64,000 nucleotides of DNA from Mytilus trossulus. Its lineage: Eukaryota. Below are positions 1 to 64,000 of this stretch, one piece after another. Each line of letters opens with the position of its first letter. The first letter of the stretch is position 1. Location of the stretch: positions 28,024,001-28,088,000 of the forward strand of contig NC_086379.1 of the NCBI RefSeq assembly GCF_036588685.1. Reading direction: 5' to 3'. The notes beneath the pieces were generated by a model. That model searched no databases and had not been told where the DNA came from. It worked only from the letters and a program-made list of their open reading frames with translations. The position numbers were made by a program, and so were the translations under genes.

Positions 1-60
1 GCCTAGATAATACAATTACTCTCTGCTATCCCTGTAATTATTGTCAATTATGACACAAAC

Positions 61-225
61 CTTCATATCGGAGGGAATTTTAACTTCAGATCCTGGCATG
101 AAGCTGTGTCTATGATTGACAGTTGGGCGCTCTGGGGGTACATCATCACAATGCTGGAATCTGATTGGTTTCTTAACTCCCCATAGAATGGTCACGGGAC
201 CTCTTATGACTAGGTTATTGTTGTC
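61..225 (-). CDS. RASSF2: RASSF exon (DNNNLVIRGPVTILWGVKKPIRFQHCDD...SDMK); the gene continues beyond the left edge
   Basis: TTCAG acceptor, GTTTGT donor, 55 codons in phase 0; resembles RASSF2/4 IVEGLLNISWGLRRPIRLQ. RA and SARAH domains are not in the window. Confidence 0.85.
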
Positions 226-1492
226 CTGAAATTACAAATATATTACTGTATATAATATCACATACAGAAGAACATTTCTAATAAATATTTTAATGCTGCA
301 ATATTGTGTTTTGTCAATTTGAAAATATGAATAAAACGTACAGTGATTACATAATTTATCAAAAGGAATTTTTATAAATATGACTATTCAAAAGAAGTTT
401 TTGAAAATCTACACAAAATTAGTATCAAATTTGACTAAATTTATTCTGATATTGAGCCTAAATATATATGCTTGATTTGGAGAGTAGACTGGATGTAATC
501 CTGTCTTATGTTGCTATACATTATACTATTCAAAGACCATATAAAACATACAAACAGTTCTATTGAGAACTATATAATTAATGAAACTGATTAATATGAT
601 ATTTTTTACTCCTTAAATATGATCTCAGGAAAGTCAATTCCCTAATTGGGTTCAGTTATTGGAAACCAAGTAGTATTCTTAAAACAACTAAGACTAGTAT
701 AAGTAACCACTCATTTATGTGGTAAGAACAAAAAGATTATAGCATCTTTGGTTCTGGCTTGAACATTCTTACAAGTACATGTAAACTACAAAATTAAATC
801 ATTTTTAACAAATATTTTATTAAAAGCAGTTTACTGGGATCTCTCTTTTCTTTCTACAGTTTTAAAAGGATATACATGTAATTTGATTAGAAGTTTCTAG
901 CATCAGTTAACCTTATTCCTGCAGAATTTAGTATTTCAAATGAAACCTAAACAGATATGTTAACTATTGTGGATAGCAATGTTGTCAGAATTCTGCCCCA
1001 TACTAGAAATTTGTTTTGTATTTTAAGGTATGGAAAGGGAACCTACTAAGAAGCATACAAAGTACATTTAAACAAACATGAAAGATAAAAGGACACAATA
1101 TGAAAGGGACACCTCAGTTAAACACTATTGATTTTCATATATTTATATAGTTTCAATGCAAATAACAACTCAGATATTTCAAACATATATTTATATTTTA
1201 CTTATTCAGAATAGAGATAATTATATGATATGAACAGATATAATTTTTCATTGGTAATACTTTTAACAAGAAAATATACTACATAACTAACATGTGTTAA
1301 CTAAAAACACCTTGTCAGAATTTCTGTCACATATTTAAATTAGGATCAATAAATAACAAAAAAATATCAATCATAATTAATATGCAATGTTTAATAAGTA
1401 ACAAAAAAATAATAAGCATTTCTTATATTATTCAATAAATACTTGACACGGTTTCTGACAAAATATGTAAATCAATCATGTTTTTTTTTTAA

Positions 1493-2241
1493 ACTTACAG
1501 TAAAAGCTGACACTGATTGTAATTTTTTTAATTACAGTAAAAGTTGACACTGATTGTATTTTTTTTTATTTACAGTAAAAGCTGATATAGATTGCCTTTT
1601 TGCTAACTGACAGTAAAAGCTGACACAGATTGTCTTTTTGTTGACTTACAGTAATAACTGACACTGACTGTCTTTTTGTTGACTTATAGTAAAAACTGAC
1701 ACTGATTGTCTTTTTGTTAACCTACAGTAAACGCTAACACAGATTGTCTTTTGTTGACCTACAGTAAAAGCTTACAGAGATTGTCTTTTGTTGACTTACA
1801 GTAAAAGCTGACACATATTGTCTTTTGTTGACTTACAGTAAAAGCTGACACTGATTGTCTTTTTGTTGACTTACAGTAAAAGATTACACTGATTGTCTTT
1901 TTGTTGGCTATCAGTAAAAGTTGATACTGATTGTCTTTTTGTGGACTTACAGTTAAAGCTGAGATTGTCTTTTTGTTAAAATACAGTAAAAGTTGACACA
2001 GATTGTCTTTTTTTTTACTTACAGTAAAAGCTAACTGATTGTCATTTGTAAACTTATGGTTGAAGCTGATTCAAATTGTCTTTTTGTAAACTTAAAGTAG
2101 AATCTGACACAGATTGTATTCTTGTTGACTTACAGTAGAACTTGACATATATGGAATTTTGGTAAAATTACAGTAGAAGCTGTCATCGACCCATTGTCAT
2201 TTTGTAAACTTACAGTAGAAGCTGACACAGATTGTCTTTTC
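1493..2241. repeat. ~38-bp minisatellite, 20 units, derived from the RASSF exon/intron boundary
   Basis: Consensus acttacagtaaaagctgacactgattgtctttttgttg; the last unit is the real exon end plus donor. Confidence 0.95.
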
Positions 2242-2298
2242 TTTCCTTTTTCTTGGTAGTATTCATTGTATGTTTTTATCTTGTTCAAAACTTCCTGT
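2214..2298 (-). CDS. RASSF2: RASSF shared exon (QEVLNKIKTYNEYYQEKGKKRQSVSAST)
   Basis: TTTTTCAG acceptor, GTAAGT donor; KTYNxYY resembles the RASSF2 N-terminal LKTYNLYY motif as recalled. Confidence 0.88.
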
Positions 2299-3475
2299 CT
2301 GAAAAAGAGAAGATAGTATTATGATATATGATTTAAAAGAAGACAATTTTCCTTCTAGATTCAATCAGAACAATGAGTAACTCTTTTCATTATCAGATAA
2401 CTTTGTTGTCACATAATTATATCACATGTAATTTAAGTCAAATACAAATGTATTGACATTGTGTCCACCAAACAGGTACATTGAGATCGGAAACCTCTTT
2501 GAGCATGAAAGCATCATGTATCTTCTGCAAATTTGCAATCAAAAACTCCTCATCTATCAGAAATTCTTGTTGATAGGGATGGAAGTAGGTTGTGGACTCT
2601 TACTCTGATGTTTAAAACCATAAGGGAATAACTTTGATGTAAATATTGGTGATATCATAAAATTTATGCTGGAACTCATTTTCTTATTTTTCATTATGAC
2701 CCAAAATAATTGAGTAGAATTTGATAATTCAATTCTAATATAATATATATATATGCTAATATACATGGTTCTTATCGTAAGTTTTAAAATGTGGACCAAA
2801 TTACAGATACACCTATAACAGTGATAAGGAAGTATATAAGTATTCATATTCATAAACATGAAATTTAAACTCTATACTTGAAAATAGGAGGTGCAATATA
2901 ATCTTAAACATCCAAGGCTAGATTTAAAATTTACAATACTTTTTTCAATGAATACAAAGCCTTTAAGACAAAATTTATGTCAGTCTAACTGGAAATTCAA
3001 TATTGATTGTGTGGTTAAATTGTCATCCAAATTTCTGAAAGATTTGACACAGAAAAATCAATATCCTTGTCTGATCCAAATTCAGTAACAGAAATAACAG
3101 CTAGACAAATTATAATGTAGATTTGTAGAGTACAAAGCTGTCAGGTTTAAAAACCTTTACATGATTACAAAAACAATTTATAATACCATAGCGAAAAACA
3201 AACTGATTTTACAGAAGAGAAAATAAGTCTTTTCTGTACCAACAGGAGAAGATCCATGATCAATATAAAGGGAAGATGTGGAGTTAATATCCAGAAACAG
3301 CAACTCACCAATATAAAAAAGCAGAAATGTCTTTATAATGCCAAGCTCTAAAATTCCCCCTAGTCCAAGTAGGATGCATGTGGAGATTGCCAAAGAAATG
3401 CTATCAACTACGAAAAAAAACTCCAAAGATGTGCCAGTAATAAAAGATTTCTATTGATTATAAATTTAATACAAG

Positions 3476-3603
3476 CAGTGGCGGATCCAAAACTTTTTGT
3501 AAGGGCTGACTGACCTAAGAGGGGGGGGGGGGGTTCTCCAGTCACACTTCAGTGAATATAATCAACCAAATCCCCCCCCCCCCCCCCTTTTGATCCACCC
3601 ATG
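3476..3603. mobile_element. MITE with CAG...ATG ends and 5-bp TSD ACAAG
   Basis: cagtggcggatc ... gatccacccatg imperfect TIRs, internal polyG/polyC, ACAAG on both flanks. Confidence 0.75.
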
Positions 3604-5113
3604 ACAAGTTCTTTGTGAATACAATCCTTCATTCTCTTTTTTTTTATTACTTGTAACTCCTATTTCTTGTTAAATAGATTTCTGGGTAATCTAATTGTTA
3701 TATCTTTTAGACTTTTACAATAGACTATCTTTATAACATCTACCCTAAAACGATTCAACCTTTTATATTCATTTTACCCTTCCATTTCAATACACAAAGT
3801 TAGTCTAAGTATTTAACAATCCATGGAAAGTAAACATGACGTTGTTCATGAAAGTTACGATAACATTCACATGTAATTAAATGAAGAGATGCTTAAAAGA
3901 TGACAGTTCATGACTTGCCAAAGGCGATAAGCCATGACTTGTTATATTTGAAGATTCTATCCTAATTTACTTATAATTTCTAGTACCTACATTTTGTATA
4001 GTTAAAAATAATGCTGAAGGCAGTTGTAATTCTTTAGTCAAAATCTCAATTTAGGTTAAACAGACATGACATGCAGAGAATCTTCAATTTGTAACTAATA
4101 TCTTTTCATGTAGACATTTACATATGAATAAAAAGACAGGTGCGACAATCGTCAATGATGCAATAGCCATTTAACAGAAATTAACCACAAAAAGTCAACA
4201 GTTTATCCTCATTGATAAACAAGTGTCCATAGTGTTTGTCTAACTCCTGGTGTACAAGCCTTAAGTCTGAATTAAGTGTACGTTCAATTTCATTATATTT
4301 TCCTTTGCTGTTTATTTACATTTTTCAACAAAGTTTCAAGTGTTACCAAATTGAAGTGGCATTCAATTTATTTTTGCTCTGTTTGCATATATGTACGAGG
4401 AAAGCAATCTTAGAAAATTGGGATAGGTCCTTCCCGAAAAAGCAAATTCATAAGCCATGTTTTTAACTTATGGGCAGCAATTCCACCTTAATTGCCCTTA
4501 TTTTATATACTGGTATTTTTTCCACATAAATGTCAGCTTATCCCTATAGCTACATGTAGTGTAAATTGCATTCCAGACCAGGTAATAACCAGGTACAAAC
4601 CACTCCATCATCAATGATAAACAATTGTTGTTTTTGTGTAATCCATCATCTAAACAGCTGACCACAAAGATAATGTGGTAGATTAACACCTATCATTACT
4701 AATACCCTTCAGCATAAAATACTAGTGAGCAGTATAGCACCTGCCTTGTAAGAGACATTGGAGGAAAGATAAAAAGAATTTTGAAAAGGAAATGACCATG
4801 ATCAAATGCATTTTTGTTTACAAAAACAGCAAATTTATAAGATCATTTAGTGTTTACTAGAAGTGTTTAGAATCAGGTAAACTATGTAAGATCTATATAT
4901 ATTAGGCAGGAAACCCCTAATTTTGGCAGGTGGTAAAAAAAATACCATTTGATTTTTTTTTAATTTGCAAAATAAGTTATTTCTTTTGGAATGAAATATG
5001 GCACCCCCAACACCAGCCTTTCCTTAAGAAAAAAGAAATTTTAAAAGTTTTTATGCAATAACTTTGTTTTAGAGGAATTGTATCTGATACACGCCCACTG
5101 TAACACCCCTTAA

Positions 5114-5321
5114 GGTGGTAGACCTAGTTAAGGGAAATAACTCTTAAAATCATCAGTACGTTTGTGTCAGCCATTTTCATAAATACGTTCTAAGCTTCTA
5201 GGATACATAGATTATTTTCAATCTGTTTCAGGTAAATGCTTAAAATACATAAATAAAATTTGACTATTACAAACGCATCACTGAATTAAAGAGTTATCTC
5301 CCTGGACCAAGGTCTACCCCC
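5114..5321. mobile_element. TTAA-flanked MITE (Kolobok-like)
   Basis: TIR ggtggtagacct...agggaaataactct / agagttatctccct...ggtctaccccc with TTAA on both sides. GG termini fit Kolobok better than piggyBac (inference). Confidence 0.8.
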
Positions 5322-5657
5322 TTAAAATTGCACCTGACCTCAGTATTTAACGCTCTTGTTCAGCATGTAACAATGTTCAGACCCTCCCTTAGCCAAACCA
5401 AATTAGCTGATGTCACTTGCAAAAAAAATTATAAAATAAATATAGAATAGTCAATTCTTTTCCTAGTGAAACACTTATCTTGTTTGTATCAAAATAACTT
5501 AAAAGTTAATGATGTATACAAGGTCCATATAATAATTGTTAAAACGCCTAACCACACACTTAATTATGTAAACAAACAAGAGTAAACATGACATTGCATG
5601 ATGGGTTGGTTTGCTTTTCATTAACCTTCAACGATAATGATGTGTTTTCTTACTTAC

Positions 5658-5707
5658 TTTTCTACATCTAAAATGGATTCATCTGGTATATCAATCCTAT
5701 CCATCAT
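5658..5707 (-). CDS. Candidate alternative first exon C of RASSF (MMDRIDIPDESILDVE)
   Basis: ATGATG at 5707, 16 codons, then a phase-2 AA|GTAAGT donor in frame with exon 2214-2298. Confidence 0.55.
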
Positions 5708-7830
5708 TACTATTGTCACAACACACAAAACACAATATTTCTTTTCTGAATATGAAACACACTACAAGGTGAAATTATACACATTTCTCATTCTTACGAT
5801 CCAGGAAGAATATGATATTGCTTAATTCATTTCCAAACTGAAACTCCACCTAGGAAACGAAACATTCCTGTGACGATTAAACCATAGGTATTTCACACAA
5901 AAATTTGCATTATACCGGTAAATGCTTTTATAATTATTTCCTCGATTGTCTTTAATGGCCTTTTAATACCGCAGGTCTACAGTTCATGATCTCATTCATT
6001 TGATTATGCATATAGATTATGAAAATTTAGCCTTCGTCAAACAGGTGAATTGCATGTTCAAAGGATGTTTTTTTATCTTTCCGTGTATATAGACCACCAC
6101 AGGTCTTATCAATGACCTAATCAATTTCCAATAATAGAACAAGAACTTGTCAAAAATATCTGTGATGTGTATTGCACAGGTCATAAGCTGTAATACTGAT
6201 CCAACAGATTGGGAACTAATCACAAAAGCAAGGAACTGATTGAAGAATAGCTGCACAGCATATTGGATATTATTATAATTATTGATTGATTCTATCTTTT
6301 ATGCAAGAAGTGCTGTTTGCTTGAAATGCAACAAGTTTTATAGCATTGTCAGTATTTTATAAAAAGTTAAATGAAAAAAAAAAATTCTAAATTTAATTTT
6401 AAAGCGATATCTTTTTTATGATTCTTGTAAAAATCTAAAATCAATAAATCAAATGCATTTCTTTACACAAAACAGGAAGTAATAGACCATAAAAATTATT
6501 GTTGCAATCTGCAGAAGCAATCTGCAATATAAAGTGAGACAAAAAAATAAAAATAATTTAAAATCTTTGCTAAGCCCCAAGGAGTATAATGTTAAAATTT
6601 CATAATCACCCATCAGCAAGAACAAACATCATCAAAAAAAAAACTCATCATGAAAAAAATTTCTACGAACGAGCTAAGAACACACCCTTGAACTTATTAT
6701 TACTTCAATACATGTATTTAAACCATATTCTATAACTTGTCTATTACAATTATTACAGTTTAATTTCTATAAGTCAGAATTAAATGCCATCATAGCATTT
6801 AAAATGTTTCTTTTCAAAGGATATGAACCAATAAACCAATATCAAACTTCAAATATTTGAAGATATACAAATAACTCAGTTTATTTTTAAATATTTAGCT
6901 TTGATTTCCTATTGGACACAGCAGGTATGCCCTAGAAATAGGTGTTTTTATCAACATTGATGTTATGTACACGAGGTTACTGAATAAACACTTACAAGAG
7001 AGGATTATGAGATAATGAATTAACCAAATATTTGCCGATATTTTTGACGAGTAGAAGGTAATCAAAACAGCTCTCCAGCATTTTTGATTAACAGATGCTT
7101 GTATTATATAAAAAATGTAATATTATTTCATTTTTAAGTGGAAAGTTAATGGTATACCCCTGAGTTATTGCAAAATGCAATGGAAGTAATTAGTATTTGA
7201 TGTTTTAACCTTAGATTTATGGAAATAGTGTGAGAGATGCCTGTTCCTTTAAAGAAAATGACTTTTCATATGCTGGCTTCACAAGATATAGCATACCTTA
7301 CCAGAATAAATGGGGAATGTGTTAATGGGACACAAATCATGGACAATGAGTCAATGATGATGTCCCAGCTTTCATATAATGTTATAAAGGAATATAACTC
7401 AAGAACTATAAAAGTGATGCTAACCTAATTTGTTCATGATTTGAGATTTGTACAAACAAGCATTGTAATAACTTTGCATAACATTTAGTTGAGACAAACT
7501 TAATTTAGAGAGTAATTATTCAACATGTTTTTCAATTTGTAAAGGGCCATAACTCTAGAAACGTAAAAGTGATGCCACCAAGATTCGCACTTGGTCTGTA
7601 TTTTGTGGTAATAAGCATTGTGTATAAGTTTCATTACATTTGGTTGAGGCAAACTTAAGTTAGAGAAAGGAAAGCAATTTTAGGATGTACGTAAATACAA
7701 ACAGACAAGGGTAAAATTTAATGCCCCCCTCTGCTACAGTTGGAGCAAAAAAATATTTCAATAAAATTAATTTTCCATATGAACATTTAATATGTTTTTT
7801 TGGCTTGCAATTATAAAAGCTGCATGTATA

Positions 7831-8372
7831 TAATCCCGGCGAGGGAAGAACCAAAAATTTGCGAAAGCAAATTTACAGATCTAACATTGTTGGGTTGATG
7901 TTTAGACGAGTTGTATATATATATATATATATATATGCAGCTTATATAATTATATAACTATTTATAAATATATAACTTGTCTAAACATCAACCTTGAGGC
8001 TGACAATGCTAGACAATGACAATGAATGTTAGATCTGTAAATTTGATTTTGCAAATTTTTTTCCAGGATTTGAACCCATTGCTACTGAGATATTGTGACA
8101 CTAAATCGCCTGCACAGTAACTGGTGCGCTAGACCACACAACCACTTGGGTTTCATAAAATGAAGCTTTCGGTGGCCGGGTGTTACCTTTCAACTTCAGT
8201 TTTAATCTAGCGTTGTACTACAGTACATGATATATAAGGCATGAAGATGTTATTTTTAAAGATCAGCTAAATTATCTAAAGTAAAGAATCCTTCAAATTA
8301 ATGTAAGATACAGTCACAGAAATAATTATATTTATAAGTACGTCTGAACCAGTGAAAATATATATATATATA
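7831..8372. mobile_element. Two tail-to-tail copies of a tRNA-head-containing repeat sitting in (TA)n
   Basis: 7831-7920 (+) is the inverted copy of 7970-8065; the minus copy has A-box/B-box-like tggtctagcg / ggttcaaatcc at 8080-8146; TA runs at 7914-7936 and 8357-8372. Confidence 0.65.
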
Positions 8373-8600
8373 CAAGTCTAATATGAAAACTAAGTTCAAA
8401 CCTATGATTGCTTTGGATAAAAAATGCAATTTTTATACTTGTGCATGTTAAACAAATTTTGTTGTAGAAGGATCTAATTTTTATACATGTGCATGTTAAA
8501 CAAATTTTGTTGTAGAAGGGTTTAAATACAGCACAAACAAAAAGAACAAAAAAGTTAAAAGTAAATTTTAACAAAACATGAGGTGCATACAAATTTGTGT

Positions 8601-8643
8601 ACACCAAATCCGGATGTCGACAATAAATGTCTCTTCAGTGATG
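8601..8643 (-). ncRNA. Degenerate type I hammerhead ribozyme (CUGAAGA family)
   Basis: Minus strand: cauca CUGAAGA gaca-uuuau-uguc GACA uccgga UU uggug; GAAA is mutated to GACA. Confidence 0.6.
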
Positions 8644-8961
8644 TATATATACATGTATATACGGTATACCAGTATGCAAAATAATCAAATTATATTGGTT
8701 GTATTTGTAAGTTAATGTTGTTGTTTCATTTTGCATTTAGATTGATATAAGAAAATAAAACATTGTGATAATTTCCCTGTCCATAGAATTAAGACTTTCA
8801 TACATGAATCTCACTTTACTATTTATTGTTTATCAAGGAAGTATTGGTCTAAAGATAGCTCACTCTTCTGCTTTCATAGCTCTGCCGATAGTAAAAAAAT
8901 ATCCTAGTTTCATCATAAAACAATGTAGTCAATTTTTTGTTACGCCTTAATATTTTAAAAC

Positions 8962-9510
8962 AATAAACTCATTATAGAAACGAGGATTAAAATTTTGTAT
9001 GCAAGATGCCTGTTTGGTCTAGGCCTAAAATAAAATATTGTTTGTTTCCCCCAATCCCGACCGACCCTGCAAAAACAGTCCTACTCACAAAATTTTATTG
9101 TCAAAACTAAGTCAAATATTATTTTATTCATTTCCAATTTGCAGGCTTGCTGGATCTACCGAGATTGTTCTAGCCTTTAGGAAAAAATAAAATTATTTCC
9201 CTACCTACCTACCCATACCTGGCTTGGCCTGGTTGGGATTGGGGGAAAAAACAATATATTAGTTTAGGCCCTATAATAGACTCATCAGTGACATAAGAAT
9301 CAAAAAGTCAAACATGCCAAATAAAGTTTTAAGTTGAAAAGCATTTCAGAAAATAAAACTCTGAAAGGTGTTGGTGAATACAGGTTGACTTCTAATCCTG
9401 GGATAAATTCTGTAGTATTTTGAATATTTCAAAAATTTTGAAACAAGCTTATTTATAATTATGACAATGTCTCATGGTCTTTGCAATATCCTGCTGGCAC
9501 CACTAGTAGA
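8962..9510 (-). mobile_element. Decayed retrozyme copy whose hammerhead is split by a MITE
   Basis: Reverse-complement similarity to 22996-23400; CTGATGA core on the minus strand at about 9282-9288. Confidence 0.7.
9022..9271. mobile_element. MITE with ~37-bp TIRs and TA TSD (Tc1/mariner-like)
   Basis: ggcctaaaataaaatattgtttgtttcccccaatccc ... gggattgggggaaaaaacaatatattagtttaggccc with TA on both sides. Confidence 0.8.
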
Positions 9511-9530
9511 AGAAATTTCAATCATTAAAA

Positions 9531-9788
9531 AACAAGAATGTGTCCTCAGTACAAGGATGCTCCATCCGCACTATTATTTTATATGTTTAATGGACCATTA
9601 AAATGGGGGAAAATCTCTAATTTGGCTTTACAATTATCATATCATAGGGAAAATGTATACTAAGTTTCAAGTTGATTGAACTTCAACTTCATCAAAAACT
9701 ACCTCGACCAAAAACTTTAACCTGAAGCAGGACGAACGGACCGATGCACAGACCAGAAAACATAAGGCCCATAAATGGTGCATAAAAA
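9531..9788 (+). mobile_element. Non-autonomous Helentron/HINE-like repeat; further copies at 42796-43103 (+, with a GACG microsatellite) and 59187-59460 (-)
   Basis: Shared aacaagaatgtgtcc start, aagtttcaagttgattggacttcaacttcatcaa core, ggacg microsatellite and A-rich insertion sites across three copies. The class is inferred. Confidence 0.7.
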
Positions 9789-11956
9789 TGCTACAATCCC
9801 CGGAAGCAAGTATATAAATGTTTAAAGTAAGAACTGTGCTAACGGATGATTGAGTGAAAATAAAAATCATGTCCTGTTACCCAACAAACATTCAAGGTAC
9901 TCGATATGTTCTTCACTGTCACTCATATAATAATTTGTTTACAGTGAACATAAAAAAAACTGGTTCCATTTAAACCAAGATTAATATTGTATTATTTTCT
10001 CCCTGATTCAATTTCTGCCATATAAAATACATTGTACATGTATAATAAATATAAATATGTTTCTTTTATTCTTAAAATATCTGACTGTACAAAACTATTG
10101 GGTTTTTCCAGAGTTTCAATTGAAAACACAGAATAATCTCTCCGAGATATTTTTCAGGTTGAAAGTTTTAAAATTAAAAAAAAAAGTCTCTGAACTTGTC
10201 ATAAATATTAGGACACTATATTAATTTGGGTAAGACCATTGGGATATAATTTCAATCATAACATACTTGCATTGGTGAACTAAAATATATAATCATGATC
10301 CAGATGATTAATTATCAGATTTCAAGCTTAATATTTTATTAGCTCAACTAGATGCATTTACATAATCCATGTAATCAGAGGCAAGCAGGACCAAATAATT
10401 AAATATGCAAGAAATTGCAACCATCTTTATTTCATCACTTTCAAGATATTGTTTTCTTCAAAAACTTGATAAATTGTAATATCCCTTGTTTTTTTATAAA
10501 AAGCAATTAACTGGTCTGATCTTAACATTGGTATTTTTAATACTGAATTGAATAACAAATGGCTTTACATCATCTAAATAGGTCCAATGCATGTATATAT
10601 TTGTTTAATCATATTTGTAAGTGCATCAAGACTAACTTAAATCATGTGCTACTTAGATACCGGGACAAGCAGATGAAAAACAGTAAAAGTTGTACTAGAA
10701 AATTAAGCATGTCTGATACTCTTTTGGTTAAATGTACATGTGACAAATCTGTTTATCAAAGATCTAAAGTACATATCAGGGCTGCTTTTAAAGTCTCATG
10801 CATTTAGCGTGGTTACTCACTCAATTTGGTCAATCAAACAGAAATAGGAAAAAACAAATTTTATACAAGTGGGAGGTTAAGCTAGCTAAAAACCAGGCAT
10901 ACCGTAATCCATAATATTCTTCAGAAAAACTCTGAACTATGTTGGTTATTGTCCATGCATCCAAAATGTGCGAGACTCACGCATGTTCATGCTTTTTTTG
11001 TGACATTTTCCTTTGATGTATTATTTTTTCTTTTTGATGTTTTCAATTTCGGTCAAATCTCACGCATTTGCTTCATGAAAAGATGGCAGAACGAACTGAC
11101 ATTATGGTCCATATATCAATATATCTGACAACTGTAGAATTTTTGATCCCTTGATGGTCATCTGGAGTCAATTAACATACCCCATTACTCTTAAACATAG
11201 GTCTTTTTCTGGAATTCTAGGTAAAAGTATAGTATCGCATCATGCACATTGGTCAAATGATTTCATGTTTAGGAGGGTAGTTACATACATGTATATACAT
11301 TGGTATGCTGACAAAATTCTAGAAGAATTTGGCGTGATCATACATTGTACACAATCCACCAGCTACATGTACTGGTGGAATACAAGCAAAGCCCCTGATA
11401 CACTGACCCAATATTTATACATGCAATTTGTACACATGTTGTACATTGTACATTAATTAGTACATGAAGAGTTGGGACCTGATGAATGATAATCAAATTC
11501 ATCCTCTTGGTAAAATCTGGACTAAAACATTATAGTATTTTCATAAATAGTATTCAATGGTAACATTACCTTCTAAAAAATAAAAATACTAAATATAGGC
11601 TAAAGCAGTTGCCTGAAGATTTCATAATTTTCGCTATAATTATGAAATTTTCAGGCAAATAAATTATTTCCCAAATTTTTCCGCTATAATTATGAAATCT
11701 TCAGGTTACTGTGGCTGAAGGCTGTGACATGGATGCTAAATGTATAACCTTTGAATAGTTTAAAGGAGTAGTTTTCATCAAATTACACAGGATAGAGAAA
11801 AATGACAGAATATCGTTAGTTAAATTTCTCAGTAAGATTTCAGACTTTTTTTTAGCAAAAAAAACAAATTAGAGTTTTATTTTTTTAACTCAACTGCCAT
11901 CATTTTCCTTTTATAGTCAAAGTTTGGGCTCTTTCCAAAATTATAATACAACGCAC

Positions 11957-12126
11957 CTTTCCATCGGTCTTTTGCTCATTATTTTCTTTTGTTGGCGAGA
12001 TGAATCAGGAACAAAGATGAACCAAAGAAGGAAATAAAATAAATTGCTCAAAGAGTCATAAAAACCCTGCCAAAACGACGTGAATTGTGACCAAGTATCC
12101 GTCTTCGTTGTTTCCTGTTTTGCCAT
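11957..12126 (-). CDS. Candidate alternative first exon B of RASSF (MAKQETTKTDTWSQFTSFWQGFYDSLSNLFYFLLWFIFVPDSSRQQKKIMSKRPME)
   Basis: 56 open codons from ATG 12126 to a phase-2 AG|GTGCGT donor; CpG-richer promoter-like DNA lies immediately upstream (12200-12340). Confidence 0.6.
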
Positions 12127-12199
12127 TACCGGTGCATACACAAATAAGTGTGAAACGGGAGATAACTCTAACTGCACATAAATTATGTCGGAACAAAAA

Positions 12200-12340
12200 T
12201 AACGTGTCTTCAACGACGTCCGCGTCAAAACTGACGGACGCAAAATGGGGGACAGTCAGGGTCACTTTCTATCTATCTTCATATTTCCGCACTCAGTCAC
12301 AACTTTGACTATTACGTGCCGTTGCATGCGTGCATGCTTT
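12200..12340 (-). promoter_or_regulatory. Candidate internal promoter of RASSF isoform B
   Basis: Local CpG enrichment, NRF1-like gcatgcgtgcatgc and a tacgtg motif, just upstream of candidate exon B. Confidence 0.4.
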
Positions 12341-13484
12341 TTTACAATTAAAAAGAAATAAATTTGCAGTAATATTTCGTTACATTGCAATGGTGCTTAG
12401 AAAAAATAAATAAAGTAAAAATATAACAGTGATTTAATTTTTTTTGTGGATTGTTATCCTATGTATATTTCTTGTTAAAACTATGTACATGTTATGCATT
12501 TTTTAGAATATTTGTGAAAGAGCAGATATAGAAATCTGCTCTTTGAAGCCGTCGACTGTTGTACAAAGGATTGCTGATGTAGGAAGTAGGTTCCATTGTA
12601 CTATTGTATGTGGATAAAATGAAAACTTGTATGCATCGTTTTTTAAAGAGAAAAGACATTGAGAAAAATATACTTAATATATTTAAAGTAATATGAATTA
12701 TCAATCAAAAAGAAAGTGAAATAATCTTGTTCCTACCAGGGATGTCTTACAAATCCTTGTTCTAGTCCTATAATCTATGAACTCGGGGGCACTGATTATT
12801 TTCTATTTCTGATTTTGCTATTTTCATGATTTTTCTTTTTTATTATCAATGTGCCAAAAATTAAAAATTAAAATATTAACATGAAAATGTTAAATAGTGA
12901 ATATATATCCTGTATAATGCGAAGGCATATTATAGGACTAATCCTAGCAATTTTCATTACCATTGTGTTGCTTTATCTTCTTCAACGGTTAGGGTTTCAT
13001 TTGTATATCTATCGCTTTGTTTTTGTATTTGTATGGGGTACATGGGGGGGGGGGGGGGAGAGGGAAAGGGGGAACTTCTTGTTTAACTGAAGTTTCAAAC
13101 ATTTCTAAATGATTTATATGATACAATTTGTATAAAGGATGTGTTGATAAACCCTTATCCTAGTTTAGATTTGAGAGCTCTGTACAAACATGTTTATTCA
13201 CCACACATGTTTTATGTGCCTGGCCCAAGTTCAGTATTGTGTGTTGGTTGCTTTGTCATTCTGCTGAATGTCGTATCGGACCTATAGTTGTTTACCTATC
13301 CCGGCTCGCCCAACGGCCTCTGATGGATGCCCAAGTTGTCCTATTGGCAATCATACCACTTAGTTTTTACATATACATGCATAATAATAGTTGGTATGCA
13401 AGTCTCTGGTCCCATGCACTACGTTTTTTCAAAACTTAAAACAAAAATAGATAATGTGAACATCTAGTCAACAAAAATACTCAC

Positions 13485-13777
13485 TCTTTCGATGAAATAG
13501 TTTTAATTTTCATTGGAGGCTGAGATTTTGGCCTGTTTATTTTGTTCACATGAGTTCTTTTAGCAACTGGAGTAATGCTTATATCGTTTTTGCTATTTCC
13601 AAATTCATAAACCATAACTGGTGAACCTCCATCGTGTCCGTTATAAATACTCCCAGTTATATTGTCTAATTGATCACTTTTTCTGAAGTTTGCCGGTGAT
13701 GCGTATCCATATCCCATCATCTGAGGTCCAAATAATGCTGCATAGCACGGCTTGTGACAGTACGGCTTTCTGTCATG
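13485..13777 (-). CDS. RASSF2: LIM-RASSF gene, exon 3 (HDRKPYCHKPCYAALFGP...KTISSK), end of LIM plus linker
   Basis: TTCCAG acceptor; PYCHKPCYAALFGP is the CRIP-like LIM end; phase-2 GA|GTGAGT donor joins exon 2214-2298 in frame. Confidence 0.9.
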
Positions 13778-14939
13778 CTGGAAGTAAAGAAAAAAAACAA
13801 ATATTATAATAGATATAAAGAAAATGATAAACTTGAAGCAATACAATACTTGTATCCATTGGATTTCTCGAAAAAATGTATGTGTTATATATATATAGAT
13901 CCTTTAGAGAAAAGGGTGGACTCACTGAAAATTTGGAATCAACTTTTATAGTATTTAACCTTGATTGAATGGTACACCAATGTTTCTATAATATATGTAC
14001 ATATATTAAGTCTTTTTTTATACAATATTATACATAGCTTCGTATTTGTGTGTGTCTCTATGAGACGTGTCGAGTACAGTACAAAATTATTAACCAGGAA
14101 TCACCTGACGAAAGAAACGTAAAGCCAGTATAAATGGAATCTTTGAGTAGCATCCACCCATGTTATTCTCCAAGAAACGACTAGTGTGTTCACTTCTGTG
14201 TTATCACAAGACGTCTGTACGGAGCAATCTTATTCTAAAACAGATTGCATCATGTGCATAGCGGTATTGATTGTTTAAATGAGTGTGATGTTCTTCACTA
14301 AGTTTGAAGCAATACTTATTCAGTGTTTTCCAATATTCTATCTATAGCACTGTCAAGTAATCAGATGACTCAGTGGGTACTTGTAATGTTGTTATTTCTT
14401 AAAATCAATAAGTATAATTCAATAATTGATGTAGATGATTCCCGTGTGATGCCACATATATAGCATTTTCTGTACAGACACAAATCAGAGAAAACAAATT
14501 AAAAGCACACTCAATTTATAATTCGTAGCGTACATCATATATGTATATGGAGGTAAAAGTGTATAAAGATATAAGAATCTATTGTTTTACATTGTGTCAT
14601 TATGGTGACTTTCATAGTTCACTATGCGGTATAGGTTTTGCTCATTGTTGAATGTCGCACAGGAACCTATAGTAATCAAAATTATATGTAATTTGGTTTC
14701 TGGTGAAACCTGTTGTTTCATTGGTAATGGTACCAAATCTTCTTATGGATAAGATTTGGTACAAGGTCAAATAGTCAACAACACGACCAAAGAGCAGAAA
14801 ACAGCAGAAGGCCAGCAGTGGGTCTTCAATACAGCGAGAATCTTCTTCAAGGAAAAAAAAACCCGCATACTCTATGGCATGGTTAAACAAATGCCGTATG
14901 TACATTTAATATACTATACTTAAAGTTTTTGTTCATTAC

Positions 14940-15034
14940 CTCAGCATGTTGACCAGCGGACAGTATTTTACCACATTCTTCACATCGTAAACAGTTCGGA
15001 TGCCAGTTCTTTCCTAAAGAGGTTTTTCTTTCAG
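14940..15034 (-). CDS. RASSF2: LIM-RASSF gene, exon 2 (AERKTSLGKNWHPNCLRCEECGKILSAGQHAE)
   Basis: TTACAG acceptor, GTAATG donor, LIM core WHxxCxxCxxC, phases 1/0 consistent with both neighbours. Confidence 0.92.
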
Positions 15035-15068
15035 CTGTAAAAATAGTTTATCTAAGTAAAAATATCAA

Positions 15069-15680
15069 AGGAGATGTGGTATGAGTGTCAATAAGACAAC
15101 TCTCCATCCAAGTCACAATTTGTAAAAGTAAACCATTATAGGTCAAAGTACGGTCTTCAACACCGAGCTTGGTTCACACAGAACAGCAAGCTATAAAGGG
15201 TCCTAAAGAATAACTTGTGTTTATAAACCATTATATATATAGCCTATAAAATCACTTTGAAGAAACCGTTTGAATAAAAATGAATGTAAAGTTCTATAAG
15301 ACTTCATGTATTTACAAGACTAGCACTTATACAACAGTTCAAGTTTGAGTCGTCTTTTCGGGCTGATAAACATGAACTAATCATCGTGTCGTTTATAAAC
15401 TTAATTTAAAGAAAGTAAACGAGTCTTACTGAAATAATTATACATAAGAAAACTCATAAGCACTCATACTGATTCATGGTTTGTCATTCATGACTATTAT
15501 TGACGCATCAATGTCCTCAGCAACCGGTTCCAGAGAATATAACGGTAACAAACTAAACTAGATATAGGAAGATGTGGTGTGAGTGCCAATGAGACAACTC
15601 TCCATCCAAACAACAATTCAAAAATTAAACCATTATAGGTTAAAGTACGGCCTTCAACACGGAGCCTTGGCTCACATATG
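15069..15680 (+). repeat. Two copies of an abundant short interspersed repeat (gaagatgtggtatgattgccaatgagacaactctcc...); others near 14600-14750 (-), 31755-31803 (-), 32245-32440, 42640, 61150-61262, 61620-61900
   Basis: Recurrent, clearly similar sequence throughout the window. Confidence 0.8.
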
Positions 15681-17747
15681 TAATTAAACAGATAAAGATT
15701 GTTCCAATGTTTGCCGATCAATCGACCGACCTAATCAAAATGTTTTCTCTCATGACAGATCTCTATGCAACAGAAACTCCTCAAATTTCAAAATATGTCA
15801 ATTCGGTATTTATATAGATTAAAAATTGTACAAATGGAATGAATATGCACTTAAATATGAACAGCGTTGTTATATTTGTTATTATCAATATTTAATTTTA
15901 TCTCTATTGAAGATTTTGAGTTTCATAACGAAAATAATGAAGGCCCCCGGCAAAACAAGCAGAGGATTTCATAAGTCTGAGATTTCCGTCTCAATTTCGT
16001 AAAGGGAATTTTTATGAGAACTGTAATTTAACTGTATATGAGATAACACACAGAGGGTAAATTAATTTACATTTTCATTAAAATCACCGTGTAAAAGATA
16101 GAAGGTGTTACATAAATCAAATTTAAATACAATTTAGTAGATTTGATATTATCTGTTTGCTTAGGGCAAACTGTCATATCAAACTCAAACAACTTTATAA
16201 TCTGAAATTTCAACCTAAACTGCATCAGGTAAAAGTATTTGAACTTAATAAACAGGTGACTTGTAAAGGAGTCATTTTCATTTCACAGATGACAGTTTGT
16301 ATATGTGTATATGTATCCTTGCAGAAAATGGACAAAGTAAGATGTCAACACAAACAACATGAAGACAAATGACATATTTAAAAAACAAAGCCATGTCCAG
16401 TCTGGTGTATCAATTAAGACCACTACAGGTCGAGACATGAAAGGCATTAAACTGACAAGAATACGCTAATTTATATTTTATTGCTAAATAGTGAATATGT
16501 TTTAGGAAAATAGACCACAAATGATTCTGCATGTCTTTGCTAAATATTTGTTTGATGAAAGAGAGATCTGATAAATATATATAAAGATCTAGAACGACAG
16601 TTTCTGCCAAACGAAAATCGTTAATCGTACATTGCAGGAGAGGCAGACAAGTCAAATGCAAAGCTATATATTCTAATATTTCTAGTGACCATCTGTAATT
16701 AAATATTGTAACTACTTATTTGTTTGTAAATATGGAGAAAATATGTTTAACCTTATATGACTGAATGATAGTATTTTACATCCAATAGCACATTCTTTTC
16801 ACACGATTGATATACCTCAATTTTACAAATTACCAACAAAAATACCAACAAAACCAGTAAAAATACATTCATCTTTTGAGAATCGAGCATTGTGATTACA
16901 AAAAAAGTGTAATAACTTGTACACAATAATGATGATTTAGAGGGAAATTTAGAAATGAAGAAAATTGACAAAATATATCCTGCCTTTTTTATGTGAAAAT
17001 GTGAAATAGGTTTAAGACCTATCCCAATGTATATGATATTTTTTTACTTCCCATACTCGCATCCGTTCTCACATTTATGATACATGTATAGTTGACCTTA
17101 AAAGTACACGAAATTATACTATCATCATTTATTCAATAACAAATGAAATTTTACGAGACCATATGATCGTTTCCATATCATTTACTCGGCTCATTTTAAC
17201 ATTCAAGGATCTTGTTTATAGTGTATACACCCATATTTCTTTCAATTATGTTTAAAACCGTATATGTCATTCTAAATGTGTCTTTTTAAGAAAGAACAAC
17301 AAAATTAAAGTGAATAAGCAGACCAAGGACAGTAAAAGGGTTAAACAAATGATAGTTTTTCAGAAATATCTTGCGTGTTCTTTTCTTATAAAAGCCCATG
17401 ATATAAAACGACAAGGTTTTATAGCGAAGATTCCTGTTTTAAGTTCTGATATAAACATTGTTAAATACTACTCCATTGATACAAACTAATGTTTAAATCC
17501 GCAAATGGAATAAAATTTAAACCAAATAAATTATTAAATTGGACTTGTAAATGAACGCGGAACAAGTAGAACTCAAACTTCGCACCCTACCAGAAGTTCG
17601 TATTTTACTCTGGATTTAATTGCATGCCAAAAATATCAAAATAATTATTTTTATTTCACCGACACGATCCATGATTTTAACCACCCGTATAAAAGTCACA
17701 CCTAAGTAAACATGACCCAAATTTAATCAAAATCTACTTTTACTTAC

Positions 17748-17790
17748 CGAAATATACTGGTTTACCACACTTTTGACAAGTATTGTTCAT
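17748..17790 (-). CDS. RASSF2: LIM-RASSF gene, coding exon 1 (MNNTCQKCGKPVYF), start of a CRIP-type LIM domain
   Basis: ATG at 17790, CxxC motif, phase-1 GTAAGT donor that fits the next exon. The symbol is family-level (RASSF2/4/6 class). Confidence 0.88.
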
Positions 17791-18617
17791 TCTAGTGTCA
17801 TTGCCTTCTTAATTCCTCACTATTGTGACGATTTGATGCAGTAATCCATCAAAACATTTGTCAAATACAACATAATATTGATCTACCGGTGTCCCTTTGA
17901 TACTGCAATACACTAGAGTTAGAGTTCGATCCAATGTGAATGGTGTTTATATTTCTGTCGGGTCAACAATTGTATTTATAAATCTCTAGGCCGGTATGTC
18001 CTTTATCACAATTCCTATTTGGTGATTATCCATTTTGCAACTCCTATTGTATTTGATAAAAGTAGTGAAGTGGGGTTTAAATTTGCTTAAAAATATTTTC
18101 ATTCAAGTGTAAAATATACCCAAGATCAAGGTGAATATGACTTAAAGGTATATGAAATAACTACGAAACGTCTCTCATCCTTGTAAAATATGTTTTCTTT
18201 GTGACTTTTAAATTGTTATTGTATGATACACCACATAAAACGTGTACCTGTTTTGTCCTATTATTTAATACATTTTGATATAGTTATCTGTTAATGAATT
18301 AAGATTAGCACGTTTCGCCCATAAAATGGATCTCAAACTACATGTATAAATAAGTGAAATGAGTACAAGATTCTATCGACGGAGAAAATCACTTCTAATA
18401 TGTTAAGCTAAGAATTTTAGTGGATTGGCAATCAATTAAAATTTGACAAAATTATTGCTTGACTGCACTTGGACAAACAGTTTTCGGCGTATTTAGTGCA
18501 TCCTAACTCCACCCAACAAATGTATTCGATAGCGATGAAATCAGTATACCCCTTAGCCTCTTTACTAATCTCTCCTGAATAGCGATTAACTATTCGTTAT
18601 GATATTTTTTTAAATAA

Positions 18618-18825
18618 TAAAATTGAGAATGGAAATGGGGAATGTGTCAAAGAGACAACAACCCTACCAAATAAAAAAACACAACAGCAGAAGGTCACCA
18701 ACAGGTCTTCAATGTAGCGAGAAATTCCCGCACCCGGAGGCGTCCTTCGGCTGGCCCCTAAACAAATATATACTAGTTCAGTGATGATGAACGCCATACT
18801 AATTTCCAATTGTACACAAGAAACA
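18618..18825 (+). repeat. Interspersed repeat (aattgagaatggaaatggggaatgtgtcaaagagacaac...); second copy at 20688-20778
   Basis: Two near-identical copies plus fragments at about 14770-14850 and 50605-50660. Confidence 0.8.
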
Positions 18826-20105
18826 CTGTAATGGTTTTTTTTTCCTTTTATTTGAAGATTTACACTTAAGATCTCCTTCTACTATATGATACATAAAAAA
18901 AGAACTTTTTTCCCCAATCTATAATGACCAATTACAGGAACTATTAAAACCAAGATTTCCTTTTCATGTAGATAAAAACAAGTCGCAAAACCAAGTTTTG
19001 AGTTTGAGAATTATGGTCTCACGTCAATCCGGAAAGGACCATCAGACGCTGCAAAATTTGAACGTTACTCTTTGATATCCAGGGACCACTGTTGTGGTAT
19101 TGACTAAATTTTATGATTAATTCTACGGTCAGTGATGCATATTTGATATTTTTTTCCCAAATTTATGTTTTAACACTTCAAAATGTTGTTACAAACCGAA
19201 TGAAAAAGTAACGAAAAATAGCTTTGAAGTAGAATAAATGTTCTATAATATCATTTGCAGTATTTGATCCTTCCGGGGAAAAGAGTATCGAGTATTTGTT
19301 CCAACCGGAACAGCTATTGTGTCATTGTGTATAACAAAGTATCATGTGGAAAATATGTAATGTGTAAAATAAATTATGCATAGACAATTGTACACATCCT
19401 ATGGTTTTGTTTTGTTAATTTCAGTAAAATTAAAGTCTTTTAAAAGACTTCTATGTGTAAATTGATTAGGGAACATGCAATTGGTTCGTGCCTCTTTCTT
19501 GTTAACGACACCTGAAACATCCCGACATACAACAACATAATTATATGCATTTTGCTAGTGGTCAAAGGAAAGAAAGTCTACTCAGATAATACATCGCGGT
19601 CTAGAATTTAGAAATATATTTTTAACTAAATGTGAAAAACTTGCCAAAATAGTAGTTATGACAGTGTTTGTGTTTTAACTTAGGGAAGTCGCAACATAAA
19701 CCACAAAACAGTGAATCAAACAATAAATTGCCTTCTTTTGTCATTTTAGTCGATACATACAATGCAAATCTAATTGACAAAGTGTCCTTATACAATATGA
19801 CACAAGTGTTTTGTGCATGTAGTGTGTTTAAAAAGAAACAAGATGACAAGCGGATAATGAATGAAAGATCAATGATAATGTACATTACATAATAACAAAA
19901 ATTGAAAACTAGTTGCAAAGTAAAGAAACACGAAATAGAATAGTGTTTCAAGGGAAGTAATTCAAACTTAATTCTAAGTTGATAATACAAATTTCTTGTT
20001 AACAGTTTGTTCTTTTATATATTAGTTACACTTAGTTAGTTTGTTTGTTGATTTTTTGTTTGGTTTCTTTCTCTTTTTGGTTGGTTATCTGTATTTGTTT
20101 TATTC

Positions 20106-20214
20106 CAATCTAATTAAAAACCGACCTCTCATCGCTCCCGTTTTCTGATAGTGTCGCGTGGGAGCGACAGATCAGAAAACGGGAGCGATGAGAGATAGGT
20201 TTTTAATTAGATTG
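20106..20214. mobile_element. 109-bp fold-back MITE with 9-bp TSD GTTTTATTC (Mutator-like)
   Basis: Near-perfect palindrome caatctaattaaaaacc...ggtttttaattagattg; identical 9-mer at 20097-20105 and 20215-20223. Confidence 0.9.
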
Positions 20215-21690
20215 GTTTTATTCTAATGTCAAACTAGAACAACTGTTCGTTATTTACCGCAAGTTATTTTATAATACAGAATGACAAACTTATACTAAAT
20301 ATCTTGTTTTAGGAGGGTATAAATACTAATTTGTGACAAATCACTCTGATTTAAACAAAAATTATCTGAAATTGAAATTATCAAAATTATTGAAATGAAT
20401 ATTTTATTCACAACATATATTATAAATGTATGACGTGTTTTTTCAACATACAGTCGGCATTTCTGCGGGGACCAACTTTGCTTCTCTTCTTGGTGACATG
20501 TTCCTAGTTGATATTATTTGATTTTCCCAAACCTTGCGTTTCCTATTATAATTTAGCTGCTTTCATGGTATCCATTAGACATGGCTCTGTATTTAATACT
20601 ATTTATACATCCCGTCATTATATAATTCTTCTGTGGTAAACTTTTTTATATCCTTTTCTTTCATTTTGCTAATATGCTTTGTCTATATAAAATTGAGAAT
20701 GGAAATGGGGAATGTGTCAAAGAGACAACAATCCGACCAGATAAAAAAAAACAACAACAGAAGGTCACCAACAGGTCTTGCCTTTTTGTATTTCTATATT
20801 ACATATTTGTTTGTTTTTATAGTGAATTAGGATTACAACACAATGTTGACTGCTGTACCCTGTTTTTTATTTTTTTTTATCTATAATGTCAGTTTGTTTT
20901 GTTCACGCATCGTTGTCAATATAATGGAATTGTAAGCGACTGTCATACAAGTGAGAGGTTTAGCTAGCAATAAAACCAGGTTTTATTTATAATTTTCTAC
21001 ATAACAAATGTCTGTACCAAGTCAGATTACGACAGTTGTTATCCATTTGTTTGATGTGTTTGAGCTTTTAATTTTGCCATTTGATTACGGACTTTCCGGT
21101 TTGAATTTTCCACGGAGTTCGGTAATTTACTTTATAAGCAGAAGTTGAATTCATCAGTTTGACATTTTTAGGATCGATATCATAAGTTGAGCGGGAGTTA
21201 TGAAATAACTACGTCACATATAACCACGAAAATTTTCCAATTGTCGGAGCCACAATCCAGTGACTCCAGTCCCATTTTTTCAATTGCTATGTGAAACACG
21301 ACGGGTGCCATGGGATGTCCTGTCCTACCACCGGAGCACATGATGTCACCCCGGATTTTATATGTTGCCAGTCTAGTTTTTATATTGTATTTTGTATATT
21401 TTTTCATCGTTTACTGTGAACCGCAAAAAAAGAGGGATGGCATCAGAAACTTTCGTAGATTAAGCAAATCCTGCTCCACTTCGCGTTTTTTTAAATCGCA
21501 AATTTGATGATAAATCCAATTTGATTGTTTCATTTCAATGAGAAAATGAGGATGGTATTGTAGTTAAAACAATTAAATATTTTTTTCTTGTCATATGTGA
21601 AACAGATATTACATAATCTTCAACCTCGAGATGGCGTTAGTAGCATTTTCGAAGGGATGACTTCCTCTTAATCACTTGGATAAGTTAGTT

Positions 21691-22190
21691 TCACAGCTTC
21701 ATTGTAAGCAGCAACCATCTTTTAAGAAAATCATGATAATAAATGCAAGCTCTCGAATATCTTACCAATCGGGATATATAACCTCCACATACAAGGGCTG
21801 TTGGAATGTTGATGCATAGAAATGGAAAGTTTACATTAGGGAAGCTAACATCATCACTTTTTTTGTCGTAAAGATTTGTTATCAACCGACACTCATTGTC
21901 AAATTGTAGATGTGAGTTAAGATTAAGACAGACTTGACGATATTTATAATGTATGTTCAAGTTCAAAGGGAAATGTGCATTCCAAATAGGAACTATTTAG
22001 TGAGAGGAAATAATCTGTTTTGTCAGACGTGAAGAGAAAATATAATTCCAGATACTTTCATTCTTCATAAGAAGTTCTTGTATGAAATCCGAATCGCAGT
22101 AATAAAGGAAGAAATCGACAAGAAGGGGGTCACAATTTATTCCTGTGCTTGAGAATATCGTCGTTTGTTGAAAAAATGTCCTCAAAACGT
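21691..22190 (-). mobile_element. Degenerate Penelope-like element reverse transcriptase fragment
   Basis: FQQT...GINCDPLLVDFFLYY and LYDK..DDVSFPNVNFPFLCINIP...YISRLVRYSRAC resemble PLE RT motifs GIPMGTNCAPLLADLFL and LYDKRDDFSFPIVNFPFL; frameshifted. Another scrap lies at 20440-20505 (+). Confidence 0.8.
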
Positions 22191-22995
22191 AACAACTATA
22201 TATATGTTGTCAATCAAGAAATCTTATTAGTTTCAGATATTTTTAGTTTTAATCCTTTTTTTTTTTTTTTTATTACAGAACACGATTTGTTCCTTTTAAA
22301 ACAAGATATAAGAACTTTTCTGACTGCCAGTACTTTTTTAGGACTTTAGTATAATAAAATTCTTAATTTTCATATTGTAGCCTTTAATTTCTTTGTTTCA
22401 TATTTCATTACATTTTATATTTTCGTTCATGTTAAGCTTTGATATATAATTTAATTCTCTATTTGGTCATTGTGTGACACGTTTTACTCTGTAAACTAAT
22501 AAGTGTCAATTTACCTTTTTCGTAATTAAATGTTTTTGAATATCATAATCAGATTAGTAATTTAACTTTATTCTTCAAGTTCTAAAAATAGAATATCTTT
22601 GACAGTGAACAATATCAACCAAATTGAGAGTTATTTGTTATGTCTATTCTTGTCAAATATACTTTTTGTACAAATCCTTTTTATAATTTTTATGAATTAT
22701 TATTTAGATTGGACTCAGGACTTTACACTGAAGACTGACCATCGAAAATAAAAGTATTCTATCCTGAATTATTGAATATTATTCGTCGCGAGTTCAAGAG
22801 TCTCAAGAGTTAGCTGTCACCAGAATTTCAGTCCCAGAGTTGTTTTCACTATCCGAAGCATTCGTTCTTTGTGTGTTCAGGTGCACCACACCGTTTCAGC
22901 AACAAGAGGCAATTCAATCTGGCTCTTGATAAACAAGGACTTGGGAATAGTAAACGAAATATTGCTGGATGAAACATGTTTGTGAGCGCTTATAA

Positions 22996-23400
22996 GATTC
23001 GAGCGTCACTGGTGAGCCTTTTGTAGACGAATTGCGCGTCTGCCGCAAATACAAAATTTCAATCCTAGAATCTATGATGAGTTTATTCATAACCACTGAG
23101 TCGATCTGGAGTTTAAACTCCCCGAGGGTATCATCAGCTTAGTAGTCAGTCTTCTGTTTTGACATGAAATATCATTTATTTGGTCATTATTATAAACTAC
23201 TAGTAACTGTTTACAAAAAATTAAATTTTTGAAATACTAAGGCTTTTTTCCCTCAGTAATAGATTACCTAAGCTGTATTTGGCAAAACCTTTAGGTAATT
23301 TTGGTCCTTGATTCGAGCGTCACTGGTGAATCTTTTGTAGACAAAACGCCGTCTGGAGCAAATATAAAATTTCAATCCGGGTTTCTATGATGAGTTTATA
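22996..23400 (+). mobile_element. Non-LTR retrozyme: 314-bp monomer bounded by two degenerate type I hammerheads
   Basis: Direct repeat gattcgagcgtcactggtga.ycttttgtagac.aa..gc..gtctg...aaaatttcaatcc...tctatgatgagttta at 22996 and 23310. Confidence 0.8.
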
Positions 23401-24144
23401 TACATTCAAGGAAGTTCCACAACTTTATATCTTGTTGAAATTCCCTAGGAACGTAGTATAGATATAAGATTCTTTTCAGGATTGCATCTATGGTAATTGT
23501 CGTGTGTGAATATTTTGAGTTCCCAAGTGAAATTGTCAATACCACACTCTTTTATAAATCAATGATAGTGTAATGTAGTTATTCGCACGGGATCTACACC
23601 GCTGCTGATGGCCTGCGGATCCCCAGGGTTACCACCAGCTCAATTGCCTAAAATTCCCAATTGATATATTTCGAAATTTCTAATTAACTTTGGTATCAAC
23701 CATGAGGCAAAGTTATAGATGAATATGGCGAAACTTTTCATGCAATTTTTTTCTATGTTTGAGGCGTTTGTTTTTGTTGCATTTCAGTGTTACTGTTGTT
23801 CATTTGTTTTCCTCTTATAGTTGATGTATTTCCCTCGTTTTCTGTTTGTAACCCGGATTTGTTTTCTCTCAATGTTAAATTACTTTTTAACAGCGGTATA
23901 CTTTAGTTTCCTTTATTCATAAAGGTTCTACGTATTTACACATTACTGGCTTTAAATGTTTAGGTTTGGGCGTTCCTAATTAAAGTATATCAAGAAAAGC
24001 ATCTTTTAATATGCTATTTTCATTTGTAGAATCAATATGCATGTTTTAAACGAAGAGTTCATGACAATCCATGAACGCATACAAATATTTTTCAAACAGA
24101 ATTTACGAAATTCATTGTTTGTATTCCAGTATCGCAATATTTGA

Positions 24145-24285
24145 AAATGCCTGTACCAAGCCAGGAATATGACAGTTCTTGTCCATTCGTTTTTGATGCG
24201 TTTTGTTTTTTGATTTTGCCATGTGATTATGGACTTTCCAAATTGATTTTCCTCTGAGTTCAGTATTTTTGTGATTTTACTTTTT
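24145..24285 (+). repeat. Interspersed repeat (aaatgcctgtaccaagtcaggaatatgacagtt...); related copies at 20940-21135 and 60190-60340 (-)
   Basis: Multiple similar copies in the window. Confidence 0.7.
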
Positions 24286-24495
24286 GATACAAGTGCGATT
24301 ATGCGGGTAGTTATTTCAACATTTCTACATGAAAATTAAACTATAAAAAGAAAAAAAAAATCTACATATGAAGTAAACATGTATCACTTTAGATCATAAA
24401 ATCTAAATTTAATCGAAAAACTTCGACATAAGTGAATTTTTCTATCGAAAAAAAACTAACTACGACATAGCAATTCACACATTATACCAGACATT

Positions 24496-25320
24496 CTACT
24501 TTAAGTTCATAATCAATTTTGGTTTTTTATTCTGTTGTTTTTTCTGACGCATTATGTCCATATAATTGCCTAGATAAGATGGTGGTTCTTTACCATCATT
24601 AGATCGATGCGTCTTTGAATTATAGAACTCCCGAAGCTGTCTTAGATCCTCAAGACTTTTGCTCTGGTATTTCTGTTTCCTGGCTTCTTCAGCTCTTCTC
24701 AAACTTCGAACTGGTACTGGTTTACTGTTTTTGTTCTCAGCTGCTCGCTTTTTCAACATTTCTATCATTGGCTTACCTGTCTTTACGTCGATCCTATTGG
24801 ACGAAAGCCATTGTCTCAGTTTCCGGTTTTCTTCCAACAGTTTTAAATTCCTTTGCTTCTCTTGTAAAAGCGATTCACGTTCGACTTTAAGTTTATGATT
24901 ATCTTTCAACAATTCTCCAGTCTTTTTTCCTGATGCTTCAGATTTAATGTTCATTTCAAACACTTGTGTTTCTAGCTGATGACACTGATTTTTCCTTGTT
25001 TCTATGTCCGTCAATAGAAATTTGTTTGTTGCTTTCGCTCGTTCTAATTCTTTTTTAATTTTGTCTACAGTATCTACAGTACCGCCAAATCTTGAATCTT
25101 GTTGACGTCGTAATTTTTCATTTTCAGATTTCAATTTTTCTAACTCTTTCACTAAATCTTCCATCTGTTCCAAGAATCTACCTCTTTCTTTTTCAATTTG
25201 TTCATCGATTTGTCTTTTTCTCTCCTCTTCCTCTTCAGCAAGAGTAAGTTTTTTCTTAGGTGGTTGTTTTGCATTTTTTTCTTGCTTCGGTTTCTCCTTT
25301 TCCTTCATATTCTTACTCAT
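24496..25320 (-). CDS. Uncharacterised 274-aa Lys/Glu-rich coiled-coil protein, single coding exon
   Basis: 825-bp open frame in AT-rich DNA, in-frame TAA 12 nt upstream of the ATG, heptad pattern over about aa 25-170, PPKKK NLS-like motif. Confidence 0.8.
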   Translation of the reverse strand: MSKNMKEKEKPKQEKNAKQPPKKKLTLAEEEEERKRQIDEQIEKERGRFLEQMEDLVKELEKLKSENEKLRRQQDSRFGGTVDTVDKIKKELERAKATNKFLLTDIETRKNQCHQLETQVFEMNIKSEASGKKTGELLKDNHKLKVERESLLQEKQRNLKLLEENRKLRQWLSSNRIDVKTGKPMIEMLKKRAAENKNSKPVPVRSLRRAEEARKQKYQSKSLEDLRQLREFYNSKTHRSNDGKEPPSYLGNYMDIMRQKKQQNKKPKLIMNLK

Positions 25321-27004
25321 CGAAAACTTTTATTATTTGAATTTATCACAGTGCGACTGGTTTCGAAAAAGTGTTAATCATGAAAATTATTCCATTTATG
25401 AAAACGAAAGTTCTCAACTTTTTTCGTTATTAACGTTTATCTTTTAGATTCCACAATAAATTCCTGTCGTATACATATATCTTCGAATGTATATTATTTC
25501 GTTTTGTGCAGTATTATAAAATGACAGTCCAAGGGTTATGTAAAGGGTATTGGATAATACAAAATATGTACAACCAAGTTAAATATATACAAACAAAAAT
25601 ACAGAAACCTCTCTATTGTTTCTTTAATTTTTTTTTAATTTCTAACTGTATGAGATGATGTAACCAAAGTATGTCACTTTCATTAAAATCATTATTAAGT
25701 TTCCCTTTCATTATTTACACGATGAGGAATTCAACGACTTTAAAAACTGAATACACTAAAACTTCACAACTGGAAGAACATGAACGGAGATTGACAAAAG
25801 CTCTATTTGAAGCTACATTCAAAATTGGTGAACCGTCTCTCATCATATCATTAAACAGTTGTTTTCTTTTCAACAGTATATAAGAAAAACTTATGAATAG
25901 CAAATTGAATAATCTTACATGTTAAATTATATATTTTACCACTATAGATTGATGTGAATTATGAAATTAGTAGTTATTAAAATTTAAATTGTACATCTCG
26001 TCCGTAGTTCTGTTTGAGTGATGAGTTAAACTTTTATAATTCGATTAAATATATATGGAAAACCTTTTGATAAGTTTGTAATAGTTTATTGTTGTATCTT
26101 ATTTGTACTTATGATTTTAATACTGACTTTAAAATACAGTTGAGAAGATTGTGTAGACAAGGACAACACCTATTTTTGAGCATCGCTTCACAACTTCATA
26201 TTCTTAATAGCTGTTGTAATCAGATGACAAGGCCACGTTTATAAAACTACTTAGAAACCAAGTTATACTTTCCTAGACAATGTTGACCATAAGTTATTAC
26301 AAAGCTCGGCTTTTGGTTATCCTTTTTGTCCTTTTTTGGTTTATTGTTTTTAATAAGTAATGGATTTTCAAATATGTTGGCCTAAATCATCACGAGACAT
26401 TTGTTGTCGAAATGCACATCTGGTGCAATAATCGATACTGTTCATAATGTTTTCAATGGTGAGGAGATATATTCATAAACTTCAATGTGCGCTAGTAGAT
26501 TAAAATGGTAAATATTTGCCCAAATAAATTATCAGCATGATCCAGAATTGCAACTTGCTTGTTAAATTCAATAATAAAATCATCATAGATACGGATTTAA
26601 AAATATATACAAAAGAAATAAAATGGTTTCTTGAATTACAGTTTCAGCTTGGAAGGCCTTGGACCACCATTTAAAAAAGTAAAGCACGTAATGGATGAGT
26701 AAAACGTCAATAGATAGCATGAAATCAAGAAGGACATAAGCAGTATTAATTAACCAGCATGAAACATACTAAGGTTGGGAGGATATAAATAATTGATTGT
26801 AAATGGAGGAAGTCACTACTTTTATTGTTCATACATAAAGGCAACAGTAGTACATCGCTGTTCAAAAGTCATAAATCGCTTTAGAAAAAAAATAATCTGG
26901 ACCACAAACCAGACCAAGGAAAACACATCAATCATGAGAGGAAAACAACGAAACAACAGAAACACTGGAGTGAAACAAAAATCAAACGACAAAGCAACGT
27001 ACAG

Positions 27005-27049
27005 CCATAGATGTAATACCCATAGATGTAATACCCATAGATGTAATTA
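27005..27049. repeat. 15-bp tandem repeat x3 (ccatagatgtaatac)
   Basis: Direct reading. Confidence 0.9.
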
Positions 27050-28350
27050 CATCTATGATACAACCATTAAAACATGCAAGCGTCGGCGTACTAAATTATA
27101 ATCTTTGTACCTTTGATAACTATTCAAATGTGTTATGGCAACGAGTACAGACCGATGAAGCCAGACCACATTTAATGGTATATGCTTCTCTAAAGACAGG
27201 AATATACTTGGATCCGCCTCTGGATTTTTCTTTTAAGAATATTGTGATGTTTTGGCGGTATTTCATTGTTTATAATGAGGTCATCACTTTTAAAAAATTG
27301 ACATGCTACTGTTCGCTGATAGCAACAGCGCGCCGTTAATATGATTGTTCAACACTCAATTCTACTACTCATTGAACTTCAAACATTCTAGTGTTTAAGG
27401 TTTCAGGAATAAGGAAAACATAACTTTCCCTCGTGTAAACCATATAGAATAACTATAATTTATGTTAATTTCAATATGTATCAACGTAGAAACAAAGTCT
27501 GTGATCCTTGTTTTTAATTGAAATTTGAAGTTCATTTAGAACTGTAAGAAAAAACTGTCGAAAAAAAATTTGGTCACTCAAGCTACCTCAAACACAGAAA
27601 TAGATCCGTTACAGATTGATGTGCATTGTTTATCGCTTGCTCCAGCAGTCCAATGTTCTAGGCATGAAATATCTATTTTACGAGAGCTTATATTATATAG
27701 ACTTGCTACATGTCCCTTCCTAATTATGTTTTTTTTTGCAATGTTGCTCTTTTAACAATTTTACTGCTATAACTAGGAGATTACCATTTAATTATACTGA
27801 CATCTGCAGGAGGAAGACTTTCTCCAAGGGCAATCAGTTGGGACAACATCCCTAATGCGCCTCGAAATGAGGAACTTCAAAAGTCACGTGTAAAGAAAAA
27901 ATCTCTGTGTAGTGATATCGGACATGTTTCTATTTTTTACAAATGACTGATCTTATTCATTTGTGGTGATTAGGAAACTAGAGGAACATAGAATAAATGT
28001 ATAGAAACAATGGAGCTAATAAATGTGTTCAAAGTATTAAATTTTCAAAGAACTTAGTGTGTTAAAAAGGGTATATTTTACCTCATGGAGCCGCATCACG
28101 AAAGGATGTTCGGAGTATGCTAATTTACGGAAAAAGTAATCTCACTTCGTATCCTGAAAATTTAACTACATATGTGAAAATGTCACAGCTTCGAAACGAG
28201 CTATCATACATATCCAAGATTACGATATGGACTGAGCTACAGGGAAAAAAGTTACCATTACAGCCTATGTAAAAAACAATTAAAGATATTGACCAAGTTA
28301 TCCGTAAACATATAAATTAGTAAGAAATAAATAAAAGAAAGGGAATACTT

Positions 28351-28431
28351 AGTATTGAAATTGAGAACACAGAACTTATCATTGGAATTGAGAACACAGA
28401 ACTTTATAGTATTGGAATTGAGAACACGCAA
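28351..28431. repeat. ~28-bp tandem repeat x3 (tattggaattgagaacacagaactt)
   Basis: Direct reading. Confidence 0.85.
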
Positions 28432-28984
28432 TTAGAGGAGTAAACTGAACAGAAATATGCGACAAATTGATTTAAGTTATGGCGAGGAAACGATTGTTGC
28501 TAAAATGGTGATATAACCCTAAGAAACTAAGAAAACAAGGGGGAATTATATCTTTATCTTACAGTAATCTTTGCTTGTTTTAACATGCTGAAACAACACT
28601 TAAGTAAGAATCATCTATCTTTACTTAAAAGGTTAAGTTAACTACATGTTGGATGAACTGCCCCCATAGTTTAAATGTTAAGAAACTTTGTGAATCATGA
28701 AAATGTGACGAAAACTGGCCTTTTAAAATACACTACTTGACACACAACATAACTACTAGTAAGACAAAGTCGATAACCAACTTCAGTATTTTAGGAATCA
28801 ACACCACAGTTCTATGGTCACAATGAGGCTGGCATTTTCATAACTAGAAGACAACCGTAAATCAGAAGTGATCTATATCTACATCTCCATCTATACTATT
28901 GATCTGCAGTGGAAATCCATAACGCAGATACTGCTGTACAAACGTCAACCTGCGTGCTCAGTATTTACAAGATCAATTAAAATT

Positions 28985-29480
28985 GGATAAAAACAGGTGG
29001 TTTCTGTTTACAGCTGCAGTCTCCGAAGTTGCTCCTTGAAGCATTCCAGAGATGTAGCTTGGAAGGCTTCAAGAGGCAGGCTGTTCCAGTCGCTGATGGT
29101 GCATGGTATGTAGCTGCATATGTGGATTTTTCTGGATGGTATTGTCTTGTTGAAGTAGATGGTCTTCTCAAGTATGATGGTATGGTGACTGCCGCCTCTC
29201 CATGTGTTGTTTTGTAGAACATGCGTAGTCTACTGGATTTCCGTCTAGATTCTAACGTTTGCCATTCTAGGGTTTTCATGATGTTGGTAACTGTCCCTGG
29301 TTCTCGACTGTCGCAAATCTGGCAGCTCTTCTTTGGACCATTTCGAGTATAGGGAGTCGATGAGATGTTTTCGATACGGATCCGTTACTGCAGAGGCGTA
29401 CTCGAGATGTGGGCGTACTAGCGATGTATAGGCCTGCGCTTTGATGTCTTGTGGACACTTCGAGATATTACGTCTTAGGT
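28985..29480 (-). mobile_element. L2/CR1-type LINE, 3' end of ORF2, degenerate
   Basis: LEMVQRRAARF and LEWQTLESRRKSSRLRMFYK are typical post-RT motifs; broken by frameshifts. Confidence 0.85.
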
Positions 29481-32400
29481 ATATGATGTGTGTATAACAG
29501 GCAAAAATCGATAAACAGTTTTAAAATCCGGCAATCTTGCTACCAACTAAATATCATGAAAAAAGTAAAAAGGAGGGCGAAATTGACGTATAAACTTCCA
29601 GCAAGACAATAATTATATAACCGTAAAAAAGATAATCCAAGATTTGTATGTAATGTATGTTATAAAACATAAGCATTTTTATCATTCTACAGAAATTCAA
29701 ACGTTATACTCTTGAATACTTGGACAGTTTACAAGATCACTAATTGATAAGCCTAGTAGATTTGATTAGTTGTTTTTTTTAAAAGATTTTTTATGTCAAG
29801 TAGGACCGGAACTTACTCTTCCGGAGCAACCAAGATCACCCTCGATGTTGTGTGGGATTCTTGTGCTTCAAAGATATAGAATTGAGGCAACCAGTTTACC
29901 GAAACCAACCGTACGTTGCACGAGGCCGAAAATACAATTGAAACAAGGCAACAAAACCCGATCTGAAACCATGCAGTGTTCTGAGAGTGACAGCGTAACA
30001 TATTGCCACCTTCTAAATTATCTACAACAAAATACTAAAACAGTGGCATGCGAACATTCGTAACAAAGAAGTACGCTAAACCATTAAATCCCATTTTAGA
30101 AGATTTACCACCAAGTAGCCACAGCTCTGTCGTCTGGTTAACAACAGATAAAGACGATTTAGTCACTCTATAAATACCCTGCAACAGCAATGCAATACCT
30201 TGTCTTTCGAATACAGCTTTTATTAAAAAATATTCTGTCAAGCCTGAAAAAATTCAAGTAATTGTCGCATCAAACACCGACATACTCTAGGAAAAACTAG
30301 CGGCTTTAAGCAGCTCTTCCATTCTGGGGTCAGGAATACAATAAGGCAACAGAAGATCATTTTTATATCCTGTACAAATATTTTTTTCAGTTATTACACC
30401 TTGACTATTTCTTGTAGCTTGTGGTACAGCATCAGCGTCAGGAAAAATATATAATTTGTTTATATTTCTATGCGTTGTTCAGAATCTGTCAACACAGACA
30501 ACTGACGATGCCTTGTTATTAACTTATCAGACAACTTTTCAAAGTATAAAAACATCACTTGCAAACCAAAAACACATCTTGGGCTTTCTTAATCGAAATT
30601 GAAAATAGAATCAGGAATAATCATAAACCGTTATAGGTATATAAAACTACAGTAAAATCTTATCTAGAAAATTGCTTATCAGTTTGGTGCCCGAACATTC
30701 AAAAACAGATATGAACGGTGTTTTTTCGGTACTAACCTACGATTAAACCAGAAACAATAAGGGTATTTTTATGTATTATATGCCTCTGATTACCATGCAT
30801 CGAGGATTTTTTTTTATAACTGACATATACAGTCAGTTAAAAAAATATATTTTATTCTTTAATTATGCATACATGTAGAATTAGACTAGCTGATTTTAGA
30901 ATTAATTGCAGCTGCATGTTTAGCCATGATATAATTTCATTGCAACAAAATGGATGCCGTCAATATTTCAAGTTATTTTGTTTATTTCTTGTAATAAATT
31001 CTTACTACTTATTTATTTACTAATCAATGTTTTAAAAAGATCATATGTCTCTTAAATATTGTCAGCTGTTTTCCTATTTAACTATAAACGTCTGCTATAT
31101 CAGTAATTATTTTATTTTTTTATGTTGACAGTGTACATTATCGTAGTACTTTTCAAAAGTAAATATTAAATTTCATTCTTTCCAAAGAACCGGCAAAATA
31201 GCAAATTCACTTCTTAGTATATTAAATGCTGGTGCCGACAACTTAGCATTTTTTTAGAAAAATATTTTAATCAGAGCCGGCAAATTAGCCACTGTTTTTT
31301 ATGTACAATCAACGCCGGAAATTCGGAGCTTACCCGGAAGCACCTGTCTGATTCCGTCTTTTAAACAACTTCCTTGGTAAACAAAGCGGTTGTTTCAACA
31401 CCTGTAAACAAAAAATTTCGAAATGCATGTAACAATTCTAGAAAAACTATGTCAAAACTAAGGTGAGTTGAAGAAATAACCATCGTAACACCGGAAAGAT
31501 TAATTTGCATATAAATTATATCCAGCTCTAATGACAAGGCAAGTTGGAAAAATTGGTGCCAATTGTGGACCCATTTTTTAACCTTTGCCGGTTTACCAAT
31601 ATTGTACATGCACAAATAGGAAAATAAAAGAAACAAATATACCTTCATTTTTGTTTTTAATGAAAGAACATACATGGTAACCGTTAATGACTGCAATTTA
31701 CCATGTAGCCTGATTTATTTATTATCATTTACAATGATTTACCTTTTGTTATTAGGATGGAGAGTTGTCTCATTGGCACTCACACCACATCTTCCTATAT
31801 CTATGTAAGTAATTATACTTTTCCTATTTACTACCCTCAAATGCATTTAAAAAAATTGGTGATTGATTCCAACAAAAGGAAGAAATAATAAACAAGATAT
31901 AACAAAATTTGCAAAATATAACTGTACTTTGTCTAGAATTATAACAAAAAAAACATTTACTTTGTTTATCCTTTGAAAATGACGCTCAATATTAAGTGTT
32001 ATCTGTTTGAAATTAATATACATGTATTTAGCAATAGGACACTAAAGTACATGTATAGTCTCCACTTAACTTTAAAATCTATAGCTCTGAAGCTCAGTTT
32101 TGGAACATTTTAGATAGATTCTGTTGGCCTGTAGAGATGAATTTTATTAATGACACAAAAAAAAATACTCAATTTTACAGGCCTAAGTTGCTGGCTAAGC
32201 TAGAAAACTGACAGTTGGTGTAGAAACAAGCTTAAAATTATAAAAAAAGGAAGATGTGGCATGATTGCCAATGAGACAACTCTCCACAAGAGACCAAAAT
32301 GACACAAAAATTAACATGAAATTATATGTCACTGTACGTTCTTCAAAAATGAGCAAAGCCCATACCGCATAATCAGATATAAAAGGCCCCAAAATGACAA

Positions 32401-32611
32401 AGTGAAACAATTCAAGCAAGAAAACTAACAACCTAATTTAAAAGTTTGTATTGCCGAATATAACTCATTTTATGGAGTATTGCCTATCCTGGGAAAACTG
32501 GAACCTAGGTCTTCCTGCCTGTGTAATACTTTGCAAACCCTTGATTTAAGAATTGTGGTTGAAGACCCTAACTTCCTTACGAGTCTATATTATTTAAAAC
32601 AAATGTATAAA

Positions 32612-33368
32612 AACTAGAGGCTCTAAAGAGCCTGTGTCGCTCACCTTGGTCTATGTGAATATTAAACAAAGGACGCAAATGGATTCATGACAAAATTGTG
32701 TTTTGGTGGTGGTGATGTGTTTGTACATCTTAATTTACTGAACATTCTTGCTGCTTACAATTATCTCTATCTATAATTAACTTGGCCCAGTAGTTTCAGA
32801 GGAGAAGATTTTTGTAAAAGATTACTTAGATTTACGAAAAAATGGTTAAAAATTGACTATAAAGGGCAATAAAAGGGGTCAACTGACAATTTTGGTCATG
32901 TTGACTTATTTGTAGATCTTTCTTTGCCGACATTTATTGTTTTTTACAGTTTATCTCTATCGATAATAATATTCAAGATAATAACCCAAAACAGCAAAAT
33001 TTCATTAAAATTACCAATTCAGGGGCAGCAACCTAACAACAGGTAGCTAAAAATGTGTGGCGTGACCCCCCCCAACCAACCAAGATGGCCACCACAGCTA
33101 AAAATAGAGCATAGGGGTAAATTGCGGTTTTAGCTTATAACTCAAAAACCAAAGCATTTAGAGCAAATCTGACCGAGTAAAATTGATTGACAGTTCGAGA
33201 TCTATCTGCCCTGAAATTTTCAGGTGAATCGGACAATTTGTTGTTTGGTTGCTGCCCCTGAATTGATAATTTTAAGGAATTTTTGCTGTTTTTGGTTATT
33301 ACACAATGTATCTTGAATATTATTATAGATAGAGATAAACTGTAAAAAGCGGGCAAGGTGAGCTAAAA
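32612..33368. mobile_element. Helentron/HINE-like element with an internal inverted segment
   Basis: aactagaggctctaaagagcct hairpin start and ggtgagctaaaa end; 32945-33035 is inverted at 33245-33345. Confidence 0.6.
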
Positions 33369-34413
33369 GAAAGGTTACATCCAAGAAATCCTAGCTAAAA
33401 AAATCCAGTAGACCTCCTACGGCACTCATCAGTAGTTAAAGATATGATTTCATTCAACAAATTAATTCAGGTCCTTTATGTACGTGTCGCTTAGAACACA
33501 GCCATATACCAAATGGTCAATATTAATCATCCATATGGGATATTTGCAGAATTTAAACGGAGGCAATTTCTTGGCATGAAACATGAAAGTCTGACAGACA
33601 ATGTGGAGATGCAATAACATATCATTTTTTAGCCATTAACAATATAAAATGAATTTGTGAGTGACCTTCATGTATATCTATAGATTCTGTTAAAAAGTAG
33701 CTTGTTTAATGCAGAAAATCTACAGTAAGATAAAAGAGAAAAATATTTCCAAAACCAGTAATATACATGTACGTTTCAATCCTAATCTAATTGAGTCTTT
33801 GTCCTAATTACCAGCCATGAGCAACACAGTGAGTTCAAAAAAAAGAGCAGAAACTGTTTTCCCTTTTGGAAAAAGTTATTTCCCTTCTTGTTTATTTTTT
33901 TTAGTGCTCAAAACTGCTCATGCTGCTCAATTTATAATATTCTGGTTAGTGCCTCATAATTCCATAAACTACATTATATTACATATTTTTTGTGTTCTTT
34001 TTTTTCACAAATGATTTTTGATTTCCCTTTGCTATTGTTTCTACTCTTCTTTAAAGATATATTTTATTATCTTAAAAATTGCAATTATAATGCCTTAAGA
34101 TTTGACAAAAATCAATATTTGATATTGAATTTTCCGTGCTCATTTACAGTTATTTCGAATCAGTGCCAGTTCTATACATTAAAAATTGCACTGTACATTG
34201 GTACATGTATATGTACATGAAAGATTATCGTCCTAAACATGCATGAAATATTTGCCACTGGAGGTTAAGCAACCAACAATCAATCAATTGAATTAGATTA
34301 GATTAATCATTTTTGGGTCATTTTCTACGGTTATTTCGGCTTTAAAGATAACACTTTATTTTTATTTTTACAGTTGCAGGCCTTGGTGAGGGATGTATAG
34401 TATATATTAGAAG

Positions 34414-35016
34414 ATGTGCAACGACGAAAATCGATCAAATGTGCTTTGTGGTATTTGCATCATAATAATTTTATTAGGATTAGGTATAACCCTGATTATT
34501 CTTGGAGGGACATTAGATATCATCGATTTGATCATTTTGGGGGGTATTTTTCTTGGTTTTGGTGCAATTTTATCCTCTTGCATAATTGTTCTTATAGTAA
34601 GACCTCTTTACAACAATAGAAAAATTGGGTATTCAGCAACCGACCTAAAACAAAATGGCATAAATCGACAAGAAAGCGCTGCATTCAGTCAGCATGGAGG
34701 TAGTGTTTTAATTCACGATGCGTACGCAGGCAGTGCTGATCGTCAGACTGTATCCAGTGTTATGCTTGTTATGAGACCAGGTACAACAGACTCAAGACGA
34801 TCAGATATGTTTCAGGCTAGAACTAGACAACATAGTGGAGCAAGTAGTCAAGCATCATTTGTAACAGCCCCTGATCAGAACAGAGATTCTCTAGTATCTG
34901 TTGATGTCGAAAAGGCAAAATCGTCTGACGATGAAATTTCAACAGAAGCAGCATCTAAGACAATGAAACATAAGGTAGCTTTCGAAGAAGAAAATAGTTA
35001 TGTGACTGAGTTTTAA
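34414..35016 (+). CDS. 200-aa two-TM membrane protein with a Ser-rich cytoplasmic tail (paralog A)
   Basis: Hydrophobic hairpin at about aa 10-62; splice acceptor at 34373 upstream of the ATG; ends VTEF. Confidence 0.85.
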   Translation: MCNDENRSNVLCGICIIIILLGLGITLIILGGTLDIIDLIILGGIFLGFGAILSSCIIVLIVRPLYNNRKIGYSATDLKQNGINRQESAAFSQHGGSVLIHDAYAGSADRQTVSSVMLVMRPGTTDSRRSDMFQARTRQHSGASSQASFVTAPDQNRDSLVSVDVEKAKSSDDEISTEAASKTMKHKVAFEEENSYVTEF

Positions 35017-37427
35017 TTTAGCATCATTTGATATTATTTTGATTTAGCATGTTGACATATTTTTAATACTCTTTTATATATTTGTACATCGTTGCAGCCT
35101 GATTGTTGTATATTTTAAATGATTTTGCACTCATGTTGTATTTTTTTTTAAAATGACGGGTTTACTTTGCTTTGTTTGTTGCATGGCAGAAATCCTAATT
35201 CTAGCTCATTTGTTTGTCTTGTCGAAATTTATGGAGGTTGTGAGCTTGCAGAAGCGCACCCACAACTTTTCTGGGAAACAATAGACAAGCAAACATATTA
35301 TTTTCAAGTAGAAACTGGTCATATGCTATAAGATGCTCACATATCTCGTGGTTAAGATTTCAAGGGTCATTATTTTTTTTACATGCTCGTGTTGCATCCT
35401 ATATTCAGTACGTGAAATTTAAACACACAACTTGGGTAGGTCGTTTTTTTCTCCTACGACTTTAAAGTTTAGTATAGCCTCGGGGGTTTTTGGACATTAC
35501 AATTTGTAAAAGAATAAATAAGGGGATGTATGAGACAAATATGTTAAATGCGGTTGCAGTAACAGTCGTGTGTTGTATCCTCAGTCCCTTTTCAGTTACA
35601 ACGATTATTTCAAGACAATCATATATTGGCTAGCAGACACAGATTTTTTTCTAACAGTTGCTTGTTCGCCACAAAATCATGATTATAAACAAATATCAGT
35701 GTTGATTAAAAAGCTAAGAATTTTCCGATTCGTAAATGCATGCATTTTCCTGCGTTCTATTGTTATATAAAGTACCAACGATTATGATCATTGAAATACT
35801 TAAACAGTATTATAAAATTTATATTGCAAATGAAGGTCTCCTTGACTTGTAATGTCATATTATTGCAATGAAAATATTTAAATAGTAAGTGTTAAATTGT
35901 TGACATATTTATAAAATAAGAGTAACAACGTCCGACCTCGTTTACCAAACATTTGAAATGAGGCATTCTTTGTACTTTTGCATTCTCTTTTTTTTTTTAT
36001 TATATCTTGTATGCGCTGATTTTGAAAACAATGTAATATGCTTGAAAATAATTTTGATAGAAAAAAACGAAATCTTAATCATGATTGTTTCTGAATATAT
36101 ATATTTTTTTATATTGTGTTTGTCTCTCATGAACGAAGTAAATAAAAGCGTGAATTCGACGTGCAGCGTCAGTGGCGTGTCAACAATGTATTCGTTTGTG
36201 ATTGTGCCATTTTATATAATATTTGGTTTGCAGTGGTAATCGCATTAGTATCCCTCATTTAGACTGAAACAAGTTGACCCGTAGCGTCAACTGCTGAAGC
36301 ATAGGTCCATTGACTTTCAAACTTTAAATGGCATTTTATGGATACCGGTAATATTTTGTAATGTTTAATTTTGTGTTTATGTCAAGTATATTGTATTTCC
36401 CGGTCTTAATGTTTTTGGAAAGTTGACATGTAAAAGTAAATACCATTTTCGTTTCAACATTTACATTATACTATTACATAAAGGCGAGACATGTCAACAA
36501 TTGAATATTTTTTAATACATGTCGCATAAGAAATATTGTATGAGTTTTGAGTACTGTACCAGTTGTGATATAATGCGTCCTTTATTACAAAAATTGTATA
36601 TTCTCTCAGGTGAGATATATGTCTTTCATTGAAAACAATGACTGTGTATTGCAGGGTATTTATAACGTTGTGTGTTACTGTATCAAATACTTTCTATATC
36701 GAACCTATGTGATTATGATAACTTATAGCTATCTATTGAAATCATGGAAACCAGATGGAAACTAAATTAAAGTGCTAAATTCAAAAGAATTTGATCGCCA
36801 ATTTCTGTAAATGTGTGTTCTACGGAGTAGAACTTGATTTTGTAGAATTTCATGTTCATTGTCAATTAAATTGATCTTCTAGTTTTCATTATTAAGATCT
36901 TTTTTATTGTTTTAATTAATAAAATGAAAAAAATAATAAAGTACGAAAAGTGTAAAAGATTAAATAGTACATAACAAAGAACACAAATGTGATACAACAT
37001 AAATTAAACAATTATTCACATGAATTACCTCTAAAATATTTTACTGTTTACAAACACTTAATTGTGACAGTTATATTTTGTTAAAACATTCCATGACTAT
37101 TATATGTTGTATCTTTTTTTTTTTTTTATTAATTTTTAGATATTTATATAATTTTTTTCGTTATGATTGTATTTATTAATGATCTGATCTATTATTTAAA
37201 ATCTTTTCCAGATATATATTTATAACAAATTCTTTACGAAATAAATTTACATTGCACATCTTGTATTAATTGTCAATTTTAGTAGTGAAGTATAAAAATA
37301 AAAAGATATGGTTTGATTGCCAATGAGACTATTATATCACAAATTTCCACCAAGGACCAAACGATATAGATGTGAGCATCGTTGGGTCATTCTACGGTAT
37401 TCAAGAATAACAAAGAGCAAACCACAT

Positions 37428-37590
37428 CAGGCCCGTAGCCAGGAATTTCCAAGGGGGGGGGGGGGGGGGGGGGGGGTCGTTGGACTCACAAACTCGACTT
37501 TAACGGTCACAATTCGAACAAAACATTGACTTTAACAGTGCTTATTTGTTTTCAAGGGGGGTCGTCCGAACCCCCCTGGCTACGGGTATG
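37428..37590. mobile_element. MITE with CAG...ATG ends and 5-bp TSD CACAT
   Basis: caggcccgtagccagg ... cctggctacgggtatg with CACAT on both flanks. Confidence 0.8.
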
Positions 37591-38049
37591 CACATATCGA
37601 ACACCAAAATGAAAGAACTAATCATGCATTTCAACTAAATGGAAACAAAATGTAATAGACAGTGATGAGAGACAACTACTGCCCGAACGTTCCTGTCTTG
37701 ATTATTATAATTATACAGTATAACAGGGCATTATATAATATTAAAACTACCCTAAGCACTTATTTTAATTTGTTTACTTTCTCATGACACATGAAGATAA
37801 CTTCTGCGACATCTTCAGACGATTTTTGTGTTTTTCATGAATTCTTATAAATTAGAACAACTTGAAACATGGCCATAAAACAATGAAGAATAGCAATTTA
37901 AATATTTCGCTTTTTTGTGATTTGAGGAAACACGATGTCTCGGCTTACTTTTATATGAAAACGGACATTTTTGCCTAGTTTGCGATATTTATATCACGAA
38001 ATCGAGACATGTCGATCTTAGTTTAGGCCAGTTAAGTCTGTCGTATAAG

Positions 38050-38700
38050 TTTCTCGCCGGGCCCGAAGGTCCCAATGTGAGCTTAAGACATAACTTGTCG
38101 CCCGTCGTCGTTGTCAACTATTTCAAGATTCTTCTCAAGAAATTTCTGGGCTAAATGACTTCAAACTTTAATTGAATTTTCTTGAGGGTATCGTGTTTTT
38201 TTGTAGTTTTCAAACAATAACTTGATTTAAGTGTACGAATCTCTCTGAAATTATACCACAAGTTTCCATACCATGCATGGAGGGATGGTTAGAAACTACT
38301 TTGGGGGATTATATGGCTCAAAAAGTTTTGGAATTGGGGGCTAAAAAGTGCGAAATAAGGGATAAAAAGGGGAAAACTAGGTTTTCCGGACTTTAGATTT
38401 AATGAATGGATTTCTAAAATTTTTTACCAGAAGGTTAAATACCACTAAAGGAAGGTTGGGAGTGATTTCGGGAGTTTAGGAATTAGGGGCCAAAAAAGGG
38501 GGCCCTAAATAAGCATTTTAGTAGTTTTCAAACAATAACTTGTGTGTTAGGTGAACGAATCTCTCTAAAATTATACCACAAGTTACCATACCATTAAGGA
38601 ATGGTTAGTAATGAGTTTGGGGGGTTATGGCTAAAAAAATTCTGGAATTAGGGGCAAAAAAGGGGGAAACTAGGTTTTCTGGTCAATGAATAATTAAAAC
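38050..38700. repeat. Element carrying ~160-bp internal satellite-like units; same family as 46040-47240
   Basis: gtagttttcaaacaataacttg...aatctctct.aaattataccacaagtt recurs at about 38203 and 38521; shared ggaattaggggccaaaaa motif. Confidence 0.65.
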
Positions 38701-38805
38701 AGTGTAAGGAAGTTGATTTTTCTGTCTCATTTTACGTATTTTACTGATAGATAGACCGAGTTTTTCAGTTAACATTTACCACCATGACGTTTTAGTTGGA
38801 GATTT

Positions 38806-39430
38806 ATAGGTTTCATAACGAGTGAGAATTAGATATCGCTTGATATCAACTCGAGTTATTTAATTTCAATATAATAATAAACGAGCCTGTGGCGAGTTTG
38901 TTATTACTATTTAAATTAAATAAAGAGAGTTGATATCAAACGATATCTAATTCTCCCGAGTTGTGAAACCTATTTCTCTTATGGTAAACATGCTTTTTGT
39001 GCTTAATAAAAAAAATCCGCGAAACGTAGACCCAGTCGCTTGAACATAACTGCATTGAGACGTCATATGTCCTGTTCGTCGTCAATCTTCAACATAAGAC
39101 TTTTTGAAACATTTTGTACGCTTCAGAATGTAATAATATTTGAATAAGAATATATAATAAGGTGAAAAGTGTGCGTATTTTCTATATTATTGAAGAAATC
39201 GCTTATCTCCGTTGCAATGGAGGAAATGTACATCATTGTGACCTTTAACTGTCAACAATGACCTAAAGAATAGCCAATGAAAATGCCGCAATATCGTTAC
39301 AGGAGGTTTCGTTGGCCAATCAAATTAACGCATTTTTCGTATCACTTTTTCGTATCACACTCCGGACAGTGTGATACGAGAATTATCTATTCATTCGAGA
39401 AATAGATAACAGGCCCCAACCATAAGAGAA
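38806..39430. mobile_element. Composite element: 168-bp hairpin followed by a 457-bp segment bounded by a 12-bp IR
   Basis: Hairpin at 38806-38973; ttctcttatggt (38974) / accataagagaa (39419). Confidence 0.7.
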
Positions 39431-40593
39431 TTAGTTTTTTTACTTGTGGTATAATTTAAGAGAGATTTTTACTTGATAAAATTTTAAACTTTTATAAATT
39501 GTTATGAATCTTGGACAGGAGCTTATCATCTTCAGGATAAAACATAGAATACTAGATTTTCTTTTATATAAATTCTATATTTTACTGATAACTGGTCTAA
39601 CTTTTCAATATTTATACTTTCACCCTGCCAGCAGCAATCGTAAGCGAGACAGTGTACCTCGAAAATCTTACGAATTTTCTTTTGCATTTTTGAATAATTC
39701 TTTTCTGTCTCGCCTTGGAAGAGTAAAAAAGAGAGACATAGATATGTTGTTTCCGGCGTCCGCGGCGGCGTCAACACTATACTATATAGTATGAGTTTGT
39801 GATTTTATAGGTCTAGTTTATGATGAACAACTAGCGGTAGGTAAATGATATTTGGTATGCAGTTGTGTAGCATATTGGCACATCTCGTTAACATGGAGAT
39901 TATTCAGTTAAGATTCTATGGGGGTATGAACAACTTGAAATGACACAAACCCAGGTAACAAACCCACTTAAGAAAACACCCAGTGTTTTCCCAGAAATTA
40001 TAATTGATATTTTTGCAAAACTCCTTTCTGCTATCATCCAAGAAATCGATGCGGATCTAAGCGCATGTATTATAATAAATTCCAATTTATTTCTTCAATA
40101 AGTTTAACGTTTTATATATTTAAAGTACCGTCGTGTATAAATACATAATTGTTTACAAGTAGAATTCATCACCCGTAACGTGTGTTTGGGTTTAACTGTA
40201 AATATTATGTTGCTATGTAATTAACGGTTTCGCAATGTCTAACACGGGTACAAAAATCAATGAAAAAGAATTTCTAATATATCCTGCTTCACTATATATT
40301 AAATATAAAATAAGATATTCATTTTTTATTAAATGAAAATAATTTAATAAAGAAAACATGAAATAGACTCTGTTCTCGATTATTATGTATTTAAATTTAA
40401 ATGAAAAAAGCATATTAAATTCTTGCACGGGATTTCGAAACGTAGGTCTAAATCTTGAACCAAAATGGCTCTTGGCAGAATTCAATAAGGTTCTCATTCA
40501 GCTGTTTATGCTGATCGAATCAAACAAAACACTGTCTTCTAATGAGAAAAGTTTTACCGAGTTTGATGAATATGCGTGAAGTGGCAAGTAATT

Positions 40594-41421
40594 ATGTTTT
40601 CGGATAGAAGCACAGTAACACCAGTCAGAAAATTTAAAGGATATAGCAAAAAATCAAATTCTCAAAAATACACAGTAATATGTCTAACAGTGATTGGCTT
40701 GTGTCTTGTTGGAACAGGGATAGCTCTTATCATTGTTGGAGACGTGTATGATGTCGAAGATTTGTTAATTCTTGGTCCAATCTTTTTGATAGCAGGTGTT
40801 GGATTTACTATAATGATGGTTGTTATTATTACAAAACCACTATGTGAGAAGATGGTAAAGAAAAACAAAATAAGATGTGAAAAGCAAGAAAAACATAAAG
40901 GAAACAAGTCTAAGGTAAAAATAGAAGTTGAGGATAACTATACTTTACCAGTAACAAAGACGGAATCAAAACCCTATTTCCAAGATTATCAGGAAAAACT
41001 AAAGGAAGCAGAGGAGGTGAACAAAAGACAAAGCCCTTCAAAGGAAGTACTCTACGAAAAGTCTGCTGTTTCAGAAGAAAATTTAAAGTCGAAATTTCTT
41101 CCTCCAGGCGCAATTGAATTTGAAAACGAAAGATTTTTTTCAGTCAGCGGTATCGACAACGATTCCAAAGAAATACTCAAATCAAAACATCAAACCTATG
41201 ATATATATGGCAACGGAAGTGCAGATAAGTTTAGTTCGTCAAGGAATCAAACGCCAATTCCAGAAACCGTCAAAGGAGATGCACACACAATGGATCAGTG
41301 CGTTATAAGTAGTCAAATAGCCCCTCTAGAAAATTTTAATCCCTCAGAACTACCAGTATATTCGGACGAAGCCAGAATTTCACCATTACCAAATGATATT
41401 GAAGAATCATCTAAGTTGTAA
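40594..41421 (+). CDS. 275-aa two-TM membrane protein (paralog B)
   Basis: First ATG after the in-frame TGA at 40567; TM hairpin alignable with 34414-35016; ends SSKL. Confidence 0.85.
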   Translation: MFSDRSTVTPVRKFKGYSKKSNSQKYTVICLTVIGLCLVGTGIALIIVGDVYDVEDLLILGPIFLIAGVGFTIMMVVIITKPLCEKMVKKNKIRCEKQEKHKGNKSKVKIEVEDNYTLPVTKTESKPYFQDYQEKLKEAEEVNKRQSPSKEVLYEKSAVSEENLKSKFLPPGAIEFENERFFSVSGIDNDSKEILKSKHQTYDIYGNGSADKFSSSRNQTPIPETVKGDAHTMDQCVISSQIAPLENFNPSELPVYSDEARISPLPNDIEESSKL

Positions 41422-43746
41422 TAGTAAATGAAAACAACTATACTAGTACTTCATATGAGTTGACCAAAAACTGGCAAATTATTTCTAAAATATTATTTTT
41501 AAATGACTTGCAATTCAATCAAGAGATTATATTTTAGTTAGAATGGCTGACTTGCGGCATTTCCTTTTTTAATTGAAATGCTGTCAAAATATACTTTATA
41601 TCATATGTGCGTTTTATGCTACATATGTGATCCTATAACTTTTACCGTCCTAGTGCCAAAATATATGTTAAATCAGAGGCTATATAAAAAATGCATATAG
41701 TGTGTTATTTGTGTATTTTATGCCCCCGCCGCAGTATAGACGAAGGATGCATTAATTATTAATCTTGTCCGTACGTCCTGGAATTATTTTTCGTTCTTTA
41801 TTAAACACATGTTAAACAGCTAGTACATAATGCTTATAAAAGACCAACTCTATTATCAAGCTCGAATTTATGTGCACCGGAGATCACCCCAGTTTTTGGT
41901 GGGATTCGCTTAGTCTTTAGTTTTCTATGTTGTGTATTGTGTTCTATTATTTGTCTGTTTACCTTTTTCTTTTTTAGCCATTACGTTGACAGTTTATTTT
42001 CAATACATAAATTTGACTGTCCCTCTGGTATCTTTCGCCCCTCTTTTATATGGAAGATAGCATTATAAACGTTTACAATTCCTACATTTCTTTGTCGGAT
42101 TTGTCCATCCGTTTTGAAAACAATTGTATCTGTTTATTTCGATCGGGAGTTTAAATTGAGATAAATAAGAGAAAAAAGTATAATTCATAAAGTGCTTAGT
42201 TCATTTAAAACAAACACATCTCAAATATGTATGTTGTATACATGTAGATGGTTGAAGTACCACGACAATAATGAGGTATCCGGCTAAAGGAAATTCATCA
42301 CAATTTTATCTATTTCCCTGGTCTTCAACCCGGCCTGTTTTGATAGTTAGACATCACTTACTAGTTTACAAACTTTAAAATATTTCATTTTACATAACTG
42401 ATGCGTTCTCATCAGTAGATAATATAAATCTAAATTTATGACGATACTTACAGTGAAAATACCAAACTTTTGATGATTGGTTTACAAAATTGGCGTAGGT
42501 GGCGAATGATAATTGTATACACAACATGGATAAAAGCGCAGCAGGATTTAAATTCGCAACCTTTAGAATTTATTTTACAGTCACATTGACGTATATCCCA
42601 CATTCCATTTTCGCACAATAAAACGTTCAATATAAAAAAAAGTAGATGTAGTATGATTGCCAAAAAGGACAACTGTCCACAAGAGACCAAATATATGCGG
42701 GAATTAAAGTATTTCAGATTGTTTTAACATATTGAAGTTGGTGGGATTGCGTTATCCGCCTCCCGTCATTGGTTTTAACAATCATGTTAAAAAGAACAAG
42801 AATGTGTCCATAGTACTATCATTTTGTATGTTCAATGGGCCGTGAAATTGGGATCAAAACTCTAATTTGGCATTAAAATTAGAAAAATCATAGTCAAAGG
42901 GAAAATGTGTACTATAAGTTTCAAGCTGATTGGACTTCAACTTCATCAAGAACTACCTCGATTAATCTTTAACAAAGTGGAACAGACGGACGGAAAAACG
43001 AACGGACGAACGAACGGGCGGACGGACGGACGGACGGACGAACGAACGGACCGAAGTACGCACAGATCAGAAAACATAATGACAATAAATGGGGCATACA
43101 AAATAACGAATAAAAAAGACCGGACTGTGTTCCAATTTCAACCGAGATAGTAAATATTTCTGGATGCGTGCCTGCAGTATGGGACAAATTTGCTTGTCAT
43201 ATGACTTTAAGATTATTTTTCACTTTTGTTTACTTTACAAAAGATTAAAAAAAACATTGACTATGGCCCGTTTGAAAAATGATTAAGTCATCGCTATAGT
43301 TGTGCTTCCCTGTCATGCTTCTATGCTTCTTATATTTCTTTATGTGTAAGAACTTTTCCAATGTGTACTTATGAAGAACCAAACAGACCATATGTATTCG
43401 TGTATACTGCATATTGATTCTGGTACTTTGAATGGCATATTTCTGTTTTTAATAGATTTTTTTTCAAATGATTTGTTATACTAAATGCCTTATGATTGTT
43501 TTCCGATTTATTTTGTCAGAAAGACAAAGCGCAAGTCGTTCAGAACCTAAGACAGTTAACATGCAGCAATATATTGATTTTTTTTTTATTTAACTACACT
43601 GGTAGCAATTCAAGCAATCTCATATGCTTAGAATAACTCTAGGTTTAATTTAATATGTGCATTTCTAAACGCTGAGTATATCAATATTTTGCTTGTCATT
43701 CATTAAAAGTAAGCCACTTAGGTTGTCACATCTTATTTCGTTAAAA

Positions 43747-43849
43747 ATGTCTAACAAAATCGTTGAATATTTAGGAGGAACTGTAAAGGGCAATAATGGG
43801 TCCAACTTTGTCAGCACGGAATCATTTATCGGTAGTGGAAAAGTTGTTG
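43747..43849 (+). CDS. NXN: Nucleoredoxin/tryparedoxin-like gene, exon 1 (MSNKIVEYLGGTVKGNNGSNFVSTESFIGSGKVV)
   Basis: AAAATG start; phase-1 G|GTAAGT donor gives GKVVGLYFSAHWCPPC on splicing. The symbol is family-level. Confidence 0.88.
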
Positions 43850-44638
43850 GTAAGTTAATCAAGTTAACTTAATTTAAACTTTATGTGTTCATTTAAATGT
43901 GAACGTCTCATTACATAGGTTTACATACATACGGAAGCATATACAATTGATAATACTAGTATGTCTTTTTTTAAAAGACCGCAAGATTTGCTAGGTTAAT
44001 GTGCTTTTAAATGACATTTGTGCTTTCAAACGGACGCCATTTTCGCTCCTCCATTGACTTTGTCACGTGCGACTTGTTATTTTAATCCAAAATGCAGACT
44101 ATTCATAAATGCAGAAGCTTATCAAAAAGAATGGACTATAAAGTTAAGGTTTAACCTTAAAGTTCACGTTCCGCTATTTTGGTCTATAGCGGGCGCTGCT
44201 GCTAGTTATACAAAATGCATCTGCCTTTATAGGGCAAATATCAAAATGCATAAAACTACTGCACTATATTTATGAATAATGTTTACATTGTGACAAATTT
44301 CAAGACTCTTGCTGAGATTTTACTGGAACTTATACATGTTATAGACATTAAAATAATCTCAGCAAGATTTTAGATTTATGGACGAAGAACTGTCAGCTAA
44401 GCATTTTGATTATCTTCACTACTTCATTGAGCGCGGGGTTAACATGGTTAATGCAAAATGAGTTACACAATAATAGATAATCATTTTCCTAAATATAAAT
44501 TTTAAAAAGCGAACAATGAGTATAGCAGGCCTAAACAGTCTTTTGTGATATTTGTAAAATAAAGTTTTTAACAAAACAGGAACATATCAATTTTATGTAT
44601 ATGTAAATGCATAAATGAAAATGAAGGAAAATATTACA

Positions 44639-45050
44639 AACTAGATGAATCAAAGCGACACGAATGGCCCAAAAAGTTGATAAATCTGCAATTCAATGTA
44701 AGCACATGTGGACACAAACATACAAACATGATGGTAGTCTCTCATATCAAAAATCAGCTCAAAATCTGGAGGCTTTTAGGAAAAAAGTTTGTACAATTGT
44801 GATTTTCAACAATTTCTCAAAGTCCAAAGCCCGTAATTTCGGCAAAACTTAGTGCAGCGGAACGAAACTTAAACTTGATCTGTAACTCACCATAGTTAAC
44901 TCACATACCAAAAATCAGCCCAATATCAGAAGGCGTTTAGAAAAGAAAAAAAAACTCCGTATAATGATTTGTTGCGGAATGACGGAATTACGGAGTACGA
45001 CAAGGGTACAACTATATGGCACCGACAACTTCGTTGCGGGGCCACAAAAA
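44639..45050 (+). mobile_element. HINE-like repeat in the nucleoredoxin intron
   Basis: aactagatg start, two ~155-bp internal units (catatcaaaaatcagctcaaaatctggaggc / cataccaaaaatcagcccaatatcagaaggc), acgga microsatellite, A-rich end. Confidence 0.55.
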
Positions 45051-46039
45051 TGATTAATCGGTGGTTGGTGGCTTACACATGTAGTTCATTCAATATATAC
45101 AGAAAAGGCATAATGTCAATAAAATTGCAAAATAACTAATGAAGAGTGTGTTTCCAAGAATGGATATGAATGTATCAGTGGATGCAATCATATTTGATGT
45201 ACGTAAATTCTTCCAATTGAGAAACTTGATTATAATCGAGCTACATATCTATCATAACAATATAAATCTATTTTTTTAAATCTTAAAAATTATTGTATAC
45301 GGAAGCTAACAAAAATTCTATTACCCAAAATTAGCATTTTGAGGATAAGCTAAGATTTTATCATTAAATCTGGGAAAATAGGAAACCGGAAATTTTGTGA
45401 AAAGTGACTTATTTTTAAGATAAAACACTTGATTGTATATAAGGAAACTCACACGATTGCATTACTGTTTTACAATTTTTAGTCAAAACCCTCATTTCAA
45501 TCATGAAATCTCAAAAACTGGAAATCGGATGCAATGTAGCCAAGGTCTAAATCAATATGTTTTGTTTTAAAGGATTTTTAAAATATGAACTGATTAAGAT
45601 GATAATTTGTTTAAATGTTTCAAGACCAACTTTAAAAGTTAATTCAGTGTATGCATTTATTGAAATCTGTGTCGCAAAGACTTGGTAAAAATTATTGGTA
45701 TGGTACAAACATCATGCTTTTTTATACTATAAATGACGTATTTGTGCCTAATCCGTTGGATTTATACTAGTTACAGCCGATTTCAATGAGTGTGTAGCTA
45801 TAGGTAAGTTCTTTGATTCGCTTGCTTGCTAGCTGAACCGTGAAGTCATTGTTAGGTAAGATATATAATACCCTCCTTTCGAAGTAGCCTAGTCCTACAG
45901 ACATATAAATTGGTTATCTGTCGGACCAGTCTACTCTTAATGAGGGTAGTTTATCTATTTAATGCTTCAGTGAGGTAGAAGAAATATTTATTATAATTGT
46001 GTTGGGTTTGAACTAGCTTTCAATATCTGCGAGTGCTCT

Positions 46040-47242
46040 TATATCCAAAACAGGAATAAGGGGCCAAAAAGGGCCCAAATAAGCATTATTCTTGGTTTTC
46101 GCACAATAACTTTAGTATAAGTAAATAGAAATCAATGAAATTTTAACATAAGGTCTATGACCACAAAAGCAAAGCGTGGGATTGACTTTGGGAGTTGAGG
46201 TCACAACAGTTTAGGAATAAAGGGCCAAAAAGGGCCCATATATGCTTGGGGTTGATCTCGGGAGTTTTTATCCCAACGAATAAGGGGCCAAAGGGGCCAA
46301 AATTAAACTTTGTTTGATTTCATCAAAAATTGAATAATAGGGGTTCTTTGATATGCCGAATATAACCGTGTATTTAGATTCGTAATTTGTGGTCCCGTTT
46401 TCAAATTTGTCTACATTAAGGTCCAAAGGGTCCAAAATTAAATTTAGTTTGATTTTAACAAAAATTGAATTCTTTGTGTTCTTTGATATGCCGAATCTAA
46501 ACATGTTTTTAGTTTTTTTTTATTATGAGCCTAGTTTTCAAGTTGGTCCAAATCAGGGTCCAAGATTAAACTTTGTTTGATTTCAACAAAAAATCAATAG
46601 ATGGGGTTCTTCAATATGCTGAATCTAACCATGCATTTAGATTTTTAATATTTAGGACCGGTTATCAAATTGATTCACATTGAGGTCTTAAGGGTCCAAA
46701 ATTGTACTTTATTTGATTTCATAAAAAAATGGATTCTTGGGATTCTTTGATATGGTAAATTTAACCATGTATTAAGATTTTGGATATTGGAATACCACAA
46801 AGGTATGGTAAGAATTGTCTTTGGAAATTATGGCTCAAACCGTTAAGGAATAGGGTGCAAAAAAGGGGGGAAAAGAGTTTCCAGGTTAATGGACAATTTC
46901 TTAAGTACAAAACATAATTTTAAAGCAGTGTAAGGTTGGTAATTGAAACTCATTTTAATATCTCTCCTAAACTGCAATACAATGAAACAGGAAGTTTCTT
47001 CAAATATCAAAGGATTAATATTCAACAGCATACTGAATTGCTCAAAAGCACAAAAAAAAACATTTTAAGTTTATTAGACCACATTCATTCTGTGTCAGAA
47101 ACCTATGCTGTGTCAACTATTTTATCACAATACAATTTCAGAGCTGTATCCAGTTTGAATGTTGTGTCCATACTAGCCCCAACCGTTCAGGGTTCGACCT
47201 CTGCGGTCGTATAAAGCTATGCCCTGCGGAGCATCTGGTTTT
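46040..47242. repeat. Helentron-like element with internal tandem ~130-bp units (4 copies)
   Basis: gggtccaaaattaaactttgtttgatttcaacaaaaattgaat...gttctttgatatgc recurs at about 46294, 46428, 46556 and 46692. Confidence 0.75.
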
Positions 47243-47517
47243 TGCATCAAATGAATATTCTTTAATTGGAAGAATCTAAATTTCCTGTCCATTCTCTCCA
47301 AATTATTTTGATATTGATAAAGTTTACGCAAAAGAAAGCCAGGGAGGGAAGATTTGATACAAGAAGCCAGAGAAGTGTTTTTAATTTGTTTCATGTCATT
47401 GTAGCCTTTTTTAGCAATATAATGAATTAACTTATATATCAAAAGCACATATAACGTGCACGTGTTTTCAATTGCGACAAATACTCATTATTACGTGCAA
47501 ATTTCATTTATTTTTAG

Positions 47518-47717
47518 GTTTATATTTCTCTGCTCATTGGTGTCCACCCTGTCGAAGCTTCACACCAGAATTAGCCAGAAAATATGCAAAATATAAACAG
47601 CAGTACCCATCATTTGAGATTGTGTTTGTCAGTTCAGATAGAAGTGAAAACGATTTTGACTCCTACTTCAGTGAAATGCCATGGTTAGCTCTGCCATTTA
47701 ACGAAGAAGGAAAGAAG
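47518..47717 (+). CDS. NXN: Nucleoredoxin-like gene, exon 2 (GLYFSAHWCPPCRSFTP...FEIVFVSSDR...MPWLALPF)
   Basis: WCPPC active site and NXN-family motifs; canonical splice sites. Confidence 0.95.
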
Positions 47718-48697
47718 GTAAATCTCACTCTGTGACAGTATCATGAAGCATATACGATCGCTCATAGCTGTAAAAAGTCATTTATTTTGCAAATTAGTTT
47801 TTGCTCATAGTCCCATATTTTTGCCAGTTTTGTCAACGTTGAGACATTTGCCAATGTGTCCTTTATTTTCCTGCAGAATTACTATAACTAATATCAACAA
47901 GTAGCTTTGATCTCATTAAACCAATTGACCAGATTTGGTAATTTAATTTCTAAACTGTGCTGAGATTGCTTCCCTTGCATAGTAGAAATTAAGCTATAGT
48001 CTTTAGGAAAGTTCTTATGTTACTTGGTCTATCGGTTTAATATATAATTCAGCATATATGTATGATTCCCTATAATTATGACTGTTTCAATTTGTTTATT
48101 CAAGCTCAAAAACGTCTCCGAAATATTGATGTGGTTCTTCGATGAAATTGATCTTCTTACAAGTGTTTGTCGCTTAACGCTTTCTAAAATAAACGCTGAA
48201 CATTACTAAAAATATAAATTCAAACGATGGTATGATTTAAGAGAAATAAAACAAAACGGAATGTTTTGACTACTGCTTGGAAGTTGCCGTGGCCAAGAAT
48301 AGAATCCGATGTCCAGTATACTTCAGTACTTTGATTTGAATTTGGTGCGTCCGAAGTTCTTTTTCTGGATTAACGTGAGTCAGAAACACTGCAGCTCAAA
48401 AGTTTGATAGTCAAGTAAGCAAGTAAAGAGTATACACATATCTAATCGTTGGATTTATGTAAGTTGTCATAAAAATTGTTGGAGGTATTACAGAAATGTA
48501 TCTAGGACGATAGATCTTTCAATATGTCCAAAAAAGAGGAGTATAAACATAATATATTCATGCTTATCTGAAAAAAAATGAAACAAGTGAAATTTACAGG
48601 CACATGTATAGAGTTTTCAATGTCAATGAACTTTTGTTCAATAACAGAGTGTCCTAAAGTTTCTTTAGTATAGTAATTGTGTGTTTTTGTTTTTCAG

Positions 48698-48838
48698 AAT
48701 AAACTCATGGCACAATTTGGAGTAAGAGGTATACCAGCATTGGTTATTTTAAATGGCGAGACGGGAAAAGTTATATCAAAAGATGGTCGTGCAGACACAG
48801 CGAGTGAGACCTTTCCAACAAGATGGAAAATACAATGA
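48698..48838 (+). CDS. NXN: Nucleoredoxin-like gene, exon 3 (NKLMAQFGVRGIPALVILNGETGKVISKDGR...FPTRWKIQ*)
   Basis: TTTCAG acceptor, GIP cis-Pro motif, TGA at 48836-48838, AATAAA at about 48972; total 147 aa. Confidence 0.92.
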   Translation, partial: NKLMAQFGVRGIPALVILNGETGKVISKDGRADTASETFPTRWKIQ

Positions 48839-50155
48839 TGCCTTTTATAGTATACTCGTGCTGATAAATTTATGTGTTAATTTACAGTCAATCACCATGT
48901 TCCATAATGTAAAACGCACACACATATCTACATATGATTTTAATACATAGACAGTATGACTTGGTTAAAATAATAAATTATACATCGATAAGATTAAGCT
49001 TTTAAAAACTTTTTTTTTGTTGCAGGCCAATTAGTTTTGGTTTTAAATCACTTGCCAGATTTACACAAGTTTGAAAAAAAGGAGACAACTGAACACACGA
49101 AAAATAACGGTAACAGATGCTCACTCGATCATCTTGTTCTTTGTGAATGTTCGTTGTTTTTTTTTTATATATATATATCATGGGTCTTGATGTCTTATTT
49201 TGACGTTGATGAGTGCTAGAATACAGGAAATACAAAGATATTCGTTACTTAAAGAAACGTAAAATGCGAAATCCCATAATCACTAGATGTTGAAAACAAA
49301 TCTTCCCAAAAACATTATATGCGAGTTGTTATATGTTTGGAATTGCCGCAATAGTAGAGTGAATTGTATTTTCAATCTCGTGGTAACATTATGTGCTTGG
49401 TATCGTCAATCTCGGTTAAGTAAGCGGTTTGTATTGTCTCATTTTGCTGTTTAATTTTAAAATATTGTGTTTTGTATTGTCACTCTCTATGTATAGAAGT
49501 TAATTTTCTATTGACACCCGCCCATGTAAGTTATAGGCTTGGTAAAGAAAATCTTTCAGAAAAGAACTGGGTTTAGGTTTTACAATCCTCTGTCAACGAA
49601 GAACGTTGGTTTTCTATGTTCACTCTCTCTGCAAAGTAGTGGGTTTCGTACTGGAACTCTGCTTGGCAAAGTATAGTTTGCTTACTACTGTCCCTTTCGT
49701 TGTTCTTGGTACTGGCACTCCTCAATAAATGTTGCTCGACTAAGAATTTGGTTTGCTGTTTGAAAACAACTGTTAAACGGATAAATGTAGGAGAGAATAT
49801 AAAGGTAAAAACTAACATGAAAACTTAAAAAGTCAAAAATAAACTGACAACGCCACAATAAAAAAAAACTAAAAAAAAGTCTAAAAGTGCAAAAGACAAA
49901 CAGCAGTACACAAAAAATAGCACAGAAGACTAAAAACTGAGCAAAACAAAATCCCATTAAAACCGGGGTTGAAAATTATTCTCATGTGATCCATTTAGGC
50001 AGGATTGTTAATCGTCACAACTCGGCTGATTCCGTACTTCATCTAAGGAGAGAAGCGGAGTCACCCGAGGATTGCCGATTGTGGCAACAACGTATCCGTC
50101 ATCATCTGTAAAAACTTGAGACATTGTGTAATGGCCAGTCGACTCGTGCACATCC

Positions 50156-50383
50156 GAGGCCCCTCATGGGGGGGGGGGGTCCTAGTAATCACATAATCAC
50201 CATTTTTTCCCCAATATAATCACATAATCATTAAATATTTGCTTATCTTTAGTAATCAAATAATATTACTAAAAATACAGTCCTAGGTAATCAAATAATC
50301 ATGAAATATTTGGCTTAATAATCAAATAATCATTAAAAAAACGGCCAAGAAATCGCATAATCAAAAACCCCATGAGGGCCCTC
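50156..50383. mobile_element. MITE with 6-bp TSD ACATCC and internal ATAATCA repeats
   Basis: gaggcccctcatgggg ... ccccatgagggccctc with ACATCC on both flanks. Confidence 0.85.
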
Positions 50384-50678
50384 ACATCCGTGGTGTTGCT
50401 CATATAAGTGCACACCCAAATCAATAGAGATGGATAGATATGAAAAAAATGCACGTTGGCCGGATAAAGTTAGTGAAGATGAAAAACATTTTATAAACCA
50501 TTGTCCCTTTTATATAATCTTTTAAAAAGATTGATATGATATTTTTTTTATAAATTGTAAAAAATAAATATTTTGAACTCAGAAAACTATCCGAATAAAC
50601 AAAATTGAAATCGAAAAGGGGAAATAAATGTCAAACATTTAACAACCCGACCAAAGAAAAGTACAGCCTATAGTAAGG

Positions 50679-50896
50679 TATATCAGAGCCATATAATACA
50701 TTGTGTTTATATGTCTCTGCATATATTTAACTCAAGCAGAAAGAATATTTGCATGAGTGTCAATATACTTCACGAATACTTGGACTTTTGTGATAGTATA
50801 CTAGCTATTTATATGTTAGTATAATAGTCCCAGGTTATGTAATATCATATATATAACTAGAGACATATATAAACACATATATATGTCTCTGATATA
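50679..50896. mobile_element. Element with ~40-bp inverted arms
   Basis: tatatcagagccatata...tgtgtttatatgtctct / agagacatatataaacacatatatatgtctctgatata. Confidence 0.65.
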
Positions 50897-51099
50897 ACTG
50901 TTATGATGATTTGTACTTAGATGCAGACAAGATATATAAAAGCACAGGCTTATTGAAATACATGCAAAGCACTACTAACATACATATCTAAACAAGCCAA
51001 AACTGAAGCACAACTAAAATTTAAGCACAACTAAAATGAAGCACAAATAAAAATATAGCACACATGCAAACATTTAAGGCATACTAACATGTTAGAGCA

Positions 51100-51720
51100 A
51101 TTTCTAGAATATGAAAAAGCTTATCTACACGCAGAACAACAACATTTTGAACCATTCCAAGACTGTATAAGGCTCTTAAATTTAGAAAAAAAGCGGCGGT
51201 TTTCAGTCCTGAAATGGTCAGGTAGGCTGTTCCACAGAGTAGCAGCTGCAAATTTAAAACTGCTCTTATACCAAACTGTGTAGTTTTTACATGTGGTATA
51301 TCCAGTATAGACTATTTACAATATTTTTCATTTAATAGATCATGTAAACACCCTGGTGCTAATTTATTAACTATATTAAAAGTTTCAATAGCCATTAATA
51401 TGCAGTGTTGGCATCGTAGTCTTTTCAAGCAACTGTTGATATGAGCTTGAATGGTCTTTGTACACAAACATAAGTTCTATTTCTTGCACTTTTTCTAAAA
51501 AAAATGTTTTTTTCTCGGTACAAAAGTGCAATGCCAAATGGCAGAAATTAAAATTTGACAAAAAAGATGTAAGGAAAATAGAAAGCTTACTTAGCTTGTT
51601 CAGATAGGCCGCTCCCAAACGTTTCCGGCAAATATTTAGTTGCTGAGATGCCTTTCTGCAAATTTTACCATTATGAATTTAAAATTTTTAGCTGATAATC
51701 TATGTCAAGTAATTGACAGT
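51100..51720 (-). mobile_element. CR1/Crack-type LINE 3' fragment, degenerate
   Basis: SFLSNFNFCHLALHFC...LEKVQE...SSYQQLLEK..MPTLH resembles the SNFNYCPLVWHFC...LEKIQERAL motif. Confidence 0.8.
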
Positions 51721-52040
51721 TGACTCACACGGAAGATCAGCACTATTGATGAGGCCCCTCATTGATGATACGTATAGAAGGCTTTTCAGTGTTATATATG
51801 TTATGTCGCCGACTTCTAAGACCCGTGAGACTGGCTTGTCAGGGTTTTTAATATATATCATTGATAAAATCATTGAATAGTAGGGGCCAAGGTTTGAGAT
51901 CTTACTAGTTATTAATTTGCTCTTCAGCTCTTAAATTGAATAAAAAAAATCTTATTTGAAATAGATCGTATGTTTCGGCGGTGTTCCTGTAAAGGAGGTT
52001 CGTAATTTGATATTAAAGGGACATAACTTATTTCAAGAAC

Positions 52041-52180
52041 GGACGCCATGTTGAAACAATGGAAATGTGTGGAAAATGAAACTACAACGCAGAACTTATA
52101 AAAATAAGCAAGAAAATAATTCAAGAAACTGCGATTTTTACGCATAGTAATTAAGAAATTATTACGACGCATACAAATGT
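52041..52180 (+). promoter_or_regulatory. Candidate promoter / 5'UTR exon of the hnRNP U-like gene
   Basis: YY1-type GACGCCATGTTG at 52042, local CpGs, possible donor T|GTAAGG near 52178. Confidence 0.35.
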
Positions 52181-52470
52181 AAGGAAACTTCAAGAAAAGC
52201 ATTTAAAATTACTATACTAAACCGTTTCTCAAGCTGCAAAACGTAGCTCTTATAATAAAAATTTAATATTTTGAGTTCTTATTCAATGTCATTGAATGTT
52301 CTGTATTAATTAACTGTAGGCCTAGGTACCATTCCTTAAATAAAAATAAAAAAAACCCCAAACAAAACATACAGGAAACGGAATAAAGTTCGAGAAATAC
52401 ACGCTTGTTTTTAATGAGCACCTGTACATGTAAATAGGATAAATTTAACTTTCACAAAATGTAAATATAT

Positions 52471-53660
52471 CAGTGTTCCAGCTAGGCCGTTTTCAGAGTG
52501 TGCGGCGCCCGCCCTTTCCCGAGTGGCGCCCTGTGCCCTATTTACAGTTTCCAGGGCGCCCTGCCTTTTTTGAAGATCGATTGCATATTTATTTGTTCGT
52601 ATTGATATGATACGCTAATTACTAAATTTTACCTGGGGAAAAGTTTATGACTTTGTTTACAACCCCAAGCTAATCAACGGTTACAACTGGTGTCATAATC
52701 TGTTGTTATAGGTAATCCGTTTAGTCGGATGGGTCATTAATGATCATCAACATTAATTCATTCAAATAGTGTCAGTCAGTCGGTAATTACATGTATCTCT
52801 GAAGAAATGTGCATACAACATCTTGGGCACAATTTGCGATGTTTACCGTAGTTTCATGGAGGAAACGTAATGACAGAAAGTTGAAAACCATAATAAACTC
52901 ATTGAAGACATTGTTTTACTTGTTTTCCGTGAAATAAACAGAAAATTCAGACGTATTTGTCATTGACTGCCTTCATTTTTGATACGAAAATAACAATATC
53001 GGCCGCCATATTGTGATCATATTTACATCATATTTATGTACTGTTTATAATCCTCCAAAAAAGGAGCACACCCGAATAAAGAAAAATAACTCAATCTGAT
53101 TTTTTTCCTAGCATTGAGTAACCCATTTACATATTCTAGAATATGTCTACATACTTCTTGCTTAAGAATATATATGTTTAGGTATTTATTTTGAGTTATA
53201 GGAAAAGTTAGAGAGGGTCTTAGTAGCAGTGTTGGTAGGGTGCCTTCAACTGCCTTGATCATCTTTTTTCTGCTTTCTTTATTTTTGATACAATTTAAGC
53301 ACAGCAGGGGTAGAAAGGTGAAACTGGTAAAATGTGGCAGACCATAGAAACAGTATGAAGCAGGTCACCTTTCAAAATATACTGCATATAAAGTTAAACT
53401 GTGCCAAGCAAATTGCAATGATAAAAAAAAACTTGTGTGACAAGCTGCTTGACACGTTTTTCAGCCTTAAAAGTAGAAAGATAGAGTTCTATATGGGCTA
53501 ATGATGTTGTTCTTGTATAACCTGTGATTCAATGAATAAACACAATGTTTGATTAATATCTTATATTAAAATATGCCCTTTTCATATTATCATATCGCGC
53601 GTTAAATGCCCTTTTTCAGGATTGGCACCCTGCCCTTTTGAAATCCTAGCTGGAACACTG
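52471..53660. mobile_element. 1190-bp non-autonomous DNA transposon, perfect 16-bp TIR CAGTGTTCCAGCTAGG, TATAT on both flanks
   Basis: Direct reading of the TIRs; subterminal gcgccc repeats; no transposase ORF. Confidence 0.85.
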
Positions 53661-54439
53661 TATATCCTCTTGTATTGTATTTTCGACCTACTATAAACAT
53701 ATTTTTCTGAAAATTCCCTGTTATATGTTTGAACATAGCTATAGACATACCTAATATTTTGTACATAAAATAATTGTATCGGAAATATATTTCGATCTTT
53801 AATTTATTTTTTCATTTGATTTCATTAGATCGATGGCACCTTTGTTGACAAAAACAAGCGTCTTGTGTTTTCGACCTATGTAAAAAAACGGGTAAAAAGT
53901 TGGGAAACGACATGTCGTACATATCCGGATTTGGTTTAAAATTTGATACCAAAGTTTATATCAAAGTGTTAGAGGCGATCAAACTTATGGCTTAAAGAAT
54001 TAAATGGTTAAATACGACTGCAGCTTCACCTCTATAAGGCCACCTTCAAATGCCAAACATAGCCTTGCAACAGATATTTAAAATACCATAGTCCTAATAT
54101 TAGTCCACCTTCAATAGGCTTTATGCTTTTTGTTAAAAAAAACTCGCATCACAAAGAAAGATTTTTTGTTGTATGGCTTTAAAAGCTGAAGTGTAACAAG
54201 TCTTTGGTCAATTGTTGGAGATTCCAAAATAGTACATGTAATGATGACCTACTTCTTTAAATACTTTTTTCAAATATTAACCCAGATATCCAAATTACAG
54301 ATCCAATAATTTTGGGAGAATAAAAATAAAATCTACTAACTGAACTCCAGAAATGAAGGTCTGTTAAACTTTAAGCATATGGTTATTTCCTGAATTAATA
54401 TAGATATATGTATCTTATTTTATAGACAAAGAAATTAAA

Positions 54440-55260
54440 ATGAATCCCAGCATGCCTGGTGGATATCTACCAATGAATATGATGATGCAACAGATGCAAC
54501 AGCCGTACATGGTGGCTGTGCGACTCCCGCCTGGAGTTCAACAGCCGCAGAGAGGACAGACAGCCGGTGTTCTTCCTGCAGGATTAGGGGCATCTGCCGC
54601 CACACGGTTTGCTGCTCCAGTGCCTCCAACCTCACCATCATCATCATCTGCAGGAGCTCAATATGTAACTTCACCAGCTTTAGCAGCTTCACCAGCATTG
54701 ATGGCATCTCCTGGACTAGTATCTCAAGCTTATGGTGGACAAGGTATCATGTCACAGGGATTAATGACACAGGCATTGGGGCAACAAGGGTTGATGACAC
54801 ATGCTTTGGGACAACAGGGATTAATGACACAGGCTTTAGGACAACAAGGTTTGGCCTCGGGACTAGCAGCTCATCAGTATGCTGGCCACCCAGGTTTAGC
54901 AGGAATGACTGCTCAGGGACTAACAGGAATGACAGCTCAGGGACTAACAGGTATGACTGCTCAAGGACTAGCAGGAATGACAGGAATGACAGGAATGCCA
55001 GGTATGCCAGGCATGCCTGGAATGACAGCACAGAGCTTTGCAGCACAAGGTTTAACAGCTCAGGGATTCCCACCTGGTGGTCTGGCTGCAGCTCATCAGG
55101 GTTTGGCAGCACAAGGTTTCCCACATGGTATGGTCACACAACCAATGTCAGCATATGGTGCACCTAGTATGGCCTTTGCTAATCCTGGTGCTTATGCAGC
55201 TGTTGCACATCCTGGGATGGCTGGATTACAGTATGCATATGCAGATCCTGCAATGGCAAG
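54440..55260 (+). CDS. HNRNPUL1: hnRNP U-like gene, first identified coding exon: Met/Gln/Gly/Ala low-complexity domain
   Basis: 821-bp open frame, acceptor at 54425, phase-2 AG|GTAACT donor in frame with the SPRY exons. The symbol is family-level. Confidence 0.82.
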
Positions 55261-55759
55261 GTAACTATATGATAACATAAGTTGTACAAATGTACGTCAT
55301 AATTTTAAAATAAATTTGACCAATAACTAACAGCTCTTCAATTTTGAGGTTTTAAAGGTAAAAGTTAATGATTTTTTTGCAATTACAATATAGATTTATA
55401 AATACTGTTTCATAAAAAAAAGTAGTTTGAAATTTATAATTAAAGAATTTCTTGATTCTATCAGTACATGTATATCCATATATCTATTTTACCATCGACT
55501 AAAAACTAAATTGAAAACTCCACTCTGAAAATCCAGCTCCTTGTTTAGGGGTAGCTTGAAACTTGAAAGGCCATGGCTACTTCCACTTGTCATCTTTCAA
55601 ATATGGTATTGTACCTATTATGTGATAAAGAAACTCGGAAGTTAAATCAGTCAAAAGATAAAATTAAAGATGCATGATGTAAATATGTTTGTACATTTGA
55701 ATTGAGTTTTATGGTTATAAAGAATATATGCAATTACAATTGTGAATCTTATGTTTTAG

Positions 55760-55873
55760 CATGGCAGGATTAATGCAAGAGGTACCTGTACAAGAAGAAG
55801 AGGTACCAGAAAGTGTAACAGTTAACCTAGATGACTTTAACTCTGATCTCCATCTGATTATAGATTCTGACGG
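55760..55873 (+). CDS. HNRNPUL1: hnRNP U-like exon, SPRY start (VNLDDFNSDLHLIIDSDG)
   Basis: Resembles hnRNP U LDTYNCDLHF; phases 2/2. Confidence 0.9.
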
Positions 55874-56489
55874 GTAAGAAGTGGCAAGATATTTAAATTT
55901 ATTTGTTATTTCTAGATTAAATTGTTAGTTTATAATAAATGTGACATTTTTTTCTTTCAAAGTTATTTATTGTATATGTTTGTTTGTGAATGTAATATAT
56001 GTTTGTCACTATGATCATTAGTTTCACCTCTTAGAAAATGAGGCAATAGATATCAAACGGATATTGATTATTCAAACTTCTGTCAGACAAAGCCAATGTC
56101 AAAAAACAAACATAAAAAACTAACAGTATAAAAAACATACCTAGAAAAACTAAAGACTATGGAACACAAACCCCACCAAAAAAACCCAGGGTAATATCAG
56201 GTGGTGCATAAGTATAGACATATCCTGCTCCACATGAGGCACCTGTTGAATTGCTCATTTAAGTACAAAACCTTAGATAAGTGTATTTCAATAGGTCACA
56301 TTCAAAGAAAAGAATATGCAATATGTACTTAATATTTTCTGCTGGAAATTAAGCACTCACTAATAAAAATAACAACACTATTCTTTTTAAACGTCAACAT
56401 TTATGTATTCTGATGGTTCCAATTTCTTTTGTCAATAATTTCAAAATAAGATGTCGTATGATTGCCAACAAAGGTAATTGTCCATTTAA

Positions 56490-56838
56490 GGGAGTTCGCT
56501 TCTCAGTTTCAAATATGGGGATAAATAAAGGAATCCAAAAAGCAAAAAAAATATATAGGTCAATGTGCTTGCTTTTGAGATATCAGCCATTGAAATTTTT
56601 CTCTAGACTTTTCATAGCTTTTATCATTAACAAGTTTAATTTCTCAAAAACTATTTAAACATAATTAAAATTTTATAAGACTTTTACAGATGGCTTATCA
56701 TTATGCATGTAAAAGATTTATAAAAAGAAAAAAAATGGGGGGCAATGGGCAAATTTTTTGGCAGAGGCATGCAAATGGATAAAACCAGAGGATTTTGAAA
56801 AATCTGAAAAAATCCCAAAACATGACAAGCAAACTTCT
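56490..56838. mobile_element. TTAA-flanked MITE (Kolobok-like) nested in a short interspersed repeat
   Basis: TTAA gggagttcgct ... agcaaacttct TTAA; the host repeat (agatgtcgtatgattgccaa...ggtcactgta) resumes afterwards. Confidence 0.6.
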
Positions 56839-56989
56839 TTAAGACCTAAAAAAAAGTGATGGTCACTGTATAACTACTAATTTTTGTGCTTTTAAAAATG
56901 TTCTTATTGTTGCTTGTCTTTTTATAACATATATGTACATTGTACAGGTATAGCGAAACTATACAATTTTGTTACACATTTTTTTACAG

Positions 56990-57077
56990 ATTTGGTGCTC
57001 ACCCATTAGTTCAACCTCCTGGTTTTAACTTCTGTTGGGCAGGAGCTAGGGCAACCCATGGGGCAATGTCCGGAAAA
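56990..57077 (+). CDS. HNRNPUL1: hnRNP U-like exon, SPRY (GFNFCWAGARATHGAMSGK)
   Basis: WAGARAxxG motif; canonical splice sites. Confidence 0.93.
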
Positions 57078-57510
57078 GTAAGTTATTGTTTGAACATTTT
57101 TAATACCAGAGAATTCAAGCATGACAGGGCATAGCGCTTCTTTGCTAGGTATTCTAAGTGCAAGCTATATTTCTGCTTACAAAATTTTCAAAAGGCTGAA
57201 TGAAATCAGTGAAAATTCATATCTTTCTTCTATTGAAAATAATTTGGCTCTGTTGGACACATTTTCATGGATCATTGATACATGTGATAATGCTAGCTTT
57301 ATGTGACATTGATTTATTAAGATTTTCAACAACAAATTTATGAAAATTAGTAAATCCTGTAAGACATTCCAGTATGTGCACTCTTGTTTATTAAATCACT
57401 TTATGTGTACTGTTATCTCATAGAGATACAGATCAGTTTCAGTTCTGTTTATGCAGATGCATTAAGGGGGAGAAAGACAATATTAAACTCTTTTGACATT
57501 TTATTTATAG

Positions 57511-57895
57511 TATAACTAATCGGCGTATTTGAATATAAAAAAATAAGACAACGCATGACCGAACAACGCATGGATTAAACGAGTGGGCAGCATGAGTTTT
57601 ATCCATAGCGGCGTTTGGTCACAAGTTGTCTTATTTTTGATATTCAAATACGGCGATTAGTTCTACTTTTTATTACATTGTCAACTTGCTTTTTTTATGA
57701 AATTAATGTAGAAAATGTAAGGAACTACATGTTTTTCCTACGCATGTTTTGTTTAGACATTATCGACGTCTTGATAACGCCTATTGTTGTATGACGTCAG
57801 AGAGTAAAATAACCATGTTTATTTCACATGCGAAATTATCAGTTTTTATCTAACTGGGAAATCAATGTAATTCATTGCAACCAATGTAATAAAAA
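57511..57895. mobile_element. Composite element: 155-bp hairpin followed by a 229-bp segment bounded by a 14-bp IR
   Basis: Hairpin at 57511-57665; tttttattacattg (57667) / caatgtaataaaaa (57882). Confidence 0.7.
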
Positions 57896-57951
57896 TACAT
57901 ATGTAGAAGAAGATGTAAGATAAATAACTGATTTTGTGCTTTGATTTTCAG

Positions 57952-58072
57952 CTGTATTATGAGGTGCAAGTTGTTGAACATTTACCAACAAATTTTGGAG
58001 AAAACCATCAAGAAACAAATCCACATGTTCTAAGGGTAGGATGGTCCATCGATGAAAGTTCATTCCAGTTAG
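57952..58072 (+). CDS. HNRNPUL1: hnRNP U-like exon, SPRY (LYYEVQV...HVLRVGWS...FQL)
   Basis: RVGWS SPRY motif; phases 0/1. Confidence 0.93.
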
Positions 58073-58350
58073 GTATGGCTACAAATCTATCAGTTTACAT
58101 CATTAAGCAGTGTTCTATGTAATAAAAATTAGGAACTACAGCTGCTTTAGGACTTTATAAATAGTCCTCAAACTGCTGTACTAACTCTGCTCACTTATTA
58201 GAGCCATGGTCAAGGAGTCAAATAATCATATTTAGCAATTGATCATTATAATACATATACTAAAATAATAGACATTTATTTTAAAGAACAGATTAAACAA
58301 ATGATGAACATGATGAAAAAATTATCTTTCTGATTTTGATGAATTTTCAG

Positions 58351-58600
58351 GAGAAGAACCATATTCTTATGGGTATGGTGGAACTGGGAAATTTTCCAAA
58401 AATTGTAAATTTTCTAATTATGGTGAACCATATGGTGAAGGGGATGTTATAGGAGCCTTACTTGACCTTGATGCCAAACCACCAAGCATGTCATTTACAA
58501 AGAATGGTAAATGGCTTGGAGTAGCAGAAACTTTATCAGCATTCCCAGTTGGAGTCCAAGAAAGAGCACTATTTCCTCATATTTTAAGCAAAAACACCAA
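58351..58600 (+). CDS. HNRNPUL1: hnRNP U-like exon, SPRY (GEEPYSYGYGGTGK...YGEPYGEGDVIG...FTKNGKWLG...LFPHILSKN)
   Basis: Not in the ORF track; translated by hand; strong family motifs; phases 1/2. Confidence 0.94.
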
Positions 58601-59038
58601 GTAAGTATTAAACAAGATTTGTTTACATATGTATTGCAGTGATGGATTCTTCTGTGGTCTATTTTGTATGCAATAGTCTTTGAAATCTTTACACATCAGA
58701 AAATATAAGACATGAATAGTACTGAAAGTGGCATTAAACATCAATCAATCAATCAATTCTATGACAAACCCTACATATTTGTAGTTCACCCAGCCCTTAA
58801 GCCTCTGTGTACAATGTATACATGTAAAAAAATGTCGCATTTTCCTCCTCTGCTCTAAAATTTTAAGTAAACTGCCAAAAAAAAATGGGTGATAATCTTC
58901 TACAAAATGAATATCATACATGGTTCAGATGGAATGAGAAACATGCTGAATTTCTGTGTTAATCTTTCTTCTTGAAACGAAAAAAAAAATGAAACAAGTA
59001 AATTTCAATGCTACAGGTATGTTTTATTTTATTTTCAG

Positions 59039-59162
59039 ATTTATTGTAAATTTTGGTCAGCAAGAATCTTGGTATTCCCCACCACAAGGATTTAATTATG
59101 TAATGCATCAACCAGGTCTTGTCAGAGGAATGGAAGCACCAGCCAAAAAGTCAGACTGTGAA
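59039..59162 (+). CDS. HNRNPUL1: hnRNP U-like exon (VNFGQ...LVRGMEAPAKKSDCE)
   Basis: NFGQ SPRY end and linker; phases 2/0. Confidence 0.92.
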
Positions 59163-59798
59163 GTAAGAATTTTGCATTTATTGTCTTTTTTATGCCCCAC
59201 CTAAGGGCATTATGTTTTTCTGTCTGTGCCCTCATTTGTTTGAATGTCTGTCTGTCCCCGTTCATGTTTATGTGTTTGGTCAAGATAGTTTTTGATGAAG
59301 TTGAAGTCCAATCAACTTTAAACTTAGTACACATATTCCCTATGATAGGACCTTTCTAATTTTAATGTGAAAATAGAGTTGACTCAAGTTTCATAGTCCA
59401 CTGAATGTAGGAAATGATGGTGCGAGTAGGGCATCCATGTACTATGGACACATTCTTGTTAAAGATTTTACTTGGTTTGATACAAAATATATTTACTGTT
59501 TAAAAATGCTCATTTATTTAAAAAGTTAGTTGCATATTTTGTAATATTGTTGAAAAACTGCCAAAGAATAGGGTGGAATAGAATATTTTATTCCCCAAAT
59601 AAGGGCCTCTATAGCATACAAACAATATAATACATTTTGTAATAAACAAAGGAAACAGAGCATTGCCACGACGCAACAAATTACATTCAAACAAATACTA
59701 TTTATCTTTTTACGCCAATTGTGATGCTATCAAAAATTTCTGGGGAGAACACTGAAAGACTCCATACTAAAACCTTTTCTAACATTTGTTGTTTGTAG

Positions 59799-60015
59799 AT
59801 AGTAATGGTTATTGGTCTACCAGGAGCAGGCAAAACAACATGGGGTATAAATCATCAGAAAGCACATCCAGAGAAAAGGTACAATATCATAGGATCAGAC
59901 ACCTTGATAGATAAGATGAAAGTCATGGGCTTGCCTCGTAAAAATAACTACCATGGAAGATGGGACGTTCTCATTGACAAAGCAACAAAATGTCTTAACA
60001 AGTTGTTTGAAATGG
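59799..60015 (+). CDS. HNRNPUL1: hnRNP U-like exon, P-loop (IGLPGAGKTTW...DKMKVMGLPRKNNYHGRWDVLIDKATKCLNKL)
   Basis: Walker A and hnRNPUL1-like GRWDVLI; phases 0/1. Confidence 0.95.
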
Positions 60016-60586
60016 GTAAGTTTTTATTAAGTGGTTCTAGTTGTTGAAATTACATAGGGATTGGTTCATGATTGTATCATAAATTAAATAATTCTCGAAA
60101 ATAAGAATGGAGAAAAATGTCATAAATGATGATAATTGATCATATCAAGGTTAGAAGTTACGACAACATTTGACTTAAAACATTAAAAAAGTAAAATAAC
60201 AAAAACATCAAACTCTGAGGAAAATTCTTAATGGAAAGTCCCTAAGCAAATGGTGTATCAAAACCTCAATACATCAAATGATTGGATAACAACTGTCATT
60301 TCCTGACTTGGTACAAGAGTTTTCTTATTTAAAAAATGGCAAATTTAACCTGGAAACCTCTCACTTAGACTCATATATTGAAGTTGTTATTAAATTGAAA
60401 TATTATTTTTTTTTCATTTCAAGAAAATTACTATCCTACACTGGGATGATTATAAGTCATTTTCCCCTAAAAAAACCTGTTAAACTGAAACTAAGTGTAT
60501 GGAAGAAATGACTTTGAATGAAATCAATTTGAGTGACGGTGATAAGAATGAAAATGGTATTATATTCAATTTTTTGTATATTTTAG

Positions 60587-60751
60587 CTCAAAAAAGGAAC
60601 AGAAATTTTATTCTTGATCAAACCAATGTTTATCCGTCTGCAAGAAAAAGAAAGATGAAGAATTTTAGTGGATTTCTTAGACGTGCTGTAATTATCCAAC
60701 CAGAAGATTCAGAATTGCAAAGACGATCAGAACAAAGAACTGTAGATGATG
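60587..60751 (+). CDS. HNRNPUL1: hnRNP U-like exon (RNRNFILDQTNVYPSARKRKMKNFSGF...)
   Basis: ILDQTNV Walker B region; phases 1/1. Confidence 0.95.
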
Positions 60752-61409
60752 GTAAAGACTGATATTATATAAGCATTGTATTTAACCTTAAGAAGACATT
60801 TTTTTCTTTCTTAAGTACATGATATTGACAATGTCAGAAATAAAGACATGTTGTTTTGTTGATCAATATAGATGTGTTTCTAATTTTGAGGGAATAATCT
60901 GTTACTATTATTAACTATGAAAGGAATGTCATTTTGAGGAAGCTGTTCAATTTGTATCATACATAAGGCCATGTAAAAAATCTACTACTTAGTTTATTAA
61001 AATGTTATATAAATAAGAAATACAACATGTCATTGGTTCCTTTAAATATTCCTTTGAGTATTCATCTCTAGAACAGATTGACTTTTGTGTTTTATAAAAG
61101 TTATAAAATAATATAAAGGAGTGATACTTTTTAAGTGGACACATATAAAAAAGAAGATGTGGTATGATTGCAAATGAGACAACTATCCACAAAAGACCAT
61201 AATAGCACAGACATTAACAACTTTTGGTCACTGTATGGCCTTCAACAATGAGCAAAGCCCATACATACTTGTTATACATTTAACAGCACCACTCTTCTTG
61301 CACAAGATACACATGATCAAAAAGAATATTTCATAATTATTATGACAGGTAATTGGCATACAGGTTTATTAACAATACTTTAAATTGCATTTTGACTTGA
61401 ATATTACAG

Positions 61410-61542
61410 GAAAGTTTGTTCCCGAGTCAGCTATTGTTGAAATGAAAGCTAATTTTAAATTGCCAGATGTCAATGACCATTTATTTGATAAGATTGACTA
61501 TGTAGAACTACCTAGAGAGGCCAGTGTCAAGCTTGTAGAAAG
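61410..61542 (+). CDS. HNRNPUL1: hnRNP U-like exon (GKFVPESAIVEMKANFKLP...FDKIDYVEL)
   Basis: MKANF motif; phases 1/2. Confidence 0.93.
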
Positions 61543-62234
61543 GTATTAAGATTGGATGGAAACTTAATTTAATGCATACATTACAAGTTATCATAACACA
61601 ATAAATATAAAATAAAGAAAATGCAGTGTGATATCCAATCAGACCATTCTGAACCAGACACCAAAAGACAAAGTTAACAACTATAGGTCACAGTATGGCT
61701 TCAGCAATGAGTAAAACAAATACTGCATAGTCCATGAAATGACAAATCTGAAACCATTCAAATGGAAAAAAATAACAGCCTAATTGATATAAAAAATGAA
61801 TGAAAAACAAATATGTTATACAACAATAAATGACAATCACTGATTTACAGGCTATTGACTTGTGAAGGGAAACACAGAATGTGGCAGTGTTAAACATGTT
61901 AGCATGCTTCCCTCCCTCAACCTAAAGTAAACAAAGCGAAAGTTAAGGATGACCAAAAAAGATAAAAGTTTACAATAGCAGAATATAAAAGTGTCTTAAG
62001 ACATCTTTATACTCAACTTCTTTCCAAAGAAGGCAACGTTTTAGGAACCACCAATAGAAATGATGTTATTCTGAAAATAGTTTATTGTTATTCTCAAGTT
62101 CAGCTCAACTATGTGACACATTTTCAGTGTCTTTGATATGGAAAACAATAGATTGACTGCAGTTATAATATTTACTGAAAAGTTTGATCAGAACAGAATG
62201 AAAGCGTGTGTATGATTTACATTATTTGTTATAG

Positions 62235-62316
62235 GTATAATGGTGAAGGTAAACATGGTAGCCAGCCACCCAGAACTGGAGGTCAACCTTTCCAGCCCCC
62301 TGCAGATCTCAGACAG
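62235..62316 (+). CDS. HNRNPUL1: hnRNP U-like exon (YNGEGKHGSQPPRTGGQPFQPPADLRQ); the 3' end of the gene is unresolved
   Basis: ATAG acceptor, CAG|GTAGGT donor, in frame. Confidence 0.85.
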
Positions 62317-64000
62317 GTAGGTCAAACAGGTATAGTTAAAACAACATGGAAATTTTTTACAAATTTTATATTATTTATGCCTGAATAATTATGAATTATA
62401 ACATAATTCAGTATTCCAATAGAAAAAAGGCCACCCACAAAATGATTAAAATGTTTTATAAAAAACCAACCTGCATAGTATTGAGTTCCTGTAAAATTTT
62501 AATTTATGGATATGTTACTTGTTGTTAAACAAAAAATTTCCATGTTATAACTTTCATGTATTAGTATTGTTAAAAAAAATCTTGTTTGTAAATAATTATA
62601 TGTAAGTAAATACACTTTATTATACATTTGTGTACATCTATTTACAGATTAAAAAGAGGTATCATTACATGTATGTACATGCTTGCTGAATTAATTTCAG
62701 TACATAAACACACACACAACAATGATCCAGCAAACATCTTTAATATGCTATAATCAAGTTTTAAATAATCTTAAGTTAACATTATTATGAAGTTGGATAT
62801 ATTTTTTCTTTAAAAATTCAATTATGGAACTAACAAAAACATACACACTGAAGTTACTGATTTTAATGTAAAGATTTCTCAGTTATAAAGATATTATAGA
62901 GAAAACATTCATAAAATATTGTTGTGGTAGGCTATATAAGAAACTAGAAATAAGGGCAACAGTTTAAAGATACCATACTTATGTGTTTTGAAAGGATAAG
63001 TACTATGACTATCAGCTCAGCTAAACAAAAAGTTATAACACTAACAGATTTGAGCAAAATGTTTCCAGATAGTGCTGTAAATATCTTGGTATTAACCTCA
63101 TTTTGTTCATACTGAGGAAACAGCATGTTTCAGAAAATAATGAATAAAAGCTTATCCTTTGCATAACTTGAGCACAAAGTTTATCAAAAGAAAGATGTTG
63201 AATTCAAATGTTGAGTACTTTTTTCATTTCCTCCTTGACCTATAGAGAATTTAATAATAATCGTTATACACGTCAGTTGACAATTTATTTGAATATTTTA
63301 TTATTTGCAAATAAAAGCGATACTGTTCAATGCATTCTATAATTACTTGCTTAAAACCTTTTAGTCAGAATAATAAAAACTTTTGTTTTTAAGTGGATTT
63401 TGTTATATAAAGTTGTAAGAAAATACTTTTCTTTTATATTATACATTATAAGTCAGACTTTTCAAATATACTTGTTGGACCAAAGAAATTATTAGTAGAT
63501 TTGGAATTTTTTTTTTTTTTTTTTTATAGTAGTATGAACCCAGAATTGTTACCAATTGCAGTTAAACAGCACACTGTATATGCTTTTTGCACTGTTTTTC
63601 TAATTACAGAATGAAAATAATAAAACATTTAGAGATATATATATATTAAAATATATGTATAAACTAGTCATGACCTTGCATGTTCTACATTTTAAGTTTT
63701 ATGAGATTAGATGATGAATAAGAAAATATAAAAAAAATCATTTTGAGAATACATTTTTTCAAAATGAATATTTTAATAAAATTTTAAAAATATTGCTCAG
63801 TTTGTTTAAAAAGATGTTAATTTTTTGGTGATTATTGCATGTTATGAAAAAGAAATCATTTGTGCTTAGAACATTCAGCATTATGATAAAGTTAAATATT
63901 TAGAAGTAAAATGAAACCTAGTCTTATAAAGGTATATTTAAGGATAGAGGTTATGTCTTGAATTTAAAAAAAGAATGCTTGAAGTAGTCTTATTCGATCA

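What the first reader, a model, noticed from the sequence alone, without database searches (positions are those of the whole stretch)
2214..17790. Swappable N-terminus system in RASSF: three mutually exclusive phase-2 entries into one exon
Seen: the shared exon needs a phase-2 donor. Three upstream ATG-initiated routes each end in a good phase-2 donor: the 3-exon LIM module (GA|GTGAGT, 13485), a 56-codon exon (AG|GTGCGT, 11957) and a 16-codon exon (AA|GTAAGT, 5658). Established: Drosophila RASSF carries an N-terminal LIM domain, whereas vertebrate RASSF2/4 do not. Inference: one locus makes LIM-bearing, hydrophobic-leader and vertebrate-like short forms from alternative promoters. This offers a direct route for evolutionary LIM loss.
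Basis: partly seen in the sequence, partly recalled or inferred. Interest (0 to 1): 0.8.

Follow-up and report, generated by a model that had tools for sequence, protein, structure and literature searches.

The report
Mussel RASSF gene's alternative first exons
A mussel gene for a Ras/Hippo-pathway adaptor really does start from several alternative first exons that give it different front ends, but public gene annotations already record these forms.

Summary
On the minus strand, a three-exon CRIP-type LIM module (17790-13485), a 56-codon exon B (12126-11957) and a 16-codon exon C (5707-5658) each start with ATG. Each ends in a phase-2 donor that fits the acceptor of the shared exon 2298-2214. 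RA and SARAH exons lie below the window start.

The locus is the classical RASSF gene of Mytilus trossulus. XP_063444247.1 (isoform X1) is the LIM route. XP_063444248.1 (isoform X2) is the B route. The C route is M. edulis model CAG2198409.1. It also occurs in intronless transcript-contig proteins of another mytilid and of an oyster.

In spliced contigs, the exon upstream of the shared exon ends in AG in 2 of 4 runs. That fits B, not LIM3 or C. One contig stops exactly at the C donor.

Not shown: separate transcription starts, translation of B's hydrophobic leader (an M. edulis model starts at a later Met), and any link to vertebrate LIM loss. The design parallels RASSF1A/1C.

Verdict: real but already annotated, so low novelty.

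The parts
17748..17790 (-). LIM exon 1. ATG at 17790, 14 codons + 1 nt, donor G|GTAAGT.
   Evidence: Sequence, coordinates. The translation is an exact substring of P0170 (XP_063444247.1).
14940..15034 (-). LIM exon 2 (95 nt, ends in phase 0).
   Evidence: Sequence. Pfam LIM 33 bits against a cut-off of 22.9. Exact substring of P0170.
13485..13777 (-). LIM exon 3: the last zinc-binding residues plus about 78 codons of linker. Donor GA|GTGAGT, phase 2. If the donor is read through, a stop codon follows at once.
   Evidence: Sequence. Exact substring of P0170. In P0170 and in transcript-derived P0001 the sequence continues directly into the shared exon.
14105..14161 (-). Candidate fourth first exon: 19 codons, donor CAG|GTGATT, phase 0. 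It would join LIM exon 3.
   Evidence: Exact substring of M. edulis model CAG2198407.1 = P0176.
11957..12126 (-). Exon B, coding part: 56 codons + 2 nt, donor AG|GTGCGT, phase 2.
   Evidence: Sequence. Exact substring of P0169 (XP_063444248.1, isoform X2). Contigs of runs X1 and X3 align 2 nt past the acceptor, as expected for an upstream exon ending in AG.
12127..12264 (-). Unique CpG-rich stretch just upstream of the B ATG. Putative 5'UTR and core promoter of the B route.
   Evidence: 11957-12264 holds 16 CpG with o/e 1.24 and GC 0.41, against o/e 0.50 for 1-20000. It has a single copy in the genome. That transcription starts here is inferred.
12265..12644 (.). Interspersed repeat of about 380 bp that abuts the B upstream region.
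   Evidence: 40 scored copies out of 108 candidates, at 90-96% identity. Extent from blastn.
5658..5707 (-). Exon C, coding part: 16 codons + 2 nt, donor AA|GTAAGT, phase 2.
   Evidence: Sequence. Exact substring of M. edulis CAG2198409.1 = P0048. A contig of run X4 ends its match exactly at 5658.
5708..6000 (-). 5' extension of exon C, colinear with the genome in contigs.
   Evidence: X4 record 29 matches 5658-6000 and runs past 6000. X1 record 7 matches 5715-5934. No in-frame acceptor lies in the 18 open codons upstream of the ATG.
2214..2298 (-). Shared exon: 85 nt, enters in phase 2 and leaves in phase 0.
   Evidence: Sequence. Exact substring of P0170 and P0169. The joint 2214->225 is present in contigs of 4 of 4 runs.
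61..225 (-). Next constant exon (55 codons), holding a conserved N-terminal box of the family.
   Evidence: Sequence. Exact substring of 9 of 12 Mytilus proteins tested. Several invariant alignment columns fall in it.
1493..2240 (.). Minisatellite that repeats the 3' end of the shared exon together with its donor.
   Evidence: Tandem Repeats Finder: period 38, 19.9 copies, 79% matches.

Best explanation
The region is the 5' half of the single classical (RA + SARAH) RASSF gene of Mytilus trossulus, on the minus strand. The gene has one constant body. It begins with the shared exon 2298-2214 and exon 225-61. Six more exons lie below the window start, down to the stop about 7.5 kb beyond it.

At least three alternative first-exon modules each carry their own ATG:
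(A) three exons encoding a CRIP-type LIM domain plus a linker;
(B) one CpG-rich exon, 1.36 kb downstream of the last LIM exon;
(C) one short exon a further 6.2 kb downstream.

All three end in phase 2 and use the same acceptor at 2298. B and C have no in-frame acceptor of their own, so the modules cannot be combined. The choice of transcription start therefore decides the N-terminus.

The result is a constant Ras-binding and Hippo/MST-binding core with or without a zinc-finger interaction module. Vertebrate RASSF1A/1C use the same design principle.

Shown: the exons, the phases, their identity with public isoforms, and cDNA-type evidence for the LIM and C forms in relatives.
Inferred: independent promoters, which Met is used in B, and any functional difference between the forms.
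For: Locus identity:
- The window lies on a contig of 85,406,108 bases. That equals the contig length recorded for XP_063444247.1 and XP_063444248.1 of M. trossulus.
- All exon translations are exact substrings of these two proteins. tblastn maps their remaining exons to -839..-7549 relative to the window start.

Domains:
- P0170: LIM 51.3 bits, RA 64.4 bits, Nore1-SARAH 18.3 bits.
- P0169 and P0048: RA and SARAH, no LIM.

LIM route:
- P0001, P0171, P0172 and P0175 are 463 aa with the LIM3-to-shared-exon junction. They sit on Logan contigs of 2.0-2.7 kb.
- The coding exons span about 25 kb of genome, so these contigs must be intronless.

B route: 377-aa models exist in M. trossulus, M. edulis and M. 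galloprovincialis.

C route:
- P0048 (M. edulis).
- P0194 (335 aa on a 1414-nt contig, another mytilid).
- P0079 (339 aa on a 1577-nt contig, oyster-like).
- C. virginica isoform X3, P0076.

Contigs:
- The joint 2214->225 is seen in 4 of 4 runs.
- X1 record 1 and X3 record 17 match up to 2300. The upstream exon therefore ends in AG, as B does. LIM3 ends GA and C ends AA.
- X4 record 29 ends exactly at 5658.

Other:
- No in-frame acceptors lie upstream of the B or C ATG.
- CpG o/e is 1.24 at B.
Against: - No read or contig from this species was laid on the LIM or B exons. The single read-laying run covered only 1-6000.
- None of the four runs is recorded as RNA. Their identity as cDNA rests on the spliced joint.
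- The B assignment in X1 and X3 rests on 2 matched bases. Any other exon ending in AG would fit as well.
- The 29-nt tail of the X4 contig beyond 5658 was not shown.
- Contig depths cannot rank the isoforms.
- No B-type protein came from a transcript contig. All five B-type sequences seen are genome-annotation models.
- RefSeq does not list a C isoform for M. trossulus among the named cluster members seen.
- In C. virginica isoform X1, a C-like segment sits inside the LIM form. Mutual exclusion is therefore not universal in bivalves.
Confidence: 0.85

Rival explanations
1. Exon B is a real first exon, but its hydrophobic leader is not made. Translation would start at the later Met near the end of exon B, or the transcript would start downstream of the first ATG. 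B transcripts would then encode an almost N-terminus-less RASSF.
For: - M. edulis model CAG2198408.1 (P0177, 304 aa) starts at that later Met.
- No relative of the leader was found among cluster representatives, neither in a region search nor with the exon ORF alone. Pfam gives nothing better than E 0.33.
- Two mini-uORFs lie 11 and 53 nt upstream of the first ATG.
- The hydrophobic run is short: mean Kyte-Doolittle 1.34 over 19 residues and 1.85 over 15.
Against: - RefSeq and an older M. galloprovincialis annotation both give the 377-aa form in three species.
- The first ATG has G at -3 and G at +4.
- The frame stays open for all 56 codons.
- The blank searches mean little. B-type proteins are hidden in a cluster whose representative is a LIM form.
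Confidence: 0.45
2. The LIM exons form an independent CRIP-like gene that ends at the stop codon overlapping the 13485 donor, and they are not part of RASSF.
For: - Read-through of the donor gives an immediate stop.
- The LIM domain's best solved relative is CRIP (1iml, E 7.4e-27).
- Proteins P0173 and P0174 end at that stop.
Against: - P0173 and P0174 also begin in the preceding intron. They come from unspliced DNA or pre-mRNA.
- Full-length LIM-RA-SARAH ORFs sit on intronless contigs.
- By my manual count of the precomputed Pfam column, 108 of the 120 listed relatives carry LIM. The named ones come from molluscs, annelids, nemerteans and arthropods.
Confidence: 0.03
3. Exon C is not used in M. 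trossulus. The M. edulis model and the contig end at 5658 would be annotation or assembly accidents.
For: - No C isoform of M. trossulus was among the named cluster members.
- Contig depth over 5601-6000 is low or zero in the four runs.
- The pattern scan finds 6 other unsupported candidates of the same kind.
Against: - The 16 codons are identical between the M. trossulus genome and the M. edulis model.
- Homologous starts are found in cDNA-type proteins of another mytilid (P0194) and an oyster-like species (P0079). They align with C.
- The contig match ends at exactly the predicted donor base.
Confidence: 0.1

Closest known systems
RefSeq isoforms X1 (XP_063444247.1, 464 aa) and X2 (XP_063444248.1, 377 aa) of M. 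trossulus 'ras association domain-containing protein 2-like', and M. edulis models CAG2198407-9 'RASSF2_4'
   Same: They are this locus or its orthologue. X1 is the LIM route and X2 is the B route. CAG2198409.1 is the C route. Exon translations are exact substrings.
   Different: Nothing differs for X1 and X2. The C route is not among the M. trossulus RefSeq names seen. The M. edulis models lack a 25-residue internal stretch and start B at a later Met.
Human RASSF1A / RASSF1C (and, from recall, RASSF5 NORE1A / RAPL)
   Same: One classical RASSF locus, with alternative promoter use and first exons. The long form carries an N-terminal zinc-binding domain and the short form lacks it, while the RA + SARAH core stays constant. 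Sources: PMC2965177 (abstract in a search listing); PMC2586335 (Fig. 3 legend); PMC4695899 (passage saying that RASSF1A and Nore1 harbour C1 and the other C-RASSFs do not).
   Different: The zinc module there is a C1 domain, not LIM. The exon structure was not compared here. The RASSF5 isoform pair is recalled, not read.
Drosophila RASSF (CG4656)
   Same: N-terminal LIM, with C-terminal RA and SARAH (PMC1828611 passage; PMC2586335 passage). Drosophila proteins of about 800 aa with LIM + RA are among the hits.
   Different: The domain figure of PMC1828611 is in a supplement that was not seen.
Crassostrea virginica RASSF2-like isoforms X1 (LIM, 503 aa) and X3 (no LIM, 348 aa)
   Same: The same gene family, with a LIM-bearing and a short form from one locus. 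The short form starts with a segment that aligns with Mytilus exon C.
   Different: In isoform X1 the C-like segment is internal, after the LIM linker. The Mytilus LIM forms skip it. No B-like leader is present.
CRIP (cysteine-rich intestinal protein, PDB 1iml)
   Same: The LIM module is most similar to CRIP: E 7.4e-27 over residues 5-77.
   Different: CRIP is a free-standing protein of about 76 residues. Here the module is the N-terminus of a 464-aa RASSF.

Membership tests
Classical (C-terminal) RASSF, dRASSF / RASSF2-4-6 type | Ras-association (RA) domain in the middle or C-terminal part | tested here: met
   PF00788 scores 64.4 bits (P0170), 65.1 (P0169) and 67.0 (P0048), against a cut-off of 21. 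The RA exon lies outside the window in L002. There is also a match to the RASSF5 RA chain 3ddc_B, E 3.5e-5.
Classical (C-terminal) RASSF, dRASSF / RASSF2-4-6 type | SARAH domain at the C-terminal end | tested here: inconclusive
   PF16517 matches the last ~40 residues, but below the cut-off of 21 for the Mytilus proteins: 18.3, 19.0 and 19.2 bits. It is above the cut-off for P0194 (21.5) and for the oyster proteins (26.8, 27.5). Position and alignment are conserved.
Classical (C-terminal) RASSF, dRASSF / RASSF2-4-6 type | Binding of Hippo/MST kinase through SARAH, and of Ras-family GTPases through RA | not testable with these tools
   Needs binding assays.
LIM-RASSF (protostome dRASSF architecture) | One N-terminal LIM domain on the same polypeptide as RA + SARAH | tested here: met
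   PF00412 scores 51.3 bits at residues 5-61 of P0170. The junction into the shared exon is seen in intronless contig proteins.
Alternative-promoter isoform system (RASSF1A/1C type) | Mutually exclusive first exons, each with its own ATG, joining one common acceptor | tested here: met
   Phases and acceptor. Public isoforms. No in-frame acceptors upstream of B or C.
Alternative-promoter isoform system (RASSF1A/1C type) | Separate transcription start sites or promoters | not testable with these tools
   The only hints are indirect: CpG o/e 1.24 at B, and contigs colinear for more than 340 nt upstream of the C donor. CAGE or 5'RACE is needed.
CRIP (free-standing single-LIM protein) | Small protein consisting of one LIM domain plus a short tail | tested here: not met
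   The LIM sequence is CRIP-like, but the reading frame continues into RASSF exons in all full-length proteins seen.
Membrane-anchored protein (for the B form) | A hydrophobic helix long enough to span or anchor in a membrane | tested here: inconclusive
   The best 19-residue window has mean Kyte-Doolittle 1.34. That is under the threshold of about 1.6, which I recall rather than read. The best 15-residue window scores 1.85. No dedicated predictor was available.

The most novel reading that the evidence does not exclude
The switch between a LIM-bearing form and a short C-type form would be old. It is seen in mytilids and oysters, so it would predate their split. The short form's start would be homologous to the N-terminus of vertebrate RASSF2/4/6. 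Vertebrate LIM-less RASSFs would then descend from fixation of the internal promoter form after loss of the upstream LIM exons. On top of this, Mytilus would have gained exon B as a lineage-specific, CpG-rich, perhaps dominant promoter next to a repeat insertion. Its leader would tether RASSF to membranes.
Probability: 0.2. Interest if true: 0.5.

Novelty: already known. Interest (0 to 1): 0.2.

Why it matters
This is a sound example of how a signalling adaptor changes its interaction module by promoter choice while keeping its Ras-binding and Hippo-kinase-binding core. It shows that protostome RASSF genes can behave like vertebrate RASSF1.

For genome annotation it adds little. The LIM and B forms are RefSeq isoforms of this very locus, and the C form is in the M. 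edulis annotation.

Two points remain open and testable:
- whether the B leader is translated and what it does;
- whether the short form is the ancestor of LIM-less vertebrate RASSF2/4/6.

I found no paper on either point. Searches listed no paper on RASSF isoforms in bivalves, nor on LIM-less forms in invertebrates. That is a statement about listings and a few passages, not a full reading.

Tried and rejected
Steps that led nowhere:
- Conservation of the B leader outside the M. edulis species complex. A region search of residues 1-57 of P0169 and a search with the exon ORF alone both found no candidate. This is weak evidence. Only cluster representatives are searched, and the known B-type proteins sit in a cluster represented by a LIM form.
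A metagenome scan with a LIM3-exon fragment of another mytilid (P0178) gave 286 pattern matches, none confirmed.
- Rfam and tRNA scans of 1-20000, to type the two repeats. Both returned nothing.
- Ranking the isoforms by contig depth. Rejected, because the tool states that contig depth cannot rank parts of a gene.
- The idea that LIM3 or B splices in frame into exon C, as in the oyster X1 form. No AG acceptor in the right frame lies within the open codons upstream of the C or B ATG. Contigs are colinear across that stretch.
- A comparison with vertebrate or other deuterostome RASSF N-termini. It could not be made. The word 'vertebrate-like' therefore rests on recall.

Exons were searched one by one. 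All whole proteins used were database proteins returned by tools.


Full report
WHAT IS THERE. The window is G000:C7:28024001-28088000 of a 1.30-Gb genome. The contig is 85,406,108 bases long. Reading the minus strand confirms each element of the finding:
- LIM exon 1: 17790-17748.
- LIM exon 2: 15034-14940.
- LIM exon 3: 13777-13485, donor GA|GTGAGT, phase 2.
- Exon B: 12126-11957, 56 codons + 2 nt, donor AG|GTGCGT.
- Exon C: 5707-5658, 16 codons + 2 nt, donor AA|GTAAGT.
- Shared exon: 2298-2214. It needs two carried bases and leaves in phase 0.
- Next exon: 225-61.

I fetched 30 kb below the window start. The rest of the gene lies there: an exon with a conserved basic stretch, three RA-domain exons and two SARAH exons. 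The stop is about 7.5 kb below the window start. Exon-by-exon Pfam scans give LIM for exon 2 and RA for a downstream exon. They give nothing for B, for the LIM3 linker or for the 225-61 exon.

IDENTITY OF THE LOCUS. A search of 1.84 billion representative proteins with the LIM3 exon alone returned 45 hits at E <= 0.001. The best was P0001 (463 aa, 91% identical), in which the exon runs straight into the shared exon. Its 90% cluster has 17 members, 9 of them named. Among these are M. trossulus XP_063444247.1 (isoform X1, 464 aa, P0170) and XP_063444248.1 (isoform X2, 377 aa, P0169). Both are recorded on a contig of 85,406,108 bases, the length of the window's contig.

Whole-codon translations of the exons were tested as exact substrings:
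- LIM1, LIM2, LIM3 and the shared exon are substrings of P0170.
- B and the shared exon are substrings of P0169.
- C is a substring of M. edulis CAG2198409.1 (P0048).

The genome is therefore Mytilus trossulus. Its C route is an existing M. edulis model. Pfam on the whole database proteins gives LIM + RA + SARAH for X1 and RA + SARAH without LIM for the B and C forms. SARAH is just under the cut-off in Mytilus and above it in P0194 and in the oyster proteins. The LIM domain is closest to CRIP among solved structures, and the RA domain matches RASSF5.

EVIDENCE THAT THE FORMS ARE REAL mRNAs.
- LIM form. P0001, P0171, P0172 and P0175 are complete 463-aa ORFs on Logan contigs of 2.0-2.7 kb. The coding exons span about 25 kb of genome, so such contigs must be intronless. 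They belong to a congener that is about 91% identical in the LIM3 exon.
- C form. P0194 (335 aa, 1414-nt contig, from a mytilid about 76% identical) and P0079 (339 aa, 1577-nt contig, oyster-like) start with a segment that aligns with exon C. They continue into the shared exon. C. virginica isoform X3 (P0076) is of the same kind.
- B form. I saw it only in genome-annotation models: 377 aa in M. trossulus, M. edulis and M. galloprovincialis (two entries), plus a 304-aa M. edulis model starting at the later Met of exon B.

READS. The run search returned 4 runs with small shares (0.05-0.06), none recorded as RNA. That share is about what the three exons make up of 1-6000. Laying all four on 1-6000 gave these results:
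- A joint from 2214 to 225 in contigs of 4 of 4 runs. The runs therefore contain spliced cDNA, and the donor of the shared exon is confirmed.
- X1 record 1 and X3 record 17 match up to 2300, two bases past the acceptor, and then continue on unlike sequence (140 and 22 nt). The intron ends ...cag. The upstream exon in those contigs therefore ends in AG. This fits B (...AAAG) but not LIM3 (...AAGA) or C (...AAAA). Any other exon ending in AG would fit too.
- The X4 contig stops at 2298, one base short of its own end, which is uninformative. The X2 contig ends at 2294.
- X4 record 29 (about 95% identical, so another species) matches 6000-5658. It ends exactly at the predicted C donor with 29 unplaced bases beyond it, and it runs past 6000 at the other side. 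X1 record 7 covers 5715-5934.

Exon C therefore has a 5' extension of more than 340 nt that is colinear with the genome, as expected for a first exon. The tail sequences were not listed, so the partner exons were not read directly. The LIM and B exons lie outside the stretch that could be laid.

CAN THE MODULES BE COMBINED? Within the open codons upstream of the C ATG (18) and of the B ATG (43), no AG acceptor would keep a phase-2 donor in frame. In Mytilus the three modules are thus alternative, not additive. This is not universal. C. virginica isoform X1 contains the C-like segment internally after the LIM linker. The Saccostrea LIM form (P0053) lacks the segment, and the matching short form (P0079) starts with it.

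PROMOTER HINTS AND THE B LEADER. The stretch 11957-12264 has 16 CpG, with o/e 1.24 and GC 0.41. That is the highest in 1-20000, where overall o/e is 0.50. It is single-copy. It directly abuts a repeat of about 380 bp (12265-12644), with 40 scored copies of 108 candidates at 90-96% identity. The C region is single-copy.

The B peptide has a hydrophobic run of about 15 residues. Mean Kyte-Doolittle is 1.85 over 15 residues but 1.34 over 19. No Pfam match is better than E 0.33. No relative was found among cluster representatives. The value of those blanks is limited, because the B-type proteins are hidden under a LIM-form representative. Between the three M. edulis-complex species the leader differs at 1-2 of 56 residues, which is too close to be informative. 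Whether the leader is translated therefore stays open, and one annotation prefers the later Met.

CHANCE. The bare pattern (an ATG, an open frame of at least 16 codons, and a phase-2 donor matching at least 5 of 7 consensus positions) occurs 9 times on the minus strand of 2299-18200. Random sequences give 2.4 +/- 1.6. Six of the nine have no outside support.

COMPARISON WITH WHAT IS KNOWN.
- Drosophila RASSF has an N-terminal LIM, with RA and SARAH (PMC1828611 and PMC2586335, passages read).
- By my manual count of the precomputed Pfam column, 108 of the 120 best listed relatives of P0001 carry LIM. The named ones come from molluscs, annelids, nemerteans and arthropods. The list is cut at 120 of 251, so it says nothing about deuterostomes.
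- Vertebrate RASSF1 makes a zinc-finger-bearing (C1) form and a C1-less form by alternative promoters. Sources: PMC2965177 (abstract in a listing); PMC2586335 (Fig. 3 legend); PMC4695899 (passage).

The mussel locus thus works like RASSF1A/1C with LIM in place of C1. It is a member of the dRASSF-type family.

Six paper searches listed nothing on RASSF isoforms in bivalves or on LIM-less invertebrate forms. At the level of sequence annotation, however, the forms are public.

VERDICT. It is unproven for separate promoters, for translation of the B leader and for the evolutionary step to vertebrates. Novelty: already known. Earlier notes of this scan on the same window concern the minisatellite and the B exon. 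They agree with what I saw and were used only as pointers.

Noticed in passing
window 14105-14161 (minus): A 19-codon ATG exon with a good start context (aacATGG) and donor CAG|GTGATT in phase 0. It is identical to the first exon of M. edulis model CAG2198407.1 (P0176), which joins it to LIM exon 3 and so gives half a LIM domain. It begins M-G-x-x-x-S. From recall this is an N-myristoylation-type start, with a Cys at position 4. It is a possible fourth N-terminus.
   Followed up: partly
window 12265-12644: Interspersed repeat of about 380 bp, with 40 scored copies of 108 candidates at 90-96% identity. It ends 139 nt upstream of the exon B ATG, next to the CpG-rich unique stretch. It might have contributed to the B promoter. 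There was no Rfam or tRNA match.
   Followed up: partly
window 5110-5326: Repeat of about 217 bp, with 866 first-look candidates at 96-98% identity. It also matches its own reverse strand weakly (about 68%), which is MITE-like. Contigs of all four runs pile up on it with many different flanks.
   Followed up: partly
window 1493-2240: Minisatellite (period 38, 19.9 copies) whose unit repeats the last bases of the shared exon plus its GTAAGT donor. All four spliced contigs use the first donor, at 2214. Some contigs show copy-number joints inside the array.
   Followed up: partly
window 17801-17790 and 12137-12126 (minus): Both the LIM1 ATG and the B ATG are preceded by a 3-4 codon mini-uORF. Each starts 11 nt upstream, and its stop codon overlaps the main ATG. 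This may be coincidence or a shared translational control.
   Followed up: no
L002 (about 840-1040 bases below the window start, minus strand): All three M. edulis models (P0048, P0176, P0177) lack a 25-residue stretch of this exon. The stretch is present in the RefSeq proteins and in the M. trossulus genome. This is either an intra-exonic splice or an annotation artefact.
   Followed up: no
about 17.2-19.1 kb below the window start (L003, minus strand): Long open frames of 418 and 184 codons, with a Cys/His-rich start. From recall this looks like a B-box/TRIM-NHL type gene. It would be the next gene downstream of RASSF.
   Followed up: no

What the first reader, a model, noticed from the sequence alone, without database searches (positions are those of the whole stretch)
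54440..62316. hnRNP U-like protein with rearranged architecture: no SAP domain, N-terminal prion-like Met-rich domain
Seen: SPRY and P-loop (GLPGAGKT, ILDQTNV) exons are intact. The N-terminus is about 273 aa with ~27 Met, only 3 Arg, 1 Asp and no Lys/Glu, and I found no SAP exon or RGG box in the window. Established: hnRNP U/UL1 are SAP - acidic region - SPRY - AAA-like - RGG/low-complexity tail. Inference: a divergent paralog that swaps DNA binding for a condensate-forming domain. Met-rich LC domains (yeast Pbp1, TDP-43) are oxidation-sensitive, so its assembly could be redox-tuned. Caveat: the 14 nt between the acceptor (54425) and the ATG are open, so an upstream coding exon is possible.
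Basis: partly seen in the sequence, partly recalled or inferred. Interest (0 to 1): 0.7.

Follow-up and report, generated by a model that had tools for sequence, protein, structure and literature searches.

The report
Likely revived RNA kinase in mussels
This mussel gene is a second copy of a nuclear RNA-binding protein whose human version is a dead enzyme; it carries the aspartate that revives the human protein in the test tube, kept across molluscs and annelids, so it is likely a naturally active enzyme that adds phosphate to RNA or DNA ends.

Summary
The gene is spliced in transcript-type contigs, has no SAP domain, and starts with a 273-aa low-complexity exon (27 Met). The upstream exon (52046-52178) is non-coding. 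The RG/RGG tail is not missing: it lies on a last exon about 9.5 kb past the window, giving 1224 aa. A canonical SAP-bearing paralog sits on contig C3. Human hnRNPUL1's P-loop domain is a dead polynucleotide kinase, and N456D restores its activity (PMC13066744). This protein has Asp540 at that site and keeps the other active-site residues. The Asp is fixed in a clade of molluscs and annelids (UFBoot 100), whereas canonical paralogs, cnidarians and most sampled plant and protist homologues have Asn. It is likely an active 5'-OH kinase that arose from a pseudo-enzyme ancestor (about 0.55). A conserved U2AF-ligand-like motif suggests splicing-linked RNA substrates. Activity is untested, and Asp alone did not revive human hnRNP U. 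The Met-redox idea is weak: Met content and arm length vary widely among orthologues.

The parts
52046..52178 (+). Non-coding first exon (5'UTR); contains four upstream ATGs, none in an open frame with the main ATG
   Evidence: Joint 52178->54426 GT..AG in contigs of X1, X6, X10; in-frame stops before the main ATG
54426..55260 (+). Coding exon 1 (ATG 54440): 273-aa Ala/Gly/Gln/Met/Pro low-complexity arm with a clade-conserved Met-rich start motif and short tandem repeats
55760..55873 (+). Coding exon 2: short acidic linker and start of SPRY
56990..57077 (+). Coding exon 3: SPRY
57952..58072 (+). Coding exon 4: SPRY
58351..58600 (+). Coding exon 5: SPRY (PF00622)
59039..59162 (+). Coding exon 6: end of SPRY and linker
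59799..60015 (+). Coding exon 7: kinase domain with Walker A (G517 K518 T519), Asp540 and Trp561
59898..59900 (+). Codon GAC = Asp540, equivalent to human hnRNPUL1 Asn456 and PNKP catalytic Asp396
   Evidence: Offset mapping, codon position, paper numbering; contigs of X1 and X9 show 0 differing letters over 59799-60014
60587..60751 (+). Coding exon 8: Walker B Asp589, Thr591, Arg600 and the RxxxR lid
61410..61542 (+). Coding exon 9: end of kinase domain
62235..62316 (+). Coding exon 10: start of the disordered tail; frame still open at the GT donor
62317..64000 (+). Start of the last intron (about 11.2 kb), which runs out of the window. Coding exon 11 lies OUTSIDE the window (G000:C7:28097486-28099045): a 519-aa Gly/Pro/Gln tail with a conserved helix motif at a SUMO-consensus site, a U2AF-ligand-like motif near residue 1000, and a terminal RG/RGG region
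   Evidence: The junction was not seen in reads here; it is supported by P0001 and by relatives encoded on single 4.4-5.2 kb contigs

Best explanation
This is a SAP-less paralog of the hnRNP U-like family, shared by molluscs and annelids, whose kinase-fold domain has an aspartate at the catalytic site, so it likely works as an active 5'-hydroxyl polynucleotide kinase, probably on nuclear RNA. SHOWN: gene structure, SPRY plus kinase-fold core, Asp540, the other active-site residues, the clade, and the tail motifs. INFERRED from human hnRNPUL1 and PNKP: ATP binds the P-loop (G517-K518-T519) with Asp589; Thr591 and Arg600 hold the nucleic-acid backbone; Asp540 activates the 5'-OH for transfer of the gamma phosphate. 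INFERRED MORE WEAKLY (about 0.35): the RG tail and the U2AF-ligand-like motif bring it to nascent or spliceosomal RNPs, where it would convert 5'-OH RNA ends into 5'-phosphate ends fit for XRN2-type decay or ligation. The Asp most likely arose from an Asn ancestor after gene duplication, leaving the C3 paralog as the dead 5'-end binder.
For: 1. Human hnRNPUL1 has Asn456 where PNKP has catalytic Asp396, and N456D phosphorylates RNA and dsDNA 5'-OH ends (PMC13066744). 2. With the paper's numbering, 8 of 10 tested offsets from the Walker A Lys give the identical residue with no gap (G433, K434, T435, W437, W477, D505, T507, R516). N456 reads Asp540, and R468 reads Pro. 3. An alignment profile places this site on the Gly-Ser-Asp of archaeal PSTK, a kinase (E 6e-6). 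4. The AlphaFold2 core model (pLDDT 92, built on P0001) matches polynucleotide kinases: 4gp6 Z 13.8 (rmsd 3.1, 146 aligned), T4 1ly1 Z 13.0 (4.1, 146), PNKP 3zvl Z 11.7 (3.6, 139). 5. With the site column removed, mollusc and annelid Asp proteins form one clade (FastTree 0.995-0.997; UFBoot 100); 27 of 27 members have Asp. The C3 paralog has Asn. 6. The kinase domain is closer to the revivable UL1 (55-56% identity) than to hnRNP U (47-48%) or UL2-like proteins (41-42%). It keeps the Trp477 segment and second lid Arg that vertebrate hnRNP U lacks, and the Thr507 that UL2-like proteins lack. 7. A ULM-like motif occurs in 17 of 20 long orthologues, 3 of 217 Asn-type tails and 26 of 4000 shuffles.
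Against: 1. No activity was measured. 2. The same change (N512D) did not revive human hnRNP U, and UL2 with Glu is inactive. 3. Asp also occurs sporadically in divergent homologues: 67 of 417 proteins by motif call, including 8 SAP-bearing ones outside this clade and lineages where the site drifts to S, T, K, A, H or E. 4. Fold scores tie with PSTK, Kti12, 6-phosphofructo-2-kinase and zeta kinases, so the fold does not fix the substrate. 5. The genome has PNKP-like and CLP1-like loci, so this gene does not replace a lost kinase. 6. The ULM pattern was written after seeing the motif; a stricter pattern (recalled from ELM) is met by 8 of 20, and not by the bivalve form. 7. The Asn-ancestral reading rests on inspection of trees rooted on protist-like sequences, with no formal reconstruction; tunicate Asp proteins join the clade at only UFBoot 60.
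Confidence: 0.55

Rival explanations
1. It is still a pseudokinase. The Asp tunes ATP or 5'-end binding without turnover, and the protein works as a splicing or RNA-processing scaffold like hnRNPUL1.
For: hnRNP U N512D and UL2 are inactive. Asp appears sporadically in divergent homologues. Ten other clade-specific core changes accompany the Asp. ULM-like and RG motifs fit a scaffold.
Against: The Asp is invariant across the clade while every other mapped active-site residue is UL1-like, and UL1 needs only this one change.
Confidence: 0.27
2. It is an active kinase, but its main substrate is 5'-OH DNA at breaks, or another acceptor, rather than spliceosome-linked RNA.
For: Human N456D also phosphorylated dsDNA. 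hnRNPUL1 acts in double-strand break repair (abstract). The fold ties with small-molecule and tRNA kinases.
Against: It has no SAP domain, has RG and ULM-like motifs that point to RNA, and PNKP-like genes are present.
Confidence: 0.12
3. One reading: the distinguishing function is a Met-rich, oxidation-sensitive condensate arm that replaces SAP-mediated DNA binding.
For: Met is 9.9%, charge is almost absent and aromatics are about 5%. Pbp1 uses Met in place of aromatics and is melted by H2O2 (review PMC8394241, passages). The first 30 residues are Met-rich in 16 of 20 orthologues.
Against: Arm length (81-338 aa) and Met content (0-8.1% beyond residue 30) are not conserved; two land snails have short, charged arms. 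The mussel Met sits partly in tandem repeats. Cnidarian and plant homologues lack SAP too. The arm may still form condensates as a side property.
Confidence: 0.06

Closest known systems
Human hnRNPUL1 (E1B-AP5) and its N456D mutant
   Same: SPRY fused to a PNK-fold domain between disordered arms, with an RG tail. Walker A and B, W477, T507 and R516 are conserved. The kinase domain is 55-56% identical to bird and rodent UL1.
   Different: No SAP or long acidic region; Asp instead of Asn456; an uncharged N-terminal arm; a longer Gly/Pro/Gln tail with ULM-like and SUMO-consensus motifs.
Canonical mussel paralog on contig C3
   Same: Same SPRY-PNK core, 39-73% identity exon by exon.
   Different: It has SAP, an acidic exon, Asn at the catalytic site and a Gly/Gln/Trp-rich tail.
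Polynucleotide kinases: T4 PNK, bacterial Pnkp, mammalian PNKP kinase domain; also PSTK
   Same: P-loop kinase fold (Z 11.7-13.8), catalytic Asp position, RxxxR lid (motif recalled).
   Different: No phosphatase, FHA or ligase domain; fused to SPRY; activity and substrate untested.
ULM-bearing splicing factors (SF3b155 ULM5, SF1, ataxin-1)
   Same: A basic run, then Trp-Asp-x-Pro, in a disordered region (sequences seen in PMC2791216).
   Different: The bivalve form has a Pro inside the basic run; binding to a UHM domain is untested.
Yeast Pbp1 and TDP-43 Met-rich low-complexity domains
   Same: Met-enriched, aromatic-poor, disordered arm.
   Different: Composition is Ala/Gly-dominated and variable between orthologues; there is no evidence of redox control.

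Membership tests
Canonical SAP-type hnRNP U/UL1 | N-terminal SAP domain | tested here: not met
   the upstream exon is non-coding. Not filed here: the C3 gene is the canonical member.
Canonical SAP-type hnRNP U/UL1 | Long acidic region before SPRY | tested here: not met
   1.8% charged residues in the N-terminal arm, only a short Glu run
Canonical SAP-type hnRNP U/UL1 | Asn at the PNK catalytic site (dead kinase) | tested here: not met
   Asp540
Wider hnRNP U-like SPRY-PNK family | SPRY domain | tested here: met
   PF00622 54.6 bits; DDX1 SPRY Z 30.5, rmsd 1.6, 186 aligned
Wider hnRNP U-like SPRY-PNK family | Adjacent AAA_33/PNK-fold domain | tested here: met
   PF13671 97.8 bits; model
Wider hnRNP U-like SPRY-PNK family | Disordered C-terminal RG/RGG tail | tested here: met
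   11 RG in residues 1132-1219, on the exon beyond the window
Wider hnRNP U-like SPRY-PNK family | Core nests within the family tree | tested here: met
   Groups with bilaterian members, UFBoot 93
T4/PNKP-type polynucleotide 5'-kinase | P-loop GxxGxGKT and Walker B Asp | tested here: met
   G517 K518 T519, D589
T4/PNKP-type polynucleotide 5'-kinase | Catalytic Asp (PNKP D396) | tested here: met
   D540 by gap-free offset from the paper's numbering; aligns with the Asp of PSTK. No residue-level superposition on PNKP was available.
T4/PNKP-type polynucleotide 5'-kinase | Nucleic-acid-binding Thr/Arg (PNKP T423/R432) and RxxxR lid | tested here: met
   T591, R600; lid in 20 of 20 long orthologues (lid motif recalled)
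T4/PNKP-type polynucleotide 5'-kinase | Fold closer to PNKs than to other P-loop kinases | tested here: inconclusive
   PNK Z 13.8, PSTK 13.7, zeta 13.1, T4 13.0, PFK2 12.7, Kti12 12.3, PNKP 11.7
T4/PNKP-type polynucleotide 5'-kinase | ATP-dependent phosphorylation of 5'-OH ends | not testable with these tools
   needs a bench assay
UHM-ligand motif (ULM) proteins | Conserved basic run + Trp + Asp in a disordered region | tested here: met
   17 of 20 vs 3 of 217 controls and 26 of 4000 shuffles (post hoc pattern); low pLDDT there
UHM-ligand motif (ULM) proteins | Binding to a UHM domain | not tested
   No complex prediction was run; a pass would mostly reflect likeness to solved ULM-UHM pairs
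Met-rich redox-sensing LC domains (Pbp1 type) | Met enrichment conserved across orthologues | tested here: inconclusive
   Conserved only in the first 30 residues; 0-8.1% elsewhere
Met-rich redox-sensing LC domains (Pbp1 type) | Prion-like score and H2O2-sensitive phase separation | not testable with these tools
   PLAAC is not among the listed tools; bench assay needed

The most novel reading that the evidence does not exclude
A pseudo-enzyme that was already dead in the common ancestor of animals came back to life by Asn-to-Asp in a duplicate gene before molluscs and annelids split, and has been kept since as a nuclear, spliceosome-tethered RNA 5'-kinase. The same reversion may have recurred in tunicates and a sea star. 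This would be a natural pseudokinase resurrection and an undescribed 5'-OH RNA-processing activity in these animals.
Probability: 0.35. Interest if true: 0.88.

Novelty: new variant of a known kind. Interest (0 to 1): 0.72.

Why it matters
The three human hnRNP U proteins were inactive as kinases in the paper that tested them (PMC13066744), and the authors who revived hnRNPUL1 with one mutation called the preserved potential remarkable (bioRxiv 10.1101/2023.07.22.550030, passage). This clade is the natural version of their mutant, sitting in the same genome as a paralog with the dead residue. It makes three questions directly testable: why the active site stayed one step from active, what separates revivable UL1 from non-revivable hnRNP U, and whether pseudo-enzymes regain catalysis in evolution. 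It would also add a new nuclear 5'-OH kinase to the short known list (PNKP, CLP1, NOL9/Grc3). In the hit lists seen here these proteins carry only generic names (hnRNPUL1-like, uncharacterised, hornerin-like).

Tried and rejected
UPSTREAM SAP EXON: rejected.

MISSING RG TAIL: rejected; it is a window-edge effect.

It rests on the open frame, the acceptor, the 4296-nt X1 contig length and homologous proteins.

EXPRESSION RECORDS: no RNA holder listed; the run type is a guess.

FULL-LENGTH FOLD of relative P0004: pLDDT 42, uninformative on whether the arm motifs pack on the core.

FOLD SEARCHES: Foldseek and pdb_via listed only SPRY-type matches; only the wide search reached the kinase domain.

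ATLAS: search with the first 60 residues gave no usable hit, which shows nothing.

REPLACEMENT OF A LOST PNKP OR CLP1: rejected.

THIRD FAMILY GENE, as in pulmonate snails: none seen in this genome; only the C7 and C3 loci matched (16 candidates scored).

LITERATURE: searches listed no paper on an invertebrate Asp-type paralog. I saw listings and abstract starts only, the library holds only CC-licensed PMC and bioRxiv, and searches were too loose to be strong tests.

EARLIER SCAN NOTES: none returned.

NOT RUN: complex prediction and a formal ancestral-state reconstruction.
Full report
GENE STRUCTURE. Ten exons between 54440 and 62316 have GT/AG ends and join into 705 open codons. Contigs of four runs were laid on 44001-64000 (4 of 24 listed; their RNA status is a guess). 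They skip the introns: 55258->55758 in 3 of 4 runs, six joints from 57075 to 61409 in 4 of 4, 61540->62233 in 3 of 4, and an upstream joint 52178->54426 in 3 of 4 (the table was cut, and one joint, into coding exon 3, was not among the rows shown). The upstream exon has in-frame stops before the ATG, so it is 5'UTR. The frame stays open at 62316. A large exon 11 kb further on, outside the window, adds 519 aa ending in 11 RG dipeptides. The 1224-aa model is 98.2% identical end to end to a Mytilus galloprovincialis protein (P0001), so the organism is a mussel. That last junction was not seen in reads here. It is supported by P0001, by relatives on single 4.4-5.2 kb contigs, and by the 4296-nt X1 contig, of which only about 2220 nt fit in the window.

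NO SAP, TWO PARALOGS. PF02037 has 48 matches in the genome, none near the window. One lies on contig C3 at the head of a second SPRY-kinase gene with an acidic exon and RGG tail. Only these two family loci were found. A SAP HMM built here finds the C3 exon at 7e-24 and nothing better than E 6.3 in the window or 20 kb downstream.

THE CLADE. Searches returned long SAP-less proteins of 1050-1700 aa from bivalves, gastropods and a cephalopod, plus shorter annelid models from Capitella and Helobdella (only the best 120 of 202 and of 925 hits are listed). They share a Met-rich start motif, a short motif after the kinase domain (17 of 20, against 0 of 217 Asn-type tails) and a basic-Trp-Asp motif in the tail (17 of 20, against 3 of 217 and 26 of 4000 shuffles). 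The 20 were those with an apparently complete N-terminus; partial proteins were left out, and the patterns were written after seeing the motifs. The last motif resembles the SF3b155 ULM5 and SF1 peptides quoted in PMC2791216 (passages).

THE KEY RESIDUE. PMC13066744 (abstract, part 1 of 4 of Results, section 11 and Discussion read; supplements, including Figure S3, not seen) shows that the hnRNPUL1 P-loop domain is a dead polynucleotide kinase. Asn456 stands where PNKP has catalytic Asp396, and N456D phosphorylates 5'-OH RNA and dsDNA. Counting from the Walker A Lys with no gap, the mussel protein has the same residue at G433, K434, T435, W437, W477, D505, T507 and R516, Pro at R468, and Asp540 at N456 (codon 59898-59900). 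The C3 paralog has Asn. Of 199 proteins first aligned, 155 had Asn, 42 Asp and 2 other residues; 28 of the 29 Asp tips in the 173-tip tree formed one clade, the exception being a sea star. A profile search of solved structures aligns the site with the Gly-Ser-Asp of archaeal PSTK and also lists bacterial and T4 polynucleotide kinases at weak E-values. The core model (pLDDT 92) matches SPRY domains strongly and P-loop kinases at middling, tied scores (Z 11.7-13.8). The fold therefore agrees with the paper but does not name the substrate.

EVOLUTION. Trees were built without the site column. The mollusc-annelid Asp group, including a core-only gastropod subgroup, has FastTree support 0.995-0.997 and UFBoot 100 (42 chosen sequences in the last tree). 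Cnidarians, Saccoglossus, Nelumbo, Cyclospora and most of the bilaterian SAP clade have Asn. Asn at the base of animals, with Asp gained in this clade, is the simplest reading; no formal reconstruction was run. In hand-picked sets, 15 of 15 clade members have Asp and 28 of 28 canonical proteins have Asn (the sea star and divergent lineages were left out of the second set). Against a clean story, Asp also occurs in Ciona and Clavelina (joining the clade at UFBoot 60 in one tree and falling outside it in another), Asterias, Drosera, a foraminiferan and 8 SAP-bearing divergent proteins; among 417 proteins the motif call gave 307 Asn, 67 Asp and 43 other or unclear. Nematostella and Nelumbo homologues have no SAP, though two unnamed proteins near the cnidarian branch do. 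Whether this clade lost SAP or never had it is open.

HOW LIKELY IS ACTIVITY. Asp did not revive human hnRNP U, and UL2 is inactive. Vertebrate hnRNP U, however, has a one-residue deletion after the P-loop, lacks the Trp477 segment and lacks the second lid Arg, and UL2-like proteins have Cys at Thr507. The mussel domain has the UL1 state at all of these and is 55-56% identical to UL1, against 47-48% and 41-42%. That these differences explain the failures is my inference. I put kinase activity of any kind at about 0.65, the RNA-directed version at 0.55 and the specific spliceosome link at 0.35. PNKP-like and CLP1-like genes exist in the genome, so it would be an added activity, not a replacement. 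The human dead domain binds 5'-monophosphate RNA and antagonises XRN2 when overexpressed (bioRxiv 10.1101/2023.07.22.550030, passages). An active paralog would make the ends that the dead one binds; this pairing is speculation.

THE MET ARM. It is real and predicted disordered, and it resembles Pbp1 in being Met-rich and aromatic-poor (review PMC8394241, passages). But its length and Met content vary widely and part of it comes from short tandem repeats. Only the first 30 residues look constrained. Redox tuning is possible, but unsupported.

VERDICT. A real, conserved paralog; a new variant of the hnRNP U-like SPRY-PNK family, not a canonical SAP-type member. Its interest lies in the catalytic Asp, not in the missing SAP. 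The literature searches named under Tried and rejected listed no description of it, within the limits of that library.

Noticed in passing
window 47415-47732 and 48696-48935 (+): Upstream neighbour: a spliced nucleoredoxin/tryparedoxin-like gene (WCPPC motif, Thioredoxin_8 E 4e-20; joint 47715->48696 in 4 of 4 runs), ending about 3 kb before the 5'UTR exon. No link to the finding is shown.
   Followed up: partly
G000:C14:19.53-19.86 Mb and C6:76.79 Mb: Five intronless, full-length PNK 3'-phosphatase (PF08645) matches in open frames of 187-1087 aa, four clustered on C14, besides an intron-split locus on C1. They may be retrocopies or belong to a mobile element.
   Followed up: no
Proteins P0200, P0202-P0204, P0216, P0218, P0258, P0414: Pulmonate snails have extra, fast-evolving Asp-type copies, many reduced to the bare SPRY-kinase core of about 400 aa. 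They are convenient candidates for an activity assay.
   Followed up: partly
Proteins P0321, P0322 (Ciona, Clavelina), P0066 (Asterias), P0393 (Drosera), P0410 (Nonionella): Other SAP-less homologues with Asp at the catalytic site; these may be independent reversions.
   Followed up: partly
window 52046-52178: The 5'UTR exon holds four upstream ATGs, one opening a 17-codon ORF. The first lies in a CGCCATGTT element resembling a YY1 site (recalled).
   Followed up: no
window 34411-35013 and 40570-41418 (+): Two similar single-exon-like ORFs with hydrophobic N-termini (weak TMEM174-like match for the second, E 0.024); possibly a tandem pair of membrane-protein genes.
   Followed up: no
window 24499-25329 (-): A 277-codon Lys/Glu-rich, coiled-coil-like ORF without a clear Pfam match.
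   Followed up: no
window 1493-2240 and 46291-46781: Tandem arrays of period 38 (20 copies) and period 128 (3.7 copies); the second draws very high contig depth, so it is a common repeat.
   Followed up: no
L036-L037, about 27-31 kb past the window end (-): Exons that look like an astacin-type protease with Sushi and MAM-like parts (labels recalled, not scanned).
   Followed up: no
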